Position numbers and translations under genes: made by a program. DNA of 63,266 nucleotides, the filler included, from Myxococcota bacterium (GTDB taxonomy: Bacteria; Myxococcota_C; UBA6777): assembly GCA_023150835.1 (NCBI GenBank). It is 3 parts of 3 records of this genome, joined end to end, with 100 filler letters (N's around TTAATTAATTAA, not from the genome) between each part and the next. Parts side by side here need not be neighbours in the genome. Positions count along the whole stretch, not along the records: positions 22,245 to 46,240 come from JAKLKB010000159.1; 2 more parts are not named here. One strand, 5' to 3'. How positions within the stretch are numbered: position 1 is the stretch's first letter; each line of letters opens with the position of its first letter. Of the stretch, positions 1-63,266 are shown piece by piece. A model generated the notes under the pieces. It ran no database searches and was not told the DNA's origin. It worked only from the letters and a program-made list of their open reading frames with translations.

Positions 1-109
1 ACTTTCCGTACTTTCCGTACTTTCCGTACTTTCCGTACTTTCCGTACTTTCCGTACTTTCCGTACTTTCCGTACTTTCCGTACTTTCCGTGCTTTCCGTG
101 CTTTCCGTG
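1..109. repeat. 9-bp tandem repeat (ACTTTCCGT)n running off the window start
   Basis: About 12 copies of actttccgt/gctttccgt. On the minus strand an ATG at 158 reads MSTKRGHHAEDAEKKSPRKARKARKVRKV..., so it may be a coding VNTR of a truncated gene. Confidence 0.9.
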
Positions 110-277
110 GACTCTTCTTTTCGGCATCCTCTGCGTGATGCCCGCGTTTTGTACTCATGTAAGGCAGGGAGAGAGGGGTTGAGGGTGGCACGAGATCTGC
201 CCTGTCACCTACCCCCACCCTTTGGGCTTTACAGAGGAAGTGTCCGAGTGTTCGCCCCCCTTTAGCTGCCCCCTCCT

Positions 278-973
278 TTAATTAGAGAGCATACCGAGGA
301 AGCGCTCTTTGTGGACGATTTGAGGTTCCGCTTGAAGAGATCCCCAGATCAAGGCGATCGATCCGCCAAGGGCGAGATACAACCCCAACATTGGATAGAT
401 CGTTTTGTTGTCGTACAGCACATTGAGGAGTTGTACAGAAAACGCCAGAGCGCACACCGTCGCAGCCAACCAAGTCAAGCGGATCAGCTTCCAAGCAAAG
501 GGTTTTTTGCGAAACCAAGTGAAGACAAATTGCACAAACACAGGCAACCAGCACAACAAAGCAAGCGCCGCCATGCTGGTCCCGAAGCCTTGTTTTGGAG
601 ACAGCAGGACAGTCATCAACACGACGCCATCTGCGATGACGATTAACGAGACAAGCACCAGATGGATCGCCCAGATCGTCAGCGGCGCGCCAAAGCGACC
701 AAAGCGGCCTGTTGTTTTGAACAACAAAGAAGAAAACCCCAAAGCGTAAAGGAACGGAAGGATCGGACGAAACCAATACCCTTCTAAGAAGATGGCTCGG
801 TAAGGATAGAGGATCTCGCCGTTTTGATAACCCGCAGAAGGCAGGAAAAAACTGACCAACAAGGCAAGGCTTCCGAGGGTCGTGAGGACGATGCCTCGTT
901 TGGGGAGAGGGATGCGTTCTTCGGTGATGCGTTTTTGGCGTTGCGTTTCGATTTCTTGCGCGCTGCGCGACAT
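278..973 (-). CDS. Hypothetical multi-pass membrane protein
   Basis: ATG at 973 (MSRSAQEIE) preceded by GGAGG; about 6 hydrophobic segments; divergent from clpS. Confidence 0.75.
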   Translation of the reverse strand: MSRSAQEIETQRQKRITEERIPLPKRGIVLTTLGSLALLVSFFLPSAGYQNGEILYPYRAIFLEGYWFRPILPFLYALGFSSLLFKTTGRFGRFGAPLTIWAIHLVLVSLIVIADGVVLMTVLLSPKQGFGTSMAALALLCWLPVFVQFVFTWFRKKPFAWKLIRLTWLAATVCALAFSVQLLNVLYDNKTIYPMLGLYLALGGSIALIWGSLQAEPQIVHKERFLGMLSN

Positions 974-1163
974 CGGTTGCCTCCGTGATCGACTCGGTGT
1001 TGATGGGCAAGCGCCCAAAGATGTAGCACCTTTTGCAAAAAAGCAAAAGAACTCGTTTGGGCGCGTCCATCTCGGGCCTTGCGTTGCGTGTTGGGTCGTC
1101 CCAAGATGCGAGGCGACGTGCGGGCAGACGTCCACAAGCAGCCCGCCGAAGGAGAGAATTGTT

Positions 1164-1535
1164 ATGTGGGACTTTGTGCAACAACCACCGATCCTTGCAT
1201 CGGGCGACAAAGACAAGACCAAACAACCCGACACCAAACGCCAAGAAGGCGTCGATGTCTTGGAACGCCAAACCACCGAGACACCCCGCCTTTACCGTGT
1301 GATCTTGCACAACGATGACTATACCACCCAAGAATTTGTCATTTACGTATTGCAGCGATTTTTCCGAAAAGACCGTACCGAAGCACGCCACATTATGCTG
1401 AAAGCACACATCTCAGGACGTGCAATCATTTCGGTGTATACGAAAGACATCGCGGAAAGTAAAGTTCAGCAAGTCATGGACTACGCACGCGAAAACGATT
1501 CGCCGCTGTTGTTGACTGCCGAACCAGAAAGTTAA
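1164..1535 (+). CDS. clpS: ATP-dependent Clp protease adaptor ClpS
   Basis: Motif YRVILHNDDYTTQEFV...H..G.A...Y..DIAESKV; directly upstream of clpA. Confidence 0.96.
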   Translation: MWDFVQQPPILASGDKDKTKQPDTKRQEGVDVLERQTTETPRLYRVILHNDDYTTQEFVIYVLQRFFRKDRTEARHIMLKAHISGRAIISVYTKDIAESKVQQVMDYARENDSPLLLTAEPES

Positions 1536-1878
1536 GCGCCGCATCTCAACATCGCGCTTGGCAACCAGCCCAAGCAAAGATGCTTGCTTGTTTTGGGCGG
1601 CTTGTTATGTTGGGCGGTGCCGCGTTTTGGTGCGAGCGACGCGGGCGTCTCCATCAAAAAAGCGAAAGAAAGCAAACCGAATCGAACCACCACAAGCCAC
1701 GCACAAGGATATACCGTCGTTTTGTCCACAGCATCCGCTTGTTGCAAGTCCACCCCTCGCAACAAACGCGCCCCCGTACAGGCCCCACGAAGCCACCCCA
1801 TCGTGGGAAACCGTGTCGAGCCAAGGGATGTCATGCGCACAACAACGAACAAGCGCGCAAGCGCGGAGAAGGAACGGA

Positions 1879-4314
1879 ATGCTGAGCAAAAGCGCAGAAA
1901 ACGTAATTCAATCGGCCCTAAACGATGCTTTCGAGCGTCGCCATGAGTACGCAACCGTCGAACATCTCGTCTATGCCTTGTGTTTTGATGACGAGACAGT
2001 CAAGGTACTCAAGCACTGTGGCGCAGATATCGAACAACTCCGTGAGAAGTTCAACCGCTTTTTGGAGGGGGCTCTCGAAAAACTACCCAAGAGCTACGAC
2101 TTTGATCCGCAGCCGAGCTTAGGATTTCAACGGGTGATCCAACGCGCAGCGATGCACACGCTTAGCGCGGGGAAAGAAGAAGTCAAAGGTTACAATCTAC
2201 TGGTGGCCGTCTTCCGCGAAGAAGACTCCCAATCGGCGTATTTTCTCAAACAAGCGGGCGTCAATCGCCTTGATGTGGTCAGCTACATCAGCCACGGTGT
2301 CTCCAAGATCAAAGGCAGCGATCCCACCGCTCCCGGTCGAAAAGAACGCGCAAGCGCGATGGAAGGGGAAGAAGAAGACAGCGTCGAAGGCGATCCGCTC
2401 GAAGCCTTTTGCACAGACCTCACTCACGAAGCACGCGAAGGCCGTCTCGACGCCTTGATCGGACGCGACAAAGAACTTTTGCGCACCATCCACATCCTCT
2501 GTCGCCGACGTAAAAACAATCCCTTGTATGTGGGCGAGTCGGGCGTCGGAAAGACCGCGATGGCCGAAGGGTTGGCCTTGCGGATCATCGAAGGAAAAGT
2601 CCCCAAACTGCTGCGCGATGCAGAGTTGTTTTCGCTCGATATGGGCGCACTTTTGGCCGGGACGCGCTATCGCGGCGACTTTGAAAACCGCTTAAAAGCC
2701 GTCCTCAAAGTCCTCGAAAAGAAAGACAATGCGATCCTTTTCATTGATGAGATCCACACTATCGTCGGAGCAGGCGCAACTTCGGGCGGCTCGATGGATG
2801 CCTCCAACCTGCTCAAACCCGCACTCCAAAGCGGAAAGCTCCGTTGCATCGGATCGACCACTTACAAAGAGTTCCGCTCTTACTTTGAAAAAGATCGTGC
2901 GCTCACACGCCGATTCCAAAAGATCGATATCCACGAACCGAGCCTCGAAGACTGCTTGGCGATCCTCAAAGGACTCAAACCCCGCTACGAAGAGTATCAC
3001 GGGGTGTTCTACGAGGACGCAGCCATCGAAGCCGCCGTCAAACTCTCCGACCGCTATATCCACGATCGCCATCTGCCCGACAAAGCCATCGATCTGATCG
3101 ACGAAGCCGCCGCTGGCCTCAAGCTCCATGTCTCCGAAGACGGCAAAGAAGATCAAGACGATCTCCCCCGTGTCACCGAGCAGATGATCGAAGACACTGT
3201 TGCGCGCATGGCTCAGATCCCGCCCAAACAAGTCAGCGTCGACGACAAAGCCTCATTGCGCAACCTCGAATCCGATCTCAAACAAGTGGTCTTCGGCCAA
3301 GACAAAGCCATCGAACAAGTCGCCATGGCGATCAAGATGTCGCGGGCGGGCCTGCGTGAACCCGAAAAGCCCATCGGTAGCTTCTTATTTACAGGCCCCA
3401 CAGGCGTCGGCAAAACCGAAGTCGCCAAGCAACTCGCCAAGACCTTGGGCATCAACTTCTTGCGCTTCGATATGTCCGAATACATGGAGCGCCACGCGGT
3501 CAGTCGATTGATCGGCGCACCGCCCGGCTATGTAGGCTTCGATCAAGGCGGCCTGTTGACCGACGCGATCACCAAAACCCCACACGCCGTTTTGCTGCTC
3601 GATGAAGTCGAAAAAGCCCATCCTGACTTGTTTAACATCCTGCTTCAGATCATGGATCACGGCAAACTCACCGACAACAACGGCAAACCTGCTGACTTCC
3701 GCCATGTGATCTTGATTATGACCTCCAACATCGGCGCACGCGAGATGGCCCAACGACGCATCGGATTCGGCGACTCTGCCAACATCAACGCAGACAAAAC
3801 CGCCTACGAACGGCTCTTTGCACCCGAGTTCCGCAACCGCCTTGATGGACGCATCGCCTTTTTGTCTCTTCAGCCCCAACACATGGAGCGGATCGTCGAA
3901 AAGTTCATCAAACAGCTTTCCGCTCAGCTTGTCGAAAAGCAAGTCACCCTCTCGATCACCCCCGCCGCCCGCGAATGGCTCGGCAAAAAAGGATACGATC
4001 CCGCGATGGGCGCACGACCCCTCGCCCGCGTCATCCAAGAAGAAGTCAAAAAACCCCTCACCGAAGAGATCCTTTTCGGTCAACTCGAAAAAGGCGGACA
4101 CGCCGTCATCGATCTCGACCCCTCCGCCAAACCCCAAGACACCGAAGACACCACCACAACAGGCGGTCTGATCTTCCGCTGCTCTCCCCTCCCCCAAGAA
4201 CCCAAAACATCCACCGAAAAAACATCCACCGAAAAAACATCCACCGAAAAAACATCCACCGAAAAAACATCCACCGAAAAAGAACCGAAAAAAAGCAAAA
4301 AGAAGCTCCCCTAA
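1879..4314 (+). CDS. clpA: ATP-dependent Clp protease ATP-binding subunit ClpA
   Basis: N-domain [11 protein letters not shown]; two AAA+ modules ([14 protein letters not shown] and [15 protein letters not shown]); no ClpB coiled coil; follows clpS; start MLSKSAE after GGAGAAGGA. Confidence 0.96.
4204..4278 (+). repeat. 15-bp coding tandem repeat (KTSTE x5) in the ClpA tail
   Basis: aaaacatccaccgaa, five exact copies. Confidence 0.95.
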
Positions 4315-4377
4315 AGCCGACGCAGCACCCCTCTTTTCCGACCTATTCATCGCCCCCAAAAAACGATCCGTCAACAA

Positions 4378-4590
4378 AAAAACCCGTGTCCGCGCCCCTC
4401 CAAGCCGCAGAGTTGTTGGTTTGAAAAACCTCTGCTCGCCCCATCCATACGGGGTCAAGGGAGCCGCGCTAAGGAGGCGGGGCGTGGGGCAGCGCCCCAT
4501 ACGCGCCTTGTTAAGGTGGAAACCTCGTAGAGTCGGTCTTGATCGCCTTTTCTTTTGCTCGCCCCCCTCAATCCCCCCACCACTCAATCC
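4378..4590. repeat. Family B hairpin repeat (reverse) joined to the left part of a family A element
   Basis: Matches the reverse complement of the 6107-6232 type, followed by CATACGCGCCTTGTTAAGGTGGAAACCTCGTAGAGTCGGTCTTGATCGCC, also seen at 14639, 26779 and (reverse) 46420, 57060. Confidence 0.85.
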
Positions 4591-4626
4591 CCCAAAAAAA
4601 ACAAACCCAACCGTCCACTCTGCCGC

Positions 4627-5331
4627 TCAAAACAAAAAGCGCGGGAACTCCTGCGTTAGAAGATATCGCAGCCAAGCATCGGTGTGTTCAGAGAGCAACA
4701 ATTGTTCGAGCGCATCGGCGTCAAGGCGACGGATCGGCTTTCCATCGGTGCTGCTACGCTGTTGGATGCGCCGTTCGTGCGGGGGATAGACGGTGATCTC
4801 GATGGGGAATGTGTCTTCGATGTAGTAATGAAGATAGTCTCGAAAACCACCGTGTTTGCGGATAGTCACTTCTTGGCTTTCGTAGTCCCATCCGAGTTCT
4901 TCGAGGTGGACTTCGAGAAGTTCGGGATCTTCGGTGAAAGCGTGCAGGTCGATATCGCTGCCTCGGCGAACGTGTCCCGTAGACACCGAGCCGATGATCG
5001 CGGGATGGAACGGCAACAAAGCCCGCATCACCCGCAGCGCGACCACACGCATCGCAAATAGCCGTTCGGTCCGCTCTTTTCCTTCGACGAGATCTGCATG
5101 AATCAAGAGAGCATCGCGGATCTCCCCGTTGGATGGCAGATCTTGGGGGCGAAAGCGCAAGTTATGCTGGCCGACATGACCAAGCAATCGTTTGGAAGCC
5201 ATACGTTTGGCGACGTAATACTCTTTGACGCCTTCTTCGTACATCAAACGGGCGGCCTCTTGGGTGATACAGGAGCGCAATTGTTGATCACGCGGGGTTC
5301 GGAAAACCGAGGATTTGGATGGTTTTGTCAT
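4627..5331 (-). CDS. Nucleotidyltransferase (pol-beta superfamily) domain protein
   Basis: GSVSTGHVRRGSDIDLH (GS...DxD) motif; N-terminal helical EAARLMY..EYY.AK segment. Confidence 0.85.
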   Translation of the reverse strand: MTKPSKSSVFRTPRDQQLRSCITQEAARLMYEEGVKEYYVAKRMASKRLLGHVGQHNLRFRPQDLPSNGEIRDALLIHADLVEGKERTERLFAMRVVALRVMRALLPFHPAIIGSVSTGHVRRGSDIDLHAFTEDPELLEVHLEELGWDYESQEVTIRKHGGFRDYLHYYIEDTFPIEITVYPPHERRIQQRSSTDGKPIRRLDADALEQLLLSEHTDAWLRYLLTQEFPRFLF

Positions 5332-5364
5332 GCGTCATCGTCTTCCCTTTCGGGGCGTTGGAGT

Positions 5365-5811
5365 TCACAAAAGAGACGCTGCGATCAGCTCGATGGCGTG
5401 GTCTGGATCGACCACCTGTGCATACGGGTCACGGCCTGCTTGATCCCATCGCCGAAGCTGTTCTAGATCGTGCATCTGCGGGGTTCCTCGCAGCTTTTTG
5501 CGGATCTTGTGTGGACACAACAACAGATCCATGTGATGACGCACCAACCAAACAACCCGCGAAGACACCCGATCATCGAGCAGATCCGCACCGATCGCAG
5601 CATGATCACGTTGTTGGATCGCTTTGCCGATGTCATGGAACAAAGCAGCCGCCCACATCTCTGGATCAGGGCTTTTGTGTTGTGCGTGTTGGAAGACTTG
5701 GAGGGAGTGAAAAAGGACATCCCCTTCGGGATGATGGACGGGATCTTGTGGAACGCCATCTAGCGCCCACAGCAGATCAGACAGAAGCTTGAACCGTATC
5801 ATCGAATACAT
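5365..5811 (-). CDS. HD-domain phosphohydrolase
   Basis: PQDPVHHPEGDVLFHSLQV...AALFHDIGK...HHM...D. Start is 5811 or 5802; it ends 33 bp upstream of the NTase gene on the same strand. Confidence 0.85.
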   Translation of the reverse strand: MYSMIRFKLLSDLLWALDGVPQDPVHHPEGDVLFHSLQVFQHAQHKSPDPEMWAAALFHDIGKAIQQRDHAAIGADLLDDRVSSRVVWLVRHHMDLLLCPHKIRKKLRGTPQMHDLEQLRRWDQAGRDPYAQVVDPDHAIELIAASLL

Positions 5812-6106
5812 GGGCGTTTTTGTATGCACAGCGCGATCTTTGCTCCCATCGCAAAAGCCGCTTCTCGATCTCCTTGATCGTGCGCGTCGATACACCCAAC
5901 GCCACACGACGCAAACTCCCTTCCTTTGGTGCGCTGTTTTTTTCCAACGCCCCCCTTTAACGCCCCCGCCTCTCTCGTAATAAAATCTTTTCTCCAAAGA
6001 ATACCAAGCGGTGCTATCCTACCTCAAACAGTTTTGGCCTCAACGACCCAACAAAACTGCCGATCCCAGTTTTCTCGTTCAGGACCTGCGCAGTCGATTC
6101 GGTTTT

Positions 6107-6232
6107 GTGGGGTTGGAACCCCACGCCCCACAAGGGAGCACCGCTCCCTTGACCCTGTATCGGCGGGGTGATCCATTGTGTTTCAAACAAACAGCCGTGC
6201 CGCTTGAAGTCCTGCGAACACGGCTTTTTTGG
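6107..6232 (+). repeat. Family B ~122-bp dispersed hairpin repeat
   Basis: GGGG-n-CCCC hairpin, CAAGGG-n-CCCTTG hairpin, then TTTCAAAC...CGCTTGAA...GCGAACACGGCTTTTTT; about 11 copies in the window. Confidence 0.85.
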
Positions 6233-6337
6233 CCACAAGTCACTCCTCTTGTTTTCTCCAAACCATCGTTTTGGATTCTACCGCGCAAACACGCCTCCTT
6301 CGGTGGCTTTGCGCTTCATCACACAAAGGACGTTAAC

Positions 6338-9016
6338 ATGAGACCACGCGAAAAAAACATCCGGATCTGGCAATGGATTTTTGTGTTTTCGTTTCTGCTG
6401 ATCCTCAACGGATGCCCCCCTGCCCCCATCACCCAAAGCGAAGAACTCAACAGCGACGCATCCTCCAACGTCGAAAAGCAAGAAAACGCCTCCGAAGCAA
6501 CACCCGAAGAACCCTCTTCGACCGAAGCCATCGAGGAACCCATCGGCGAACCTGCTCCCGACGCCACCACCGAACCCGCTCCCGACGCCACCACCGAACC
6601 CACCGCTGAAACCGACACCGAACCCGCTCCCGACGCCACCACCGAACCCACCGCTGAAACCGACACCGAACCCGCTCCTGACGCCACCACCGAACCTACC
6701 GCCGAAACCGACACCGAGCCTGCTCCTGACTCCACCACCGAACCCACCGCTGAGCCTGCTCCTGATGCCACCACCGAGCCTTCTCCCGAGATCAGCCCAG
6801 AACCCACTCCCGAAGGTGCCTGTGTCCCGGGCGAGACGCGGAATTGTTATTCGGGCCCCGCTGGAACAGAAGGCGTCGGAGCCTGTCGTGCAGGCTTCCA
6901 AGCCTGTACGCCTGCAGCCCAATGGTCAGCTTGCCAAGGAGAGGTCTTGCCCGCTGCCACCGAGCTTTGCGGCAATCAAATCGACGACAACTGCGACGGC
7001 AAAACCGACGCACAAGATCAAACCGCTTGCAGCTGCAACCCCGGCCAGACCCGTGACTGCTACACAGGCCCCACAGGAACAGCGGGCGTCGGCATCTGTA
7101 AAAAAGGGACGCAAACTTGCGACGCCAGCAGCGCATGGGGTGCCTGCCAAAACGAAGTCCTCCCGGGCGCAGAAGAGATCTGCGGAAACCAATTGGACGA
7201 TAACTGCGATGGCAAGACCGATACCGACGATGCAACGGTCTGTGAGTGCAAGCCTAACGAAACACGCTCTTGTTATACCGGACCCACCGGAACTTCTGGA
7301 AAAGGCGAGTGTAAAGCAGGAACTCAAACTTGCGGTGCCAACGGGAAATGGGGAACTTGCCAAGGCGATGTCTTGCCCACCACAGAAGCCTGCGACGGAA
7401 AAGACAACAACTGCGATGGAACCATCGACGAAGAAACGACCGCCGCTCCTTTGTGTGGAGCAGGGCAACGTTGCGTGACAGGCAAATGTTCTTGTGACGC
7501 CACTTCTTGTCCCAATGGTTGTTGTGCCAACGATACCTGCGTCACTCCCACCACCAACGCACAATGTGGAACAGCGGGAGCGGCCTGCATCCCTTGCGCA
7601 ACAGGCAACGTCTGTGATGCCGGAAGATGCGTTTGTAATGCCACGTCTTGCCCCAATGGCTGCTGTGATGTCAACGGTGTCTGCCAGAGCGGAACTTCCA
7701 ACACAAGCTGCGGCAAAAACGGCGTCGCTTGTGTCGCTTGTACGGGCGGCAAAGCCTGCGATCCACAATCCCAAGTCTGCGGATGCGGCCCCAACACCTG
7801 CGCCACAGGATGCTGCAACGCCCAAGGCGCTTGCACTACCTCTGTTCTTGCGTCCTGTGGTGTCGGCGGAAACGCCTGTATCGCCTGCGATACCAAAAAA
7901 GCCAACGTCTGCGATGGCGGTACTTGTAAGTGTGGAACCAACCCCGCCTGTACCACCGGCCAAGAATGTGTCAACGGCCAATGCGTCTGCAACGCCTCTT
8001 CTTGCCCCAACGGTTGTTGCAACAAAGCCGTCTGCGTCACCAACCGCACCACCACTCTTTGCGGTGCAGCAGGCGCTGCTTGTGCAGCCTGCACCACCAA
8101 CAAGGCCGACAATTGCAGCACAGGATCTTGTCGCTGCGGAAACACCACCGCTTGCACAGGCGAAGCCTCTTGCACCAACGGCCAATGCGTCTGCCCTGCC
8201 CTCCAAGTCAGCAACGTCTTCGTCAACAGAACCGCCTACACGCAAACCCCCATCGATGTCGTGCGCGGCGGAACCTTCAACGTCAGCTTGGCTTATAAAC
8301 TCACGCAAGTCCCCGGCTGTCCGACTTGTACCAACCAGATCGTTGTCGGCATCTACACCAAAGGATACGGACCTGACGCTGCAACCGCTTGCATCTACAA
8401 CGGCGGGGCCTCTTCTTGCCCCAACTCCACCAACGGAGCCGCGACCGTCAGCATCAATACCCCCCTCACACCGGGCGAATACGAGATCCGCGCTATCCGC
8501 GATCTCCAATTCAATTGCACCGACGCTCTCAACAACTTTAACCGCGCCTCCGATCTCAGCAACACGCTCGTGATCGCAAAGATCCGCGTCATCCCCTCCC
8601 CAACATGCCAAGCCCTCTCAGGCTATTTCACCAGCATCCGACTCAATGGCCAAGGCAACGAGATCACCGTCACCCCGGGCGCAAGCATCTCCGTCAGCGG
8701 CACCTACACCATGAGCCACTTTACGGGGTGTACCAACTGCCCCGCTCAACTCGTCGGCGGCTACACTCCCTTCATCGGCGGCGGGGGCAGCATCAAGATC
8801 GGCTGCTACCACAACGGCACCTTGGCGACTTGCCCAAGCGCCACCACACGAACCACCACGCTCACCTTTACCGCACCCACCGTCCAAGGCATCTACCACC
8901 TGCGATCTTCCGTCGATCGCCAACTGAGCCAATTCAACTGCACGAACGCCCGCTACGACGGTACGATCCGCCAAGCCACCTACGGCGTACTTCGCGTCCA
9001 ACTCCCCACACCTTAA
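6338..9016 (+). CDS. Large cysteine-rich surface lipoprotein with DDNCDG (MopE-like metal-binding) repeats
   Basis: Lipobox LILNG-C; EPAPDATT acidic repeat linker; three C.PGETR.CY.GP...D.NCDG units; several CNATSCPNGCC units; two tandem C-terminal beta domains each with CxxC. Confidence 0.85.
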   Translation: MRPREKNIRIWQWIFVFSFLLILNGCPPAPITQSEELNSDASSNVEKQENASEATPEEPSSTEAIEEPIGEPAPDATTEPAPDATTEPTAETDTEPAPDATTEPTAETDTEPAPDATTEPTAETDTEPAPDSTTEPTAEPAPDATTEPSPEISPEPTPEGACVPGETRNCYSGPAGTEGVGACRAGFQACTPAAQWSACQGEVLPAATELCGNQIDDNCDGKTDAQDQTACSCNPGQTRDCYTGPTGTAGVGICKKGTQTCDASSAWGACQNEVLPGAEEICGNQLDDNCDGKTDTDDATVCECKPNETRSCYTGPTGTSGKGECKAGTQTCGANGKWGTCQGDVLPTTEACDGKDNNCDGTIDEETTAAPLCGAGQRCVTGKCSCDATSCPNGCCANDTCVTPTTNAQCGTAGAACIPCATGNVCDAGRCVCNATSCPNGCCDVNGVCQSGTSNTSCGKNGVACVACTGGKACDPQSQVCGCGPNTCATGCCNAQGACTTSVLASCGVGGNACIACDTKKANVCDGGTCKCGTNPACTTGQECVNGQCVCNASSCPNGCCNKAVCVTNRTTTLCGAAGAACAACTTNKADNCSTGSCRCGNTTACTGEASCTNGQCVCPALQVSNVFVNRTAYTQTPIDVVRGGTFNVSLAYKLTQVPGCPTCTNQIVVGIYTKGYGPDAATACIYNGGASSCPNSTNGAATVSINTPLTPGEYEIRAIRDLQFNCTDALNNFNRASDLSNTLVIAKIRVIPSPTCQALSGYFTSIRLNGQGNEITVTPGASISVSGTYTMSHFTGCTNCPAQLVGGYTPFIGGGGSIKIGCYHNGTLATCPSATTRTTTLTFTAPTVQGIYHLRSSVDRQLSQFNCTNARYDGTIRQATYGVLRVQLPTP

Positions 9017-9147
9017 ACCCCTTCCCACACTTTCATCCCTTCCCATACCCCCGATCGATCCTGCGATTGATTCGTATGCCGACTTCAGCGATCCCGACTC
9101 CTCCTTGCAAGGTCTTTGCAATTCGCTCAAAAAAATGTAACGCTGCT

Positions 9148-9263
9148 TATGCGAAATCCGCCTGTTGTATGATCGTAAAAGTGTAGGGGCAGCCCCCTGT
9201 GGCTGCCCAATCATAGGGCATCTACGTACTCTCCTTTGTGCATACATCACTTGGATATCGTAT
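9148..9263 (+). repeat. Family C ~115-bp element with ATACGAWATCCG-like inverted ends and an internal GTAG-type REP
   Basis: atgcgaaatccg...gtaggggcagccccctgtggctgccc...ggatatcgtat; similar copies at 21724, 33699, 54520 and 57350. Confidence 0.75.
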
Positions 9264-9324
9264 GAGAACGTTTGCAACACTTCTTTCGCGTGCGTTTGTT
9301 GATGCCTTTGTTGTGGAGGGCTGC

Positions 9325-10786
9325 ATGCAAAAAACAGATCGCTGGCTGGCGATGCGTGTGGCATCGCTTTATGCCCTGTTTGGAGGACTCTGGATTCTTG
9401 TATCGGATCGTTTGTTAGCCCGATGGCTACTTGACACAAAAATGCTGACTCGTTGGCAAAGCTACAAAGGCTGGGCGTTTGTGCTGTTCAGCGCAATTTT
9501 GATCTACCTGCTTGTGAGCAAAACGTTGCAGTGGATCTCCTCGACGCGCCTGTACCTCAAAAAAGTCCTCGATAGCGTGACGGACGCCTTTCTCGTCATG
9601 GATCGAGATTGGCGCATCACCTTCATCAACCCAGAAGCTGCTCGCATCAACAAAAAACCACCCGCAGCTTTCTTGGGCAAGACCCACTGGGAGGAATGGC
9701 CCGCATCGGTGGGAACGGTCGTCGAAGAACAATATCGAAAAGCCATGAATGAACGCGTTGTTGTACACTTTGAACACCACTACTACGTCGCGGGCGAGTA
9801 CGACACTTGGCTCGATATCCGCGCTTATCCATACGAAGACGGACTGGCGCTACTTTACCGCGATATCACGGACGCTGTTCGCTCTCGCCAATCCCTGCAA
9901 CAACAAGCGCTCGAACTCCAAACCCTCCACGCCGAAGCCCAACAACGAGCCGGAGAACTCGCTATCTTGTACGAGCAAAAGCGCGATCTTGCCGAACAGC
10001 TCGAACAGCGCGTCGCAGAGCGCACCCGCGAGCTTGAGCTCGCCATGCAGCGCGCCGCATCCGCCGACCACCTCAAATCTGCGTTCCTCGCCTCCATGTC
10101 CCACGAACTACGTACCCCCCTCAATTCGATCATCGGCTTCACAGGTATACTGCTCGCTGAACTCGCAGGCCCCCTCAACCCCGAACAATCCAAACAGTTG
10201 GGCTGGGTTCAAGATAGCTCGCGCCATCTGCTCGCCCTGATCAACGATGTCTTGGATATCTCACGCATCGAAGCCGGCCAGCTTGAAGTCCGACTCGCCC
10301 CCTTTGAGATGCACACCGCCATCGAGCGCTGCATCCGCTTGGTTTCCGAATCAGCCCAAAAAAAAAGGGGTCCTGCTCTCTGTCTCCATCGACTCGCGGA
10401 TCGGCACTCCTCTCAGCGATCAACGCCGCGTTGAACAGATATTGATCAACCTCCTCAACAACGCCATCAAGTTCACACCTCGCGGCGAGATCCGTCTGTT
10501 CTGCCGCCCCTCCGATGGCTTTGTTGTCACCTCTGTCCAAGACACAGGCATCGGTATTCGCTCCGAAGATATCGAAAAACTCTTCTTGCCGTTCCGACAA
10601 ATCGACTCCGGATTAGATCGGCGCCACGAAGGCACAGGACTTGGACTTTCCATCTGCAAACGCCTTGTCGAAGCTCTCGGCGGCAAGATATGTGTCGAAA
10701 GTGTTTGGGAAAAAGGCAGTACGTTTACTTTCACCTTGCCGACTACAGCACAAGGATCCACCCATGCAAACGATACTGATCATTGA
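9325..10786 (+). pseudogene. Membrane PAS sensor histidine kinase, split by a +1 frameshift in an A9 run (10358-10366)
   Basis: ORF1 has two TM helices, a PAS domain and HisKA (FLASMSHELRTPLN). ORF2 (+1 frame) has HATPase (NLLNNAIKF, DTGIGI, GTGLGL). Removing one A gives QKKGVLLSV in frame. Confidence 0.85.
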
Positions 10787-11150
10787 AGACAACGAGCAAA
10801 ACCTGTATCTCTTGACGTTCATACTGGAGAAACACGGCTATGCGGTGATCTCCGCTCGCGATGGTTTACAAGGCGTCCAACTCGCCCAAACTCAACCGCT
10901 CGCTCTTATCCTCTTGGATATCCAATTGCCTCTCATGGACGGTTATGCTGTGGCTGCTTTGTTGCGTACCTACAACAGCCTTTCCCACACCCCCATCGTC
11001 GCAGTCACCTCCTACGCCATGTTTGGAGATCGAGAGCGCATCCTTGCCGCTGGATGTGATGGCTATATCGAAAAACCCATCAACCCCCAAACATTCGTTG
11101 AAGAGATCAACGAATACATCCGACGATCCTCCACTGCCTCCAGCGCTTGA
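10764..11150 (+). CDS. Single-domain response regulator (DivK-like receiver)
   Basis: ILIIEDN...LILLDIQLPLMDG...VTS...YIEKP; overlaps the end of the kinase. Confidence 0.92.
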   Translation: MQTILIIEDNEQNLYLLTFILEKHGYAVISARDGLQGVQLAQTQPLALILLDIQLPLMDGYAVAALLRTYNSLSHTPIVAVTSYAMFGDRERILAAGCDGYIEKPINPQTFVEEINEYIRRSSTASSA

Positions 11151-11193
11151 ACCAGCCGCACCCTTGTTTCTCTACCCGTGAGGACTTGAATCC

Positions 11194-14127
11194 ATGAGCC
11201 AGATCCTTGTCGTAGACGATCTTCCCTCCAATCGTTATCTACTGCGTTCGATCTTGGAGGCCAAAGGCTACGGAGTATCCGAAGCCTCCAACGGAGCCGA
11301 CGCCTTGGAGATGATGCGTCAGTCTCCCCCTCAACTCATCATCTCCGACATCTTGATGCCCCAAATGGACGGCTTTGTTTTTTGCCGCCGTTGTAAGGCC
11401 GAACCTGCCTTTTGCCATATCCCTTTTATCTTCTTCACCGCCACCTACACCGATGATCGCGATCGCGATCTCGCCGCAAAACTCGGCGTACACTGCTTTC
11501 TCACCAAGCCTTTCGAGCAAGCCACCCTTCTTTCTTCTGTTCAACAAGCCCTCCACACACAACACAGCCCGCTCCCCTCCACGAACAACCCTCCCCCCGA
11601 AGAAACCGTGTTTTTCCGCCTCTACAACGAGGCTCTTGTGCGGAAGTTAGAAGAGAAGATGTTGGCCCTCGAACAAAGCCTCCATGCCCTCGAACAAAGT
11701 GAGCATCGCTTCGAGTGGATGGTCCAACACACCGCTGACCTGATCGTCGTGTTAGACAGCCAAGACACCATTCGATACGCCAGCCCAGCTTGCCAACGCA
11801 TCTTTGGCTGCACACCCGATGCGATGGTGGGTACACGCCTATCCGCCCACATCCACCCCGAAGATCGCCCTCTGCTCGAAAAACACTTGCGCACAGGATG
11901 GCCGTACGAGGATGCCTCTCCGTATTTTTTCGAATTGCGCGGTCTCGGCAGCAACGGGCGTATTGTCGATATCGAGGCTGTCGGATCACCCTTGGCCAAC
12001 TCCCCCGAACTCCATGCACACTTGGCCGATGCACGCTTGGCCAACTCCCCCGAACTCCACGCTCGCATCGTCAACATACGCGATATCTCCGAACGAACAC
12101 GCCAAGACAAGCTGCTGCGCTATCAATCCTCCATCCTACGAAGCATCCAAGAAAGCGTGATCGTCACCGACCTCTTCGGGGCGATCACCTACTGGAACCA
12201 AGGTGCCACCGCGATCTTTGGCTACACCCAAGACGAGATGTTGGCCCAAACCCCCGCGCTGCTCTACCCCGATCAAGATCCCCATGCCCTCGCTGCCGAT
12301 CTTCGCCAAGTCTTAGAAGGCAAGGACTACGTGGGCCGATGGAAGAGCAAAACCAAAGCAGGACAAACCGTTTGGGTGGATATCAAAACCAGCTTGATGC
12401 TCGATATCTATGGCAAACCAACGGGGTTTATCGGTGTGGCCAAAGACGTCACCGAACAAGCCCTCTCCGAAGAATCCCTGCGCAAGCGCCTGATCGAGAT
12501 GGAAGCTGTCTCAGTCCTCTCCTGCCATCTGCGTCAAGCACAAACCATCGAAAGCATCTTGCCCGTACTACTTGAACAAAGCCTCTCTGCTTTGGAACTC
12601 GACACAGGGTTTGTTTTGCTCACCCAACCCCCTCCCACCGACTTCTGCGTGACCGCCAAAGGCTGGCCTGCCTCCATCAAGATCTCAAAGGCCCAGCTCT
12701 CCGAAGGGATCACTGGGGCTGTGTTTCGTACAGGCAAACCCCACAAAACAACCGAGATCGTTTCCGATCCTCTTTTGTACAAACCTTTTCAAGAGATCAC
12801 CCCCGAAGGATGGGGCGGACTCTTTATCCCCATCCGCACCAGTACCACAACGATCGGCATCCTTTCCGTTTGCGCGCCTTCCACTCGCGAGTTCACCCAC
12901 GAAGAGGAGCGGCTGTTGCTGTCTCTGGCCGAGATCACAGGAACCGCCATCCAGCGCCTTTCCCTCCACCAAGAAACCAAAACACGCCTCCAACAATTGC
13001 AATCATTACAGAGGATCGACCAATCCATCGCTTCCAGTTTGGATCTGCGCGTGACTCTTCAGATCTTGCTTGAACAAGCTATCGCGCACCTCGGCGTCGA
13101 TGCCGCTGGCGTGTTGCTCCTTCAACCCAAGTCTGTTGTGCTTGCCCACGCAGCAAGCCGAGGGATAGACAGCCATCTCTACGGGCAAGCCCGCATCCGA
13201 CTCGGTGAAGGCATCGCTGGAAAAGCCGCTCTCGAACGCCACCCCAATATCTGCCACGATCTCCGTGTAGAGCCCGGTTTTATCCGAAAAAGCCTCCTCA
13301 GCGAGAAGCAGATCGTCGGGTACGCTGTCCTGCCTCTCCTCGCAAAAGGCCAAATCAAAGGCGTCTTGGAGATCTTCCACCGACAACCCTTTTATCCTGC
13401 CCCCGACGGATGGTCTTTCTTAGAAGCTCTTGCAGGACAAGCCGCCATCGCCATCGACAACGCCCAACTCTTCGACAACTTACAACGCTCCAATACCGAA
13501 CTGATCTTGGCTTACGACACCACCATCGAAGGTTGGTCTCATGCCCTCGATCTGCGCGACAAAGAAACCGAAGGACACACACGCCGCGTCACAGACATGA
13601 CGCTCCGATTGGCCCGTTCCATCGGAATGACCGAAGAAGAACTCGTCCATGTTCGGCGCGGTGCATTGCTCCATGACATCGGAAAGTTAGGCGTCCCTGA
13701 TGCGATTCTTCACAAGGCAGGCCCCCTCACCCCCGACGAATGGGTGATCATGCGCCAACATACCCAATTCGCCTACGACATGCTTTGGCCGATCACCTAC
13801 CTGCGACCTGCGATCGATATCCCCTTTTGCCACCACGAAAAATGGGACGGCACAGGCTACCCACGCGGACTCGAAGGCGAGCAGATCCCCCTCGCTGCAA
13901 GGCTTTTTGCCGTCGTCGATGTCTGGGATGCTTTGCGCTCTGATCGCCCCTACCGCAAAGGCTGGGAGCTTGAGCGCATCCTCGAATACATCCGTTCGCT
14001 CGATGGAACGCACTTTGACCCCCAAGCCGTCGCCACCTTCTTTGAGGTCGTGTCCAACCCTCACAACGAACCACACCCAAACCATCCAGAGCTTCTTTCC
14101 CGCCACGCCCCGCTCTCCTCGATATGA
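11194..14127 (+). CDS. REC-PAS-PAS-GAF-GAF-HD-GYP cyclic dinucleotide phosphodiesterase
   Basis: N-terminal receiver (VVDD, SDILMP, TKP), two PAS, two GAF, then ETEGHTRRV, LLHDIGK and HHEKWDGTGYP. Confidence 0.93.
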   Translation: MSQILVVDDLPSNRYLLRSILEAKGYGVSEASNGADALEMMRQSPPQLIISDILMPQMDGFVFCRRCKAEPAFCHIPFIFFTATYTDDRDRDLAAKLGVHCFLTKPFEQATLLSSVQQALHTQHSPLPSTNNPPPEETVFFRLYNEALVRKLEEKMLALEQSLHALEQSEHRFEWMVQHTADLIVVLDSQDTIRYASPACQRIFGCTPDAMVGTRLSAHIHPEDRPLLEKHLRTGWPYEDASPYFFELRGLGSNGRIVDIEAVGSPLANSPELHAHLADARLANSPELHARIVNIRDISERTRQDKLLRYQSSILRSIQESVIVTDLFGAITYWNQGATAIFGYTQDEMLAQTPALLYPDQDPHALAADLRQVLEGKDYVGRWKSKTKAGQTVWVDIKTSLMLDIYGKPTGFIGVAKDVTEQALSEESLRKRLIEMEAVSVLSCHLRQAQTIESILPVLLEQSLSALELDTGFVLLTQPPPTDFCVTAKGWPASIKISKAQLSEGITGAVFRTGKPHKTTEIVSDPLLYKPFQEITPEGWGGLFIPIRTSTTTIGILSVCAPSTREFTHEEERLLLSLAEITGTAIQRLSLHQETKTRLQQLQSLQRIDQSIASSLDLRVTLQILLEQAIAHLGVDAAGVLLLQPKSVVLAHAASRGIDSHLYGQARIRLGEGIAGKAALERHPNICHDLRVEPGFIRKSLLSEKQIVGYAVLPLLAKGQIKGVLEIFHRQPFYPAPDGWSFLEALAGQAAIAIDNAQLFDNLQRSNTELILAYDTTIEGWSHALDLRDKETEGHTRRVTDMTLRLARSIGMTEEELVHVRRGALLHDIGKLGVPDAILHKAGPLTPDEWVIMRQHTQFAYDMLWPITYLRPAIDIPFCHHEKWDGTGYPRGLEGEQIPLAARLFAVVDVWDALRSDRPYRKGWELERILEYIRSLDGTHFDPQAVATFFEVVSNPHNEPHPNHPELLSRHAPLSSI

Positions 14128-14216
14128 CCCAGTCGCCCCAAATCCCCGCGTTCGTGGACTTTCAATCGACATAGGACTTACGCAGTTCGATACGAAAAAG
14201 GCAGATGTTCGGACGT

Positions 14217-14958
14217 GGGCGGTTCGCGAACCGCCCCTACAACGTTCTGATATCTCAGGGTTTCCCTTTTCAACTGCGTAATACGATATCCGCTAGATGT
14301 GTGATCGAACAGATCGATAAAAATCCCCGTGGATCGGTAAGCGGGCCTATGCAATACGCCCCACCATACGGTAACAGAACACACGGATATCGTATCACCT
14401 TTTTTATACAAGACATTTCCCCGAGAAACGGTCGGGCAGCCACGGGGGGCTGCCCCTACAAAAACAACGAATCCTACGGATGATACGACATCCTGTTGTT
14501 GTATGCTCATGTCTACTCGATGATCCAGGTCCCGATAGACGGGCGGTTCACGAACAGACCCTACATCATCCGATCACCCATCCGGCGGATTTTGTATGAT
14601 TTGCGTAACGTCAGCCCCGTCCCTGTAGGGACAGCCCCCATACGCGCCTTGTTAAGGTGGAAACCTCGTAGAGTCGGTCTTGATCGCCTTTTTTTTCTCC
14701 CCCCCTCAATCCCCCCGGCCAACGGGGGGAAGTTGGAACGGGTAGCGTCTGCGTCTCGTGCATACAGCGTGCGTCGGGGGCAGCCCCCCGTGGATGCCCA
14801 ACCGACGGACGTTTTACACAACCATGTTCCCGTTTCTATCGTCACGCGGGATCCGCATATTGTGTGATCGAGCAGAACGATGAACATCCCCGTGTATAGG
14901 GTCAGAGCGTATGCAATACACCCCATCGTACGTTAACGGAACACACGGATTTCGTATA
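14217..14958. repeat. Mosaic cluster of REP / family C / family A repeats
   Basis: gggcggttcgcgaaccgcccctac (14217); atacgatatccg...cggatatcgtat (14281-14395); gggcagccacggggggctgcccctac (14434); family A core (14639-14773); cggatttcgtat (~14947). Confidence 0.8.
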
Positions 14959-15154
14959 AGTCCTATCGACAGTACTGTGGGCCTGAAAAACGCCCTACAC
15001 CCCGCGTTCCTTCAACCCTCACCGCGAAACACACCCAGCCCCGCACCTTTTCGCAACCTACGCTCGTTGCAGACGATAATTGCGAGATGTATCCTCTTGC
15101 CTTCGCTGCCGCACGACAAAACAAGCGGCAAAGCCCAAAAAACAGGAGCGTGGT

Positions 15155-18100
15155 ATGCCACGGATCGATCGGCCCCAAAACCATTTGCCGCAAAGAACGC
15201 CCTCGACTCTCGACAACAACGACAAGCTTTCTCGGCTAGTGGCTTCACAACCCCACCTCAAAACCTCCCAAGACCTGATCAATCACCTCTACGCACAAGG
15301 CGGCGGAACATGGGAAGGCGCAACCCGCAGCGCACGCGATCTCGGCGTCGATATCCAAGACCTCCTGCGTGATCGCCAAGCCGCTCTCAAACCACCCACA
15401 CCTTCGGCCTCTTCCAACACACCTTCGGCCTCTTCCAACACACCTTCGGCCTCTTCCAACACACCTTCGGCCTCTTCCAACACACCTTCGGCCTCTTCCA
15501 ACACACCTTCGGCCTCTTCCAACACACCTTCGGCCTCTTCCCGCAAACCGCTTCGAGGCTCCGCGCCCCGAACAGGACACCTTGCTCGGTCGAACCTCTT
15601 CCCCTGCCTCTTCCTCCACCCTTCCCAACGCCACCCACCAGCCGAGCCGCAATGTCCGCGCTCTCGCACTCGAAAGCCTCGCTCAACCCACCCTCACAGG
15701 ATTACGCGATGCGGCTTTGTCCCCACTCGCGGATCTCCAAGCCATCAAAAACAATCTTGCCCAAGGGATCGCCCCTGACCCCTTGTCTCTCGTCGGCCAA
15801 ATGAAAGACGGGGATATCCGTATGTCTGTCCCCTTGACCAAAGAGATGATCAACAACGGCATGTTGAAACTTGGCGACAACGCACGCGCAGAAGTGTCTT
15901 TCGCCGTCAAAGACGGACAGATCGACTTCTCAAAAACTCGCGTCGATCTCCAAGACGTCCGCGCACTCGGACTCTTCAAAGTCAAAGGACTGGAGATCGA
16001 TCGCAATGGTCGTTTGCGCGCCGATACGATCTTCCGCCCCGATGTCACCAAGAAATTGCTCGGAGCCGATCGCATCCCTCCCACGATGGAAGGGCTGTCT
16101 CAAGTCCTCAAAGCCCAAAGCGAGCGCAGCAACGGTGCAGCAGGCTCCTTTCCTCTGCCCAACGATATCCTGATCCAAGCCGAAGGCATCGCGTTGCGCA
16201 CCGATCGCCCGATCTCTTTGGGCGGCGGAAACCTGCTCGATCTCAAAGAAGGAACCCGCGTCGATCTCCAAGGCGATCTCCGCCACGCCACCCTCACAGG
16301 ACGCGGTGGCATCGACCAATTGAAACTCGAAGGCCAAGGCTCCAAGATCGATCTCGGTTCGGGACAGATCGCCTTTCGCGCAGAGATGGATCGCGATGCA
16401 CAAGGCCATATCCGCGCCGATCTACAGATCGATCGGGCGGATGTTGCGGTGCGATCACTCCAACACCAAAGCCGAAGCGAACGCTTGCAAGTCGAACAGG
16501 CCGGACTGCGCAACGGGCAGATCCGCGCACAAGTCAACATCGACGCCGACGGCAAGCCGCAGATCGGCTCCGTCCAACTCAACGGCGAACTGGCCGCATC
16601 CTCGGTGCAATTGGAAAAAGAAGGCCAAGTCTCTCTTGCGGCCCGCGATCTGCGCGCCAATGTCAGCCTGACCGAAGATGGACGCCAACTTAGCCAAGGC
16701 CCCGACCGCATCCGATTGACGGGAGTGGATGCGACGGTGGATCGCTTGTACGTGCAAAGCGCAAAGGGTGATCGCGCCGAGATGCGCGGAACCATCGAAG
16801 ACGCCAGCTTCGGGCAAGAGCGCACCAGCCAAGCGGCCCCCACACCTTACGCGGAGATTCCGCGCTTTCAAGGCACCCTCAGCGGCCAATTGCAGCGCGA
16901 TCCAGACGGACGCAAAGCCGAAGTCACCCTCCAAGAAGCCACCGTATCAGGTTCTGTGCGTGCGGATGCTCGGGGGATTGCAGCAGACGTACAGGTCGAG
17001 CGCGTCGATACCTCGGTGCGCGATCTGGCGGTCTCGCATGGCGGCCACAGCGTCGATATCCGCGAAGGCTCGTTGGTGGGGCGCGGTGATGTAGCCTTGG
17101 GTGGGGGGGGACTACAAGCCGATGCTTCGGGGCGTGTGCGTGGATCGTTGCGCGATGGAAAGATCGATCTCGGTGCCTTGGGGCGCGTCGATCTCGCCGA
17201 TGGCACCCAAGCCGATCTACACGTCGATCGCGCAAAATTCGGATCACAGGGCATCCAAGACCTTTCGGCCAAAGGCACCGCCAGCATCGGCGTGGATGAC
17301 GGTCGCATCCGCCTCAATGGCCTTGGAGAGATCGATATCGCCCGAGGTTCCCGCGCAGATGTCGAGGTCTTGTCCTCTACATTGGGACCGCGCCTGAACG
17401 AAGGCCGCTTTGAAGCGCGTGGCCGAATCCAAGGGGGATTGGATCGTGGAACCCTACGCCTCGGCGATATCGCCGATGTCGATCTCCAAGGCACACGCTT
17501 CGATCTCGACCTCAAGCACATCGAGAAAAAACCCAACCAAGCCCTCCCCTCGCTGCGTGGGGATATGAAGCTTGAAACCGACATGGCCGTCGGCCTTCGC
17601 CAAGCCCTCAAGACGCGACTCGGTGAGACCGCTGTCAAGGATATCGAAGGTCGCGTCGCTCTCGATCTCAAAGATGTCCTAGTCGACGGCACAGGCCGCG
17701 TCAACATCGAACGCGCTGGCGTCCAACTTGACGCCAAGATCGGCGAGATATCCGGCAAGATCAACCTCGATCCGCAAGCCTTGCGCCTCCCCTCCACCAC
17801 CCCTTCGACCGCACACCCCTCTGCTGTCACCACTCCTTCGACTGCACACGCCACTTCCGCCGCGCCTTCGGCCGCTCTCTCCAACGTAGCACGCCTTGAT
17901 GCCTCCAAGCCCGTTATCGATCAACCCCTTGCCATCGACCCGATGGCGATCGCCAAACGCATCCAAAACGGTGTCGTCGATGTCGAGCTTCCGATCCAAG
18001 AGGCCGGGATCGAAAACACCACCAAGATCCTCGGTCTGCGCACCTTGGATGTCGCTCCTGACACCAAACTGATCGCCAAGCTCCATGTCGAAGATGGCCG

Positions 18101-19598
18101 TATCAACTACGAAAAAAGCAGCATCCGCTTAAACAAGCCGATCGAAGCCCTCGGGATGTTCGACCTCAACCTGCCCCGCATCAACAAAGACGGCAAAGTC
18201 GTGGTCGGTGTCATGGGCAAAGATATCAACATCACAAACTGGGTACTCGGACGCGAACAACTCCCAAGCCGCGTCTCCAACTTTGTCGATGAAGCCGCCT
18301 CTTGGCAAAAATCCTCCACAGGCGGCTCCGTCGATATCCAACGCTCCCTCGATCAAGCAGGACGCTTCGCATCGCTCGGTGGCTTGAGCTTCAAAGCCCA
18401 AGGTGTCTCTCTTGCTCCCGGGCGTTTGCAGATCGGCGACAACGATTACATCGAACTCGACGGCTCCAACCGTGTCGACCTCCAAGGAAACGCTCAACAG
18501 GTCTCGATCAAAGGTGAACTCCCCGCCAACAAAACCTTCGTCGATCTGGGCGGAAGCCGCTTGGATATCGCAGAAGGCCGTGTCCGTTTCGAGGCCGATA
18601 TCCAAACGGGACTCTCGACCACAGGCCGACTTGATGGCGCCTCACAGATCGACGTCCGCCTCGCCATCCCCAAAGCCTCCGTCAACGAGCTTTATCACGC
18701 CCGCGACAACGGCGATCACTTCCACCTCAAGTCCGGCGAGATCCAAGACGCCCAACTCCACCTACAACACCGATTCAACGTCCAAAACGACGGCACCCTT
18801 CGATCCAAAACCTCGCCCAAAGTCGATCTTTCGGTGGGCCGCTTTGTCGGAAAGATGGGCGCAAGCGAGATCACCCTGCGCAACTCAGACGGAACACCCG
18901 CCAAGATGGCTCTCCAAGAAGCACAAGCCTCTGGAAGCCTCCGCGCCGATACCAACGGCCTCACCGCCGCTCTCGATCTTTCCGCAGTCAAAGCCTCCTT
19001 GCGTGGCCTCGATCTCGACGCCGTCGGCCAAAAGATCGTCGACTTGGATGGTTCTCTACAAGGCGCAGGCCGCTTGTCGCTCGATCCACGCACAGGATTC
19101 AACCTCGACGGAAACTTCCAGATCGACGGAAACGTCCAAGACGCCCGTATCCGCATGGGAAACCACGTCGACTTGGATCTCAGCACCAACAGCCAAGCCT
19201 CGATCGCTCTACGCAAACTCGGCTTTGGACCCCAAGGTTTGCGCCTTGATGGTGATCTGACCGTCGACGCCGGACTCGATCGCGGCTCCATGCAAGTCGG
19301 CGATCGCCCTCCCCTTCGCTTCGAAAAAGGTTCCTCTTTGCGTATGTCCTCGCACCTCAAACACGATGACCTCGGCCCCTCCCTTACCCTCAACGGCCAC
19401 CTCCACGCCAAACTCGCTCACGGCCAAAGCCTCGGCGCTGTCGACACTTCACGCGGCACGCTCGACGCCAGTCTCGACGGCGGCATCGCTGATATCAACC
19501 TCGGCGATATCACCCTCCAGCCTGATGGAGCCTACAAGATCAAAGATCCTTCCATCTCCCTGCGCCTTGACTTGAGCAAGCTCTCCCTCCACCAATAA
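15155..19598 (+). CDS. ~1480-aa internally duplicated beta-strand-rich protein; frameshift at the end of a 21-bp VNTR (~15541)
   Basis: ATG 15155 with AGGAG RBS reads MPRIDRP...(TPSASSN)n. The long Gly/Leu/Asp-rich ORF continues in the +1 frame from ANRFEAP to the stop at 19598. Confidence 0.75.
15398..15541 (+). repeat. 21-bp coding tandem repeat (TPSASSN x~7)
   Basis: acaccttcggcctcttccaac, six full copies plus one partial. Confidence 0.95.
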
Positions 19599-19714
19599 GC
19601 CGCCTCGCATCCACCACAAACTGATGCGCACAGCCCTTTGGCGTACACCATCTGTCGTCATCCGTCGGCGCTGCTCAAAGGGCCGATGCCTACGGCCCTT
19701 TGGAGGTAGCCCCT

Positions 19715-20464
19715 ATGGCCCTACAAGATATCCTCGACTTGCTACGAAACAGCCCGCTCGATACCAGCTTTGTATTGCGCCTTGGCGAGATCCCCGCACC
19801 TTTGCTCCACCACTTCGCCTGCGATTGTGCCGAGCGCGTCTTTCTTCATCCCGCATCTCTCGGCGGATGCCCTCCCCTGCCCTTGCGCCAACTCCTCCAC
19901 GCCAAACGCGCTTGGATCGAAGGCTCCCTCCCCAACCAACAACTCCAAGAACACCTCGACGCCACACAAACGCTGCTCTCCGATCCCTCTGATGCTGTCT
20001 TGGCCGTCCTTCGTGCTGCTTCACTTGATCCCGCTTACGCTGCCCTCCAAGCCTCTCAAAAAGCCGCGTGGGCTTGCTTTGAGCAGACCTTTGACCAAGA
20101 ACTCGAACACACCGAACAACGCTTCCGCACTCACGACATCCTCGGCCCCTTGTTCGGTGAAGCCCCCCTTGGAGCCGCCTTGCGCGCTGTCGGCCTCGCC
20201 GTCCTCACACCCCGCAAAACCGCCTCCCTCCTCCTCCAAAGCCTCCGCGACGAAGTCGTCGAAGTCGTTGATGACTTTCAACGCTCCTTTTCTTCCCGCC
20301 GCCTCGAAGCCGATTGGCAACGACAACACCTGATCTCCTTACTCTCCACCTACCAACAACACCGCGCCCGTCTGTTGTCCTTGCTCTACCAACGCGCCTT
20401 AGAAAAAGATCAAACCTTTCGACGCGCTCGCTTTCTTCTCGAAGCCTCTCTCTTTTCCACCTAA
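19715..20464 (+). CDS. Hypothetical protein, Imm5-like putative immunity domain
   Basis: GGAGGT RBS; HFACDCAERV...AKRAWIEG...Ala-rich helices...EADWQRQHL pattern resembles Imm5-like proteins (from memory). Confidence 0.6.
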   Translation: MALQDILDLLRNSPLDTSFVLRLGEIPAPLLHHFACDCAERVFLHPASLGGCPPLPLRQLLHAKRAWIEGSLPNQQLQEHLDATQTLLSDPSDAVLAVLRAASLDPAYAALQASQKAAWACFEQTFDQELEHTEQRFRTHDILGPLFGEAPLGAALRAVGLAVLTPRKTASLLLQSLRDEVVEVVDDFQRSFSSRRLEADWQRQHLISLLSTYQQHRARLLSLLYQRALEKDQTFRRARFLLEASLFST

Positions 20465-20530
20465 GCGTTTGTTCAATGGGTTTGTTTTTTTGTTTTTTGT
20501 TTTTGTGGGGCGCTGCCCCACACCCCGCAA

Positions 20531-20826
20531 GGGCTGCCCCTACACCGTTACGGTAACGCTATCGGCGGATCTCGTATAATAGGGCAGCCACAGGGGGCTG
20601 CCCCTACACCGTTACGGTAACGCTATCGGCGGATCTCGTATAATAGGGCAGCCACAGGGGGCTACCCCTACATCTTTACGATCACACAACAGGCGGATCT
20701 CGTATAATAGGGCAGCCACAGGGGGCTGCCCCTACACCGTTACGGTAACACAACAGGCGGATCTCGTATAATAGGGCAGCCACTGCCCCTACACCGTTAC
20801 GGTAACACAACAGGCGGATCTCGTAT
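20531..20826. repeat. Tandem array of ~64-bp REP-containing units (about 4.6 copies)
   Basis: Unit ggcggatctcgtataatagggcagccacagggggctgcccctacaccgttacggtaac.. starts at 20564, 20628, 20692, 20756 and 20813. Inter-palindrome sequence is near-identical, so it is not a CRISPR. Confidence 0.9.
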
Positions 20827-20943
20827 CAAGTGCCGCGAACACGGCTTTTTTTGACCGTGCAAACGCAAACTCCAGAACCACCCTCCCCAAAGAAAGGACG
20901 GCGCTCCCTCCCCCAGCAAGGAGGTCTCCGCGCCGAAGAGTCC

Positions 20944-21684
20944 ATGAAAGACTTATCCGCGACACAACACAACACCCAAGCCGCCTACGAAAAACATCTC
21001 GCCGCCTTCCAATCCGTCCCCCGCGATCAAGCTATCTTGCCCATCTATTCGATCTCTGATTCGATCTTTTTGGGCTTGTGGGTCGCCAAACACGCAGAAC
21101 AAGACCATCAACGCCTCAAAAAACTCCACGATATCGGCGAGATCCACTACGACCTCATCGAATCCCTCCACTCGTTGGTCCTTGGTTTGTGGCACGCACA
21201 AACCCTCTGGCAAAACGCACGCAAACACACCTCCAACAAACCTCAAAAAACCACCCACAAACAAGCCGTCGCCCTACGCAAAGAACTCCTCGAAGCCGCC
21301 GACTACGTTTGGCGCGCTGATCCCGATATCAAAAACATCCTCAAAGATATCCGCAAAGGCTCCGGGGCACAGAACCTCGCCGAAGATATCCAACGCCTTG
21401 TCGCTGTCTTCGAAGATCACTGGGCCGATGCCGACGGGCGATGCGCTATCTCCTATCAAGACCTCGCATCTGCCGAACAACTCGCTCTCTCCCTCCTTCA
21501 CGGCACCGTGACGGATGGCCCCCACAACTCGCTCGTGATCCGCAACCAAGCCTTTGTCCTCTTCCACCGCTCCTACAAAGAAACCTGCGACGCTGGCCGC
21601 TTTCTCTATCGCAACGACCCTCCCACCGCCGCCAAACGATACCCCCGCCTCCAACATCTCAAATCTTCTTCCCTCCCCCAATAA
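20944..21684 (+). CDS. Hypothetical all-alpha protein
   Basis: 246-aa ORF with host-like codon usage; no recognised motif. Confidence 0.7.
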   Translation: MKDLSATQHNTQAAYEKHLAAFQSVPRDQAILPIYSISDSIFLGLWVAKHAEQDHQRLKKLHDIGEIHYDLIESLHSLVLGLWHAQTLWQNARKHTSNKPQKTTHKQAVALRKELLEAADYVWRADPDIKNILKDIRKGSGAQNLAEDIQRLVAVFEDHWADADGRCAISYQDLASAEQLALSLLHGTVTDGPHNSLVIRNQAFVLFHRSYKETCDAGRFLYRNDPPTAAKRYPRLQHLKSSSLPQ

Positions 21685-21723
21685 TACGGTATCCGAGTGG
21701 TGTGTACACGGATATCTCGTATC

Positions 21724-21978
21724 ATACGAAATCCGCCTATTGCGTGATCGTAAAACGTAGGGGCAGACAGGTGTGGCTGCCCAACCACAGGGCAGTTACA
21801 GCGGATCGCACCGACCCTTCGTGTACACATCTTTCGGATATCGTATCAGAGGGTGTCTAAAACAGTGAGATCTTTTGGACTGGTACACATAAACATCGAA
21901 GGATTGGCGCTCTTCTTACCCCTCACCCCCCCAGCCCCCCTCTCCCCGCTTGCTGCGCTGCGGAGGCGAGGGGGGAGA
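21724..21978. repeat. Family C element (21724-21846) and a CCCTCACCCC..CCCCTCTCCC..GGGGGAG hairpin repeat (21919-21978)
   Basis: atacgaaatccg...gtaggggcag...ctgccc...cggatatcgtat, followed by a GC-rich stem-loop. Confidence 0.7.
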
Positions 21979-22144
21979 AAAGCGGAACATCCGAAAGGAT
22001 GGTGAAGGATTGCAAACTTTGCCTTGCATCGAAGACGGGTGGAACGAAAGAATAGAAGAGAAAGAAAAGCAGACAATGCATAAAAAGACGGATAATCCGC
22101 ATGATTTGTCTTATTCTTTCCCCCTCTCTACGCAGCGATTCTTA

Positions 22145-22244
22145 NNNNNNNNNNNNNNNNNNNNNNNNNNNNNNNNNNNNNNNNNNNNTTAATTAATTAA
22201 NNNNNNNNNNNNNNNNNNNNNNNNNNNNNNNNNNNNNNNNNNNN
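22145..22244. other. Artificial contig linker (N44-TTAATTAATTAA-N44)
   Basis: Ns flanking a six-frame stop cassette; adjacency across it is not guaranteed. Confidence 0.97.
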
Positions 22245-23160
22245 CGTCGCGGATCTGTTCAAGCGCTTGGATGGCGCTTTCGAGCAAGGTGTCGAATCGT
22301 TCTTGTTCGTCTTCGGGGCAGCGAAGTTTTTTACGGGAGATCTGCTTGCTAACTTTGGCGAGCTTTTCTAAAGCACCGATCAATATCTCGTATTCTTTGG
22401 GGAGGGGTTCTTGGGCGGCGACTTTTTGAACGATGGCGTCGACGCCAAGGGTTTGGGCTTCGGAAACGATCTTGCGGATGTCTTTGGTGGGTCGGTCTTT
22501 GACGAGGGGCAAGAGCTTGTCTTGTTCGGAAGGATCGAGCTTGACGAGTTCATTGGCTTGGCCTGCACCGAGTTCTCCGTGTATACGGGCCGCTTTGACT
22601 TGTTCGGAGGATCGGGTTTGGCGCAAGATCGCGCTGCGGATGGCCCCTTCGGAGAGTCCCGTTTTTTGGGCCGTCACTTCGACATAAGAGGACTTTCCGT
22701 CTTCGACATCTGCGGGGGGTTCGGGTGGAGGGGCATCTTGAGAAGGTGAGGCATCGCGCTTGGGGCGTGGGAGTTTGCGTTCCAAGCCTTCCGAGGAAAG
22801 ATCGACTTTCTTGGCGGTAGGATAGAGGGACTCGTAGATCTCACGGCCCCGATTGAGGGCTTGTTCCATCTCCAACGTGTTCAGCGGAAGGCGCATGAGG
22901 TTTTCGTCGATGGATATCAGTTCTTGCATCATGTCATCGAGATCGACGACGACAACAGGGACTTGTTCGATGCCCAAAGAGCGCAAGGCCGCATACCGCC
23001 GTCCCCCCGCCAACAACATCCCTGTGCTGCTGACGATCAACGGATGGATCAAGCCCACCGCTCGGATACTTTTCTTCAATTCTTCGATCCCCGTATCCAA
23101 CCGCAGATACGGATTGGTCACCACGATATCATCGATCGGCATATAACGAACTTGGTTCAT
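22245..23160 (-). CDS. ParB/Srx N-terminal domain protein (3' end truncated by the gap)
   Basis: IEELKKSIRAVGLIHPLIV...LLAGGRRYAAL...ISIDENLMR, followed by an HTH-like segment (AQKTGLSEGAIR). Confidence 0.85.
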
Positions 23161-23341
23161 CGTCGCAAAACCTCCATCACAACGAACGGATCGTCCTTCC
23201 CCTGTAGGTCTGGCCGCTCCACCCCTTGATGCACAAGAGGCGGAACAACGAGGCGAGAGCAGAGGCCGATTTTGTCCGATTATCGGCCTTGTTCAACGCG
23301 CCACTTGTGTTTGCAGGTTATAGAGGTTTGAGGAAGGGAGG

Positions 23342-25645
23342 TCAACCCACACGCGCTCTTCGCATCCACAAAAGCAACAAAAACAACATCCCCATCCAAA
23401 GAGGGGCCGTGTCGGTGGTTTCGCAGGTGCATCCCGAAGTGGAGCGTTCGGTCAAGTCTTCTGTGTTGGACGGAGTATCGGAGGTCGTTTCGGAGGGCGC
23501 AGCATCGGGCAAAGAAGAATCGGCAGGGGTCTCGGAGGCGGCAGGCTCGGAGGGGACAGCATCGGTGGTCGGCTCGGTGTAAAGGGGCTCTTGCGTGGGT
23601 TCGGACGAGACCTCTTGCGGCGATCCATCGGGAGGATTGGACTCGGAGGGCGTCGGTTCGGAGGTCGGTTCGGAGGCAGAAGGCGGCATCAAACGTGCGG
23701 CCTTGAACTGGCGGGGATCTTTGCCTTGCCCGATGCCGGGTGTCCATTCGATGTACCCTTTTCGACCGTTGCCATCGTCGTCATTGAAGAGCAGGCTCAT
23801 AAAAAAGACGGCGTTCGATTGTAGTTTGAGCGGAGAGATCGAGGCAGAGGGGAAAAAGATCTCGTAGATCGTGGTGTCGCCTTGGCGTTTGATCACGGCT
23901 TGAAGGTTGGCGGGATTCGCGCCTTGGGGGATCACGGTGCGCTCCGACTCGACTTTTCCGCCCAAAAGCGCCAAGCCGTACTCATAATCACCGTCGATAT
24001 CGTAGTTTGGGCCTGCTCGATCGGCATCGGCATCAAGGGCGACTTGGAGTGAGTCGCCCATCCATAATGTCCCGGGCGATGCGTTGTTGACGTGTTGATC
24101 GTCCTTGACCCGCGCTGCAAAGTACAAGCCTTGGCTCGACCACATCCACCAAAACTCGACCGAAAGATCCGCATCTCCTGCACGATCCGCCGTCAACTTG
24201 ACGTAGCTCTTGCCATCCAAACGAACGGCGGTAGCGCCCGACCACTCGGGCAGATCGCCATCGATCACGACTTGGGCAGGAGCATGAGCCACAGGATATT
24301 CTTGGATCGGCGGGATACCACCGTCTTGTACCGTGACGTCGACACGTGTTCCGATGGCGATGCCGTGATTGTCTGTGACGGTCAAGGTCACTTGATAGAC
24401 GCCTGCTTTGGCGAAGGTGTGTGTCACTTTTGCCCCTGTCGCGTCTTCGCCGACGCCATCGGTGTGATCGAAGTCCCATGCGTACTTGACGATCTGACCG
24501 TCAGGATCGGTGGAGGCGGAACCATCGAACGAAACGGGCGTATTGGTTTTGACGGTGCGTGCGGCTCCTGCTCGTGGAACAGGTTGGCGAGCCTTGATCA
24601 GATCGCGATACGCCGTCCAAGCGGGCTTTCGCTGCCCGTCGGCGCGCACGATGCCCCATTTATCGGGGATATTGGGATCATCGCGCAGCTCGTAAGGAAA
24701 GACCCGTTTCCACCACGCCCGCCCCAACATCGTGTCGAGCATCTTGGTATATTCGGTGGCTTGGGCGGCTTCGGAGATCTCGTCGGTCTTCCAGCCGATC
24801 TCGGTGATCCAGATCGGCTTTTGAGCGGCTCCTTGGGCCTGAACGGTCGACAAAAAACTCGGATACTCCCACGGCCAGACGCTGCCATCCAAACTCCGCA
24901 TATAGTCCGATTGGTAGGTATGATGTGAGATCACATCGATCGATCCCTTGGCCTGCTTGAGGACTTCTTCGAGCCAAGGCTGCCAAGCATGCGCTTTGTT
25001 TTCCAACGAACTCCCGCCCAGATGCGCAAGATCCAAGGCCACCACCACCGCATCAGGATCGGCCGCTTTAACGGCCTGTGAACCCGGCAACAAGATCGTT
25101 TGCAGATAGGTTTGGATGCGCTGTGCGCGAGGCGTGCTGTCTGCAAACCACAAGAAATGCGTCAAGTTGGGTTCATTCCAGATCCCCCAATGGCTGATCT
25201 TTCCCTTGTATCGGCTCACAACGGCCTGCACAAAACGCGACCAGTCCGCAGGATCTTTGGGACCCGATCGTTCGTTGGCCTGCACGCTTGACGCCGCCCA
25301 GTTCGGGGCATACGCCAACGTCGCATACACATTCAATTGATGTTTGACGGCCATATCCACCAAGCCATCCGCAACGGCCCAGTTGTACTGGCCTTTGCTT
25401 GGCTCCATCGACAACCAGTCAAAGTCCACCCGAATCCATCCCACCCCCAGATCCGTGATCGACGACACCACCGTCGCATTCCCATCCCACCCCAACGTAT
25501 GGATGTTGATCCCAAACGGCGAACCGTACGTCGGCGTCCAACGGTGCGGAACCGCCCCTGCTTCGGCCCCCCAAAAGATCATCAGACCAACCACCCCACA
25601 AGCGATCCACCACCACAAACGACCTACCCACCGCCCAACACACAT
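23342..25645 (-). CDS. Clan GH-A glycoside hydrolase (GH5/GH39-like) with PKD and CBM9-like domains and MYXO-CTERM
   Basis: Signal peptide; WIRVDFDW, IWNEPN (acid/base), IWITEIG (nucleophile); PKD FDGSASTDPDG..YAWDF; DGDLPEW..LYFAARVKDD; P/S/T/E linker; SGCTC-TM-RRAR tail. Confidence 0.88.
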   Translation of the reverse strand: MCVGRWVGRLWWWIACGVVGLMIFWGAEAGAVPHRWTPTYGSPFGINIHTLGWDGNATVVSSITDLGVGWIRVDFDWLSMEPSKGQYNWAVADGLVDMAVKHQLNVYATLAYAPNWAASSVQANERSGPKDPADWSRFVQAVVSRYKGKISHWGIWNEPNLTHFLWFADSTPRAQRIQTYLQTILLPGSQAVKAADPDAVVVALDLAHLGGSSLENKAHAWQPWLEEVLKQAKGSIDVISHHTYQSDYMRSLDGSVWPWEYPSFLSTVQAQGAAQKPIWITEIGWKTDEISEAAQATEYTKMLDTMLGRAWWKRVFPYELRDDPNIPDKWGIVRADGQRKPAWTAYRDLIKARQPVPRAGAARTVKTNTPVSFDGSASTDPDGQIVKYAWDFDHTDGVGEDATGAKVTHTFAKAGVYQVTLTVTDNHGIAIGTRVDVTVQDGGIPPIQEYPVAHAPAQVVIDGDLPEWSGATAVRLDGKSYVKLTADRAGDADLSVEFWWMWSSQGLYFAARVKDDQHVNNASPGTLWMGDSLQVALDADADRAGPNYDIDGDYEYGLALLGGKVESERTVIPQGANPANLQAVIKRQGDTTIYEIFFPSASISPLKLQSNAVFFMSLLFNDDDGNGRKGYIEWTPGIGQGKDPRQFKAARLMPPSASEPTSEPTPSESNPPDGSPQEVSSEPTQEPLYTEPTTDAVPSEPAASETPADSSLPDAAPSETTSDTPSNTEDLTERSTSGCTCETTDTAPLWMGMLFLLLLWMRRARVG

Positions 25646-25833
25646 GGCGGGCCTCCTTTTTCCAATGCGCGTCCTCACCGTGCGCAAACAAGACCTTCCG
25701 CGCACGCTCTCCGATGCAAACACACGCAACATAACACAATCGGGCTGATTCGTGATACTCTCCCGTCGAACAGAGCACTTCTCTGGGCAAAAGCAAAACA
25801 GCCCACCGCCGATCAACGAAAGGAAGGTATTTG

Positions 25834-26742
25834 ATGCGCTTGATTCATCTTGAAAACGAGGATTGGCAAGTCGGGATCTTGCCGGATACGGGCGGAAGTG
25901 TCGCGTATGGCCGCGTGCGCAGCACTAAAGGATGGGTGGATCTCTTGCGTCCGACGCCCGTCGAAGATTACCATCGATCGGGGGCTTGCGCCTCTTTCTT
26001 GATGATGCCTTGGGCCAATCGGATCAAAGAGGGCTTGTATCATGCGATGGATCGGACCTATTCGCTACGAACCGTTCAGGACGACGGAACCGCCCGTCAT
26101 GGCGACGTTCGCCAACGTTCGTGGCAAGTGATCGAAGCAACCACCGCCTCTTGTGTGCTGTCCTTTTCTTCGCGTGATCACGCGGACCTCAACTTTCCCT
26201 TTGCTTTCGCAGCCACACAATCCTTTGGCCTTGAAGGATCGGCATTTTGGATGGAAGCTTCGATCCAAAATACCGACCAAGTCCCCTATCCTGCGGGCTT
26301 TGGCTTTCACCCGTACTTTGTGCGAAGCTCCCCTCCCCCCGAAGTGATGCTCCCATGCGAGGCGATGTTTCCACTCGAACGAGCCCTCCCGATCGGCCCC
26401 CCCACAAAGATCCCCGAAGACGTGGACTTTCGCACCTCGCGCCCACTCTCGGACGCCCATCTCGATCACCTGTTCACCCAACGCCGCTCCCACACACCCG
26501 CCCACATCCTTTTTCCCGCACACCAACAACAACTCACGCTTGATGCCGATCCTGTCTTTGCCCATTCTCTGCTGTACACACCGACAGGAGAGCCCTTCTT
26601 TGCACTCGAACCGCAAACCAACGCCAACGACGGCTTCCGTCTTTTTGCCCAAGGCATCGAAGGAACAGGCGTCTTTGTCTTGCAACCTAGCGCGATCCAA
26701 CGCGGTCGGTTTGTCTTGCGGTGCTCTAATTTTTCTTCGTGA
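25834..26742 (+). CDS. Aldose 1-epimerase family protein
   Basis: MPWANRI, ARHG, GFGFHPYF and FFALEPQTN motifs. Confidence 0.9.
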   Translation: MRLIHLENEDWQVGILPDTGGSVAYGRVRSTKGWVDLLRPTPVEDYHRSGACASFLMMPWANRIKEGLYHAMDRTYSLRTVQDDGTARHGDVRQRSWQVIEATTASCVLSFSSRDHADLNFPFAFAATQSFGLEGSAFWMEASIQNTDQVPYPAGFGFHPYFVRSSPPPEVMLPCEAMFPLERALPIGPPTKIPEDVDFRTSRPLSDAHLDHLFTQRRSHTPAHILFPAHQQQLTLDADPVFAHSLLYTPTGEPFFALEPQTNANDGFRLFAQGIEGTGVFVLQPSAIQRGRFVLRCSNFSS

Positions 26743-26766
26743 ATGTCTCGAACACTTCGGATATGT

Positions 26767-27145
26767 GGGGTTCCACCCCATACGCGCCTTGTTAAGGTGG
26801 AAACACCGGATAGTCTAGCCTGATCGCCTTTTTTTTTCTCCCCCCCTCAATCCCCCCGTGAACGGGGGGAAGTTGGAACGGGCAGCGTCTGCATTTCGTG
26901 CATACAGCGTGCGTCATGAAAAAACAAAATCCCCGAGGCTTCCGACTTTCGCTCCCTCCCCTGTTCACGGGGGAGGGCGGGGAGGGCGGGGTGGGGGGCT
27001 TTCCTCCGCTTCACCTAACGCCTATGGGGTGTCACCCCACGCCCCGCCATAGAGCGCGGCTCCCTTGACCCCGTATTGGCGGAGTGATCAGTGTTTTTCA
27101 AACAAACAGCACCACCGCTTCAAGCGGCGCGAACACGGCTTTTTT
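26767..27145. repeat. Full family A ~250-bp element flanked by GGGG-n-CCCC hairpins, continuing into family B
   Basis: ggggttccacccc-c-ATA-cgcgccttgttaaggtg ... cacctaacgcc-TAT-ggggtgtcacccc, then the family B body to 27145. Confidence 0.85.
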
Positions 27146-27261
27146 CGCCCGACGCACGACTTCCCGATCCGTTGACCAAAAAAATTTTTGGTTGGACTAG
27201 GAACTTTGATCCAACGTGTCGTCTTAACAAACAGAGTCCACAAAGCGGCAGGAGATCAGCG

Positions 27262-28521
27262 ATGCAAGAACAGCCCACCCCCAAACCAGTCCCCACACGC
27301 TGCGCTGTACCCTCGAACCAACGAGCCTTTCGCGCTGAGATCGAACCCCATCTGGCGACACTTCGCCGTCAGATCGCACGCATCGCTCCTGTGGCTGCGG
27401 TCGACGATATCCTCCAAGAAACGCTGCTTTGTGCATGGCGTACATGGCATGATCAAGCCCAACGCAACGGTGGGATCGTCATCGAACGATGGGGATCTTG
27501 GCTGTCCGTCATGGGCCGAAACAAAGCCATCGACTGGCTGCGCCGCGAAGGTCGAAGTCTTCCGATCGCGCCGCTCGCAGAGGCCGAACAGACGGCCTGT
27601 ACGCACATCTCTCCCGAAAACCGCATCGCTCAACAACAAGGGCTTCACTTGGTTCACACAGCCGTCGCAGAACTGCCGCCCCGCCAACGCTCCGTGATCG
27701 CGCTGCGCTCCCTCCAAGAAAACGAAGTCGCACAAACCGCACAAGTACTCGATATCGCCGAAAAAACGGTCTATGCCACCGAAGCCCACGCACGCGAACG
27801 ACTCAAACATCACCCGATCATGCGCGAAGCATGGACCTTGTTGTCTGCTGTCGGGGCGATGGCATGGGCTCTCTTGGGGCGCGGAAAACAACTGCTCGCT
27901 CACTCTTTCAGTACAGCCAAAGCAGCTTCCCAAACCGCGATCTTGAGCAAAGCCAGCGTATCCGTGTGGACAAGTGCCGTGACAACGGCCTCTGTGGTCG
28001 GCGTGTTCTCGCTCACACCACGCCCACAAACCGATGTCATCACCGTCTCGCCGATCACGTCTTTCTCTTCGACCGCCTCGGCCTCGTCTGCGACTTCAAC
28101 GGACGCCAGCACCCCAACCCATCCGTCAGAAAGCCACAGCCCTCGCCGTCTGAAACAAAGACCGATGCAAACGCATCCAACGCGATCCCCCGTACCCAAC
28201 CGCGCCAAAGCGCATACCCTCCAAGGAGCCGATGCCATGAAGATCAAATCTATCCTTGCCGCCGCCATGATCTCGTCCAGTCTGCTCGGCGCGAACCTCG
28301 CCGATGCCAAGCCCCAAGCCAAACCAGAACCCGCCAACCAAAGCCCCTACATGTACCGAAAAGTCACCAAGATCGACTTTGAAGCCACCACTCTTACGGG
28401 TGGACTCGAAAAGCCCATGATGTCCCTCTACTCAGGCCGCGCACGAAACAAAATGAAAAGTCTGATCACCTTCCGTAAAAACTTCCGCCTCCGCCTCCAA
28501 GAATCCGCCACCAACCTCTAA
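27262..28521 (+). CDS. ECF-type sigma-70 factor with a long C-terminal extension ending in a CglF/GltF-like module
   Basis: Region 2 DDILQETLLCAW, WLSVMGRNKAIDWLRR; region 4 LPPRQRSVIALR...AQVLDIAEKTV; AGGAG RBS. Confidence 0.85.
   Translation: MQEQPTPKPVPTRCAVPSNQRAFRAEIEPHLATLRRQIARIAPVAAVDDILQETLLCAWRTWHDQAQRNGGIVIERWGSWLSVMGRNKAIDWLRREGRSLPIAPLAEAEQTACTHISPENRIAQQQGLHLVHTAVAELPPRQRSVIALRSLQENEVAQTAQVLDIAEKTVYATEAHARERLKHHPIMREAWTLLSAVGAMAWALLGRGKQLLAHSFSTAKAASQTAILSKASVSVWTSAVTTASVVGVFSLTPRPQTDVITVSPITSFSSTASASSATSTDASTPTHPSESHSPRRLKQRPMQTHPTRSPVPNRAKAHTLQGADAMKIKSILAAAMISSSLLGANLADAKPQAKPEPANQSPYMYRKVTKIDFEATTLTGGLEKPMMSLYSGRARNKMKSLITFRKNFRLRLQESATNL
28237..28521 (+). CDS. Nested in-frame CglF/GltF-like secreted small protein (94 aa)
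   Basis: Own AAGGAG RBS, signal peptide MKIKSILAAAMISSSLLGANLADA, then YRKVTKIDFEATTLTGGLEKP...SLITFRKNF...LQESATNL, resembling myxobacterial CglF (from memory). Confidence 0.6.
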   Translation: MKIKSILAAAMISSSLLGANLADAKPQAKPEPANQSPYMYRKVTKIDFEATTLTGGLEKPMMSLYSGRARNKMKSLITFRKNFRLRLQESATNL

Positions 28522-28618
28522 CCACCACCCACCCGTGCGAACAAGTCAAGGCGATTTTTCGATCGCGAACAGGCGGGCGCGCAAGAGATAAGGCGAGTAA
28601 CCCACCCGTGCGAACAAG

Positions 28619-29269
28619 TCAAGGCGATTTTTCGATGGCTTGGCCGTTCAACGTGATCCCCCTCTGACCGGCTTCTAGATCGATGCGCTCCCGAAGCAAC
28701 CGAGGCTGGAGGATCTGGATATCCTCCGATATCCACGGTGGATTGTGCGTCATCGAAGAGCCACCCACAAAGATATCTGTGTAGTACACCGAAGCACCGA
28801 TCTCATTGTCTTGGATCGTGCAATTCTTCGCCCCCATCACGATGATCGCCATCTTCTCGTGATCATGGATGCGGTTTTTTGCCACAACGATCTGCTTGGC
28901 TTCGTATCGTTGGGCCAAACCTTCGGGCAAGATCACGATCTCGTCGCTGACTTGGCCACAAGCGATCGCGGCATTGCCACAAAACGAGATATCGTTTTCG
29001 GATATCTCCCCATCAAACGAGCCACCTTTCGCAACGATGCACATCCCCGAGCGATTTTTGATGTCATGCACTTTGTTCTTGGTGACGCGAAAACGTTTGG
29101 CGGCCACCATATCGATCCCTTGTTCCGCCGTCGATCCCGAGACATCATTACGCATCCCCGCTTTCACCACCACCACCGCATCAGACGTCTGGTTCGCCGA
29201 CTTTTTAGGCGCGCAAGCAACGCCAAAGCCCAACACCGCCAAAGCCCAACACCAAAAGCCAATTCGCAT
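28619..29269 (-). CDS. Lipoprotein with right-handed parallel beta-helix repeats
   Basis: Lipobox FGVA-C; repeated V..N.(V/I)HD / I..N.I motifs. Confidence 0.75.
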   Translation of the reverse strand: MRIGFWCWALAVLGFGVACAPKKSANQTSDAVVVVKAGMRNDVSGSTAEQGIDMVAAKRFRVTKNKVHDIKNRSGMCIVAKGGSFDGEISENDISFCGNAAIACGQVSDEIVILPEGLAQRYEAKQIVVAKNRIHDHEKMAIIVMGAKNCTIQDNEIGASVYYTDIFVGGSSMTHNPPWISEDIQILQPRLLRERIDLEAGQRGITLNGQAIEKSP

Positions 29270-29478
29270 GATCTTTGCCCCTCTCGCGGTCCGTCAACTT
29301 CGCAGTACTCCACGAACACAAGCGCCGCCCAATCTTCCGTAGGTTGCAACACTGTCCAAAGCAAGACGCGACAAACACCCTTGCTTGCCATTCGTTCGGC
29401 AATCAAACGCCCGTCGTTCGGCAATTTACCGCCCTTGCTCGACAATTGGTGCCACGCTCCACAACACGGCACAAGCCC

Positions 29479-29590
29479 CCTCAAAAGAAACGTACCCCCA
29501 ACCCCAGCGAAAGTGACGCAGCCGCTCTCGCCGCCGAGGAAAAGTCTTTGCCTCAAAAGAAACGTACCCCCAACCCCAGCGAAAGTGACG
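29479..29590. repeat. 40-bp direct duplication of the 3' end of the beta-barrel gene
   Basis: cctcaaaagaaacgtacccccaaccccagcgaaagtgacg at 29479-29518 and 29551-29590. Confidence 0.9.
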
Positions 29591-30392
29591 GCGCGATGTT
29601 GTACTGCTGCAAGATCAAATGCACGATCTCGCTTGCACGACCAGCCTTTTCTTGTGCTTGCTTTTTGTACTCGGCTGGAACCTCGCTCTGAAAATGCGTC
29701 GATATCACGATATCGTGACCGATCACTTTCGAGATCCCCACCCCCAAACGAAGATTTAACACGGAAAACAACAACCATTCCCAACCGATCTCCGCTGTCG
29801 CAAAAGAAAGGCTTGCATTCACTTTGTATTGCGTCGATTGCAAAAGCGCTTGCGAAGCCTCAAACCCCGTGGATACATCCGCCATCGAAGACGCTTGGAC
29901 TTGACCGCGTAAACGCCACTGCACATAGCTCAATCCCATGTAAAATCCGTGTTTTTCTAAAGGACGCCACTCTAACTGCGCTCTCCACACAAAAAAACTC
30001 TGCGTGAAATCCTCGATGATCTTTCCCGTCTGAAGGCCGTATGTATCCATCCCTATAAGCATTTTGTTGATCTCTTGAACGTACACACGTTGTACTACCC
30101 CGAACGATGCCGCAAAACGTACCCCCCCCGGCACTTGCAACGCGATCCGTGCGCCTGTTTCAAAGGGCAAATTCAAACTTGCCTCTAAATAAAGATGCCA
30201 AAAACCTTGGCGCTCCGCACATCGGTTGGCGAGTAACTCTGATTCCACACGCTCTAAGCCACCACAAGGGGCCGCAACAGCAGGAAGCGCAAGCCCCCAC
30301 ACCCCCCAAAAAACAAACAGTTTCAACGCTCTGTACTTGCCTCCAAAACGACACACAAACGCCCAGAGAGACGGTCCAAACGCCTTTTTCAT
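29553..30392 (-). CDS. Putative outer-membrane beta-barrel protein
   Basis: Signal-like N-terminus, alternating hydrophobic strands, C-terminal PSLSLGLGVRFF (BAM-type aromatic end). Confidence 0.7.
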   Translation of the reverse strand: MKKAFGPSLWAFVCRFGGKYRALKLFVFWGVWGLALPAVAAPCGGLERVESELLANRCAERQGFWHLYLEASLNLPFETGARIALQVPGGVRFAASFGVVQRVYVQEINKMLIGMDTYGLQTGKIIEDFTQSFFVWRAQLEWRPLEKHGFYMGLSYVQWRLRGQVQASSMADVSTGFEASQALLQSTQYKVNASLSFATAEIGWEWLLFSVLNLRLGVGISKVIGHDIVISTHFQSEVPAEYKKQAQEKAGRASEIVHLILQQYNIAPSLSLGLGVRFF

Positions 30393-30595
30393 GGTTCACC
30401 GATGCCTTTCTGTCACGATGCAGCTCAACCCCCATCGCTGCGAGCGCGCCGATAGCCAGATCGCTCCACCGCCCCCATCACATCCCGTTGTTCTTCTCTT
30501 TTCGATTCAATCAAACAAAACGGAAGCGACAAACAAAGGCTTGAGGGGCAAACAAAAAATTGTTTCGATTTCCCTACAGGAGCCACACAGTTTTT

Positions 30596-30719
30596 CAAAA
30601 ACCCCCGTGCTCGCGGCACTTCAATCGGCACCGCGATGGGTTTGAAAAACGCCTGCTTGCCCCGCCGACACGGGGTCAAGGGGCCTGCGGTCTATGGCGG
30701 GGTGTGGGGTGGCACCCCA
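30596..30719 (-). repeat. Family B repeat (reverse)
   Basis: aaaaacccccgtgctcgc...tttgaaaa...ggggtcaagggg...ggggtggcacccca. Confidence 0.8.
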
Positions 30720-30908
30720 AACACAACCGCACCGCTGCCCTCAGAGTGAATCAGGATTCAGAATTCAACTTGAAAGATCAAGGATTTGGAAGGAAAAAAC
30801 AGGATTGCTTTGTTGGGAAGGAATCGTTATAGTGTGCCGCGTTTTGAAGGTACGTTGGCGAGCATTGTCGATGTATTTGTTTTTGTTTGTGATTTTTTCG
30901 GAGGGCGT

Positions 30909-33413
30909 ATGTTCGAGAGACAAAAGCAACGGTGGATTCGACGAGGGGTGGCGTGGTGCGTGTTGGTGTTGTGGTGCGGAGTGTCGATGTGGGCGTGCGA
31001 CACATTGGCCCCGTCGGAGTCGGCGCAAGAGAACCCCCAAGAAACCAAACAAGAGGGGACACAAAACAACGAAGGGACGGGCGAGAACACACCGACGGAA
31101 TCAAGCAACGAACCTGCCCAGACAGAGACCACGACTTCCGAAAAAACCGAAGAGGGTCGCCCCGAAACCAACGAACCCAATTCGCCCGATGGCTCGACCG
31201 AAACAACGCCCGACGGTTCAACGGAACCCACCCCCGAACAGATATCCGACGCCAACCCTCCCGAGCAAACAGCGGATCAGCCCACACAACCGACAGGATG
31301 CGGTGTGACGACATTTCGTTATGATGCCAAAGGCCAGACTCCCGTGACGGTTTTTGTGGCGGGCAGTTTTAACAGTTGGGCTGATAGCGTCGCCAAGGGC
31401 GCGTATGCGATGGTCAACACCCAAGGCTCGCTTTGGGAAGTGACCCAAAAACTCCCCGAAGGTACGCACCAATACAAGTTCGTCGTCGATGGAAAATGGA
31501 TCCCCGATCCTGACAACCCACGCACCGCACCAGACGGATTTGGCGGACAAAATAGCATCATCGAGATCGCTCCTTGTACCGATCCCACCGTCGAAGTCAC
31601 CTCCCACAAAACCACCAACAGCGACTTTACCGCTGATCTGCTCTTTAAGTCGGGTGCATCGGGATCGGGCATCTCCAAAGTCATCGCCACCCTCGATCAC
31701 CAAGCCGTTCCTGCGGGCAGCGTCACCCACTCGGGCAATACGATCAAAGTCGATCTCAAAGGTCTTGCCAAAGGCATCCACGATCTGCGTGTCGAAGTCG
31801 AAGACCAAAACGGCCAACGCTCCGCCGTTAAACTGCTCAAGATCTATGTGGGCTTTTCGAGCGACTGGCGCGATGTCTCCCTTTACTTCGCGATGATCGA
31901 TCGCTTTATGGATGGCGATCCCGCCAACAACAAGCCTTTCGCTGACACCCCCGACCTGTTGAACTACATGGGCGGTGACTTCAAAGGACTCAGCCAAAAG
32001 ATCGATAGCGGATACTTCGATGCTCTCGGCATCAACGCGCTCTGGATCACATGGCCGATCGATAACCCCGATTACGCCGAACCCGGCGCACGCCCGGGCA
32101 GCCACTGGTGCAATATGAATCCCAAAGATCCCAACATCCAATGGATTCAAACCCGCTACAGCGGTTATCACGGATATTGGCCCGTCAACACCAACAAAGT
32201 CGAAGAGCACTTTGGCACACTCCAAGATCTCCAAGATCTCGTCGTCAAAGCCCACAAACGCGGCATCCGCATCTTGCTCGACTTTACCGTCAACCACCTG
32301 CACAAAGAGTCCCCGATCTACAAACAGAACGCCAACAGCGGCTATTTCAACACGCCCGCCGAGATCTGCGACAACGTCGGATGGGACAACAAACCCGTCA
32401 CCTGTTGGTTCGTCGACTATCTCCCCGATATCAACTACAACAACACCGCCATCTCCAAGCTCATGCTCGATCACGTCGTCGACTGGGTCAAAAAAACAGG
32501 GGCCGATGGCTTGCGCGTAGACGCACTCAAACACATCGAACAAGGCTTTATCCGCCAACTCCGCCAACGCACCACCAAAGAATTCGAAAGCACAGGTGTC
32601 AACTTTTATATGGTGGGCGAGACCTTTACGGGCGACACAGGCTTGATCAAGAAGTACATCGGAAACGACCAAGTCCACGGACAATTCGACTTCCCGCTCA
32701 ATCTCCAGATCCTCAAAGCCTTTGCTCGCAACGAGATCGGCCTCGATGCCTTTGACCAAGCCGCACGCGGGATCATGGCGTCCTACGGCAGCGATGCACT
32801 CATGTCCACCTTCATCGGAAACCACGATATCGCCCGCTTTGTCAGCATGGCCGGCGGACAGATCCGTTGCGGCATCTGGGACGTGATCAGCAACCGCGCC
32901 CAATCATGGAACGGCCCACCCACCGCACCCACCTCCGAAGATGCTTACAAAAAACTCTTGCTGGCCTTCGCTTATATCTTTGCTCTGCCCGGCATCCCCT
33001 TGGTCTATTACGGCGATGAGTTCGGACTCCCGGGGGCAGGCGATCCCGATAACCGCCGCATGATGCGCTTTGACAGCCAGTTAAGCGCCTTCGAGAAAAA
33101 TACCCTCGCCGTGATGCAAAAGATCGGAAAAGCGCGCCAACAATACGACGCCTTGCGTCGCGGCACACTCGGTTCAACCCTCCAAGCCAGTAGCGATCAC
33201 CTCGTCTTTTTGCGCACAGGACAAGGCGGCCCCGCCGTGATCATCCTCAATCGCGGCGGACAACGCACCGTCACCCTTTCCGCAAGCGCTCTCGGCGTCT
33301 CCGATGGCACCGTCTTTGAAAACGCCCTTGCTGGCGGGCAAATCACCGTCTCTGGTGGCAACCTCACCATCCCCGTAAGCCCTATCACGCCCGTCTTCCT
33401 CATCAAAAAATAA
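30909..33413 (+). CDS. GH13 alpha-amylase family lipoprotein with a CBM48-like domain
   Basis: Lipobox SMWA-C; acidic linker; VFVAGSFNSW..YKFVVDGKW; IDRF.DGD, GGDFKG, YHGYW, DFTVNH, GLRVDALKH, GE and NHD conserved regions. Confidence 0.92.
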   Translation: MFERQKQRWIRRGVAWCVLVLWCGVSMWACDTLAPSESAQENPQETKQEGTQNNEGTGENTPTESSNEPAQTETTTSEKTEEGRPETNEPNSPDGSTETTPDGSTEPTPEQISDANPPEQTADQPTQPTGCGVTTFRYDAKGQTPVTVFVAGSFNSWADSVAKGAYAMVNTQGSLWEVTQKLPEGTHQYKFVVDGKWIPDPDNPRTAPDGFGGQNSIIEIAPCTDPTVEVTSHKTTNSDFTADLLFKSGASGSGISKVIATLDHQAVPAGSVTHSGNTIKVDLKGLAKGIHDLRVEVEDQNGQRSAVKLLKIYVGFSSDWRDVSLYFAMIDRFMDGDPANNKPFADTPDLLNYMGGDFKGLSQKIDSGYFDALGINALWITWPIDNPDYAEPGARPGSHWCNMNPKDPNIQWIQTRYSGYHGYWPVNTNKVEEHFGTLQDLQDLVVKAHKRGIRILLDFTVNHLHKESPIYKQNANSGYFNTPAEICDNVGWDNKPVTCWFVDYLPDINYNNTAISKLMLDHVVDWVKKTGADGLRVDALKHIEQGFIRQLRQRTTKEFESTGVNFYMVGETFTGDTGLIKKYIGNDQVHGQFDFPLNLQILKAFARNEIGLDAFDQAARGIMASYGSDALMSTFIGNHDIARFVSMAGGQIRCGIWDVISNRAQSWNGPPTAPTSEDAYKKLLLAFAYIFALPGIPLVYYGDEFGLPGAGDPDNRRMMRFDSQLSAFEKNTLAVMQKIGKARQQYDALRRGTLGSTLQASSDHLVFLRTGQGGPAVIILNRGGQRTVTLSASALGVSDGTVFENALAGGQITVSGGNLTIPVSPITPVFLIKK

Positions 33414-33446
33414 ACCAAAGAGAGTCGCGTGATCGGATTGGTTTGG

Positions 33447-33778
33447 TGGGGTTGGAACCCCACTCCCCACAAGGGGTCACGGCCCCCTTGACCCCGTATC
33501 GGCGAAGAGATCAATCCTTTTCCACACAGACGACTCTGTCGCTTGAAGAAGCGCGAACACGGTTTTTTTGTCCACTGCAAAAGTCCCGCCCTCTCGATGG
33601 TTCAGATCTTTGACGACGTGGTGGGAGGGAGTGGGGGCACAAAGCAACTTTGGCTCCAAAAGCACCGATACATCAACCCGAGGTATGATCGGCCTACCTA
33701 GGGGCAGCCCCCTGTGGCTGCCCAAGAATAGGGCGTCTACGTACGATCCTTTGTGTACACACCTCTCGGATATCGTAT
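33447..33778 (+). repeat. Family B copy (33447-33570) and partial family C copy (33699-33778)
   Basis: Direct similarity to the 6107-6232 and 9148-9263 elements. Confidence 0.8.
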
Positions 33779-33912
33779 AAGTAGGCTGCCCCCTTTTTCT
33801 TTCACCAAGCGTGATCTATCGTTTGTCAGCGAGTACACCGTGCAAAACAGGCGAGCGCCCGTTCACAAAGCGCCCGCTTGCGACCTTCCATACCACCCAA
33901 AGGAAACCAACC

Positions 33913-34188
33913 ATGCCAAATCGTATCAGTACCCAAAACGCCCCCAAAGTCCAACAAGTCGGCGCACAGCAAATCAAACAAAGCAACAGCCAACAGATCG
34001 GCTCCGCCCTCCAACAGATCAAAACAAACCCTTCTCTTGCACAACAATTCTCGAACACTCTTCAACAACAAACAGGGGCTTCGAGCGCACAAGTCGGCCA
34101 AGTCTTCGGTCAAGGTCTGGCCGGAGCCGTCGCTCAATTGAGCCAATCCACCGCTGGCGCACAAGTCGGCATCGGCCTCTTGGAATAG
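33913..34188 (+). CDS. 91-aa Gln/Gly/Ala/Ser-rich small protein; candidate precursor/scaffold peptide
   Basis: AAAGGA RBS; MPNRISTQNAPKVQQ...GAQVGIGLLE; repeated xQQ motifs; upstream of the ATP-grasp/LanB genes. Confidence 0.75.
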   Translation: MPNRISTQNAPKVQQVGAQQIKQSNSQQIGSALQQIKTNPSLAQQFSNTLQQQTGASSAQVGQVFGQGLAGAVAQLSQSTAGAQVGIGLLE

Positions 34189-34284
34189 CTTTCATTGACG
34201 GATGGCTCGGGAGCGCCTTGTCGTTGACAGATTGTTCGCAAGCGCCTTGTCTTTCACAGATGGCTCGGAAAGGAACGCCTCATC

Positions 34285-34809
34285 ATGGATCAACCCAAAA
34301 ATACAAGCCGACTGTTGGCTTTTTTTGAGCGCCAAAATGAAGATGGGACGTACTTCTACGAAGACGAAGCCGTCCGCCATTTTTTGCCGCTGTTGGCGAT
34401 GCAGATCGCGATGGAATGGGGCTCACAAGCATGGACACCCCCGATCCAACGGCTCATGGACGAGTTTGTCGAAGGGCTTGGGCTACCAGAAGGCTTTGAT
34501 GGCGCGCAGCTCAACGAAGCGGTCGAAGGTTACTACGCCAAAGCAGGTGTCGATCCTGCCCTCAAACGCGGCTTCCAAGAACTCGTGCGCGAACTGTTTG
34601 CCGACGGAAGCACCCAAGAACTCAGCGATGCTGCCGCCAAACTGCTCGGGATGGAACCTCAAACCATCCCATCTCCCGCCCCCGCCCATCCGCCCAAAGG
34701 ACGTGTTGGCGTCTCCGTCGCAGGACTTCTCCTCCAACACACCGCAGCGCAAAAACGCCCCGAAGACGCTTCTTCGCCCCCTCCGCCCTCCAAAAACAAA
34801 GACGAATAG
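34285..34809 (+). CDS. Hypothetical acidic helical protein
   Basis: AAGGA RBS; 174 aa; Pro-rich tail. Confidence 0.75.
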   Translation: MDQPKNTSRLLAFFERQNEDGTYFYEDEAVRHFLPLLAMQIAMEWGSQAWTPPIQRLMDEFVEGLGLPEGFDGAQLNEAVEGYYAKAGVDPALKRGFQELVRELFADGSTQELSDAAAKLLGMEPQTIPSPAPAHPPKGRVGVSVAGLLLQHTAAQKRPEDASSPPPPSKNKDE

Positions 34810-34825
34810 GAGCGACGCAACAAAC

Positions 34826-34998
34826 AAAAAACCCCGTGTTCGCGATATCTCAAGCGACAGCGTCGTTGGTGTGAAAACTCCGTGCTCACTTTGCCAACAC
34901 GGGCTCAAGAGGGCGAAGCCCTCTCGCGGGGCGTGGGGCAGCGCCCCATAGGCGTTAGGTGAAGCGGAGGAAAGCCCCCCACCCCGCCCTCCCCCGTG
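34826..34998. repeat. Family B (reverse) plus family A end fragment
   Basis: aaaaaccccgtgttcgcg...ggggcagcgcccc-ATA-ggcgttaggtgaagcggagg. Confidence 0.8.
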
Positions 34999-35043
34999 CA
35001 AACCAACCCCGTAAGTCCGAACGAAGAAGGCTAAAAAATTTCG

Positions 35044-36414
35044 ATGAAGATCGAGCAGCTTCCCGAAGATCAAGCGTACATCGAAGCCTACGACCGCGCC
35101 CTGCGCAAGCATGGCAAAACGATGTTAGAAGAAGCCGCCGCCCTGATGGAACGCTACGCAGCACGGGGGATCACCACCATCAAAGGCGCGGGCTTTCCGC
35201 TTCGCCCCTTGTTTTTGCCACGCCGTCTCCTCGAAGATATCGGGCGCTCTTTGATCGAAGGCTTTGAACGCCTGCGGATCGCATTGCTCGATCATCTCGA
35301 AGACAGCGCATGGTTGGCAGAACACCTCCCCATCCCCCCCGCTCTGTTTCAGCACCTCAACTTCCGAGAAAGTCTGTCCAAAGAAGCCTTCTTCTCCGTA
35401 CTTCGCCCTGATGGCTTCTTATTCTCCGATCGCTACGCGCTGATCGAACCCAACTTCGGCAATGGCTCGCTGATCAGCAACGCCTACACCGAGATATTGT
35501 TTGATTATTTCCAAGGATCGACCGTGTTTCGGGAAATCGGCTGGCCTTCCACAGGACTGGATCGGCCCTTCCAACGCCTGATCGAGATGCTCCGTTCTCG
35601 CCTACCTGCGGGAAAACAACGCTACTTTGTCGCTTTGTTTTGCCACCACTGGGAACACCAAGTCATCCAGACATGGGAAGAGCGCGTGATCCAACAGCTT
35701 TATCTCGCGCAGCAGATCTTGGCCGAGCAAGGCATCGATACAAGCGTAGTATACGAGGATGGCTTTTCCATTGATGAATCCGGCCACACCCACCTCAAAG
35801 CAGACGGACAGCGCGTCGATCTGGTGTTGCAATTCACCATCGGAACGTCATTTATGGACGAGCCTTGGTTATTTGAAGACGCACTCGCCCACCTCACAAG
35901 CGCCAAGATCGGCGATGCTCCGTTGATCAAGCCCTTGGCCTCCTTGTGCATCGACAAAGGCACCTTGCCGCTGATGAATACTCTCGGCGGATGGCCGATC
36001 TGCGCAGAAGAAAACTTCCGCGTGGAGATCCCTTGGACGACCTACCCCAAAGCCGAACAGGCCGCAGAATACCGCCTGAACAAAGACCGATACGTCTTAA
36101 AACGAGCCTTTGATGGCAAAGACACCCATGTCGGCATCTCTACAGCAGGGCGGCTGTGGAATCGCACTCTGGCCCAAGCCCTCGAAAGCGACGCCTACGT
36201 CTTACAACATTATCAGCCCATGCCCCAAACGATCATGCCGATGTGCTTTGATGGAGAGCATATCGAGTGGGTGCCTGTGCGCGTCGAGTTGTCGCCGTTT
36301 TTGGTAGAAGGCCGCTATGCAGGCGCGATCGCACGTTATGCGCCCGAAGCCGAAGGCTTGGTGATGTCACCCCCACCCGAAAATATGGGGCTAACCAATG
36401 TCTTCGGCACCTAA
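35044..36414 (+). CDS. Circularly permuted ATP-grasp amide ligase (glutathionylspermidine-synthase-like fold)
   Basis: LRPDGF...LIEPNFG (RxD...ExN), DKG, YVLKRAFDGK..VG, YVLQ.Y; overlaps the next gene. Confidence 0.75.
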   Translation: MKIEQLPEDQAYIEAYDRALRKHGKTMLEEAAALMERYAARGITTIKGAGFPLRPLFLPRRLLEDIGRSLIEGFERLRIALLDHLEDSAWLAEHLPIPPALFQHLNFRESLSKEAFFSVLRPDGFLFSDRYALIEPNFGNGSLISNAYTEILFDYFQGSTVFREIGWPSTGLDRPFQRLIEMLRSRLPAGKQRYFVALFCHHWEHQVIQTWEERVIQQLYLAQQILAEQGIDTSVVYEDGFSIDESGHTHLKADGQRVDLVLQFTIGTSFMDEPWLFEDALAHLTSAKIGDAPLIKPLASLCIDKGTLPLMNTLGGWPICAEENFRVEIPWTTYPKAEQAAEYRLNKDRYVLKRAFDGKDTHVGISTAGRLWNRTLAQALESDAYVLQHYQPMPQTIMPMCFDGEHIEWVPVRVELSPFLVEGRYAGAIARYAPEAEGLVMSPPPENMGLTNVFGT

Positions 36415-39157
36415 ACCCACCCCACCAACAAATGTTCCAGCCCCCCTCCACTCAGACGAACCATCCACTGCCGATCAAACCACGCAAACCACGCTCGAAC
36501 TGGCCGATGGATGGGCGTGTTGGCGACCATTTGCGTTGCGGGGTGCAGGATTTCCGCTGGATCGAGTCCTGCGCTTTGCCGATCCCAAGCTCCTCGCCGC
36601 GTTGGAGAACCACCTCACCAAAGAAACCGAACTTCGCCAAGCGTGCCTCACCCTGATCGCTGCGTGGTCAAACGGCGGAACTTCCGACGAACGCAACTCC
36701 ACACGCCAACACATCAAACACACACATCGCCTCCTCGCGCAGCTTTCGACTTTTTCACATAACCACACACAAACGCCCATCCCTCCGCACTCTACACACG
36801 ACGGCATACAAACGCCCATCCCTCCGCACTCTACACACGATGACACACAAACGCCCATCCCTCCGCACTCTACACACGATGACACACAAACGCCTGTCTC
36901 TCCGCACGCTATACATAACAACTCACAAACGCCCATCCCCTCGTTGCTGGAGGCATCGCAAGCGGTGTGTGTAGCAGAGGAGGCTTGGGAAAAAGCGCGT
37001 GTGGCTTGGGAAGCCGCTTTTGTGGAGGGTGCGCATCGAGAGCATCGCGAACTTCAATCGCTGCTTGCACAAGGCGATCTGATGCGTGCGGTGTTGTGGC
37101 AAAATCGAGAGGCGGCGATCCACGGGCTTGGGTTGATCCCTCCGATGGCATCGGAAGAACAGAACAAGCGCGCTCGCCAAGCAAGGCAGATCGTCCATCG
37201 TTATCTTCAACGCTACTGCACCAAAAATGACACCATCGGTTTTTTTGGTCCCGTGGGATGGGGGTTTTGGAGCGCAGGGGAGACGCATATTCTGGCGGGT
37301 TCCAAACAGATGGCGCGACAAGGCGTGTACTTTGAACCGTGGGCGATGGCGGTGTTTGCGCGCCAATGGAGTGAGTCACCGGCCTTTTTACTGGATATCC
37401 CGCCGCGTGTGCATCCGCTGTGCGCGTTGGTCGAAGGCCGACTCTTGGGCGTCCCGGGCGCAAGAGGCCGAGACAAAAGCCGCGCTCTCACCCCCCAAGA
37501 ATACGCCCTGATGATGCGCTGCGATGCCCGCCGCACAGCGCGCTCGATCTTGGCGGATATCGCCCAAGACACCAGCCTTTTTGAAGACTGGAGCCAAGCC
37601 TATCAAGTGCTTTGCGATCTGGTGCGCAAGGGTTGGCTGATCTGGTCCTTGGATATGGCCTTTGAGGCTCACCCCGAACGCCGCCTGTTGGGCGTCGTCG
37701 ACGCTCTGCAAGATCCGACGATCCAAGCGGCTTGTAAGAAACAGCTTACGCCGCTGCTGGAGGCTTTCGATGTCGTATCCAAAACCACCGAAGATGCGGC
37801 CTCTTTGGCCGAAGCGTTGGGAGCGTTGGAAGTTTGCTTTGTGGCCCAAAGCGGCGAGTCGGCCACACGCAACCAAGGTGCAACGTACGCAGGACGGACA
37901 CTGACGTATCTTGACGGCCAAAGAGACGGTCGATGGGAGATCTCCGATACGCTGCTCGGACAGATCGCCCAGCCGCTTTCACTGATGTTGCAAAGTGCGC
38001 GTTGGTACACTTGGCGGATCGCGACGGCGTATCAAGCGCATCTACGGGGACTTTGCGATCAGATCCTCGCGACCGAGGGCGGAAGCGACCTACCCTTGGT
38101 GCGTTTGTGGCAAGAAGCCAGCGACTGGCTCGATCCCTTTTTTCCCAAAGCGGTCGAAGAGATCGTCGAAGACTTACAACAGCGCTGGGCGACGATCCTC
38201 GACATCTCGGAATCTACGGACAAACGACGTCTCGAACGAGATCCCGCTGCATTAAAAGAAGCGGTGATGGCGGCTTTTTGGGCTCCACATCCGGGATGGC
38301 CTTGCGCTCGGCATCATGCGCCCGATCTGATGTTTGCGGCCCCTGATCTCGCAGCTTTGGAGCGCGGCGAAGGGCTGTTTGTGCTTGGAGAGCTTCACGC
38401 GGGGATCCATCCGCTGTGTACGCTTTCGATGACCACACAACACCCCGATCTGGCTTCTCTTCAAGCCCTCTACGCACAAGATATCCCCGATATCGGGATC
38501 GCTCCGATCCCTGACGTGGACTTTGCCCGATCCTGCCACGATTCGCGGCTTGCGCCTCGCGATCTGCACCTCGATATGGGCGCGCCGTGGGCGAGCTGGC
38601 GCGGTCCCGACCAAGTCCTCCCCATAGGCGCATTCTCGGTTCGCCCGTCAGGTGGGGGGATCGAGGCCACAACCCGCGATGGACAGCACCGCTTCGATAT
38701 CTTGCAGATCATCGAGCGTTCTCTCAAACTACGCGCTGCTGTTCATTTTTCTTACTTGCCTTCGTGGGCGCATCGCCCGCGCATCCAGCTAGGCCGCTTG
38801 GTGATCGCACGCGAAAGCTGGCGCATCTCCGCAGCGCAGATGGCTTTCGCACGCGAAACACAGCCAAGCAGCCGTTTTGCGGGAGCCTCTCGATGGGCAA
38901 GATCCGCCGAGATACCGCGTTTTGTCTTTGCACGCTCCCCCAAAGAAACCAAGCCGATCTACGTCGACTTCCACAGCCCCCCTTCTGTCGAGATCTTTTG
39001 CCATCTGATCCGACAAGCCGAAGACGCTGCACTACATCTAAGTGAGATGTTGCCAAGTCCCGAAGAGGCGTGGTTATCGGATGCGACGGGGCGTCGTTAT
39101 GTGAGTGAAGTGCGGATGATCGCCGTCGATCCGCAAGTATGGAGGCCCCTTCCTTGA
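36398..39157 (+). CDS. Stand-alone LanB N-terminal-domain enzyme (PEARL-type peptide aminoacyl-tRNA ligase candidate)
   Basis: LRGAGFP, YLQRYCTKNDTIGFFGPVGWG, GRTLTYLD, RHHAPDLM, VLGELH, LVIARESW, KPIYVDF.SP and SEMLP...WL....RYVSEVR. It ends there with no elimination domain. Confidence 0.88.
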   Translation: MSSAPKPTPPTNVPAPLHSDEPSTADQTTQTTLELADGWACWRPFALRGAGFPLDRVLRFADPKLLAALENHLTKETELRQACLTLIAAWSNGGTSDERNSTRQHIKHTHRLLAQLSTFSHNHTQTPIPPHSTHDGIQTPIPPHSTHDDTQTPIPPHSTHDDTQTPVSPHAIHNNSQTPIPSLLEASQAVCVAEEAWEKARVAWEAAFVEGAHREHRELQSLLAQGDLMRAVLWQNREAAIHGLGLIPPMASEEQNKRARQARQIVHRYLQRYCTKNDTIGFFGPVGWGFWSAGETHILAGSKQMARQGVYFEPWAMAVFARQWSESPAFLLDIPPRVHPLCALVEGRLLGVPGARGRDKSRALTPQEYALMMRCDARRTARSILADIAQDTSLFEDWSQAYQVLCDLVRKGWLIWSLDMAFEAHPERRLLGVVDALQDPTIQAACKKQLTPLLEAFDVVSKTTEDAASLAEALGALEVCFVAQSGESATRNQGATYAGRTLTYLDGQRDGRWEISDTLLGQIAQPLSLMLQSARWYTWRIATAYQAHLRGLCDQILATEGGSDLPLVRLWQEASDWLDPFFPKAVEEIVEDLQQRWATILDISESTDKRRLERDPAALKEAVMAAFWAPHPGWPCARHHAPDLMFAAPDLAALERGEGLFVLGELHAGIHPLCTLSMTTQHPDLASLQALYAQDIPDIGIAPIPDVDFARSCHDSRLAPRDLHLDMGAPWASWRGPDQVLPIGAFSVRPSGGGIEATTRDGQHRFDILQIIERSLKLRAAVHFSYLPSWAHRPRIQLGRLVIARESWRISAAQMAFARETQPSSRFAGASRWARSAEIPRFVFARSPKETKPIYVDFHSPPSVEIFCHLIRQAEDAALHLSEMLPSPEEAWLSDATGRRYVSEVRMIAVDPQVWRPLP
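36766..36939 (+). repeat. 39-bp coding tandem repeat (QTPIPPHSTHDDT x~4.5) inside the LanB-like gene
   Basis: acaaacgcccatccctccgcactctacacacga.. repeated. Confidence 0.9.
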
Positions 39158-40560
39158 CACAAGATCCCCAATCCACCAAGTCGCGACAACATGCCGCAAC
39201 ACAAGATCCCAAACCCGCCAAGTCGCTACGAAACACCGCTGCAATGGTCGGTCGCGCCGTACCGATCCTCGATCAAGCCGTTTCTGCCGGCCTCATGCAC
39301 GTCACGCTCCAAGATCGCGCCAACAAGCGCGTCCGCCTCGACGATGGCCGCGTCGTCACCGAGTTTATCAACTGCTCTTATCTCGGGCTGGATCTGCATC
39401 CTGCGGTGCTCGCTGGCGCAAAACAGGTCTTGGATGACTGGGGAATTCATCTCTGCTGTGCGCGTTCGCGCTTTTCCATCGGCCCCAATGCTCTTCTCGA
39501 AGACGGTCTCTCCGCTCTGTTTCGTGGACGAGCGATCACCTTCCCATCCGTCACAAGTACGCACATGTCGGTGCTTCCGTTGCTTGCGAGTGGTGTGCTC
39601 TTGGACGATCGCCATCCGCGCCCGATGCGTGTGATCTTCGATCGCTTTGCGCACGCTTCGATGCAGTACCTCAAACCGATCTTGGCCGAAGAAGCGCAAG
39701 TTTGCACCATCCCACACAACGACCTCGACGCTCTGCGCAGCCAAGTCCAAGAAGCCCATGCTTGCGGGCAACGCGCCGTCTATCTCGCGGATGGCGTCTA
39801 CTCAATGGGCGGCATGTGTCCTGTCACCGACCTGATCGCGATGGCCCAAGAACTCGACTTTGCGCTCTACATCGACGACGCACACGGAACTTCCATCTTT
39901 GGCGAACAAGGCGAAGGCTACGTCCTCAGCCAGATCCAAGGCCCGCTCCCTGAACAAGTCTTTGTGTGCTTTTCTCTCGCCAAGGGCTTTGGCTGCAATG
40001 GCGGTGGCATCGTCCTTCCCAACACACGCACCGAACGCTTGATCCGCCAGTTCGGACAAACCTACAACTTCTCCGCCCCCCTCGATTTTTCTCTAATCGG
40101 CGGGGCGCTCGCGGCCTTGGAACTCCACCGCAACGGAGAAGTCCGACGCCTACAAACTCAACTCGACCGACAGATCGCCCTTTTTGTGTACGGTGAAGCC
40201 CAACAACCCACCCCTCCGCTCGTATCAGCAACCTCAAGTCACCTCATCCTCCCAAACACCCGAAACCACGACGTGATGGTGCCTTTCTTGACATGGAACG
40301 AACATGATCGACCGATCGACGGTCGCCTTGGACCGATTCGGATGGTCTTTGTCGGCGAAGAAGCCCGTGGCATCGACTGGGGACAAAAGCTGATCGAACG
40401 GGGCTATTTTGTCTCAGCAGCTTTTTTCCCCGTCGTTCCGCGAGGTCGCTCACAACTGCGTATCGCCATCACAGCAGGCCACGACCGCCAACAGATCTTG
40501 GGCCTTCGTGATGCCCTCCGCGATATCGCCGAAGCATCCGGTGTGTTGTCTGTTGCCTAG
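39154..40560 (+). CDS. PLP-dependent alpha-oxoamine synthase (BioF/Kbl-like class II aminotransferase)
   Basis: FINCSYLGL, DRFAHAS, HND, DGVYSMGG, DDAHG, SLAKGFG (PLP Lys), FPVVPRG..LRI. Probable TTG start overlaps the LanB stop (TTGA) with GGAGG upstream; ATG 39139 is an alternative. Confidence 0.88.
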   Translation: MTQDPQSTKSRQHAATQDPKPAKSLRNTAAMVGRAVPILDQAVSAGLMHVTLQDRANKRVRLDDGRVVTEFINCSYLGLDLHPAVLAGAKQVLDDWGIHLCCARSRFSIGPNALLEDGLSALFRGRAITFPSVTSTHMSVLPLLASGVLLDDRHPRPMRVIFDRFAHASMQYLKPILAEEAQVCTIPHNDLDALRSQVQEAHACGQRAVYLADGVYSMGGMCPVTDLIAMAQELDFALYIDDAHGTSIFGEQGEGYVLSQIQGPLPEQVFVCFSLAKGFGCNGGGIVLPNTRTERLIRQFGQTYNFSAPLDFSLIGGALAALELHRNGEVRRLQTQLDRQIALFVYGEAQQPTPPLVSATSSHLILPNTRNHDVMVPFLTWNEHDRPIDGRLGPIRMVFVGEEARGIDWGQKLIERGYFVSAAFFPVVPRGRSQLRIAITAGHDRQQILGLRDALRDIAEASGVLSVA

Positions 40561-40679
40561 CTTTCCCCCCCTTTCGTTGCCCTATCCACGTTCCAGCGCC
40601 CGTCCACCCCGAAGGGCTACGAGATCTCCCGTATCACCACATGGGGAGCGCATTCCTTGATGATATGCGCGTTCTCCAT

Positions 40680-40759
40680 CTCGCTACATGACAGGCCAAT
40701 GACGAGCGAGCGAAACATCGGAAAGAACGAAGTGTTTTGGAGGCTCAAACATGACAAGA
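40680..40759 (-). mobile_element. 80-bp remnant of the IS4-family element end
   Basis: 78/80 identical to 43215-43294, including the terminal repeat CTCGCTACATGACAG. Confidence 0.9.
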
Positions 40760-40803
40760 CCAACGCCATGAGAGAGGTATCAAGAGGCAACACTTCTCAG
40801 TCA

Positions 40804-40931
40804 GGGCAACCACACCTGGTTGCCCCTACGTGTTGGAAATCACACGGTGTTTTGTAGGCAACCACACATGGTTGCCCCTACGTGTTGGAAATCACACGGT
40901 GTTTTGTAGGGGCAGGCCCCCGTGCCTGCCC
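40804..40931. repeat. BIME-like cluster of GTAG-type REP palindromes (~52-bp period)
   Basis: ggcaaccacacMtggttgcccctac x2 with an identical linker, then inverted gtaggggcaggcccccgtgcctgccc. Confidence 0.8.
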
Positions 40932-41087
40932 TCGATCTGTTGCGTCGCTGACCTCTTCATCGCTATCTGTTTTGAACGAACCCCTCGAGTTTTCGTTGTT
41001 TTCTTCAACTATAGACAATAAAAAGAGTACAGTTTCTGTTTATTAATTATTCAACCAAATTCACAAATAAACGTTTTTTACGAAATT

Positions 41088-42332
41088 TTATTTTTTGTTC
41101 ATAACAACAATATATTCATTATTTATCGTTGTTGCAGTTTTTCCCGTTTCGTTTGTTGGACTGTTTTTTCGAGGCATTCTTTTATTTGGAATATTTCTAA
41201 TGAAAGTATATTTGTGTTCAAATTCAAATTGTTCAAAAATAGATTTTGTAAATTCATCTGTCAAAAGTGTTATGTCTTTTACTCTTCTGTTTCCAACGAC
41301 GTAGCAAGCATATCCTCCTCTTTTTATAACATTTGCAACGTTAGAAATAGATTTTATATAATCAACATAAAAACTATATACTTCTCTTGCCCTTTTCTCA
41401 TCAATAGAGGCTATTTGTTGGATAGTAGCATCCAACAATTGAAAGCCTGTTGGGAAGATCTCTTTTGGGGCACCTCCCATCAATCGACTATCCAAGTTGT
41501 CGGCCTCTTCAAAGCCTAGCCATTGGCTAGATAAGCGTGAAAACTGGCCGTAAGCAACGGTTGTTTTGCTGTCTCCGTAAGGGGGAGATGTGACAACTAA
41601 GTCTACGGACTCATCTTCGAGCGTTACTTCTTGAGAAGAATCAAATTCAAACACGTACACTTGACTATTGAACGAATTTGTTTTTTTTAGAAAACTTTCA
41701 AGACCTTTTTTGTTGCGATTCACTTTAGAAAGAAGCATGGAGAACACATCAGGCTTGAATTTTTTTACTTGTTCTTCTGTCATTCGATATAATTTGAATT
41801 CGCCATTTCTTGTTAGACTACTTTCTCTTACAGTTTCACTAAAAGCGATGAGGAAAAAATCTTTTATTCTATTATTTTCTATTGTATCAATAAATTGCTT
41901 TATGATCGCGAGTTCTGAAATCGTCTGAGGAAGAAACCAGTAATCAATATTTTTGAATTGAGGTATGTTTTGAGGATAGCAAATTTTCCCAAAATTTACA
42001 CTCAGCAGATAATTGTGAAGTGATTGTACGTAAGCTTCCAGCTCTTTTACACAGAGCTTTGATGTTTTTGTTTTTGCTATAAGTCGTGCGAGTGGGTTTA
42101 GATCTGAACCAAAAGCATTGATTCCACAAAGGTTCGCTTCAACCAAAGAAGTTCCTGTTCCGCAGTAAGGATCAAAAAGAGACTTTGCACCTTTTCCATA
42201 TTCTCGAATCAACCGCTCTGCAATTTGTGGAATCATCATCGCTGGATAATTATGGAAGCAATGTGTGTCTCTCTTTACATTTTCCGTTTGAAAATCCCAA
42301 GAATAATCGTTTTCTTTTCTTAATGTCATCAT
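41088..42332 (-). CDS. Type II DNA methyltransferase, probably N4-cytosine (MvaI-like)
   Basis: HCFHNYPAMMIPQIA, FDPYCGTGT (motif I) preceding VVTSPPY (motif IV); AT-rich. Confidence 0.9.
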   Translation of the reverse strand: MMTLRKENDYSWDFQTENVKRDTHCFHNYPAMMIPQIAERLIREYGKGAKSLFDPYCGTGTSLVEANLCGINAFGSDLNPLARLIAKTKTSKLCVKELEAYVQSLHNYLLSVNFGKICYPQNIPQFKNIDYWFLPQTISELAIIKQFIDTIENNRIKDFFLIAFSETVRESSLTRNGEFKLYRMTEEQVKKFKPDVFSMLLSKVNRNKKGLESFLKKTNSFNSQVYVFEFDSSQEVTLEDESVDLVVTSPPYGDSKTTVAYGQFSRLSSQWLGFEEADNLDSRLMGGAPKEIFPTGFQLLDATIQQIASIDEKRAREVYSFYVDYIKSISNVANVIKRGGYACYVVGNRRVKDITLLTDEFTKSIFEQFEFEHKYTFIRNIPNKRMPRKNSPTNETGKTATTINNEYIVVMNKK

Positions 42333-42335
42333 TTA

Positions 42336-43016
42336 TTACAAGTCCTCGATTTTTTTGAATAGTAGGTGGAGTTTGTCTTCAAAAATTCTAAAACCTGTAC
42401 CATGATTTCTTGCTCTCGTGCCTTTATCATGAAGCCTTAAATCTACAAGTAAGTTTCCTGTTTTAAATAAATCAGAAAGCAAATCGGAGGATGTTTCTCT
42501 CATTATCTGGGCTCTGTAAAATTGGAAATATTCTACACCAGCCCTTTCCTCTACGTGTGCGGATACAAAAATTAACGCAGGAATTTTCTTTGCAAATCTT
42601 TCTGCAATTGTGGCAATTTGCCACGTTGCGATAATCTCTCCAGATATGTGTTGTACAGCGATTTCATGTTGAGATACGGTCAAAAAGAGTCCCGCACTAT
42701 TTGGAGATAAAGACATCGTGTAATACATTCCCAATCTGCCATTTTGGTCGAAACTTCCGTATTTTTTTATTGCCGTTAAAGGATTAATTTTCCAACATTT
42801 TTTATTAAACGTAAATAAAGTGATCATACTATTCGAATGATCCCGATGAGCTTTAATCTCAATGCCTTTTATATCGGGCAGTGCTAGGTTGTTTTCTCTC
42901 AATCCAATCAACATTTCAAAAGTATAACCAACACCTGTTGGGCCTTTTCTTAGGGATTTTACGAATCCTTTGGATTTTAGCAATTGAAATTCTGTTGTCA
43001 ACTCGTCTAGTGTCAT
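42336..43016 (-). CDS. MvaI/BcnI-family type II restriction endonuclease
   Basis: RKGPTGVGYTFE.LIGL.ENN...PD...IEIK, ITLF, and C-terminal RNHGTGFRI; 3 bp from the MTase. Confidence 0.88.
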   Translation of the reverse strand: MTLDELTTEFQLLKSKGFVKSLRKGPTGVGYTFEMLIGLRENNLALPDIKGIEIKAHRDHSNSMITLFTFNKKCWKINPLTAIKKYGSFDQNGRLGMYYTMSLSPNSAGLFLTVSQHEIAVQHISGEIIATWQIATIAERFAKKIPALIFVSAHVEERAGVEYFQFYRAQIMRETSSDLLSDLFKTGNLLVDLRLHDKGTRARNHGTGFRIFEDKLHLLFKKIEDL

Positions 43017-43214
43017 TTGAGTACCCCGAATAAGTGTTAATTTGATATCGAGAAACGATTGCAACGAGCTTATATAACGCACAATCGATTCTATGTCAAG
43101 AGTGTCATTTTAAATAAAGCCCATAGATTCAAAGAAATCCATATTTACATCATAGTAAGGCAAATTTTTTCTCCCATTGATAGATGTATAAGATGGAGAC
43201 TTTTTTGTTGTAGA

Positions 43215-44437
43215 CTCGCTACATGACAGGCCAATGACGAGCGAGCGAAGCATCGGAAAGAACGAAGTGTTTTGGAGGTTCAAACATGACAAGAAAATGT
43301 CCTCCATTTTTGAGCTGCCTCTCTAACCAAGAAAGTCCAAGCCGAAACAAGCTCTTATCTTGTCGTCGAAGGCTTCGATCTACTTGATCCACTTTTCTTT
43401 CTATCACGACTTGAAGCCCCAAATAGACCATCCACAAATAACTCAGACAACAGAGCATAAGAAGACGACTTAATCTCTCTGGGCAAGACAAATGGCTCTT
43501 GTCAATTCCAAATCCCCTACTTTTTTGATCGCTAAAAAAGGTTTCAATGATGAATCGTTTTCGATACCAATTCAATGACTTGTGTGCATCTGGCAAGGTG
43601 GACAACAAATACCAAGGCTGTTTTTCTTTTGGCTTCCAATGAGCGATGGCATGAAGTGGGCCGAAAGCCTGTGCTGTGACATTGGCATCGCAAACAGAGA
43701 GCGTCTGGCCTTGAGCCACGGGCAAAGCGTGTTGGATTTGCTGTACGTTGTCGCCTTGGTGAAGCAACGTGTTTTTGGCGGTACGCACAACGAAGTCCCA
43801 ACCACATTCTTCCGACAGATAACGCAAAAAAGAGACATTATCGTACTCACCGTCGCCGAGCAAAATAACATCCTGCCTGCTCCCAAGAAGTTCTTTCGCG
43901 TGCTTTGCGAAGGCAACGTGCTTGTCTGCGCTCCGATGACCTTTTCCTCCTTGCTCAACCTGCCAGAGCAAGGGCAAAAGGCGTCCTTTGTAAAGGATAC
44001 CAAGCATCAAGACAACGCATCCACGGCCAATCTCACTGACATCAAGGGCAAGCGGGAGTCGTATCCCCTCAAATGCCCGAAGCAGTGATTGAATGAATGG
44101 AAGCATGAGCGTTTTCGGCTCGGCATCGGAGGCAATGAAACGTTGAAAGCGCCGATGGGTACTTTCTGTTTTGGCATTGGAAGGGGCGGCCTGCGCAAGT
44201 TGCGTAAGGTGGCATCGGCCTTTCCTCACGAGAGCAGAGATCATCAAAGACATCGTGACGACACGACTCTGAGAAGTCGTTGTCAAAATCTTCTGCTTGG
44301 GTATCTTGCACTTTCGTGTACAGTCTTTTCGCGTCGCTCATTTGGTGCTCCTTTGGTTGGTTAGTGCTACCAAGGTACCTCATGAGCGACGTTTTTTCTA
44401 GAGCTTTCGCTGTTTTCTCAAACTGTCATGTAGCGAG
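43215..44437 (-). mobile_element. IS4-family insertion sequence with 15-bp terminal inverted repeats
   Basis: CTCGCTACATGACAG (43215-43229) and CTGTCATGTAGCGAG (44423-44437) enclose a DDE transposase; no target duplication visible. Confidence 0.88.
43219..44341 (-). pseudogene. IS4-family DDE transposase, frameshifted near the 5' end
   Basis: LALD, LGDGEY, YRKRFIIETFFSDQKSRGF (YREK-like). The RBS-backed ATG at 44341 (MSDAKRLY) is out of frame with the main ORF (TTG 44286). Confidence 0.75.
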
Positions 44438-44496
44438 CGTGTGGTAGACTTTCTTTACAAACCCCATCGTTGCTTGCCCTCCTTACGCAGCATTTC

Positions 44497-44618
44497 AAAA
44501 AAACCCGTATTTGCGAAACTTCAAGCGGCGCTGTCGTTTGTTTGAAAAACAATGATCTTCCCGCCAATACGGGGTCGAGGGGGCCGCGACCCCTTGCGGG
44601 GCGTGGGGCAGCGCCCCA
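44497..44618 (-). repeat. Family B repeat (reverse)
   Basis: aaaaaaacccgtatttgcg...tttgaaaa...ggggtcgagggg...ggggcagcgcccca. Confidence 0.8.
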
Positions 44619-44669
44619 CAAAACAAACCCAACCGCGTAAGCCCAGCACAAAAAATCAAGTACATCAGC

Positions 44670-46010
44670 CTATGTCGACGAAGAGACGAACACGACAGGC
44701 AAGAGAGCGCCACCTTGGTGGACGTTGATCACGCTTGAATCAGAGATACGCGCAAAACAGCCGACAAATCGGGACTTGTGAACCCACGCGCTGAGAGTGA
44801 CGTTCTTTTCGACCACCTGTGCCCGCCCTTGGGCGTCTTGCATCACAAAACGACCCCGTGAGGCTGGCCATGCACGTTGCGCGACATAAGAAAAAGGTCG
44901 CATCACAGCCTCTTGGAGGGTTTGTTCCCAGATATCGGCGCTGCATACGCGTCCGAGGATCACCCCAAAACCACCGTATCCTTCGTTGGGTTTGAGTACC
45001 CATTCGCTGCGCTGCTCGCGAAGCAAAGACAGCAGATCGACTTCTCGATCTTCGTACAAGACTTTTTCTTCACGCACCACAAAAGTCCACGGCATACACT
45101 CGCGCAACACAGCGCGCACTTCTTGCGGCAAGGACTCCTGATAATGAGGCGAGCTCAACGGCTCCAACAGCCCCTTGTAATCGGCCACGATGGTGCAAAA
45201 AGGATTGATCAGCTTGACCGCTCCTGCACGATATGCGTCAAACAACGGGCGCGTGGCAGGCCAATATCCCTCCAACAACAGCTCGTCGATGGTGTCGCGG
45301 ATCACCCCGTCGATCGGGCGTTCTTCGGACCACAGGCGCTTTCCATCCCATCGCAACGAACGCGGGTCAGCAAGCGTGATCGACAAGCCCCGCGCCTTGA
45401 GTCCTTCCACGATCAAGCGATGCTCGTCATGCACCAACGAAGCCGCATCGCTTAGCTGTACCCACGCAGCAGGCGGAGCAAGCGTTGCGTTCACAAGCCC
45501 TGCATACGCATCAAGCAAGATATCTTCGTGGATATCCCCCATGCACCGAAGTTTTTGCATCGCTGGAAGCAAGCGCATCGCCGCAAGAAAAGCATCCGTG
45601 AACCCCGCCCCCGAAGGATCACCCGCGTTGCACTCCATCACTCGAAACACGCCCGCTTTGTCGTCCCAAAAACCGTCAAATCGCGCACAAAACATCGCCT
45701 GTTCCCGCTCCGCATCCAGTCGCGCAACCTCCCATGCTTCGGGGCGCATCGAGATCATCCACGCAGCAAGCCTCCCCCTCAAGATATCTTGAACCGCTCG
45801 ATCAAAAGCCTCGGCCAACGCTTCGACTTGGGCTTGGAGAGCCGAACGGATCCCGAACGGCAACAGCAATGGCTGCGGAAGTGTCGGGATCTTCACACCC
45901 AAACGCCGCATCGCCTCTTGCATCGGCACAAAGTGCGCGTCTGGCTCCTCGCAAAGCGTCCGAAGATACGCTTGTTGCCATGCGTTCCTTTCTGTCACCT
46001 CCTCTCGCAT
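44670..46010 (-). CDS. Second circularly permuted ATP-grasp amide ligase
   Basis: ARFDGF...MECNAGDPSG, NP....DYKG, WVLKPNEGYGGFGVILG, YVAQ, VINVHQGG; AAGGAGG RBS. Confidence 0.85.
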   Translation of the reverse strand: MREEVTERNAWQQAYLRTLCEEPDAHFVPMQEAMRRLGVKIPTLPQPLLLPFGIRSALQAQVEALAEAFDRAVQDILRGRLAAWMISMRPEAWEVARLDAEREQAMFCARFDGFWDDKAGVFRVMECNAGDPSGAGFTDAFLAAMRLLPAMQKLRCMGDIHEDILLDAYAGLVNATLAPPAAWVQLSDAASLVHDEHRLIVEGLKARGLSITLADPRSLRWDGKRLWSEERPIDGVIRDTIDELLLEGYWPATRPLFDAYRAGAVKLINPFCTIVADYKGLLEPLSSPHYQESLPQEVRAVLRECMPWTFVVREEKVLYEDREVDLLSLLREQRSEWVLKPNEGYGGFGVILGRVCSADIWEQTLQEAVMRPFSYVAQRAWPASRGRFVMQDAQGRAQVVEKNVTLSAWVHKSRFVGCFARISDSSVINVHQGGALLPVVFVSSST

Positions 46011-46092
46011 CTGAACCTCCTTCTCTGGTCTCTCCAAAGATCTAGCCTGTTTTCGCCTTCCGATCAACCTGTTTTGCTTTCGTTGGCACGTG

Positions 46093-46590
46093 TGGGGCTT
46101 TGCCCCATAGGCGTTAGGTGAAGCGGAGGAAAGCCCCCCACCCCGCCCTCCCCCGTGAACAGGGGAGGGAGCGAAAGTCGGAAGCCTCGGGGATTTTGTT
46201 TTTTCATGACGCACGCTGTATGCACCAAATGCAGACGCTGNNNNNNNNNNNNNNNNNNNNNNNNNNNNNNNNNNNNNNNNNNNNTTAATTAATTAANNNN
46301 NNNNNNNNNNNNNNNNNNNNNNNNNNNNNNNNNNNNNNNNATTGAGGGGGGGGATTGAGGGGGGGGATTGAGGGGGGGGATTGAGGGGGGGGATTGAGGG
46401 GGGGGAGAACAAAAGAAAAGGCGATCAAGACCGACTCTACGAGGTTTTCACCTTAACCTAACGCCTATGGGGCGCAGCCCCACGCCCCACAAGGGAGCGA
46501 AGCCCCCTTGACCCCGTGTTGGCGGGGTGAACACAGGTTTTTCACACCAACAGCGCTGCCGCTTGAAGTGTCGCGAATACGGGTTTTTTT
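46093..46590. repeat. Family A element interrupted by the assembly gap, with (ATTGAG8)x5 and a family B copy
   Basis: Left side is the reverse complement of 26883-27028; right side is the reverse complement of the A core, then family B at 46468-46590. Confidence 0.8.
46241..46340. other. Artificial contig linker (N44-TTAATTAATTAA-N44)
   Basis: Same cassette as at 22145. Confidence 0.97.
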
Positions 46591-46777
46591 GCAACAAGCC
46601 ATCCCGCTCTCATTTTGTTTGGACTGCCTTTGCCGCGTCAGGGGTTGTCTTGGGACTTGCTCTTGACAGCGGATGATCCTTCTCCTATCGTCCCTTGCAA
46701 CCGCCGTTGCCAAACCCGATTGTTTGCTGAAGATCCTGTGTTGGATCGTCTTCTCGCACGAAGGAGCTTTGAAGGCG

Positions 46778-49700
46778 TTGAAGAAAAAGCCATCCTCCAC
46801 CGAAGAACGCGCTTCCGATCCCAAGGCGTCTGTTGTCTATCTAACAGACGACTCCTCCGAAGACTCGCGCAAATACCCGCTCCCTACTGGGAATTTTGTG
46901 GGACTCGACTTCGGCGAAAAGCAGCGATCCGCGCAGTCCCGAAGCGAAAGCGAGATCCCCGTCTTGCTATTGCCCAATCCTTCGGCTCCTGCAAACCCTC
47001 CCAACGCTGAAGAAGACGACCTCGAAGATGTCGTGTTGCTGCGTTCTGCACAACAAGATAGCGAAGAAGCACTTGTCGTATTGCGCCCAGTCTCGGGGGC
47101 GACAGAAGCTCTCCCTTCAACGCCCCCAACCTCGGGGATTTCTTCTGAGACCTCCCCAACGCGCCAAGTATCGGGCAGTACCGAGGCGCTTTCCTCGCCT
47201 CCTGCTCGTGCCACATCCACCGCTTCTTTTCGCCGCTCTGCTTCGATGACGCAGGATTATCCGATATCTTCACCCTTGATCAAGCTTGCCGATGACCCGT
47301 CATCTCCACCCCCTGAAAACCGCCCATCGCCGCAAACGCCTTCATCCTCCGATGTTCGCTCGCCATCACAAACGCCCTTGTCCCCTGAAAACCGCCCATC
47401 GCCGCAAACGTCCTCATCCTCCGATGCTCGGTTGTCCTCTCGTCAGACAAGCGCCATCGGAAGCCCGTTCCCATCGAATCCAACGGCTCCTTCACGCAAC
47501 GCCGCCAACGATCTGTTTCCTGATATCCCACCCGCTTCTTCCGATCAGACCATCGCCTACGAAGCCGCCCATCTTCACGCGATCCTCACCCCACCTCCCT
47601 CCACAACTCTTTCTCTCGGCCTTCGCCCTTCGTTTGATGATCTTGTCGCAAGTTCCGCAGATATCGCTTCTTCTTCGCAAGGCAGGATGACTCCACCACC
47701 TTCCGATTCTTCCCACCAAAGCCAACCCGCCGATCCCTACACAACGCTTTCCGTTGGAAGTCCTCGCGCTCACCAAACAACCGATCAAACCCATCCACCA
47801 CAAACACAGGCCAACGAGAGCAACGCCCATCCACCACAAGAAACACAGGCCAACGAGTGCAAAGCCCACACTCTCGAAACCGAAACCGAGACAGAACAGG
47901 CCCTATCTATCGCCTCTTCTGAGCATCCAAGCGCGGCTTCTTCGACTCACCCAAGCGCGGCTTCTTCGACTCACCCGAGCGCGGCCTCATCGGATCATGA
48001 AACCATCGATGTCGGCCAAAGCCCTCGATCTTCCGAACTCTTGCGCGTGGTTGCGTTGCATGATGGCGAAGTGACGGATGATCTGCTGCGTGTGATCGCT
48101 CAGCAGCACCTTGATCGCGCCACTTTTGAGATCGCGCCCTCTGCGCTCGAATCGGCACGCAAACTCCAGCCTCCCACCGACGATCTGGTGGCCTTTGCGC
48201 TCAAACAAAACGAGCGCGAACGCGCCAAGCCTCTTTTGCCAACAGGCGAAGTGATCGCGTATTCTCTTTTTTCGGAGGCTGTTTCTTCTCCCCGACCCAC
48301 CGATGTTTCAACTTCTCCGTTCCCTCGCTCAAAGGCTCTTTCTACAACACAAGCGTTCCCTGCCTCCGAAGTGGCTCGGATCGTTCGTGTGTACGATGCG
48401 GAGGAGTCCTCGATCTCACCCGAATCCGCCAGCGATCCCGCAAAAGATGGAGCCGATACCGACGAACGACCGCCATATCGGGACACGAGGGACGAACTCT
48501 CTCGCCCTTCCTTCAAAGAGCCTCCGCCCTCCCTGCCAGCCGAAGTTTCCGCAAAAACCTCCCCTGATGAGATCGTCGCCATCTCGCAAGAACAAATGAA
48601 CGCTTTGCTTCAACAGGAACACGTGCCAAGCCATACGCTCGAAACGCCCGTCTCTTCGCCAAAAAAAGCCTCACACGATATCTCTGCCCAAGAGATCCAA
48701 GCGGTCTCTCCCAACGAGTCCGCTGCTCTCTCCGAAGAAGAAACACTCGCTGTCTCCGATATCTCCCTTCACACGCGGCAAAAGACCGAACCCCACGAGA
48801 TGAGGGCTGTGTCCGAACATGATCTCGCTGCCGATCTTGCGGCCTCCCCACAACAAAGCCTCCATCCCACCCAAGAATCCGCCGTTTTCCAACAAAGCCT
48901 CCATCCCACCCAAGAATCCCCTACTTTTGAAGCGACATCCGCAGATGATGAGATCCCTGTCTTTGAACCCACCCCCTCTCATGCACCTGTGATGACCCAC
49001 GAAGATCTCGATCTGCTCGATTCTTCCTCGGCTGACAACGAGATCCCTGTTGGAGACACCCATTACACCGCGAACAGCGAGATCCCCGTTGGAGACACCC
49101 ACTACACCGCTGATAACGAGATCCCTGTTGGAGACACCCATTACACCGCTGATAACGAGATCCCTGTTGGAGATACCCATTACACCGCTGACGATCTACC
49201 TATGTTTGAAGGCACATCCGCCGACAACGAGATCCCTGTAGCCGATGGTGTGAGCGAACACCCCAACAGCCCATCGGATAGCGATCTCCCTTGGTTTTCG
49301 CCTCCATCTCAACCTGTGCAGACGCCACAGACCATCGCGGTACAACGTGTCTTGCAGCGTACTGACCCCCACATCCGCACGCCACAACACACGACCTCCC
49401 CGTTGTCTTCTCCTCCGCCTTCCGCCTCTTTCACGCTTCGCTCCATGCTGACGCAGGCGAGCGAGTCCGACACGCAGAGCAAAATACGAGAACAGCACGC
49501 TCGAAATCTGCCGACCCCTTTAAGCACACCCCATCTGCCGACCCCTTCAAACGCACCCCATCTGCCGACCCCTTCAAACGCACCCCATCTGCCGACCCCC
49601 TCAAGCACACCCCATCTGCCGACCCCCTCAAGCACACCTCGTCTGCCAAACCCTTTGACCGCCCCCAAAACCAATCCTCCTGACACAGAGACAACGCCCT

Positions 49701-50254
49701 TTGTACCGCGTCCTGCCGCAGCATCGAGTCCTGCGCAACGTGCGATCCGCGTCGAAGTCTTACGCCCGGGTGAGACCTACGAAGAAAAGCGTGTCGCAGA
49801 TGGTGTGTTGTTGGAGGGTTTGCTTTCGGAGTTGGCGCTGCATTGCGGGCGGGCTTGCTGCTTTTTGCTCAAAGAAGGCGCACTGATCGGCCTTGGAGCG
49901 CGTGGTGTGGGGGATGTCCATCGGCGGATCTTGGATATCTTGTTGCCCGCAGACGCCCCCTCGCTTTTTTCTCATGTCATCCGCACACGTTCTTCTTACG
50001 TTGGACCCCCTGCCAGCGGGCCGATCGATCGCATCCTGACCGCTTGCCTCGGTGGCAAAGAACCCCAAGATATCGCGATCTATCCGATCTTGCAGAATCA
50101 GCGTGTCGTTGCTCTTTTTTATCTCGATGATGCAGGCGTGGGCCATTTCCCCGAAGACAGCGAACACATCAAAGCCCTGATCCGACGCGCCCCGCTGCTT
50201 TCCTTTCACTGGTCTCTCGAAGATCTCGCCGCTCTGGCTGAAGACTTGTCTTAA
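46778..50254 (+). CDS. Large disordered Ser/Pro/Thr-rich protein with a C-terminal GAF-like domain
   Basis: More than 1000 aa of low complexity with repeats (ADNEIPVGDTHYT, PHLPTPSNA); folded end GRACCF...PSLFSHV...YPILQNQRVVALFYLDD. Start uncertain (TTG 46769/46778 after AAGGAG, or ATG 46673). Confidence 0.7.
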   Translation: MKKKPSSTEERASDPKASVVYLTDDSSEDSRKYPLPTGNFVGLDFGEKQRSAQSRSESEIPVLLLPNPSAPANPPNAEEDDLEDVVLLRSAQQDSEEALVVLRPVSGATEALPSTPPTSGISSETSPTRQVSGSTEALSSPPARATSTASFRRSASMTQDYPISSPLIKLADDPSSPPPENRPSPQTPSSSDVRSPSQTPLSPENRPSPQTSSSSDARLSSRQTSAIGSPFPSNPTAPSRNAANDLFPDIPPASSDQTIAYEAAHLHAILTPPPSTTLSLGLRPSFDDLVASSADIASSSQGRMTPPPSDSSHQSQPADPYTTLSVGSPRAHQTTDQTHPPQTQANESNAHPPQETQANECKAHTLETETETEQALSIASSEHPSAASSTHPSAASSTHPSAASSDHETIDVGQSPRSSELLRVVALHDGEVTDDLLRVIAQQHLDRATFEIAPSALESARKLQPPTDDLVAFALKQNERERAKPLLPTGEVIAYSLFSEAVSSPRPTDVSTSPFPRSKALSTTQAFPASEVARIVRVYDAEESSISPESASDPAKDGADTDERPPYRDTRDELSRPSFKEPPPSLPAEVSAKTSPDEIVAISQEQMNALLQQEHVPSHTLETPVSSPKKASHDISAQEIQAVSPNESAALSEEETLAVSDISLHTRQKTEPHEMRAVSEHDLAADLAASPQQSLHPTQESAVFQQSLHPTQESPTFEATSADDEIPVFEPTPSHAPVMTHEDLDLLDSSSADNEIPVGDTHYTANSEIPVGDTHYTADNEIPVGDTHYTADNEIPVGDTHYTADDLPMFEGTSADNEIPVADGVSEHPNSPSDSDLPWFSPPSQPVQTPQTIAVQRVLQRTDPHIRTPQHTTSPLSSPPPSASFTLRSMLTQASESDTQSKIREQHARNLPTPLSTPHLPTPSNAPHLPTPSNAPHLPTPSSTPHLPTPSSTPRLPNPLTAPKTNPPDTETTPFVPRPAAASSPAQRAIRVEVLRPGETYEEKRVADGVLLEGLLSELALHCGRACCFLLKEGALIGLGARGVGDVHRRILDILLPADAPSLFSHVIRTRSSYVGPPASGPIDRILTACLGGKEPQDIAIYPILQNQRVVALFYLDDAGVGHFPEDSEHIKALIRRAPLLSFHWSLEDLAALAEDLS

Positions 50255-50284
50255 ATCGTTTCTTTGTTTTGAGGTGAGCTACCC

Positions 50285-51475
50285 TTGACCCTATCCCTTC
50301 AACAACAGTTCGCGCAGATGGCGTCTTTGATTGAACAAGAAACGCCGAATCTTCTGCATCTTCGTCATTCGATCCACCAACACCCCGAAATCTCGCGCCA
50401 AGAGGTCGAAACCACCGCCCGTATCGAACAAGCTCTTGTGGAAACCCAATCGCGGATACGGCGCGGCCCTGCGGGGGTCGGCTTGATCGTGGATATCGGG
50501 CCTCCCCACCAACCGCAGATCCTTGTGCGTGGCGATATCGATGCGCTTGCGATCCAAGAACAAACGGGTCTGCCCTTCCAAAGCGCCCGATGTGGCGTGA
50601 TGCACGCCTGCGGCCATGATGTCCACACCGCCAGCGTTTTTGGGGCGCTCCGTGTTCTCGCTCAGATCGCCCCCGAACGCGCTTTTCGCTTTGTCTTTCA
50701 ACACGCCGAAGAAGTGAACCCGGGCGGGGCTGTCGACTTGATCCAAGCAGGCGTCTTGGAGGGGGTTGTTGCGGCGATCTCTTTGCATTGCGATCCCACC
50801 CGTCCTGTAGGCAGATTCGCCATCCAAGACGGCCCCATTACCGCTTCAAACGACCAGTTTTGGATCGATGTCTACGGAGCAGGCGGACATGGCGCACGAC
50901 CTCACGAAACCCAAGATACCGTCCTTGCTGCCGCACAGATCATCCAAGCCATCTACCACGCCTTCGATCGCTGTGTGGATGCCCGAAATCCTTTTGTGAT
51001 CAGCGTCGGTGTGATCCACGGCGGCGATCAAAGCCCCAACGTCCTCCCCACCAAGGTCCGTTTTGGAGGCTCGATCCGCAGCACACACAAAGAAGTCCGA
51101 GACAAGATCGCCCCGATCCTTCAACGTACACTCGAAGGCATGGCGAGTGCCTTGGGGGTGCGTTATGCTCTGGAGCTTCTTCCCGGATCTCCCGGCGTCT
51201 ACAATGATCGGCGAGTGGTCGACGTGTTTCGAGAAGCCGTCGTCTCCCTCCTTGGTGAAGAAGCCCTCCAACCGATCGGCTTGCCAAGTATGGGCGGCGA
51301 AGACTTCGCTTTTTTCGCAGAACGTGTCCCCTCCGCCATGATCCGCGTTGGATCGGGCCTCAGCACCTCCCTCCATACCCCCACCTTTCTCGCCGACGAT
51401 CAGACCGTCCCCTTGGCGGCTCATCTCCTCGCTCGCACCGCTCTTTTGCTTTCCTCTCGGCTTCCCCTCGATTAA
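50285..51475 (+). CDS. M20D family amidohydrolase
   Basis: HQHPE, RGDIDAL, MHACGHD, FQHAEE, GGHGARPH, MGGEDF and LHTP.F motifs. Confidence 0.93.
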   Translation: MTLSLQQQFAQMASLIEQETPNLLHLRHSIHQHPEISRQEVETTARIEQALVETQSRIRRGPAGVGLIVDIGPPHQPQILVRGDIDALAIQEQTGLPFQSARCGVMHACGHDVHTASVFGALRVLAQIAPERAFRFVFQHAEEVNPGGAVDLIQAGVLEGVVAAISLHCDPTRPVGRFAIQDGPITASNDQFWIDVYGAGGHGARPHETQDTVLAAAQIIQAIYHAFDRCVDARNPFVISVGVIHGGDQSPNVLPTKVRFGGSIRSTHKEVRDKIAPILQRTLEGMASALGVRYALELLPGSPGVYNDRRVVDVFREAVVSLLGEEALQPIGLPSMGGEDFAFFAERVPSAMIRVGSGLSTSLHTPTFLADDQTVPLAAHLLARTALLLSSRLPLD

Positions 51476-53136
51476 AACAAGGCCGCGAGCAGAGAGAGCG
51501 CTTGCATCGTTCCCAACGCGGCGAGAACAAGGGCTCCAACGGTCAGCGAGATCGAAGCCGCAGGATGGCGGTTTGTGAAGTGCAAAAACTCGTTGGCAGC
51601 GCGCTTGTTGAAGGTGACGGGACAATGCACGCCAAAGTGCCCGTCGAGAACCGTCTGAAGGGCTTCTCGCATCGCTGCGATCGAGGCGTAGCGTTGGGCG
51701 GGATCTTTTTGCAAGCCTTGGAGCGCAAAGAACGTAAGCTCGGGTGGGATCGGGTTGTGTTCGCTGCGCAAAGAGTGAAGCGGCTTGGGGGCTTCGTGGA
51801 TAATCCCGTAAAGCATCTCTTGGAGCGAGTGCTTGTGCTGCATATAGTGGTGAAGGCTGATCCATTCGTAATAAAGGGCGCTTAGGCTGTAGATATCGCT
51901 GCGTTCGTCAAGGCGTTGGTTGTGTCCAAGGGCCTGTTCGGGGGCCATATAAGCGGGAGTTCCGAGCAGCGTATCATGTCGCGTCTCGATCATCCGCTCG
52001 GTTGGGGTGTGTAGCGAAAGCGTATGCAACGGCTGTTGGGGAGCGCCCGCGATGCTTGGTGGGGCAAACAGGATCTCTTCTTCGCGGATCTGCTTGGCCA
52101 GTCCCCAATCCATCACCATGACTTCGCCGTGCGGCCCGATCATGATGTTCGAGGGTTTGATATCTCGATGGATCCAGCCCTTGCTGTGGGCGAATTCGAT
52201 GGCCTCAAGGATCTTTAAGAAGATCTGATTGCGTACATGGATCGGAAAGCGGCGTGTAGTCTCGGGATCGTTGGCTTTGAGTTTGTCGATGATCTGTTCC
52301 ATCGTTTGGCCGTCTACGTACTTCATCACAAAGTAGTACTGCCCGTCTTGATCGATGCCGACGTCATGGATCGGGACGATGTTGGGATGTTCGAGTTGGC
52401 CGACCGTTCGGATCTCTTCGACAAAGCGCATCACCGCAGGGGTTTCTTGAAGCTGTTTCTTGAGCTTTTTGACCGCCACCATACGTTGGATATCGTTGTC
52501 GCGTGCAAGCAGCACATCTCCTGCTCCGCCTTGGCCGAGAGGTTTGAGGTGCTCGTAGCGAGCTTCTTGTCCAAACAGCAGATCGCCTTCGTGAAGATGC
52601 GCTGCACTACGCGGCAACACGGTGCTTCGGCGGCTTTGGGTGGCGAGTAGCTCAAGCGCGTGTGCGGGCGTTTTGGGGCCTGACGGGACGGGAGTCTGGG
52701 GGCTCGATGGGACGGGCATTTGGAAACTTGACGGAACGGGGCTGTGAGGGCTCGATGAGAAGGGCATTTTGGGGCCTGATGGAACAGGGGTCTGGGGACT
52801 TGATGGCAGCGACGAGAAGGGCGCGGAGCGAGGGGGGTGTGTTCGTGGGGCCGTGTGGGTGGTTGCAAATCGTTCATCGAGTTGGGTGCTTTCGAGTACG
52901 TGGGTCGTTTCGGAGGCTTGGTTCAGGTCGCGTGTGTGCGTTGTTGAGTCAAGAAGTGTGTGCGGAAAGTTCGGTGCCTTCAAGGGAATGGGGCGTGGAA
53001 GCTCTGCAAGCGTCGGATGTTGGGCGGAGATCTGGAGGGCGGGGCCTTGGAGGGCGACTTCGGCAAGGCCAAGGGCGCGCAGAGGCGAGGCGGTGGCGGG
53101 GCGATGGGAGGTGTAAAGTGCGGTGTCTTTTGGCAT
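51472..53136 (-). CDS. Hanks-type Ser/Thr protein kinase with a C-terminal TM helix
   Basis: LGQGGAGDV, VAVK, HRDIKPSN, DWG, GTPAYMAPEQ, SDIYSL; AAGGAG RBS before MPKD. Confidence 0.93.
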   Translation of the reverse strand: MPKDTALYTSHRPATASPLRALGLAEVALQGPALQISAQHPTLAELPRPIPLKAPNFPHTLLDSTTHTRDLNQASETTHVLESTQLDERFATTHTAPRTHPPRSAPFSSLPSSPQTPVPSGPKMPFSSSPHSPVPSSFQMPVPSSPQTPVPSGPKTPAHALELLATQSRRSTVLPRSAAHLHEGDLLFGQEARYEHLKPLGQGGAGDVLLARDNDIQRMVAVKKLKKQLQETPAVMRFVEEIRTVGQLEHPNIVPIHDVGIDQDGQYYFVMKYVDGQTMEQIIDKLKANDPETTRRFPIHVRNQIFLKILEAIEFAHSKGWIHRDIKPSNIMIGPHGEVMVMDWGLAKQIREEEILFAPPSIAGAPQQPLHTLSLHTPTERMIETRHDTLLGTPAYMAPEQALGHNQRLDERSDIYSLSALYYEWISLHHYMQHKHSLQEMLYGIIHEAPKPLHSLRSEHNPIPPELTFFALQGLQKDPAQRYASIAAMREALQTVLDGHFGVHCPVTFNKRAANEFLHFTNRHPAASISLTVGALVLAALGTMQALSLLAALF

Positions 53137-53328
53137 GAAAGGCTCCTTTGTCGCTTGCTTGAAGCAGGAAAAGAGGCTATCTCTTGTTTCTGCAAAAATG
53201 CAGGGTGTGGAGGCTGGTGTGGTCGAGGTGTTGTTGGGCGTGCCTGCATCCATACGCCGATTTTGGCGATGAAACAAAGAGGTAAAGTGCGCGAATCCCA
53301 ACCGCAAGCTTTATTCGCGCAAAACCAA

Positions 53329-53344
53329 TGTGCAATTTTGCACA
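53329..53344. promoter_or_regulatory. Putative LysR binding palindrome
   Basis: TGTGCAATTTTGCACA, a near-perfect inverted repeat 29 bp upstream of the LysR ATG; a related TGCAAAAATGCA lies at 53191. Confidence 0.55.
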
Positions 53345-53372
53345 AAGTGTTTGAGGCAGGAGTGTTGCGATC

Positions 53373-54323
53373 ATGAACTGGGATGACCTGCGTTTTTTGT
53401 TGGCGCTTTCGCGTGAAGGGACGCTGAGCAAAGCCGCGAAGCGACTCCAAGTCCACCACACCACCGTCTCGCGCCGTATCCATGCTTTTCAAGAAGAGCG
53501 CGGCGTGCGCGTCTTTGAAGAGATGCCCGAAGGATTCGTGTTGACCGAAGTTGGCGAGGATATCTTGGAAGTAGCGCGGCGCATGGAAGAGGAACTGTTG
53601 TCGATGGAGCGCCGTGTGGTCGGGCTAGAGGAGCGTTTCAGCGGACCCTTGCGCATCACCACGATCGATCTGCTGGCGGCCTTGTATGCGGAGGCTTTGC
53701 GCGACTTCGGCTTGCGTTATCCCAAGATCCGCTATGAGCTCTCTATCGACGATCAAGTACTCGACCTCCATCGGCGAGAAGCGGATATCGCTCTTCGCAT
53801 GACCAACAAGCCTCCTGAGTATCTGATCGGGCGAAAAGTCGGGTGTATCCGCTTTGCCTTGTATGCCTCGAAAAAGCTGCTGCAAACCATCGACGCAAGC
53901 TCACCGCTCGAAGACTTCCCTTGGATCGGCTGGTTGGAGACGTTTAGTGGGGGCGGAAACAATCGTATGCTCAAGACACACGCGCCCGGTGCGCACGTCG
54001 CCTTTTGGGTCGATAGTCCGCTGGTGATGTTTTCTCTGTTGCTTGCTGGGGCTGGAATCGCCTTTGTTCCTTGCATTTTGGGCGATTCTCACGCATGCTT
54101 GCAGCGTTTGCGCCCTGTCGATACACAAGTCGGCATCGATCTTTGGCTCCTGACACACCCTGACTTGCGCAGAAATGCCCGTGTTCGAGCGTTTATGGAT
54201 TATATGGAATCCATCATCCGCAAAGATCAAGCCTTCCTCGAAGGCCAATCTTCCGAACCCATGCAGCATCGCTCGGGTGTCCGTGTCTTGTGGCAATATG
54301 CCGAACCCGAACAACGTGTTTAA
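53373..54323 (+). CDS. LysR-family transcriptional regulator
   Basis: MNWDDLRFLLALSREGTLSKAAKRLQVHHTTVSRRI HTH; READIALR; WLLTHPDLRRNARVRAF. Confidence 0.95.
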   Translation: MNWDDLRFLLALSREGTLSKAAKRLQVHHTTVSRRIHAFQEERGVRVFEEMPEGFVLTEVGEDILEVARRMEEELLSMERRVVGLEERFSGPLRITTIDLLAALYAEALRDFGLRYPKIRYELSIDDQVLDLHRREADIALRMTNKPPEYLIGRKVGCIRFALYASKKLLQTIDASSPLEDFPWIGWLETFSGGGNNRMLKTHAPGAHVAFWVDSPLVMFSLLLAGAGIAFVPCILGDSHACLQRLRPVDTQVGIDLWLLTHPDLRRNARVRAFMDYMESIIRKDQAFLEGQSSEPMQHRSGVRVLWQYAEPEQRV

Positions 54324-54341
54324 TGTTGTCCTTTTTGTCTG

Positions 54342-54695
54342 TGGGGCGCTGTCCCAGACCCCGCCATCGGTCGTGGCCCCTTGGCCCCGTACCGGCGGAA
54401 CAAACACAAGTTTTTCACACCAACAACTCTGTTGCTTGGATGGGCGCGAACACGCGGCTTTTTTGCCCACAGGTCGCTCCTATTCGTTCGCTTCTTTTGA
54501 AGCGGATGATACGGAACCCGCAGGGTGCGTGATTGTAAAACGTAGGGGCAGCCCCCTGTGGCTGCCCAAGAATAGGGCAATCCGCAGGGTGCGTGATTGT
54601 AAAACGTAGGGGCAGCCCCCTGTGCTGCCCAAGAATAGGGCAATTACAGCGGATCGCACCTACCCTTCGATCACACATTTTTCGGAAAGCGTATG
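54342..54695 (+). repeat. Family B copy (54342-54463) and family C copy with a duplicated REP (54520-54695)
   Basis: gcagggtgcgtgattgtaaaacgtaggggcagccccctgtg(g)ctgcccaagaatagggcaat x2. Confidence 0.8.
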
Positions 54696-54712
54696 AGAGA
54701 GGAGAGGGATGG

Positions 54713-55552
54713 ATGGCGGAACAATCGATTTCGGAGCGTGTATTAGAGCATATCTTGCCCGAAGCATGGGAGCGACAGATCGAAGAACTCCAGTTCCAAG
54801 ACGCAGGATACGGTTACGATGCTTTCGGATTAAACAAAGAGTGGATGCGTTGGAGCTTTGCGATCTTGCGCCCCTTGTACGAGACATGGTTTCGCACCTC
54901 GTCGCGGGGAGCCGAACGCATCCCCCCCACAGGTGGGGCGATCTTGGCGGCCAATCACAGCGGTGTTCTGCCCTTTGATGGCATGATCCTTTACATGGAT
55001 GTCTTGCGCAACACGCATCCGCCTCGGATCGTTCGGCCTGTGGTGGATTATTTTGTCTCGCATCTGCCCTTTGTCAGCACCTTCTTTTCTCGCATGGGTG
55101 TGGTCGGCGGAAGTCGCGGGAATGTCGAACACCTCTTGCGACGCGGCGAACTGCTCCAGCTTTTTCCTGAAGGTGTCCCGGGTATCCGCAAACCCTTTTC
55201 CGAACGCTACAAACTACGGCCTTTTCGCGTCGGTCATGTCGAGATGGCGATCCGTTATGGTGTCCCTGTGATCCCTGTCGCTGTCCTCGGAGCCGAAGAG
55301 CAATTCCTCAAGATCGCCGATATCCCCTTCAAAATATTTGGTGCGCCCTATCTTCCGATCTTTTTTCCGCCTTTCCCAATGCCTGTGCATTATCATATCT
55401 ATTACGGCCAGCCGTTGGACTTTTCCACACGCTACAAAACCGAAGACGCCGATAATCCGCAGATCTTGGAGCAATGCGCCGCAGAAGTCCAAGCCTCTGT
55501 CGCCGCTTTGATCGCTCGCGGCCTACACGAACGCGATGGCGTCTTTGGTTGA
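54713..55552 (+). CDS. Lysophospholipid acyltransferase (PlsC-like)
   Basis: ANHSGVLPFD (HxxxxD-like), FPEG and PVIPVAVLG motifs. Confidence 0.9.
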   Translation: MAEQSISERVLEHILPEAWERQIEELQFQDAGYGYDAFGLNKEWMRWSFAILRPLYETWFRTSSRGAERIPPTGGAILAANHSGVLPFDGMILYMDVLRNTHPPRIVRPVVDYFVSHLPFVSTFFSRMGVVGGSRGNVEHLLRRGELLQLFPEGVPGIRKPFSERYKLRPFRVGHVEMAIRYGVPVIPVAVLGAEEQFLKIADIPFKIFGAPYLPIFFPPFPMPVHYHIYYGQPLDFSTRYKTEDADNPQILEQCAAEVQASVAALIARGLHERDGVFG

Positions 55553-55585
55553 TCTCATAGGACTTACGTGGTTGGGTGGTGCTTA

Positions 55586-55709
55586 TGGGGCGCTGCCCCA
55601 TGCCCCGCAAGGGGCGACAGTCCCTTGACCCCCTGTTTTGCGAACAGATCACAGGTTTTTCAAAACAACGGCTCTCTCGCTTGAAACGGCGCGAACACGG
55701 CTTTTTTTG
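55586..55709 (+). repeat. Family B repeat
   Basis: ggggcgctgcccc..caaggggcgacagtcccttg..cgcttgaa..gcgaacacggcttttttt. Confidence 0.8.
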
Positions 55710-55771
55710 GCCACTGCGTGACACCTCTCTCACTAGGCTTTGATCACGCCCCCACATCGCCGAGGGATCAG

Positions 55772-56890
55772 ATGCACTCAAAACACGATATATCCGTACA
55801 ATCCAACACCATAACGCATCAAATACACGAAGCATCCGACCCCTCCGATGCAAAGGAGGATCGTCACGCAAAAGATCCCAGCGCCTCCATTCGCAGATAT
55901 CCCCATTCCTCCGCAGGGACGTCCCGCATCCCTCGCGGTGTCTTGGTGACGGGAGCCACAACACCCGCCGGCATCGAGCTGATCCGCTCTTTTCTGCTTG
56001 AACCTCATGTCGAGCGCATCATCGCTGTTGGTGCAGAAAAACAGGCTCCGATGTTAGAGCCTTGGTTGGGCGAACGCTTACGCTATCTCTGCCTTGATCT
56101 CACGCGAGAGCGTTCTTTGCGACAACTGCTGTTTGGAGAAGTCGCCCAAGGCGGTGTCGACACCGTGATCCACACCGCCAGCCATCGCTGGGCCCGCCAT
56201 CGCGGTTCCAAGATCCACAGCCTCAACGTCGACGCTACACGCCAATTGCTCCAAATCTGCGAGCAGCAGCCCTCGATCGAACGCTTCATCTATCGCGGAT
56301 TTGGCGAAGTGTACGATATCTCGGCGGAATATCCGCTGTTGATCGAAGAAGATCACGCGCTGCATCTGTCCCCCCACACGCCGCAGTGGGTTCGTGATCG
56401 TGTCGAGGCCGATATGATGGTCTGTATGCGCATGGGCATGAGCCGCCTTCAAGTCGTCGTCTTGCGATGTGCCGAGTGCGTTGCTCCCGATACAGGCAGT
56501 CAGCTTTACGACTACCTTTCTTCGCGTGTCTGCTTTCAGCCCCTTGGCTTCGACCCCATGCTCAATCTGCTCTCCCTCCCTGATCTCACCCGCGCTTTGT
56601 TTCTCGCTGCACACGTCCAAGAACAGGGCATCTTCAATATCCCCGGCAAAGATACCCTCCCGCTCTCCGCCGTGATCGAACGCTCTCAACGCCTCCATCT
56701 CTACGCCCCCGGACCCCTCGTCTCATGGCTCTATCAAGCGCGCAGTTGGACCCGCCGAAACAAAGACTTCCGCTATGACCTCAACCGCGAGCGCTTCCAT
56801 CTCAGCGCCATCCTCGACGGCTCCCGCGCCTCCCTCATCCTCGGCTACCAACCCCAACACCCCATCCTCTGGTCTGATCTCTTCCCTTAA
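55772..56890 (+). CDS. NAD-dependent epimerase/dehydratase family protein (degenerate motifs)
   Basis: VLVTGATTPAG, VDTVIHTA, LNVDAT..LL, LGFDPMLNLL, GIFNIPG; commonly paired with the upstream acyltransferase. Confidence 0.8.
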   Translation: MHSKHDISVQSNTITHQIHEASDPSDAKEDRHAKDPSASIRRYPHSSAGTSRIPRGVLVTGATTPAGIELIRSFLLEPHVERIIAVGAEKQAPMLEPWLGERLRYLCLDLTRERSLRQLLFGEVAQGGVDTVIHTASHRWARHRGSKIHSLNVDATRQLLQICEQQPSIERFIYRGFGEVYDISAEYPLLIEEDHALHLSPHTPQWVRDRVEADMMVCMRMGMSRLQVVVLRCAECVAPDTGSQLYDYLSSRVCFQPLGFDPMLNLLSLPDLTRALFLAAHVQEQGIFNIPGKDTLPLSAVIERSQRLHLYAPGPLVSWLYQARSWTRRNKDFRYDLNRERFHLSAILDGSRASLILGYQPQHPILWSDLFP

Positions 56891-56924
56891 GCTTTTCTGG
56901 GCTTGATGGGGGATTTGTGTTTGT

Positions 56925-57449
56925 GGGGCGCTGCCCCATAGGCGTTAGGTGAAGCGGAGGAAAGCCCCCCACCCCGCCCTCCCCCGTGAACAGGGGAGGG
57001 AGCGAAAGTCGGAAGCCTCGGGGATTTTGTTTTTTCATGACGCACGCTGTATGCACCAATCAAGACCGACTCTACGAGGTTTCCACCTTAACAAGGCGCG
57101 TATGGGGCAGCGCCCCACGCCCCGCAAGGGGTCGCGGCCCCCTTGACCCTGTATCGGCGGAGTGTGCAGACGCTTTTTGCCCCGACGGCGGCTCCGCTTG
57201 GGAGGGGGCGAACACGGGGCTTTGTCCGATGCGCCGTTTTTGATCAAACAAGGCGAATACGAGCTTTTTGTTGGGCGCGGCTGCGCGGGTGTGTCAAAAA
57301 AATACACACAAAAGAAGAAGTGTTGTAGTATCACACGATATTGGCCCGTTGTGTGAGCGTAAAGATGTAGGGGCAGCCCCCCGTGGCTGCCCAATCATAG
57401 GGCGTGTACGCAAAGGATAGTGCGTACACGTCGATTCAGATATCGTATA
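56925..57449. repeat. Internally deleted family A element between hairpins (56925-57116), family B (to 57222) and family C (57350-57449)
   Basis: ggggcgctgcccc-ATA-ggcgttagg...ccttaacaaggcgcg-TAT-ggggcagcgcccc. Confidence 0.8.
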
Positions 57450-57499
57450 AGGCGTTCTTCTCTAAACCGAACAGTTCTACCAACAGCCAGAAAGGACGG

Positions 57500-58255
57500 A
57501 TGCTGATGTCGAAAACCAAGCACACCAAAGAACTCAACCAATTCAAGCAAAGATTGTCTGATGACATTGAAGAGGGGGAGGCGCTGCTTCAAAAGCTCCA
57601 GCCCTTGCGCGATCCCGAAAAGATGCCCTCTGTTGCCTTGCACGCTCGCGCCATCCAGAAAACTGTTGAAACGCAAAAAGGGCTTCTTGGGCCTCTCCAA
57701 AAAGAACTTCCCGAAACCATCAAAGCCGCAAACACCCTGCTTCATGAGATGGATGCCTCTCAACTCGCCTTCAAAACTGCTTTGGCGGGACTCTCTTATC
57801 ACTATGGGAGCGATGCCCCCGAAGTCCTCGAATTTGTTAGCCCACCCAATTCCTATGGCTATGGTCGTGAACCCGAAAAGCGTCTTCGTGCGCACGAACG
57901 CTTTCAAGAAGCCTTTCAACGCCGCCGCCCTGAATTTGACAAAGGTTCTCGACTTCTCGGCGATCTCGAAGCTGTCCTTCAAAAACACAAAAGCTTTGAA
58001 GCGGCTTACAAAGCCCATCAAAAAGAAGTGGCTGAGTCCGACCAAGTGGTTGCTCTTGCTGTTCTCGCCATCGCAGATTTTCGCAAACAAAAAAGCCTCA
58101 TCCGTCGCGCTTTGATGCTCGAACTCGACCATCCTTCCGACGCCTACCAGTACATCCCCAAAGAACCCCGAAAAACCAGCTCGCCCACCGAACCCAAAGA
58201 ACCCAAAGATCCCACCGAACCCAAAGATCCCGCCCCCCACGCTCCGCAGTCGTAG
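57500..58255 (+). CDS. Hypothetical coiled-coil protein
   Basis: AAAGGA RBS; helical; PTEPKEPKD repeat tail; 57 bp upstream of hsdR. Confidence 0.7.
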   Translation: MLMSKTKHTKELNQFKQRLSDDIEEGEALLQKLQPLRDPEKMPSVALHARAIQKTVETQKGLLGPLQKELPETIKAANTLLHEMDASQLAFKTALAGLSYHYGSDAPEVLEFVSPPNSYGYGREPEKRLRAHERFQEAFQRRRPEFDKGSRLLGDLEAVLQKHKSFEAAYKAHQKEVAESDQVVALAVLAIADFRKQKSLIRRALMLELDHPSDAYQYIPKEPRKTSSPTEPKEPKDPTEPKDPAPHAPQS

Positions 58256-58312
58256 CCCGTCGCGCTCCTCCTACCAAACACCTCCCTCAGCAAAGTGCAA
58301 ATCAGGTGACGC

Positions 58313-60703
58313 ATGACTTTCAACGAAGCCGATACCAGAGCCAAACTTATCGATCCTGCGATCTATCGACGCGGTTGGACGGAAGAGATGATCCGCCGTG
58401 AAGAAGCGGCTGGAATCATCGACGTCTACGAAGATGGGAGCGCAAAGCGCCGATCACGTGGACGCATCGATTATGTTCTCCGCGTAAAAGTGAACATGGA
58501 TACCCAACCCGTTGCTTTGGCGCTGCTCGAAGCCAAAAAAGAAAAGAAGCCACCCAATCATGGTCTCGAACAAGCCAAGAGCTACGCCTCTTGTCGGCGT
58601 CTTCACGTGCGTTTCGTCTTTTCTTCGAACGGTCATCTCTTTGTCGAATACGACTCCTTTACAGGACAGACCTCTGACCCAAAGCCCATGAGCGAGTTCC
58701 CTACGCCTGAACAATTGCGAGAGCGCTACGAACAGGGGATCGGCTTTGCCCTTACATCCAACGAGGCAAAGCCACTCCTTCAACCGTATACAGGCGGAGA
58801 AGGCGCACGGCGTTATTATCAGGACGCTGCGATACGCGCTGTCATGGAAAAGATCGCGCAGTGCCAAAACAAAAACTTGCCCAAGCGGGCGCTGCTATCC
58901 CTTGCCACAGGCGCAGGCAAAACCTTTATTGCCGTGCATCTTCTGAAACGTCTTGCTGATGCAGGCCAACTTCGCCGTGCTCTTTTCCTTTGCGACCGCG
59001 ACGAACTGCGTTCCCAAGCCCTCAAAGCCTTTCAGAATGTTTTTGGCTCCGATGCTGCCGAAGTCTTCCGAAAGCCCGACGGCACAAACAACGCCAAAAA
59101 CGCCCGTATCCACGTCGCCACCTATCAAACTCTTGGCGTCGAGAACGACAGCGCGCAAGCCAATCTCCTCACCGCCTTTTATCCCGAAGATTTTTTTACC
59201 CATATCGTCATCGACGAGTGCCACCGCTCGGCGTGGGGCAAGTGGTCGCAAGCGCTTACCCACAACAAAAACGCTGCCCACATCGGCTTGACTGCAACTC
59301 CTCGACAGCTCCGATCCGATGTCAATCACCCTGAAGCCTTGCAAGATCAAGAGATCACCGCAAACAATCACCGTTATTTTGGCGAACCTGTGTACGAGTA
59401 CGAGCTCGCCCAAGCCATCGAAGATGGTTATCTTGCGGCTTGCAAGCTCCAAAAAAGCACCGTGAACCTTGATGATACAGGGATCTCCAAGCAGGATATC
59501 CTTGCTCGCCATCCGACCGATGCCTTGACAGGGAAGCCCATCACCTCCACGCAACTCGATGAACTTTATAGCCGCTACCAGTACGAAGATCGCATCCTTC
59601 TCCCTGATCGCGTTTGGGCGATGTGTCAAGACCTCTTTCAACACCTTCTCCAAACGGGCGGCCCCGAACAAAAGACGATCATCTTTTGCACGCGAGACCG
59701 ACACGCCGATGATGTCGCCGCTCAGATGAATAACTTGTACGCTCTGTGGTGCAAAGAAAACGGCATCACCACGCCTTGCTCAACCTATGCCTTCAAGTGT
59801 ACTGCCGCTTCGAGTGGAAACGATCAGCTTCCCGACTTTCGCGCTTCTTCTCGGGGTTATTTTATCGCCACGACGGTCGATCTCTTGACCACAGGTGTCG
59901 ATGTCCCTTGTGTCCGCAATATCGTGTTTTTTCGTTATCTTCGTTCCCCCATTAGTTTTTATCAGATGGTTGGGCGCGGGACGCGCATCGATATCCCCAC
60001 GAACAAACTGATGTTTCATTTGTACGACTACACCAACGCCACACGTCTTTTTGGGCAGGACTTCGTCACTGCATCCCCTCGAAGTGTTCGGAACAATGGT
60101 TCTGATGCTGAGGCTTCGGAACTGTTGCTCAGGGAACCGACGATCCACGTGAGGGGCTTTGACGTTCACATCACCGATGCTGGGCGGTTTGTTGTGGCGC
60201 AGGTCGATGGCCGTGCCATGCCGATGTCTCTGGAAGAATACAGAGAGCGTCTTGCTGCACAACTCACGCAACAAGTCCCCAAGCTTACCGACTTTCGCGC
60301 ACGCTGGGTGGAGCCGATACGGAGGCGAGAACTTTTGGATGGCTTGGTTCTTTCAGGGTATTCACCCGAAGTCATCCGTATGGCGGACGACAGGCAAGAC
60401 TGCGATCTCTACGACGTGCTCGGCGAAGTTGGCTGGGGCATGAACCCGCGCACACGTTGCGACCGTTCGCTTGCTTTCATCTACAAAAACGAAGAATGGC
60501 TTGCCTCTTTGCCTCCCCAAGCAGCCGCGACCATCCGCGCTGTCGCCCAACAATTCGAACACGGTGGAACCGAAGCCTTGGAAAATCCAAAAATCTTTCA
60601 AACCCCTCCCATCCAAAGAGCAGGCGGTTTGTCTGCTCTCCAGTCTGCGGGAGAACCCGCTGTTCTCCTCGCTGAGGCCAAAACAAGGATGTTTGCTGCA
60701 TGA
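58313..60703 (+). CDS. hsdR: Type I restriction enzyme R subunit (EcoEI/EcoAI-like)
   Basis: NEADTRAKLIDP, IDYVL...LLEAK nuclease motif, RYYQ, LATGAGKT, IVIDECHRS, GLTATP, LLTTGVD and QMVGRGTR. Confidence 0.93.
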   Translation: MTFNEADTRAKLIDPAIYRRGWTEEMIRREEAAGIIDVYEDGSAKRRSRGRIDYVLRVKVNMDTQPVALALLEAKKEKKPPNHGLEQAKSYASCRRLHVRFVFSSNGHLFVEYDSFTGQTSDPKPMSEFPTPEQLRERYEQGIGFALTSNEAKPLLQPYTGGEGARRYYQDAAIRAVMEKIAQCQNKNLPKRALLSLATGAGKTFIAVHLLKRLADAGQLRRALFLCDRDELRSQALKAFQNVFGSDAAEVFRKPDGTNNAKNARIHVATYQTLGVENDSAQANLLTAFYPEDFFTHIVIDECHRSAWGKWSQALTHNKNAAHIGLTATPRQLRSDVNHPEALQDQEITANNHRYFGEPVYEYELAQAIEDGYLAACKLQKSTVNLDDTGISKQDILARHPTDALTGKPITSTQLDELYSRYQYEDRILLPDRVWAMCQDLFQHLLQTGGPEQKTIIFCTRDRHADDVAAQMNNLYALWCKENGITTPCSTYAFKCTAASSGNDQLPDFRASSRGYFIATTVDLLTTGVDVPCVRNIVFFRYLRSPISFYQMVGRGTRIDIPTNKLMFHLYDYTNATRLFGQDFVTASPRSVRNNGSDAEASELLLREPTIHVRGFDVHITDAGRFVVAQVDGRAMPMSLEEYRERLAAQLTQQVPKLTDFRARWVEPIRRRELLDGLVLSGYSPEVIRMADDRQDCDLYDVLGEVGWGMNPRTRCDRSLAFIYKNEEWLASLPPQAAATIRAVAQQFEHGGTEALENPKIFQTPPIQRAGGLSALQSAGEPAVLLAEAKTRMFAA

Positions 60704-61278
60704 ATTCACTTCCCCCAGAATCCAACAACCCTCACACAACCCGCCCCCTCCCCAAAGGCTGGCGCTGGGTCAAACTCGGTGAGATCTGTTTTTTTCATTA
60801 TGGTAACGCTTTGATTGAAAGCTCTCGGATTTTTGGTGATGTTCCTGTGTATGGTTCAAACGGAGTGATTGGTTTTCACTGTGCGCCGTTGACGCGCGGC
60901 CCAACGATTGTCGTTGGTCGAAAAGGCTCGATAGGTCGAATTCATTTCTCTTCTTCTCCCTGCTTCCCAATAGATACAACTTACTACATCGATACGACAC
61001 TCCTGCCAACCGATCTCCGATGGCTTTCCTATGCTCTCTCTAACTTGAACCTGCCCAATCTAAACAAAGCGAGTGGAGTTCCTGGTTTGAGTCGTGATGA
61101 GGCACACCGCCTTTCACTACCCCTTCCGCCGTTGGAGGAGCAAGAGCGGATCGCATCCATCCTGACGGAACAGATGGCGGCCATCGACAAGGCGCGTGCG
61201 GCAGCCCAAGAACAACTGGACACCCTTCAGGCACTACCTGCCGCGATCTTGCGGCAAGCCTTCAACGGAGAGCTTTAA
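60700..61278 (+). CDS. hsdS: Half-size type I specificity subunit (single TRD)
   Basis: LPKGWRWVKLGEIC, VPVYGSNG..GRKGSIG TRD, LPPLEEQERIA...ILRQAFNGEL; 192 aa; ATGA overlap with hsdR. Confidence 0.88.
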   Translation: MNSLPPESNNPHTTRPLPKGWRWVKLGEICFFHYGNALIESSRIFGDVPVYGSNGVIGFHCAPLTRGPTIVVGRKGSIGRIHFSSSPCFPIDTTYYIDTTLLPTDLRWLSYALSNLNLPNLNKASGVPGLSRDEAHRLSLPLPPLEEQERIASILTEQMAAIDKARAAAQEQLDTLQALPAAILRQAFNGEL

Positions 61279-61279
61279 G

Positions 61280-63079
61280 ATGGCAAAAGGCCGAAAGAAG
61301 ACAGAGACCGGCAAAGCGAACACCCGAAACGCCACCCCGAAACGTCACGCCACCCAACAATCTGTCAACCAAGCGGTGTGGAACATTTGCGACATCATGC
61401 GGCGGGGGAACTGTGCAGGGGCGATGCAGTATGTTCCCGAATTAACGTGGTTGCTTTTTCTGCGCGTCCTCGACGCGATGGAAAGAAATGAGGAACAAGA
61501 AGCAAAAGCCGTTGGTCAGTCCTATACCCCTTCGTTGGAAGCCCCTTTTCGTTGGCGTGATTGGGGGATGCCACCCGACAAATTGCCCGAAGGGCAAAGC
61601 AACAAACGCCAAGAACTTCAAGAGGGTGCGCTCAATTCTCTGTTCGACTTCATCCACACAAAACTGCTCCCACACCTCAAAACACTCAAAGACCTTCCCA
61701 GCGCCACCACCCGCCAAAAAGTCATCAGCGAGATCATGTCTGGCGTCGAACGCATCCGCATCGACACCGAACGCAACTTCCTTGATGTGTGCGACAAAGT
61801 ACACGAATTAAGCGATGATATCATCGACAATACCCATATTTTTATGCTCTCGCAGGTGTATGAGGGGTTGTTGCTCAAGATGGGGGAAAAAGGCAACGAC
61901 GGAGGCCAATTCTTCACGCCGCGTCAAGTCATCAAGGCGATGGTTCAGGTGATCGCGCCACAACTGGGAGAAACGGTGTATGATCCAAGCTGCGGGACAG
62001 GCGGCTTTTTGGCACAAAGCTTTCAGTACACAACCGAAACCTTCAGTGAAAAGCTCACAGGTGACGATCTCGATAGACTGAAACAAAGAACCTACTGGGG
62101 CCGAGAAAAAGAAAATCTGATCTATCCCATCGCACTTGCCAATCTCGTCTTGCACGGTATCGACAGGCCCAATCTTTGGCATGGAAATACGCTCACGGGA
62201 AATTCTGTGTATGATGGGTTGTTTGAGAGCGCCCCGCCGACTTTTGACGTGATCCTGAGCAACCCGCCTTTCGGTGGGAAGGAAGGGGAAGACGCGCAAA
62301 CAGACTTTGATTTTAAGAGCAGCGCAACGCAAGTTTTGTTTCTTCAACACATCCTGCGTTCTTTGCGTCAAGGTGGGCGTTGCGGCATCGTGCTCGACGA
62401 AGGTTTGTTGTTTCGCACCAACGAAGACGCTTTTGTACAAACCAAACGAAATCTCCTTGGCGAGTGCGACGTATGGTGCATCGTAAGCCTTCCGGGTGGA
62501 GTGTTTAACGCTGCGGGGGCGGGCGTCAAAACCAACTTGCTCTTTTTCACCAAGGGACAACCGACAAAAAAGATCTGGTATTACGACTTGTCAGGGATCA
62601 AAGTCGGCAAGAAGACACCGTTGACCCTCCAACACTTCGAGGATTTTTTTGCGCTGCTGGAGAAATGCGGCGAGAGCGAACAATCTTGGACGGTAGACTT
62701 TGAGGAGCGCAAACGTGTTGCTACAAAAGAAGCCAAGCCGTTTGAAGACGAGGCAGCGAACAAGAAACAGCAAGCGGCGCAGTGGAGCGAAGAGCGAAAG
62801 AAGCGAAAGAAGGCACTCAAGGATGCGCGTCCTGCGGAGGTGAAGGCCAAGGAAGCCGCGCTTGCAGAAGCCGAAACAAAGGTCAAAGAACTGGAGCGGG
62901 AGGCGCGTCTCGCGGAAGCCAAGGCCAAGGAGATCAAAGACGCAGTGTACGACCTGAAAGCCGTCAACCCCAATAAAAAGCAGATCGTGGATGAGCGCAC
63001 CCCGAAAGAACTGGTCGAGATCATCGAAGCAAAAGGCAAAGAGATCACCCAAGCCTTGGCCTCTTTGCGTTTGGTTTGA
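61280..63079 (+). CDS. hsdM: Type I RM methyltransferase M subunit
   Basis: VWNICDIMRR, GQFFTPR, YDPSCGTGGFL and SNPPF; charged coiled-coil insertion near the C-terminus. Confidence 0.93.
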   Translation: MAKGRKKTETGKANTRNATPKRHATQQSVNQAVWNICDIMRRGNCAGAMQYVPELTWLLFLRVLDAMERNEEQEAKAVGQSYTPSLEAPFRWRDWGMPPDKLPEGQSNKRQELQEGALNSLFDFIHTKLLPHLKTLKDLPSATTRQKVISEIMSGVERIRIDTERNFLDVCDKVHELSDDIIDNTHIFMLSQVYEGLLLKMGEKGNDGGQFFTPRQVIKAMVQVIAPQLGETVYDPSCGTGGFLAQSFQYTTETFSEKLTGDDLDRLKQRTYWGREKENLIYPIALANLVLHGIDRPNLWHGNTLTGNSVYDGLFESAPPTFDVILSNPPFGGKEGEDAQTDFDFKSSATQVLFLQHILRSLRQGGRCGIVLDEGLLFRTNEDAFVQTKRNLLGECDVWCIVSLPGGVFNAAGAGVKTNLLFFTKGQPTKKIWYYDLSGIKVGKKTPLTLQHFEDFFALLEKCGESEQSWTVDFEERKRVATKEAKPFEDEAANKKQQAAQWSEERKKRKKALKDARPAEVKAKEAALAEAETKVKELEREARLAEAKAKEIKDAVYDLKAVNPNKKQIVDERTPKELVEIIEAKGKEITQALASLRLV

Positions 63080-63135
63080 TCTCTCTTCTCCGTCAAGTTC
63101 CCCCTTATCATCTGTAAAAACCGCAATCAGCCAGA

Positions 63136-63266
63136 TCAAAGTGCTTTTTGGGAGAAGTGATCCTCGAAAAAGGCACTTCAAAGTGCTTTTTGGGAGAAGT
63201 GATCCTCGAAAAAGGCACTTCAAAGTGCTTTTTGGGAGAAGTGATCCTCGAAAAAGGCACTTCAAA
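63136..63266. repeat. 42-bp palindromic tandem repeat (3+ exact copies, runs off the window)
   Basis: tcaaagtgctttttgggagaagtgatcctcgaaaaaggcact at 63136, 63178 and 63220; internal stem AAGTGC-TTTTT / AAAAA-G-GCACTT. Confidence 0.92.

Follow-up and report, generated by a model that had tools for sequence, protein, structure and literature searches.

A candidate pearlin-type cassette in Myxococcota that links a PEARL-type LanB protein to glutathione-synthetase-fold ligases, an alpha-oxoamine synthase and a Glu-terminated peptide

The window, by which we mean the whole 63,266-nt stretch of DNA that was analysed, consists of three contigs joined by N-spacers. The genes described here lie on one of these, the cluster contig (22245-46240; 23,996 bp), where they form a compact cassette of five or six genes. 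The features of this contig are as follows.

33913..34188, + strand: pep91, a candidate scaffold peptide of 91 aa, Gln-rich and Cys-free, with the C-terminus ...GIGLLE.
34285..34809, + strand: hyp174, a putative accessory protein of 174 aa with a conserved N-terminal domain of ~100 aa.
34812..35043, no strand: spacer of ~232 bp with one copy of a dispersed ~140-nt repeat.
35044..36414, + strand: X456, a putative ligase of 456 aa with a predicted glutathione-synthetase fold (circularly permuted ATP-grasp), from an unannotated family.
36398..39157, + strand: PEARL-type LanB N-domain protein of 919 aa, with PF04738 only.
36765..36939, + strand: 39-nt unit repeated in tandem 4.5 times, translated as 13-aa repeats within the variable linker on the N-terminal side of the LanB protein.
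39139..40560, + strand: alpha-oxoamine synthase (AOS), PLP-dependent, BioF/Kbl family, PRK07505 subfamily, PF00155; nearest solved relative Alb29.
40680..44437, no strand: insertion with 15-nt inverted IS ends and low GC.
44670..46214, - strand: second circularly permuted ATP-grasp putative ligase, with PF14403 (3e-9) and PF04174.
46241..46340, no strand: artificial contig joiner, an N-run with TTAATTAATTAA, at the end of the cluster contig.

The open reading frames of pep91, hyp174, X456, LanB and AOS lie where the original prediction had placed them, and the overlap of three consecutive genes that it described was confirmed. The overlap is 17 nt between X456 and LanB, and 19 nt or 4 nt between LanB and AOS, depending on whether the AOS starts at ATG 39139 or at TTG 39154. 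The Pfam domain scan of the cluster contig was applied to the larger ORFs (≥216 aa, 23342-46214). Among these scanned ORFs no LanC, YcaO, NRPS or elimination domain was found, as had been claimed, and no [4+2] cyclase. Rfam gave no matches on the contig, and the promoter scan of 33300-35100 returned no sites; the same interval holds six terminator-like sites against 3.1 expected. The gene set originally proposed stands as far as the trio and the peptide are concerned, but it overlooked the second ATP-grasp gene, the fact that the peptide ends in a conserved Glu, and the contig join.

The second ATP-grasp gene belongs to the cassette, from which it is separated by a 3.8-kb, IS-bounded restriction-modification insertion. 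This insertion carries genes for a DNA methylase, an MvaI/BcnI-type endonuclease and a DDE transposase, and is not part of the pathway. Near-identical relatives lack it; in L001, the locus of the nearest relative, homology breaks off at 40676 and sets in again at 44440. Orthologues of the second ATP-grasp gene occur within the cassette in L001, L021, L083, L086 and L090; seven further loci have distant counterparts. Its homology to L001 ends at 46040. As the ORF extends into a repeat at the end of the contig, the start of the gene is uncertain. An M20 peptidase (50285-51475) and a 1193-aa protein were considered as cluster members and rejected, since they lie on another contig beyond the N-spacer and show no synteny in L001.

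The 919-aa LanB protein (905-906 aa in its relatives) matched PF04738 with an E-value of 1e-24 (87 bits against a cut-off of 28), and its family profile matched the split LanB TbtB (6ec7) at 2e-13. PF14028, the elimination domain, was absent from the protein even at E≤10. It was likewise not found in the genome of the nearest relative (6.6 Mb, possibly incomplete), while the same search was positive in three of five other genomes. According to passages of PMC11117183, Asp542 and Arg803 of TglB are found only in PEARLs, split LanBs having Tyr and Leu at these positions, and Glu801, together with Arg743 and Phe783 (TbtB numbering), is common to both groups. R48, D643, H667, R805, E904 and R906 were kept in all 16 X456-linked LanBs, and D643, E904-x-R906, R805 and F844 were invariant in all 25 members of the family as aligned; one of the 16 X456-linked LanBs has Tyr at F844. 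For R805 and F844, the alignment to TbtB is direct. The correspondence of D643, E904 and R906 to TglB Asp542, Glu801 and Arg803 was derived from spacing and a 13-residue ungapped extension of the TbtB alignment, not from a direct alignment to TglB. Judged by its sequence, the LanB protein is of the PEARL type, as originally predicted: it carries the residues reported as PEARL-only in those passages, and the elimination domain is absent from the protein, the scanned ORFs and the genome of the nearest relative.

These residues bear on the possibility of a split lanthipeptide or thiopeptide dehydratase that dehydrates Ser and Thr of pep91, in which the LanB protein would provide the glutamylation half and an elimination partner would be encoded elsewhere. 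PF04738 is shared with dehydratases, the profile matches a split LanB, and pep91 does contain both Ser and Thr. Against this, the LanB family carries Arg and Asp at the positions of Leu and Tyr, respectively, in split LanBs, going by PMC11117183, and the PF14028 search, negative for the protein, the scanned ORFs and the genome of the nearest relative, was capable of detecting the domain in other genomes. Moreover, LanC and YcaO were not found among the scanned ORFs, pep91 lacks Cys, and the conserved feature of the scaffold peptides is a terminal Glu rather than Ser or Thr. This explanation is already disfavoured, and we regard it as very improbable.

In a FastTree phylogeny, the 16 LanBs from X456-bearing sources (15 loci and the window) were set apart from 94 others by a single split with SH-like support of 100. 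The X456-linked LanBs can therefore be described as a separate PEARL clade, exclusive to X456-bearing loci. Conversely, X456 adjoins LanB in 19 of the 21 related loci, and the contigs of the remaining two stop just after X456. The AOS gene is present in the window and in 12 of the 21 loci, the other nine being on short or cut contigs, and the second ATP-grasp gene also occurs in the window and in 12 of the 21. Both genes recur in all loci with contigs of sufficient length. The prediction that homologues keep these genes together was thus borne out. The loci come from records labelled Myxococcota and from metagenome contigs, and DNA of the cassette was found in activated-sludge and wastewater runs. 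Adjacency by chance, or shared regulation of genes that do not form one pathway, has to be weighed against the persistence of the linkage among loci with differing gene order and a protein identity of only 30-50%, against the restriction of the LanB clade to X456-bearing loci, and against the overlapping start and stop codons; we give it very little credence.

X456 matched no Pfam family at E≤10, except for a chance match to ChaB at 0.053, and no NCBIfam family; a Pfam domain was also absent from all 75 of its homologues. Neither the single sequence nor the family profile gave a usable match to PDB sequences. The AlphaFold2 model (pLDDT 93.6, pTM 0.91) was matched by Foldseek, with a probability of 1.00 and E-values from 8e-15 to 4e-10, to glutathione synthetases, YgiC/YjfC, the glutathionylspermidine synthetase GspS, Mfla_0391 and Cp1B, with E-values of 8e-15 to 1e-10 and TM scores of 0.54-0.63 to glutathione synthetase, GspS and YgiC/YjfC. 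In addition, hhalign aligned the X456 family profile to a PF14403-positive neighbour family over 391 columns (probability 99.4%, E-value 3.6e-21), and the HMM of that family matched all 22 X456 copies from the 21 loci and the window (1e-17 to 4e-6). In the hhalign alignment, X456 has KDT at the position of the GGF glycine-rich loop of its paralogue. From the modelled fold and the homology to the PF14403-positive family, we conclude that the label 'circularly permuted ATP-grasp' is correct for X456 despite the absent Pfam match. The original assignment is therefore retained as to fold and homology, but not as to PF14403 or any other Pfam family.

Passages of PMC11117183 mention 'half-size PEARL-like' proteins. 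X456 was rejected as a protein of this kind because hhalign gave only 1.6% probability against the LanB family, that is, no homology. X456 shares its predicted fold with glutathione synthetase, GspS and YgiC/YjfC, and differs from them in its lack of a sequence-level match to solved structures, its lack of a Pfam family and its linkage to a PEARL. Glutathione-synthetase-type ligases are described in PMC11117183 as enzymes that phosphorylate a short peptide at its C-terminal carboxylate and then add an amine.

The AOS was correctly predicted as a BioF/Kbl-type PLP enzyme. The 473-aa protein was assigned to PF00155 and to the NCBIfam subfamily PRK07505 (387 bits against a cut-off of 342), whereas the bioF, Kbl, ALAS and SPT models matched below their equivalog cut-offs. 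It matched 38 solved AOS structures at E≤1e-10. The closest of these is Alb29 (PDB 8xha), with an E-value of 1e-47 over residues 45-349 and a further aligned segment at 395-446. The PLP lysine motif SLAKGFG aligns with SLNKGFG of Alb29, and YIDDAHGTS with YFDEAHSTS, so that the PLP lysine and the DxAH motif are common to both proteins; the window AOS differs by an insert of ~45 residues (350-394) and an N-terminal extension. Alb29, from albogrisin biosynthesis, is described in sections of PMC11906848 as an L-Glu-specific AOS that condenses free L-Glu with acyl-CoAs.

The start codon of pep91 is an ATG preceded by AAGGA as ribosome binding site. In the blastn alignment with L001, its codons show 12 synonymous and no non-synonymous differences, which argues that pep91 is a real gene and indicates that the peptide is under purifying selection. 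Its counterparts were taken as the small ORFs directly upstream of X456, or upstream of a hypothetical gene and X456, and X456 is usually encoded directly after the scaffold gene. A terminal Glu was present in 11 of these 12 distinct scaffolds, against a background of 80 in 1464 called ORFs (5.5%); since the scaffolds are not phylogenetically independent, a binomial figure exaggerates the significance of this difference. The only exception is the scaffold of L095, which differs from its otherwise homologous counterpart in L094 by the final Glu codon. In both loci, the stop codon of the scaffold gene overlaps the start codon of X456. Across the scaffold subtypes, only the last residue and a preceding hydrophobic residue are shared; the bodies differ widely and contain no common carrier domain. 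Without the Glu, the stump ends in Leu, Val or Ile. Type-II scaffolds are ~105 aa long and folded-looking, with a conserved domain; they show no homology to the hyp174 family by hhalign.

Hyp174 gave no Pfam or NCBIfam match, and its profile produced chance-level matches only against PDB sequences. Its family comprises 376 library representatives at E≤1e-3, and its homologues in L003, L083 and L090 adjoin the scaffold gene. Hyp174 was rejected as a second scaffold because its C-terminus is not conserved. The repeat in the spacer that follows corresponds to families D15/D20 and I1/I6/I8, and is absent from L001 and L081 according to blastn breakpoints.

RNA-library contigs from two studies, identical to the window, cover 33715-36266, comprising pep91 and most of X456. 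The depth of the RNA contigs, a poor measure in which carry-over of DNA is possible, fell from 50-80 at the peptide to 16-18 at X456 and 0-7 at LanB and AOS, while the depth of a DNA run was steady at ~10-12. Stretches lacking cover in the sequencing runs (for example 41122-42408) carry no weight. We take the RNA-library cover as a hint of expression only.

A full-text literature search found no characterised pathway that combines a PEARL, an ATP-grasp ligase, an AOS and a peptide, in agreement with the original claim. The closest known systems are the pearlin pathways, namely those of TglB (3-thiaglutamate), AmmB and BhaB (pyrroloiminoquinones), and SinB1 and SinB2 (sinefungin). Like these, the window cassette has a LanB N-domain enzyme that lacks the elimination domain, a small peptide gene alongside, enzymes for amino-acid tailoring in the vicinity, a site of action that is probably C-terminal and, going by the published passages on these pathways, the PEARL-type Asp...Glu-x-Arg residues. 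In contrast, neither an AOS nor glutathione-synthetase-fold ligases feature in the TglB, AmmB/BhaB and SinB1/SinB2 pathways as described in those passages. The window PEARL clade is paired with X456, its scaffolds end in Glu where a PLALA-type motif has been described for BhaA, and its cassette contains no MNIO, flavoenzyme or dedicated protease, unlike the known pathways.

The LysW/AmCP systems use a small carrier with a C-terminal Glu as attachment point, an adjacent ATP-grasp ligase, LysX, and yield an amino-acid-derived product that is assembled on the carrier. The window cassette, as interpreted here, resembles them in this general plan, but of their defining features only the C-terminal Glu is shared. 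X456 has a circularly permuted glutathione-synthetase-like fold, as opposed to the RimK/LysX-type ATP-grasp, and the window cassette encodes a PEARL, predicted to be tRNA-dependent, which the LysW/AmCP systems do not. The scanned ORFs of the cluster contig included no homologues of LysZ, LysY, LysJ or LysK (kinase, reductase, M20). The window genes accordingly fit neither the LysW/AmCP systems nor class I lanthipeptide or thiopeptide clusters. Together, the separate PEARL clade, the unannotated glutathione-synthetase-fold family, the AOS and the second ATP-grasp form a cassette that appears to be undescribed. The interpretation offered in the original prediction is supported, and none of the observations that it had named as counting against itself (affiliation with dehydratases and an elimination partner, scattered homologues, or a match to a characterised cluster) was made.

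We consider it fairly probable that the cassette encodes a pearlin-type pathway, with chemistry at the C-terminus of a ribosomal, Glu-terminated scaffold. Its conserved core would consist of this scaffold, X456, the PEARL, the second circularly permuted ATP-grasp and the AOS. The steps, substrates and product suggested below are those expected from family membership. In the order that we prefer, the encoded terminal Glu would itself be the building block. The two ATP-grasp ligases may convert its carboxylate or carboxylates to acyl phosphates, and the AOS, which would form an alpha-aminoketone by decarboxylative Claisen condensation, may supply or install the aminoketone unit. The PEARL would use ATP to phosphorylate a C-terminal carboxylate and then join it to the amine of an aminoacyl-tRNA; after release of the product, it could reload Glu from Glu-tRNA onto the Leu-, Val- or Ile-ended stump. 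In favour of reloading, the L095 scaffold lacks nothing but the final Glu codon of its L094 homologue.

Two further readings differ in the fate of the peptide. If the modified peptide is the end product, as a RiPP or a peptide tag, its C-terminal Glu would be decorated or extended and nothing would be cleaved. This would agree with the lack of a dedicated release peptidase in the conserved window-type cassette (an M14 carboxypeptidase is encoded 3.8 kb past the cassette in L001), with the purifying selection on scaffold bodies that differ widely between subtypes, and with the folded-looking type-II scaffolds and their conserved domain. The fact that subtypes share only the last and the preceding hydrophobic residue is easier to reconcile with a handle than with a bioactive peptide, and characterised PEARL pathways are described as releasing a small molecule; we find this reading rather unlikely. 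Alternatively, the PEARL and the ATP-grasps might act on free small molecules, leaving the small ORF vestigial or regulatory. The sinefungin PEARLs SinB1 and SinB2 act on small molecules and need no peptide, and SinA, the peptide of their cluster, is dispensable, according to a preprint; this also counts against the preferred pathway.

One distant cluster type encodes a Zn-dependent alcohol dehydrogenase after the AOS, together with CoA lyase-like, MaoC and 2OG oxygenase enzymes, which would also suit free substrates. A Zn-dependent alcohol dehydrogenase is the usual partner of an aminoketone former, and its presence speaks for the aminoketone step of the preferred pathway. Nevertheless, the terminal Glu of nearly all scaffolds, the translational coupling of the scaffold gene to X456 and the exclusively synonymous differences in pep91 make the action on free small molecules distinctly improbable.

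Returning to the preferred pearlin-type pathway, the AOS needs a free alpha-amine, which is absent at a C-terminal residue, so that the scaffold Glu could serve as acyl donor or anchor only. We know of no AOS that accepts a peptide-bound acyl donor. A specific carrier cycle, which we put forward as an unlikely version, would have a glutathione-synthetase-fold ligase activate a carboxylate (most likely gamma) of the scaffold Glu, the AOS couple a second amino acid to it through a C-C bond, and the PEARL reload Glu, with Glu-tRNA, the co-substrate of its LanB relatives, as the donor. The product of such a cycle would be a diamino-oxo acid; where a cluster type also carries the alcohol dehydrogenase, this acid could be reduced further, to an amino alcohol. 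If true, the cycle would provide the first case of an AOS that works on a peptide-bound acyl donor, and the logic of pearlins would converge with the carrier logic of LysW-type systems.

The PEARL field is young, and few cases have been characterised (3-thiaglutamate, the pyrroloiminoquinones, an NRPS-linked case and sinefungin). The Glu at the end of the scaffold provides a simple, easily searched marker for the cassette described here. If the chemistry is as proposed, the cassette would extend biosynthesis on scaffold peptides to C-C bonds formed by a PLP enzyme, would offer three orthogonal C-terminal ligases for peptide engineering, and would give a functional context to two unannotated families, X456 and the hyp174 domain.

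The cluster lies on a contig of 23,996 bp (22245-46240), a length identical to that recorded for the contig of the window's LanB, and its five previously listed ORFs are all where the original prediction placed them; that list missed a second circularly permuted ATP-grasp gene (the second ligase). For the 473-aa PLP-dependent alpha-oxoamine synthase (AOS), the TTG start proposed earlier is possible, and so is an ATG.

Genes of the cluster
33913-34188: pep91, 91-aa candidate scaffold peptide; ATG start, AAGGA 8-9 nt upstream
34285-34809: hyp174, ORF for a 174-aa accessory protein
35044-36414: X456, ORF for a 456-aa ligase
36398-39157: LanB-like gene, 919 aa; 17-nt overlap with X456
39139 (ATG, 19-nt overlap) or 39154 (TTG, 4-nt overlap): alternative starts of AOS
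44670-46214, minus strand: second ligase; PF14403 and PF04174 matches

The LanB-like protein matched PF04738 only and, as predicted, lacks an elimination domain, PF14028 being unmatched even at E<=10. According to passages in PMC11117183, Asp542 and Arg803 of TglB are conserved only in peptide aminoacyl-tRNA ligases (PEARLs), split LanBs having Tyr and Leu there, and Glu801, adenine-binding Arg743 and Phe783 (the latter two in numbering of the split LanB TbtB) are common to both groups. D643, R805, F844, E904 and R906 were invariant in 25 LanB family members; R48, D643, H667, R805, E904 and R906 were kept in all 16 LanBs from X456-bearing sources, one of which has Tyr for F844. R805 and F844 lie within the direct alignment to TbtB, which stops 13 residues short of E904; ungapped extension pairs E904 with TbtB Glu851 and R906 with Leu853. 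D643 and E904 are 261 residues apart, versus 259 in TglB. This sequence-based mapping onto the PEARL-only positions is indirect, agrees at three anchor points, and is consistent with a PEARL. PF14028 was unmatched in the 6.6-Mb genome of the near-identical relative L001, where PF04738 matched the LanB gene of the cluster and nothing else; the same search found PF14028 in three of five other genomes. The LanB gene contains a 39-nt tandem repeat (4.5 copies, 36765-36939) encoding 13-aa linker repeats; the linker is shorter in relatives (905-906 aa in total vs 919 aa). In excerpts of the review PMC12945691, only the Tgl, Amm and Bha PEARLs are listed, and a crystal structure is said to be lacking so far for any PEARL; parts of a sinefungin preprint describe further PEARLs, acting on small molecules, and parts of a 2018 preprint describe many gene contexts for small LanBs.

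X456 matched no Pfam or NCBIfam family and no PDB sequence, so the profile search (PF14403/PF03738) originally proposed for it would have failed. Its label as a circularly permuted ATP-grasp is nevertheless right, because both its fold and its profile point there. An AlphaFold2 model built from a 34-sequence alignment (pLDDT 93.6) matched in Foldseek human, plant and yeast glutathione synthetases, YgiC/YjfC, glutathionylspermidine synthetase, Mfla_0391 and the E-64 amide ligase Cp1B (E 8e-15 to 4e-10, TM 0.54-0.63), and the X456 family profile aligned to that of the second ligase with an hhalign probability of 99.4% (E 3.6e-21). The family is small and tight (75 proteins, all E<=5e-62); no member carries a Pfam domain or a name beyond 'hypothetical protein'. 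AOS matched PF00155 and exceeded the cut-off for NCBIfam PRK07505 (BioF/Kbl group). Its best solved relatives (E 1e-47) are four entries of one enzyme, Alb29, described in passages of PMC11906848 as an alpha-oxoamine synthase using L-glutamate and acyl-CoAs; the two enzymes align at the PLP lysine and DxAH motif.

The LanB family is a large one: in the genome collection, 577 of the 599 stretches scanned proved to be relatives, and 80 were retained. Contexts include tandem PEARLs, NRPS genes, ornithine cyclodeaminase, PALP enzymes, glutamate mutase, and a FemAB-like gene with an M20 peptidase; X456 is present in only four of the 80. In three Sorangium loci (L052, L071, L080; ~8250-13470) the LanB member is flanked by a FemAB-like gene resembling aminoacyl-tRNA transferases and by an M20 peptidase gene, and adjoins a 2,700-aa megasynthase-sized ORF, a different, tRNA-rich context. 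Linkage was assessed in 21 related loci (4 genome, 17 metagenome), and homologues keep the genes together: LanB is beside X456 in 19, the other two contigs stopping just past X456, and AOS occurs in 12 as well as the window. The nine loci without AOS are on contigs of <=6.3 kb or on that of L095, which is cut within the gene that follows AOS in its sister locus. Profile searches found second-ligase orthologues in five loci (L001, L021, L083, L086, L090) and the window, and seven further loci have more distant second ATP-grasp genes. In a FastTree phylogeny of 110 LanB segments, the 16 from X456-bearing sources separated from the 94 others with SH-like support 100, in a sample where L081-L097 were found through X456 and segments covering <550 query residues (partial LanBs of L082, L091, L093, L097) were left out. 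A second cluster type (L084, L087, L088, L094, L095, L096) has the same core with a Zn-dependent alcohol dehydrogenase directly 3' of AOS, a pairing that fits aminoketone reduction, and further genes for HpcH/HpaI-type CoA lyase-like proteins, MaoC, a 2OG oxygenase, an alpha/beta hydrolase, aldo-keto reductases and a radical SAM enzyme.

Two near-identical relatives, the MAG contig L001 and the metagenome contig L081, share 91-94% DNA identity with the window. Their homology to it breaks off at 40676 and restarts at 44440, and AOS and the second ligase are ~700 bp apart in L001. The extra 3.8 kb, absent from both, has a low GC content (40-44%) and also encodes a DDE transposase.

Insertion in the window
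40680-44437: insertion unit, bounded by 15-nt inverted IS ends at 40680 and 44437
40680-40759: extra 80-nt IS end
41088-42332: DNA methylase of a type II restriction-modification pair
42336-43082: MvaI/BcnI-type endonuclease of that pair
43215-44437: full IS

The 232-bp hyp174-X456 spacer is likewise missing from L001 and L081; it contains one copy, inserted relative to L001, of a dispersed ~140-nt repeat. This intergenic family (~90-165 nt, both orientations, with a TTGACC-like box and a 3' hairpin with a T-run) may be a MITE or REP-like element, and has copies at 4375-4500, 6065-6236, 26979-27150, 30593-30719, 33432-33575, 34825-34964, 44498-44644, 46424-46595, 54377-54463, 55542-55708 and 57059-57230. 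Tandem repeats lie at 1-117, 6521-6820, 15376-15570, 20531-20826, 49031-49225 and 49470-49685; they comprise a 9-nt repeat at the window start, a 64-nt intergenic array, and 12/24-, 21-, 39- and 27-nt coding repeats within large proteins without Pfam families. A histidine kinase (9238-10786) is split over two overlapping frames (PAS and HisKA, 9238-10434; HATPase_c, 10247-10786), the result of a frameshift or of misassembly. The window consists of three contigs placed end to end; its N-runs (22145-22244 and 46241-46340, each around TTAATTAATTAA) are artificial joiners, so adjacency across them is not real, and genes past 46340 (a 1193-aa protein, an M20 peptidase), being on another contig, are unlinked to the cluster. 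This third contig carries a type I restriction-modification locus (HsdR-like, HsdS, HsdM; 58313-63079).

The scaffold ORF is directly 5' of X456, or of hyp174 and X456, and differs wholly between subtypes: Gln-rich in the window, Pro/Lys-rich in L003, L083 and L021, and ~40 aa and Lys/Ala-rich in L088 and L096. The second-type scaffolds of L084, L087, L094 and L095 (~105-125 aa) share a conserved ~105-aa domain (DLGLKxG...PIxGWxxVxN) without a Pfam family and unrelated to hyp174 by hhalign.

Scaffold C-termini
Window, L001, L081: LLE
L003, L083, L021, L093: PLE
L090: GVE
L084: AIE
L087: VVE
L088: GTE
L096: GYE
L094: PVE
L095: RPV

Terminal Glu occurs in 11 of 12 distinct scaffolds (L085, L086, L089 and L091 left out), versus 80 of 1464 called ORFs (5.5%); the binomial P of 3e-12 for >=10/11 exaggerates the significance because the scaffolds are related. 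The L095 scaffold is the L094 homologue minus the final GAG codon only, and in both loci the scaffold stop codon overlaps the X456 start. Pep91 differs from its L001 counterpart by 12 synonymous and no non-synonymous changes; the L003 and L083 peptides differ by 26 and 19, respectively.

The N-terminal domain of hyp174 (~100 aa) also adjoins the scaffold gene in L003, L083 and L090, and among 97 loci is confined to the window's subtype. A profile search of 1.84 billion representatives returned 376 proteins (E<=1e-3), most of them 100-180 aa long. No Pfam family explains the domain in the 49 representatives scanned, three of which have marginal Pfam matches elsewhere in the protein (E 0.001-0.007); it constitutes a small-protein family without a Pfam model (34285-34809; P0196-P0346). 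In P0290 (571 aa) it is fused to an adenylate-forming enzyme. Our guess is that hyp174 could be an adaptor presenting the peptide to carboxylate-activating enzymes.

The 6.7-kb stretch is nearly whole in DNA runs bearing the labels activated sludge, wastewater, sludge or aquatic, in several studies; the window itself may derive from one of these samples. Window-identical contigs cover 33715-36266 in X15 and X16, two RNA runs of a single sample, and 33839-34938 in X17 (another study). Depth in X15/X16 was 50-80 for the peptide and hyp174, 16-18 for X456 and 0-7 for LanB and AOS, versus ~10-12 throughout in DNA run X4; contig depth is a poor measure and DNA can occur in RNA libraries, and the gradient weakly suggests transcription, the message for the peptide being most abundant.

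Passages in PMC11117183 and PMC12945691 describe PEARLs as phosphorylating a C-terminal carboxylate with ATP and joining it to the aminoacyl-tRNA amine; glutathione-synthetase-type enzymes likewise phosphorylate a peptide C-terminal carboxylate and add an amine (passages in PMC11117183), and alpha-oxoamine synthases convert an amino acid and an acyl thioester to an aminoketone (passages in PMC11906848). All three ligases would work at the scaffold Glu terminus, with its two carboxylates. This Glu is unusable as the amino-acid substrate of AOS because its alpha-amine sits in a peptide bond; AOS might supply an aminoketone whose amine becomes trapped as an amide, or might take the activated scaffold carboxylate as acyl donor. 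The PEARL could extend the terminus or reload Glu after release, and we prefer reloading, partly because the terminal Glu is all that the L095 scaffold is missing. The conserved window-type cassette contains no release peptidase among its genes. In L001, an M14 zinc carboxypeptidase (17720-19396, minus strand), a possible release enzyme, lies 3.8 kb past the second ATP-grasp gene, with genes for a Ser/Thr kinase and a Cys-rich protein in between.

Searches of mostly openly available full text turned up no paper in which a PEARL or LanB is combined with an oxoamine synthase, with an aminoketone or with this pair of ATP-grasp ligases, which supports the original view that the combination is unlike characterised pathways. 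We conclude that the cassette is a distinct, conserved pearlin-type system of putative function, whose enzyme set is unprecedented and whose scaffold ends in Glu.
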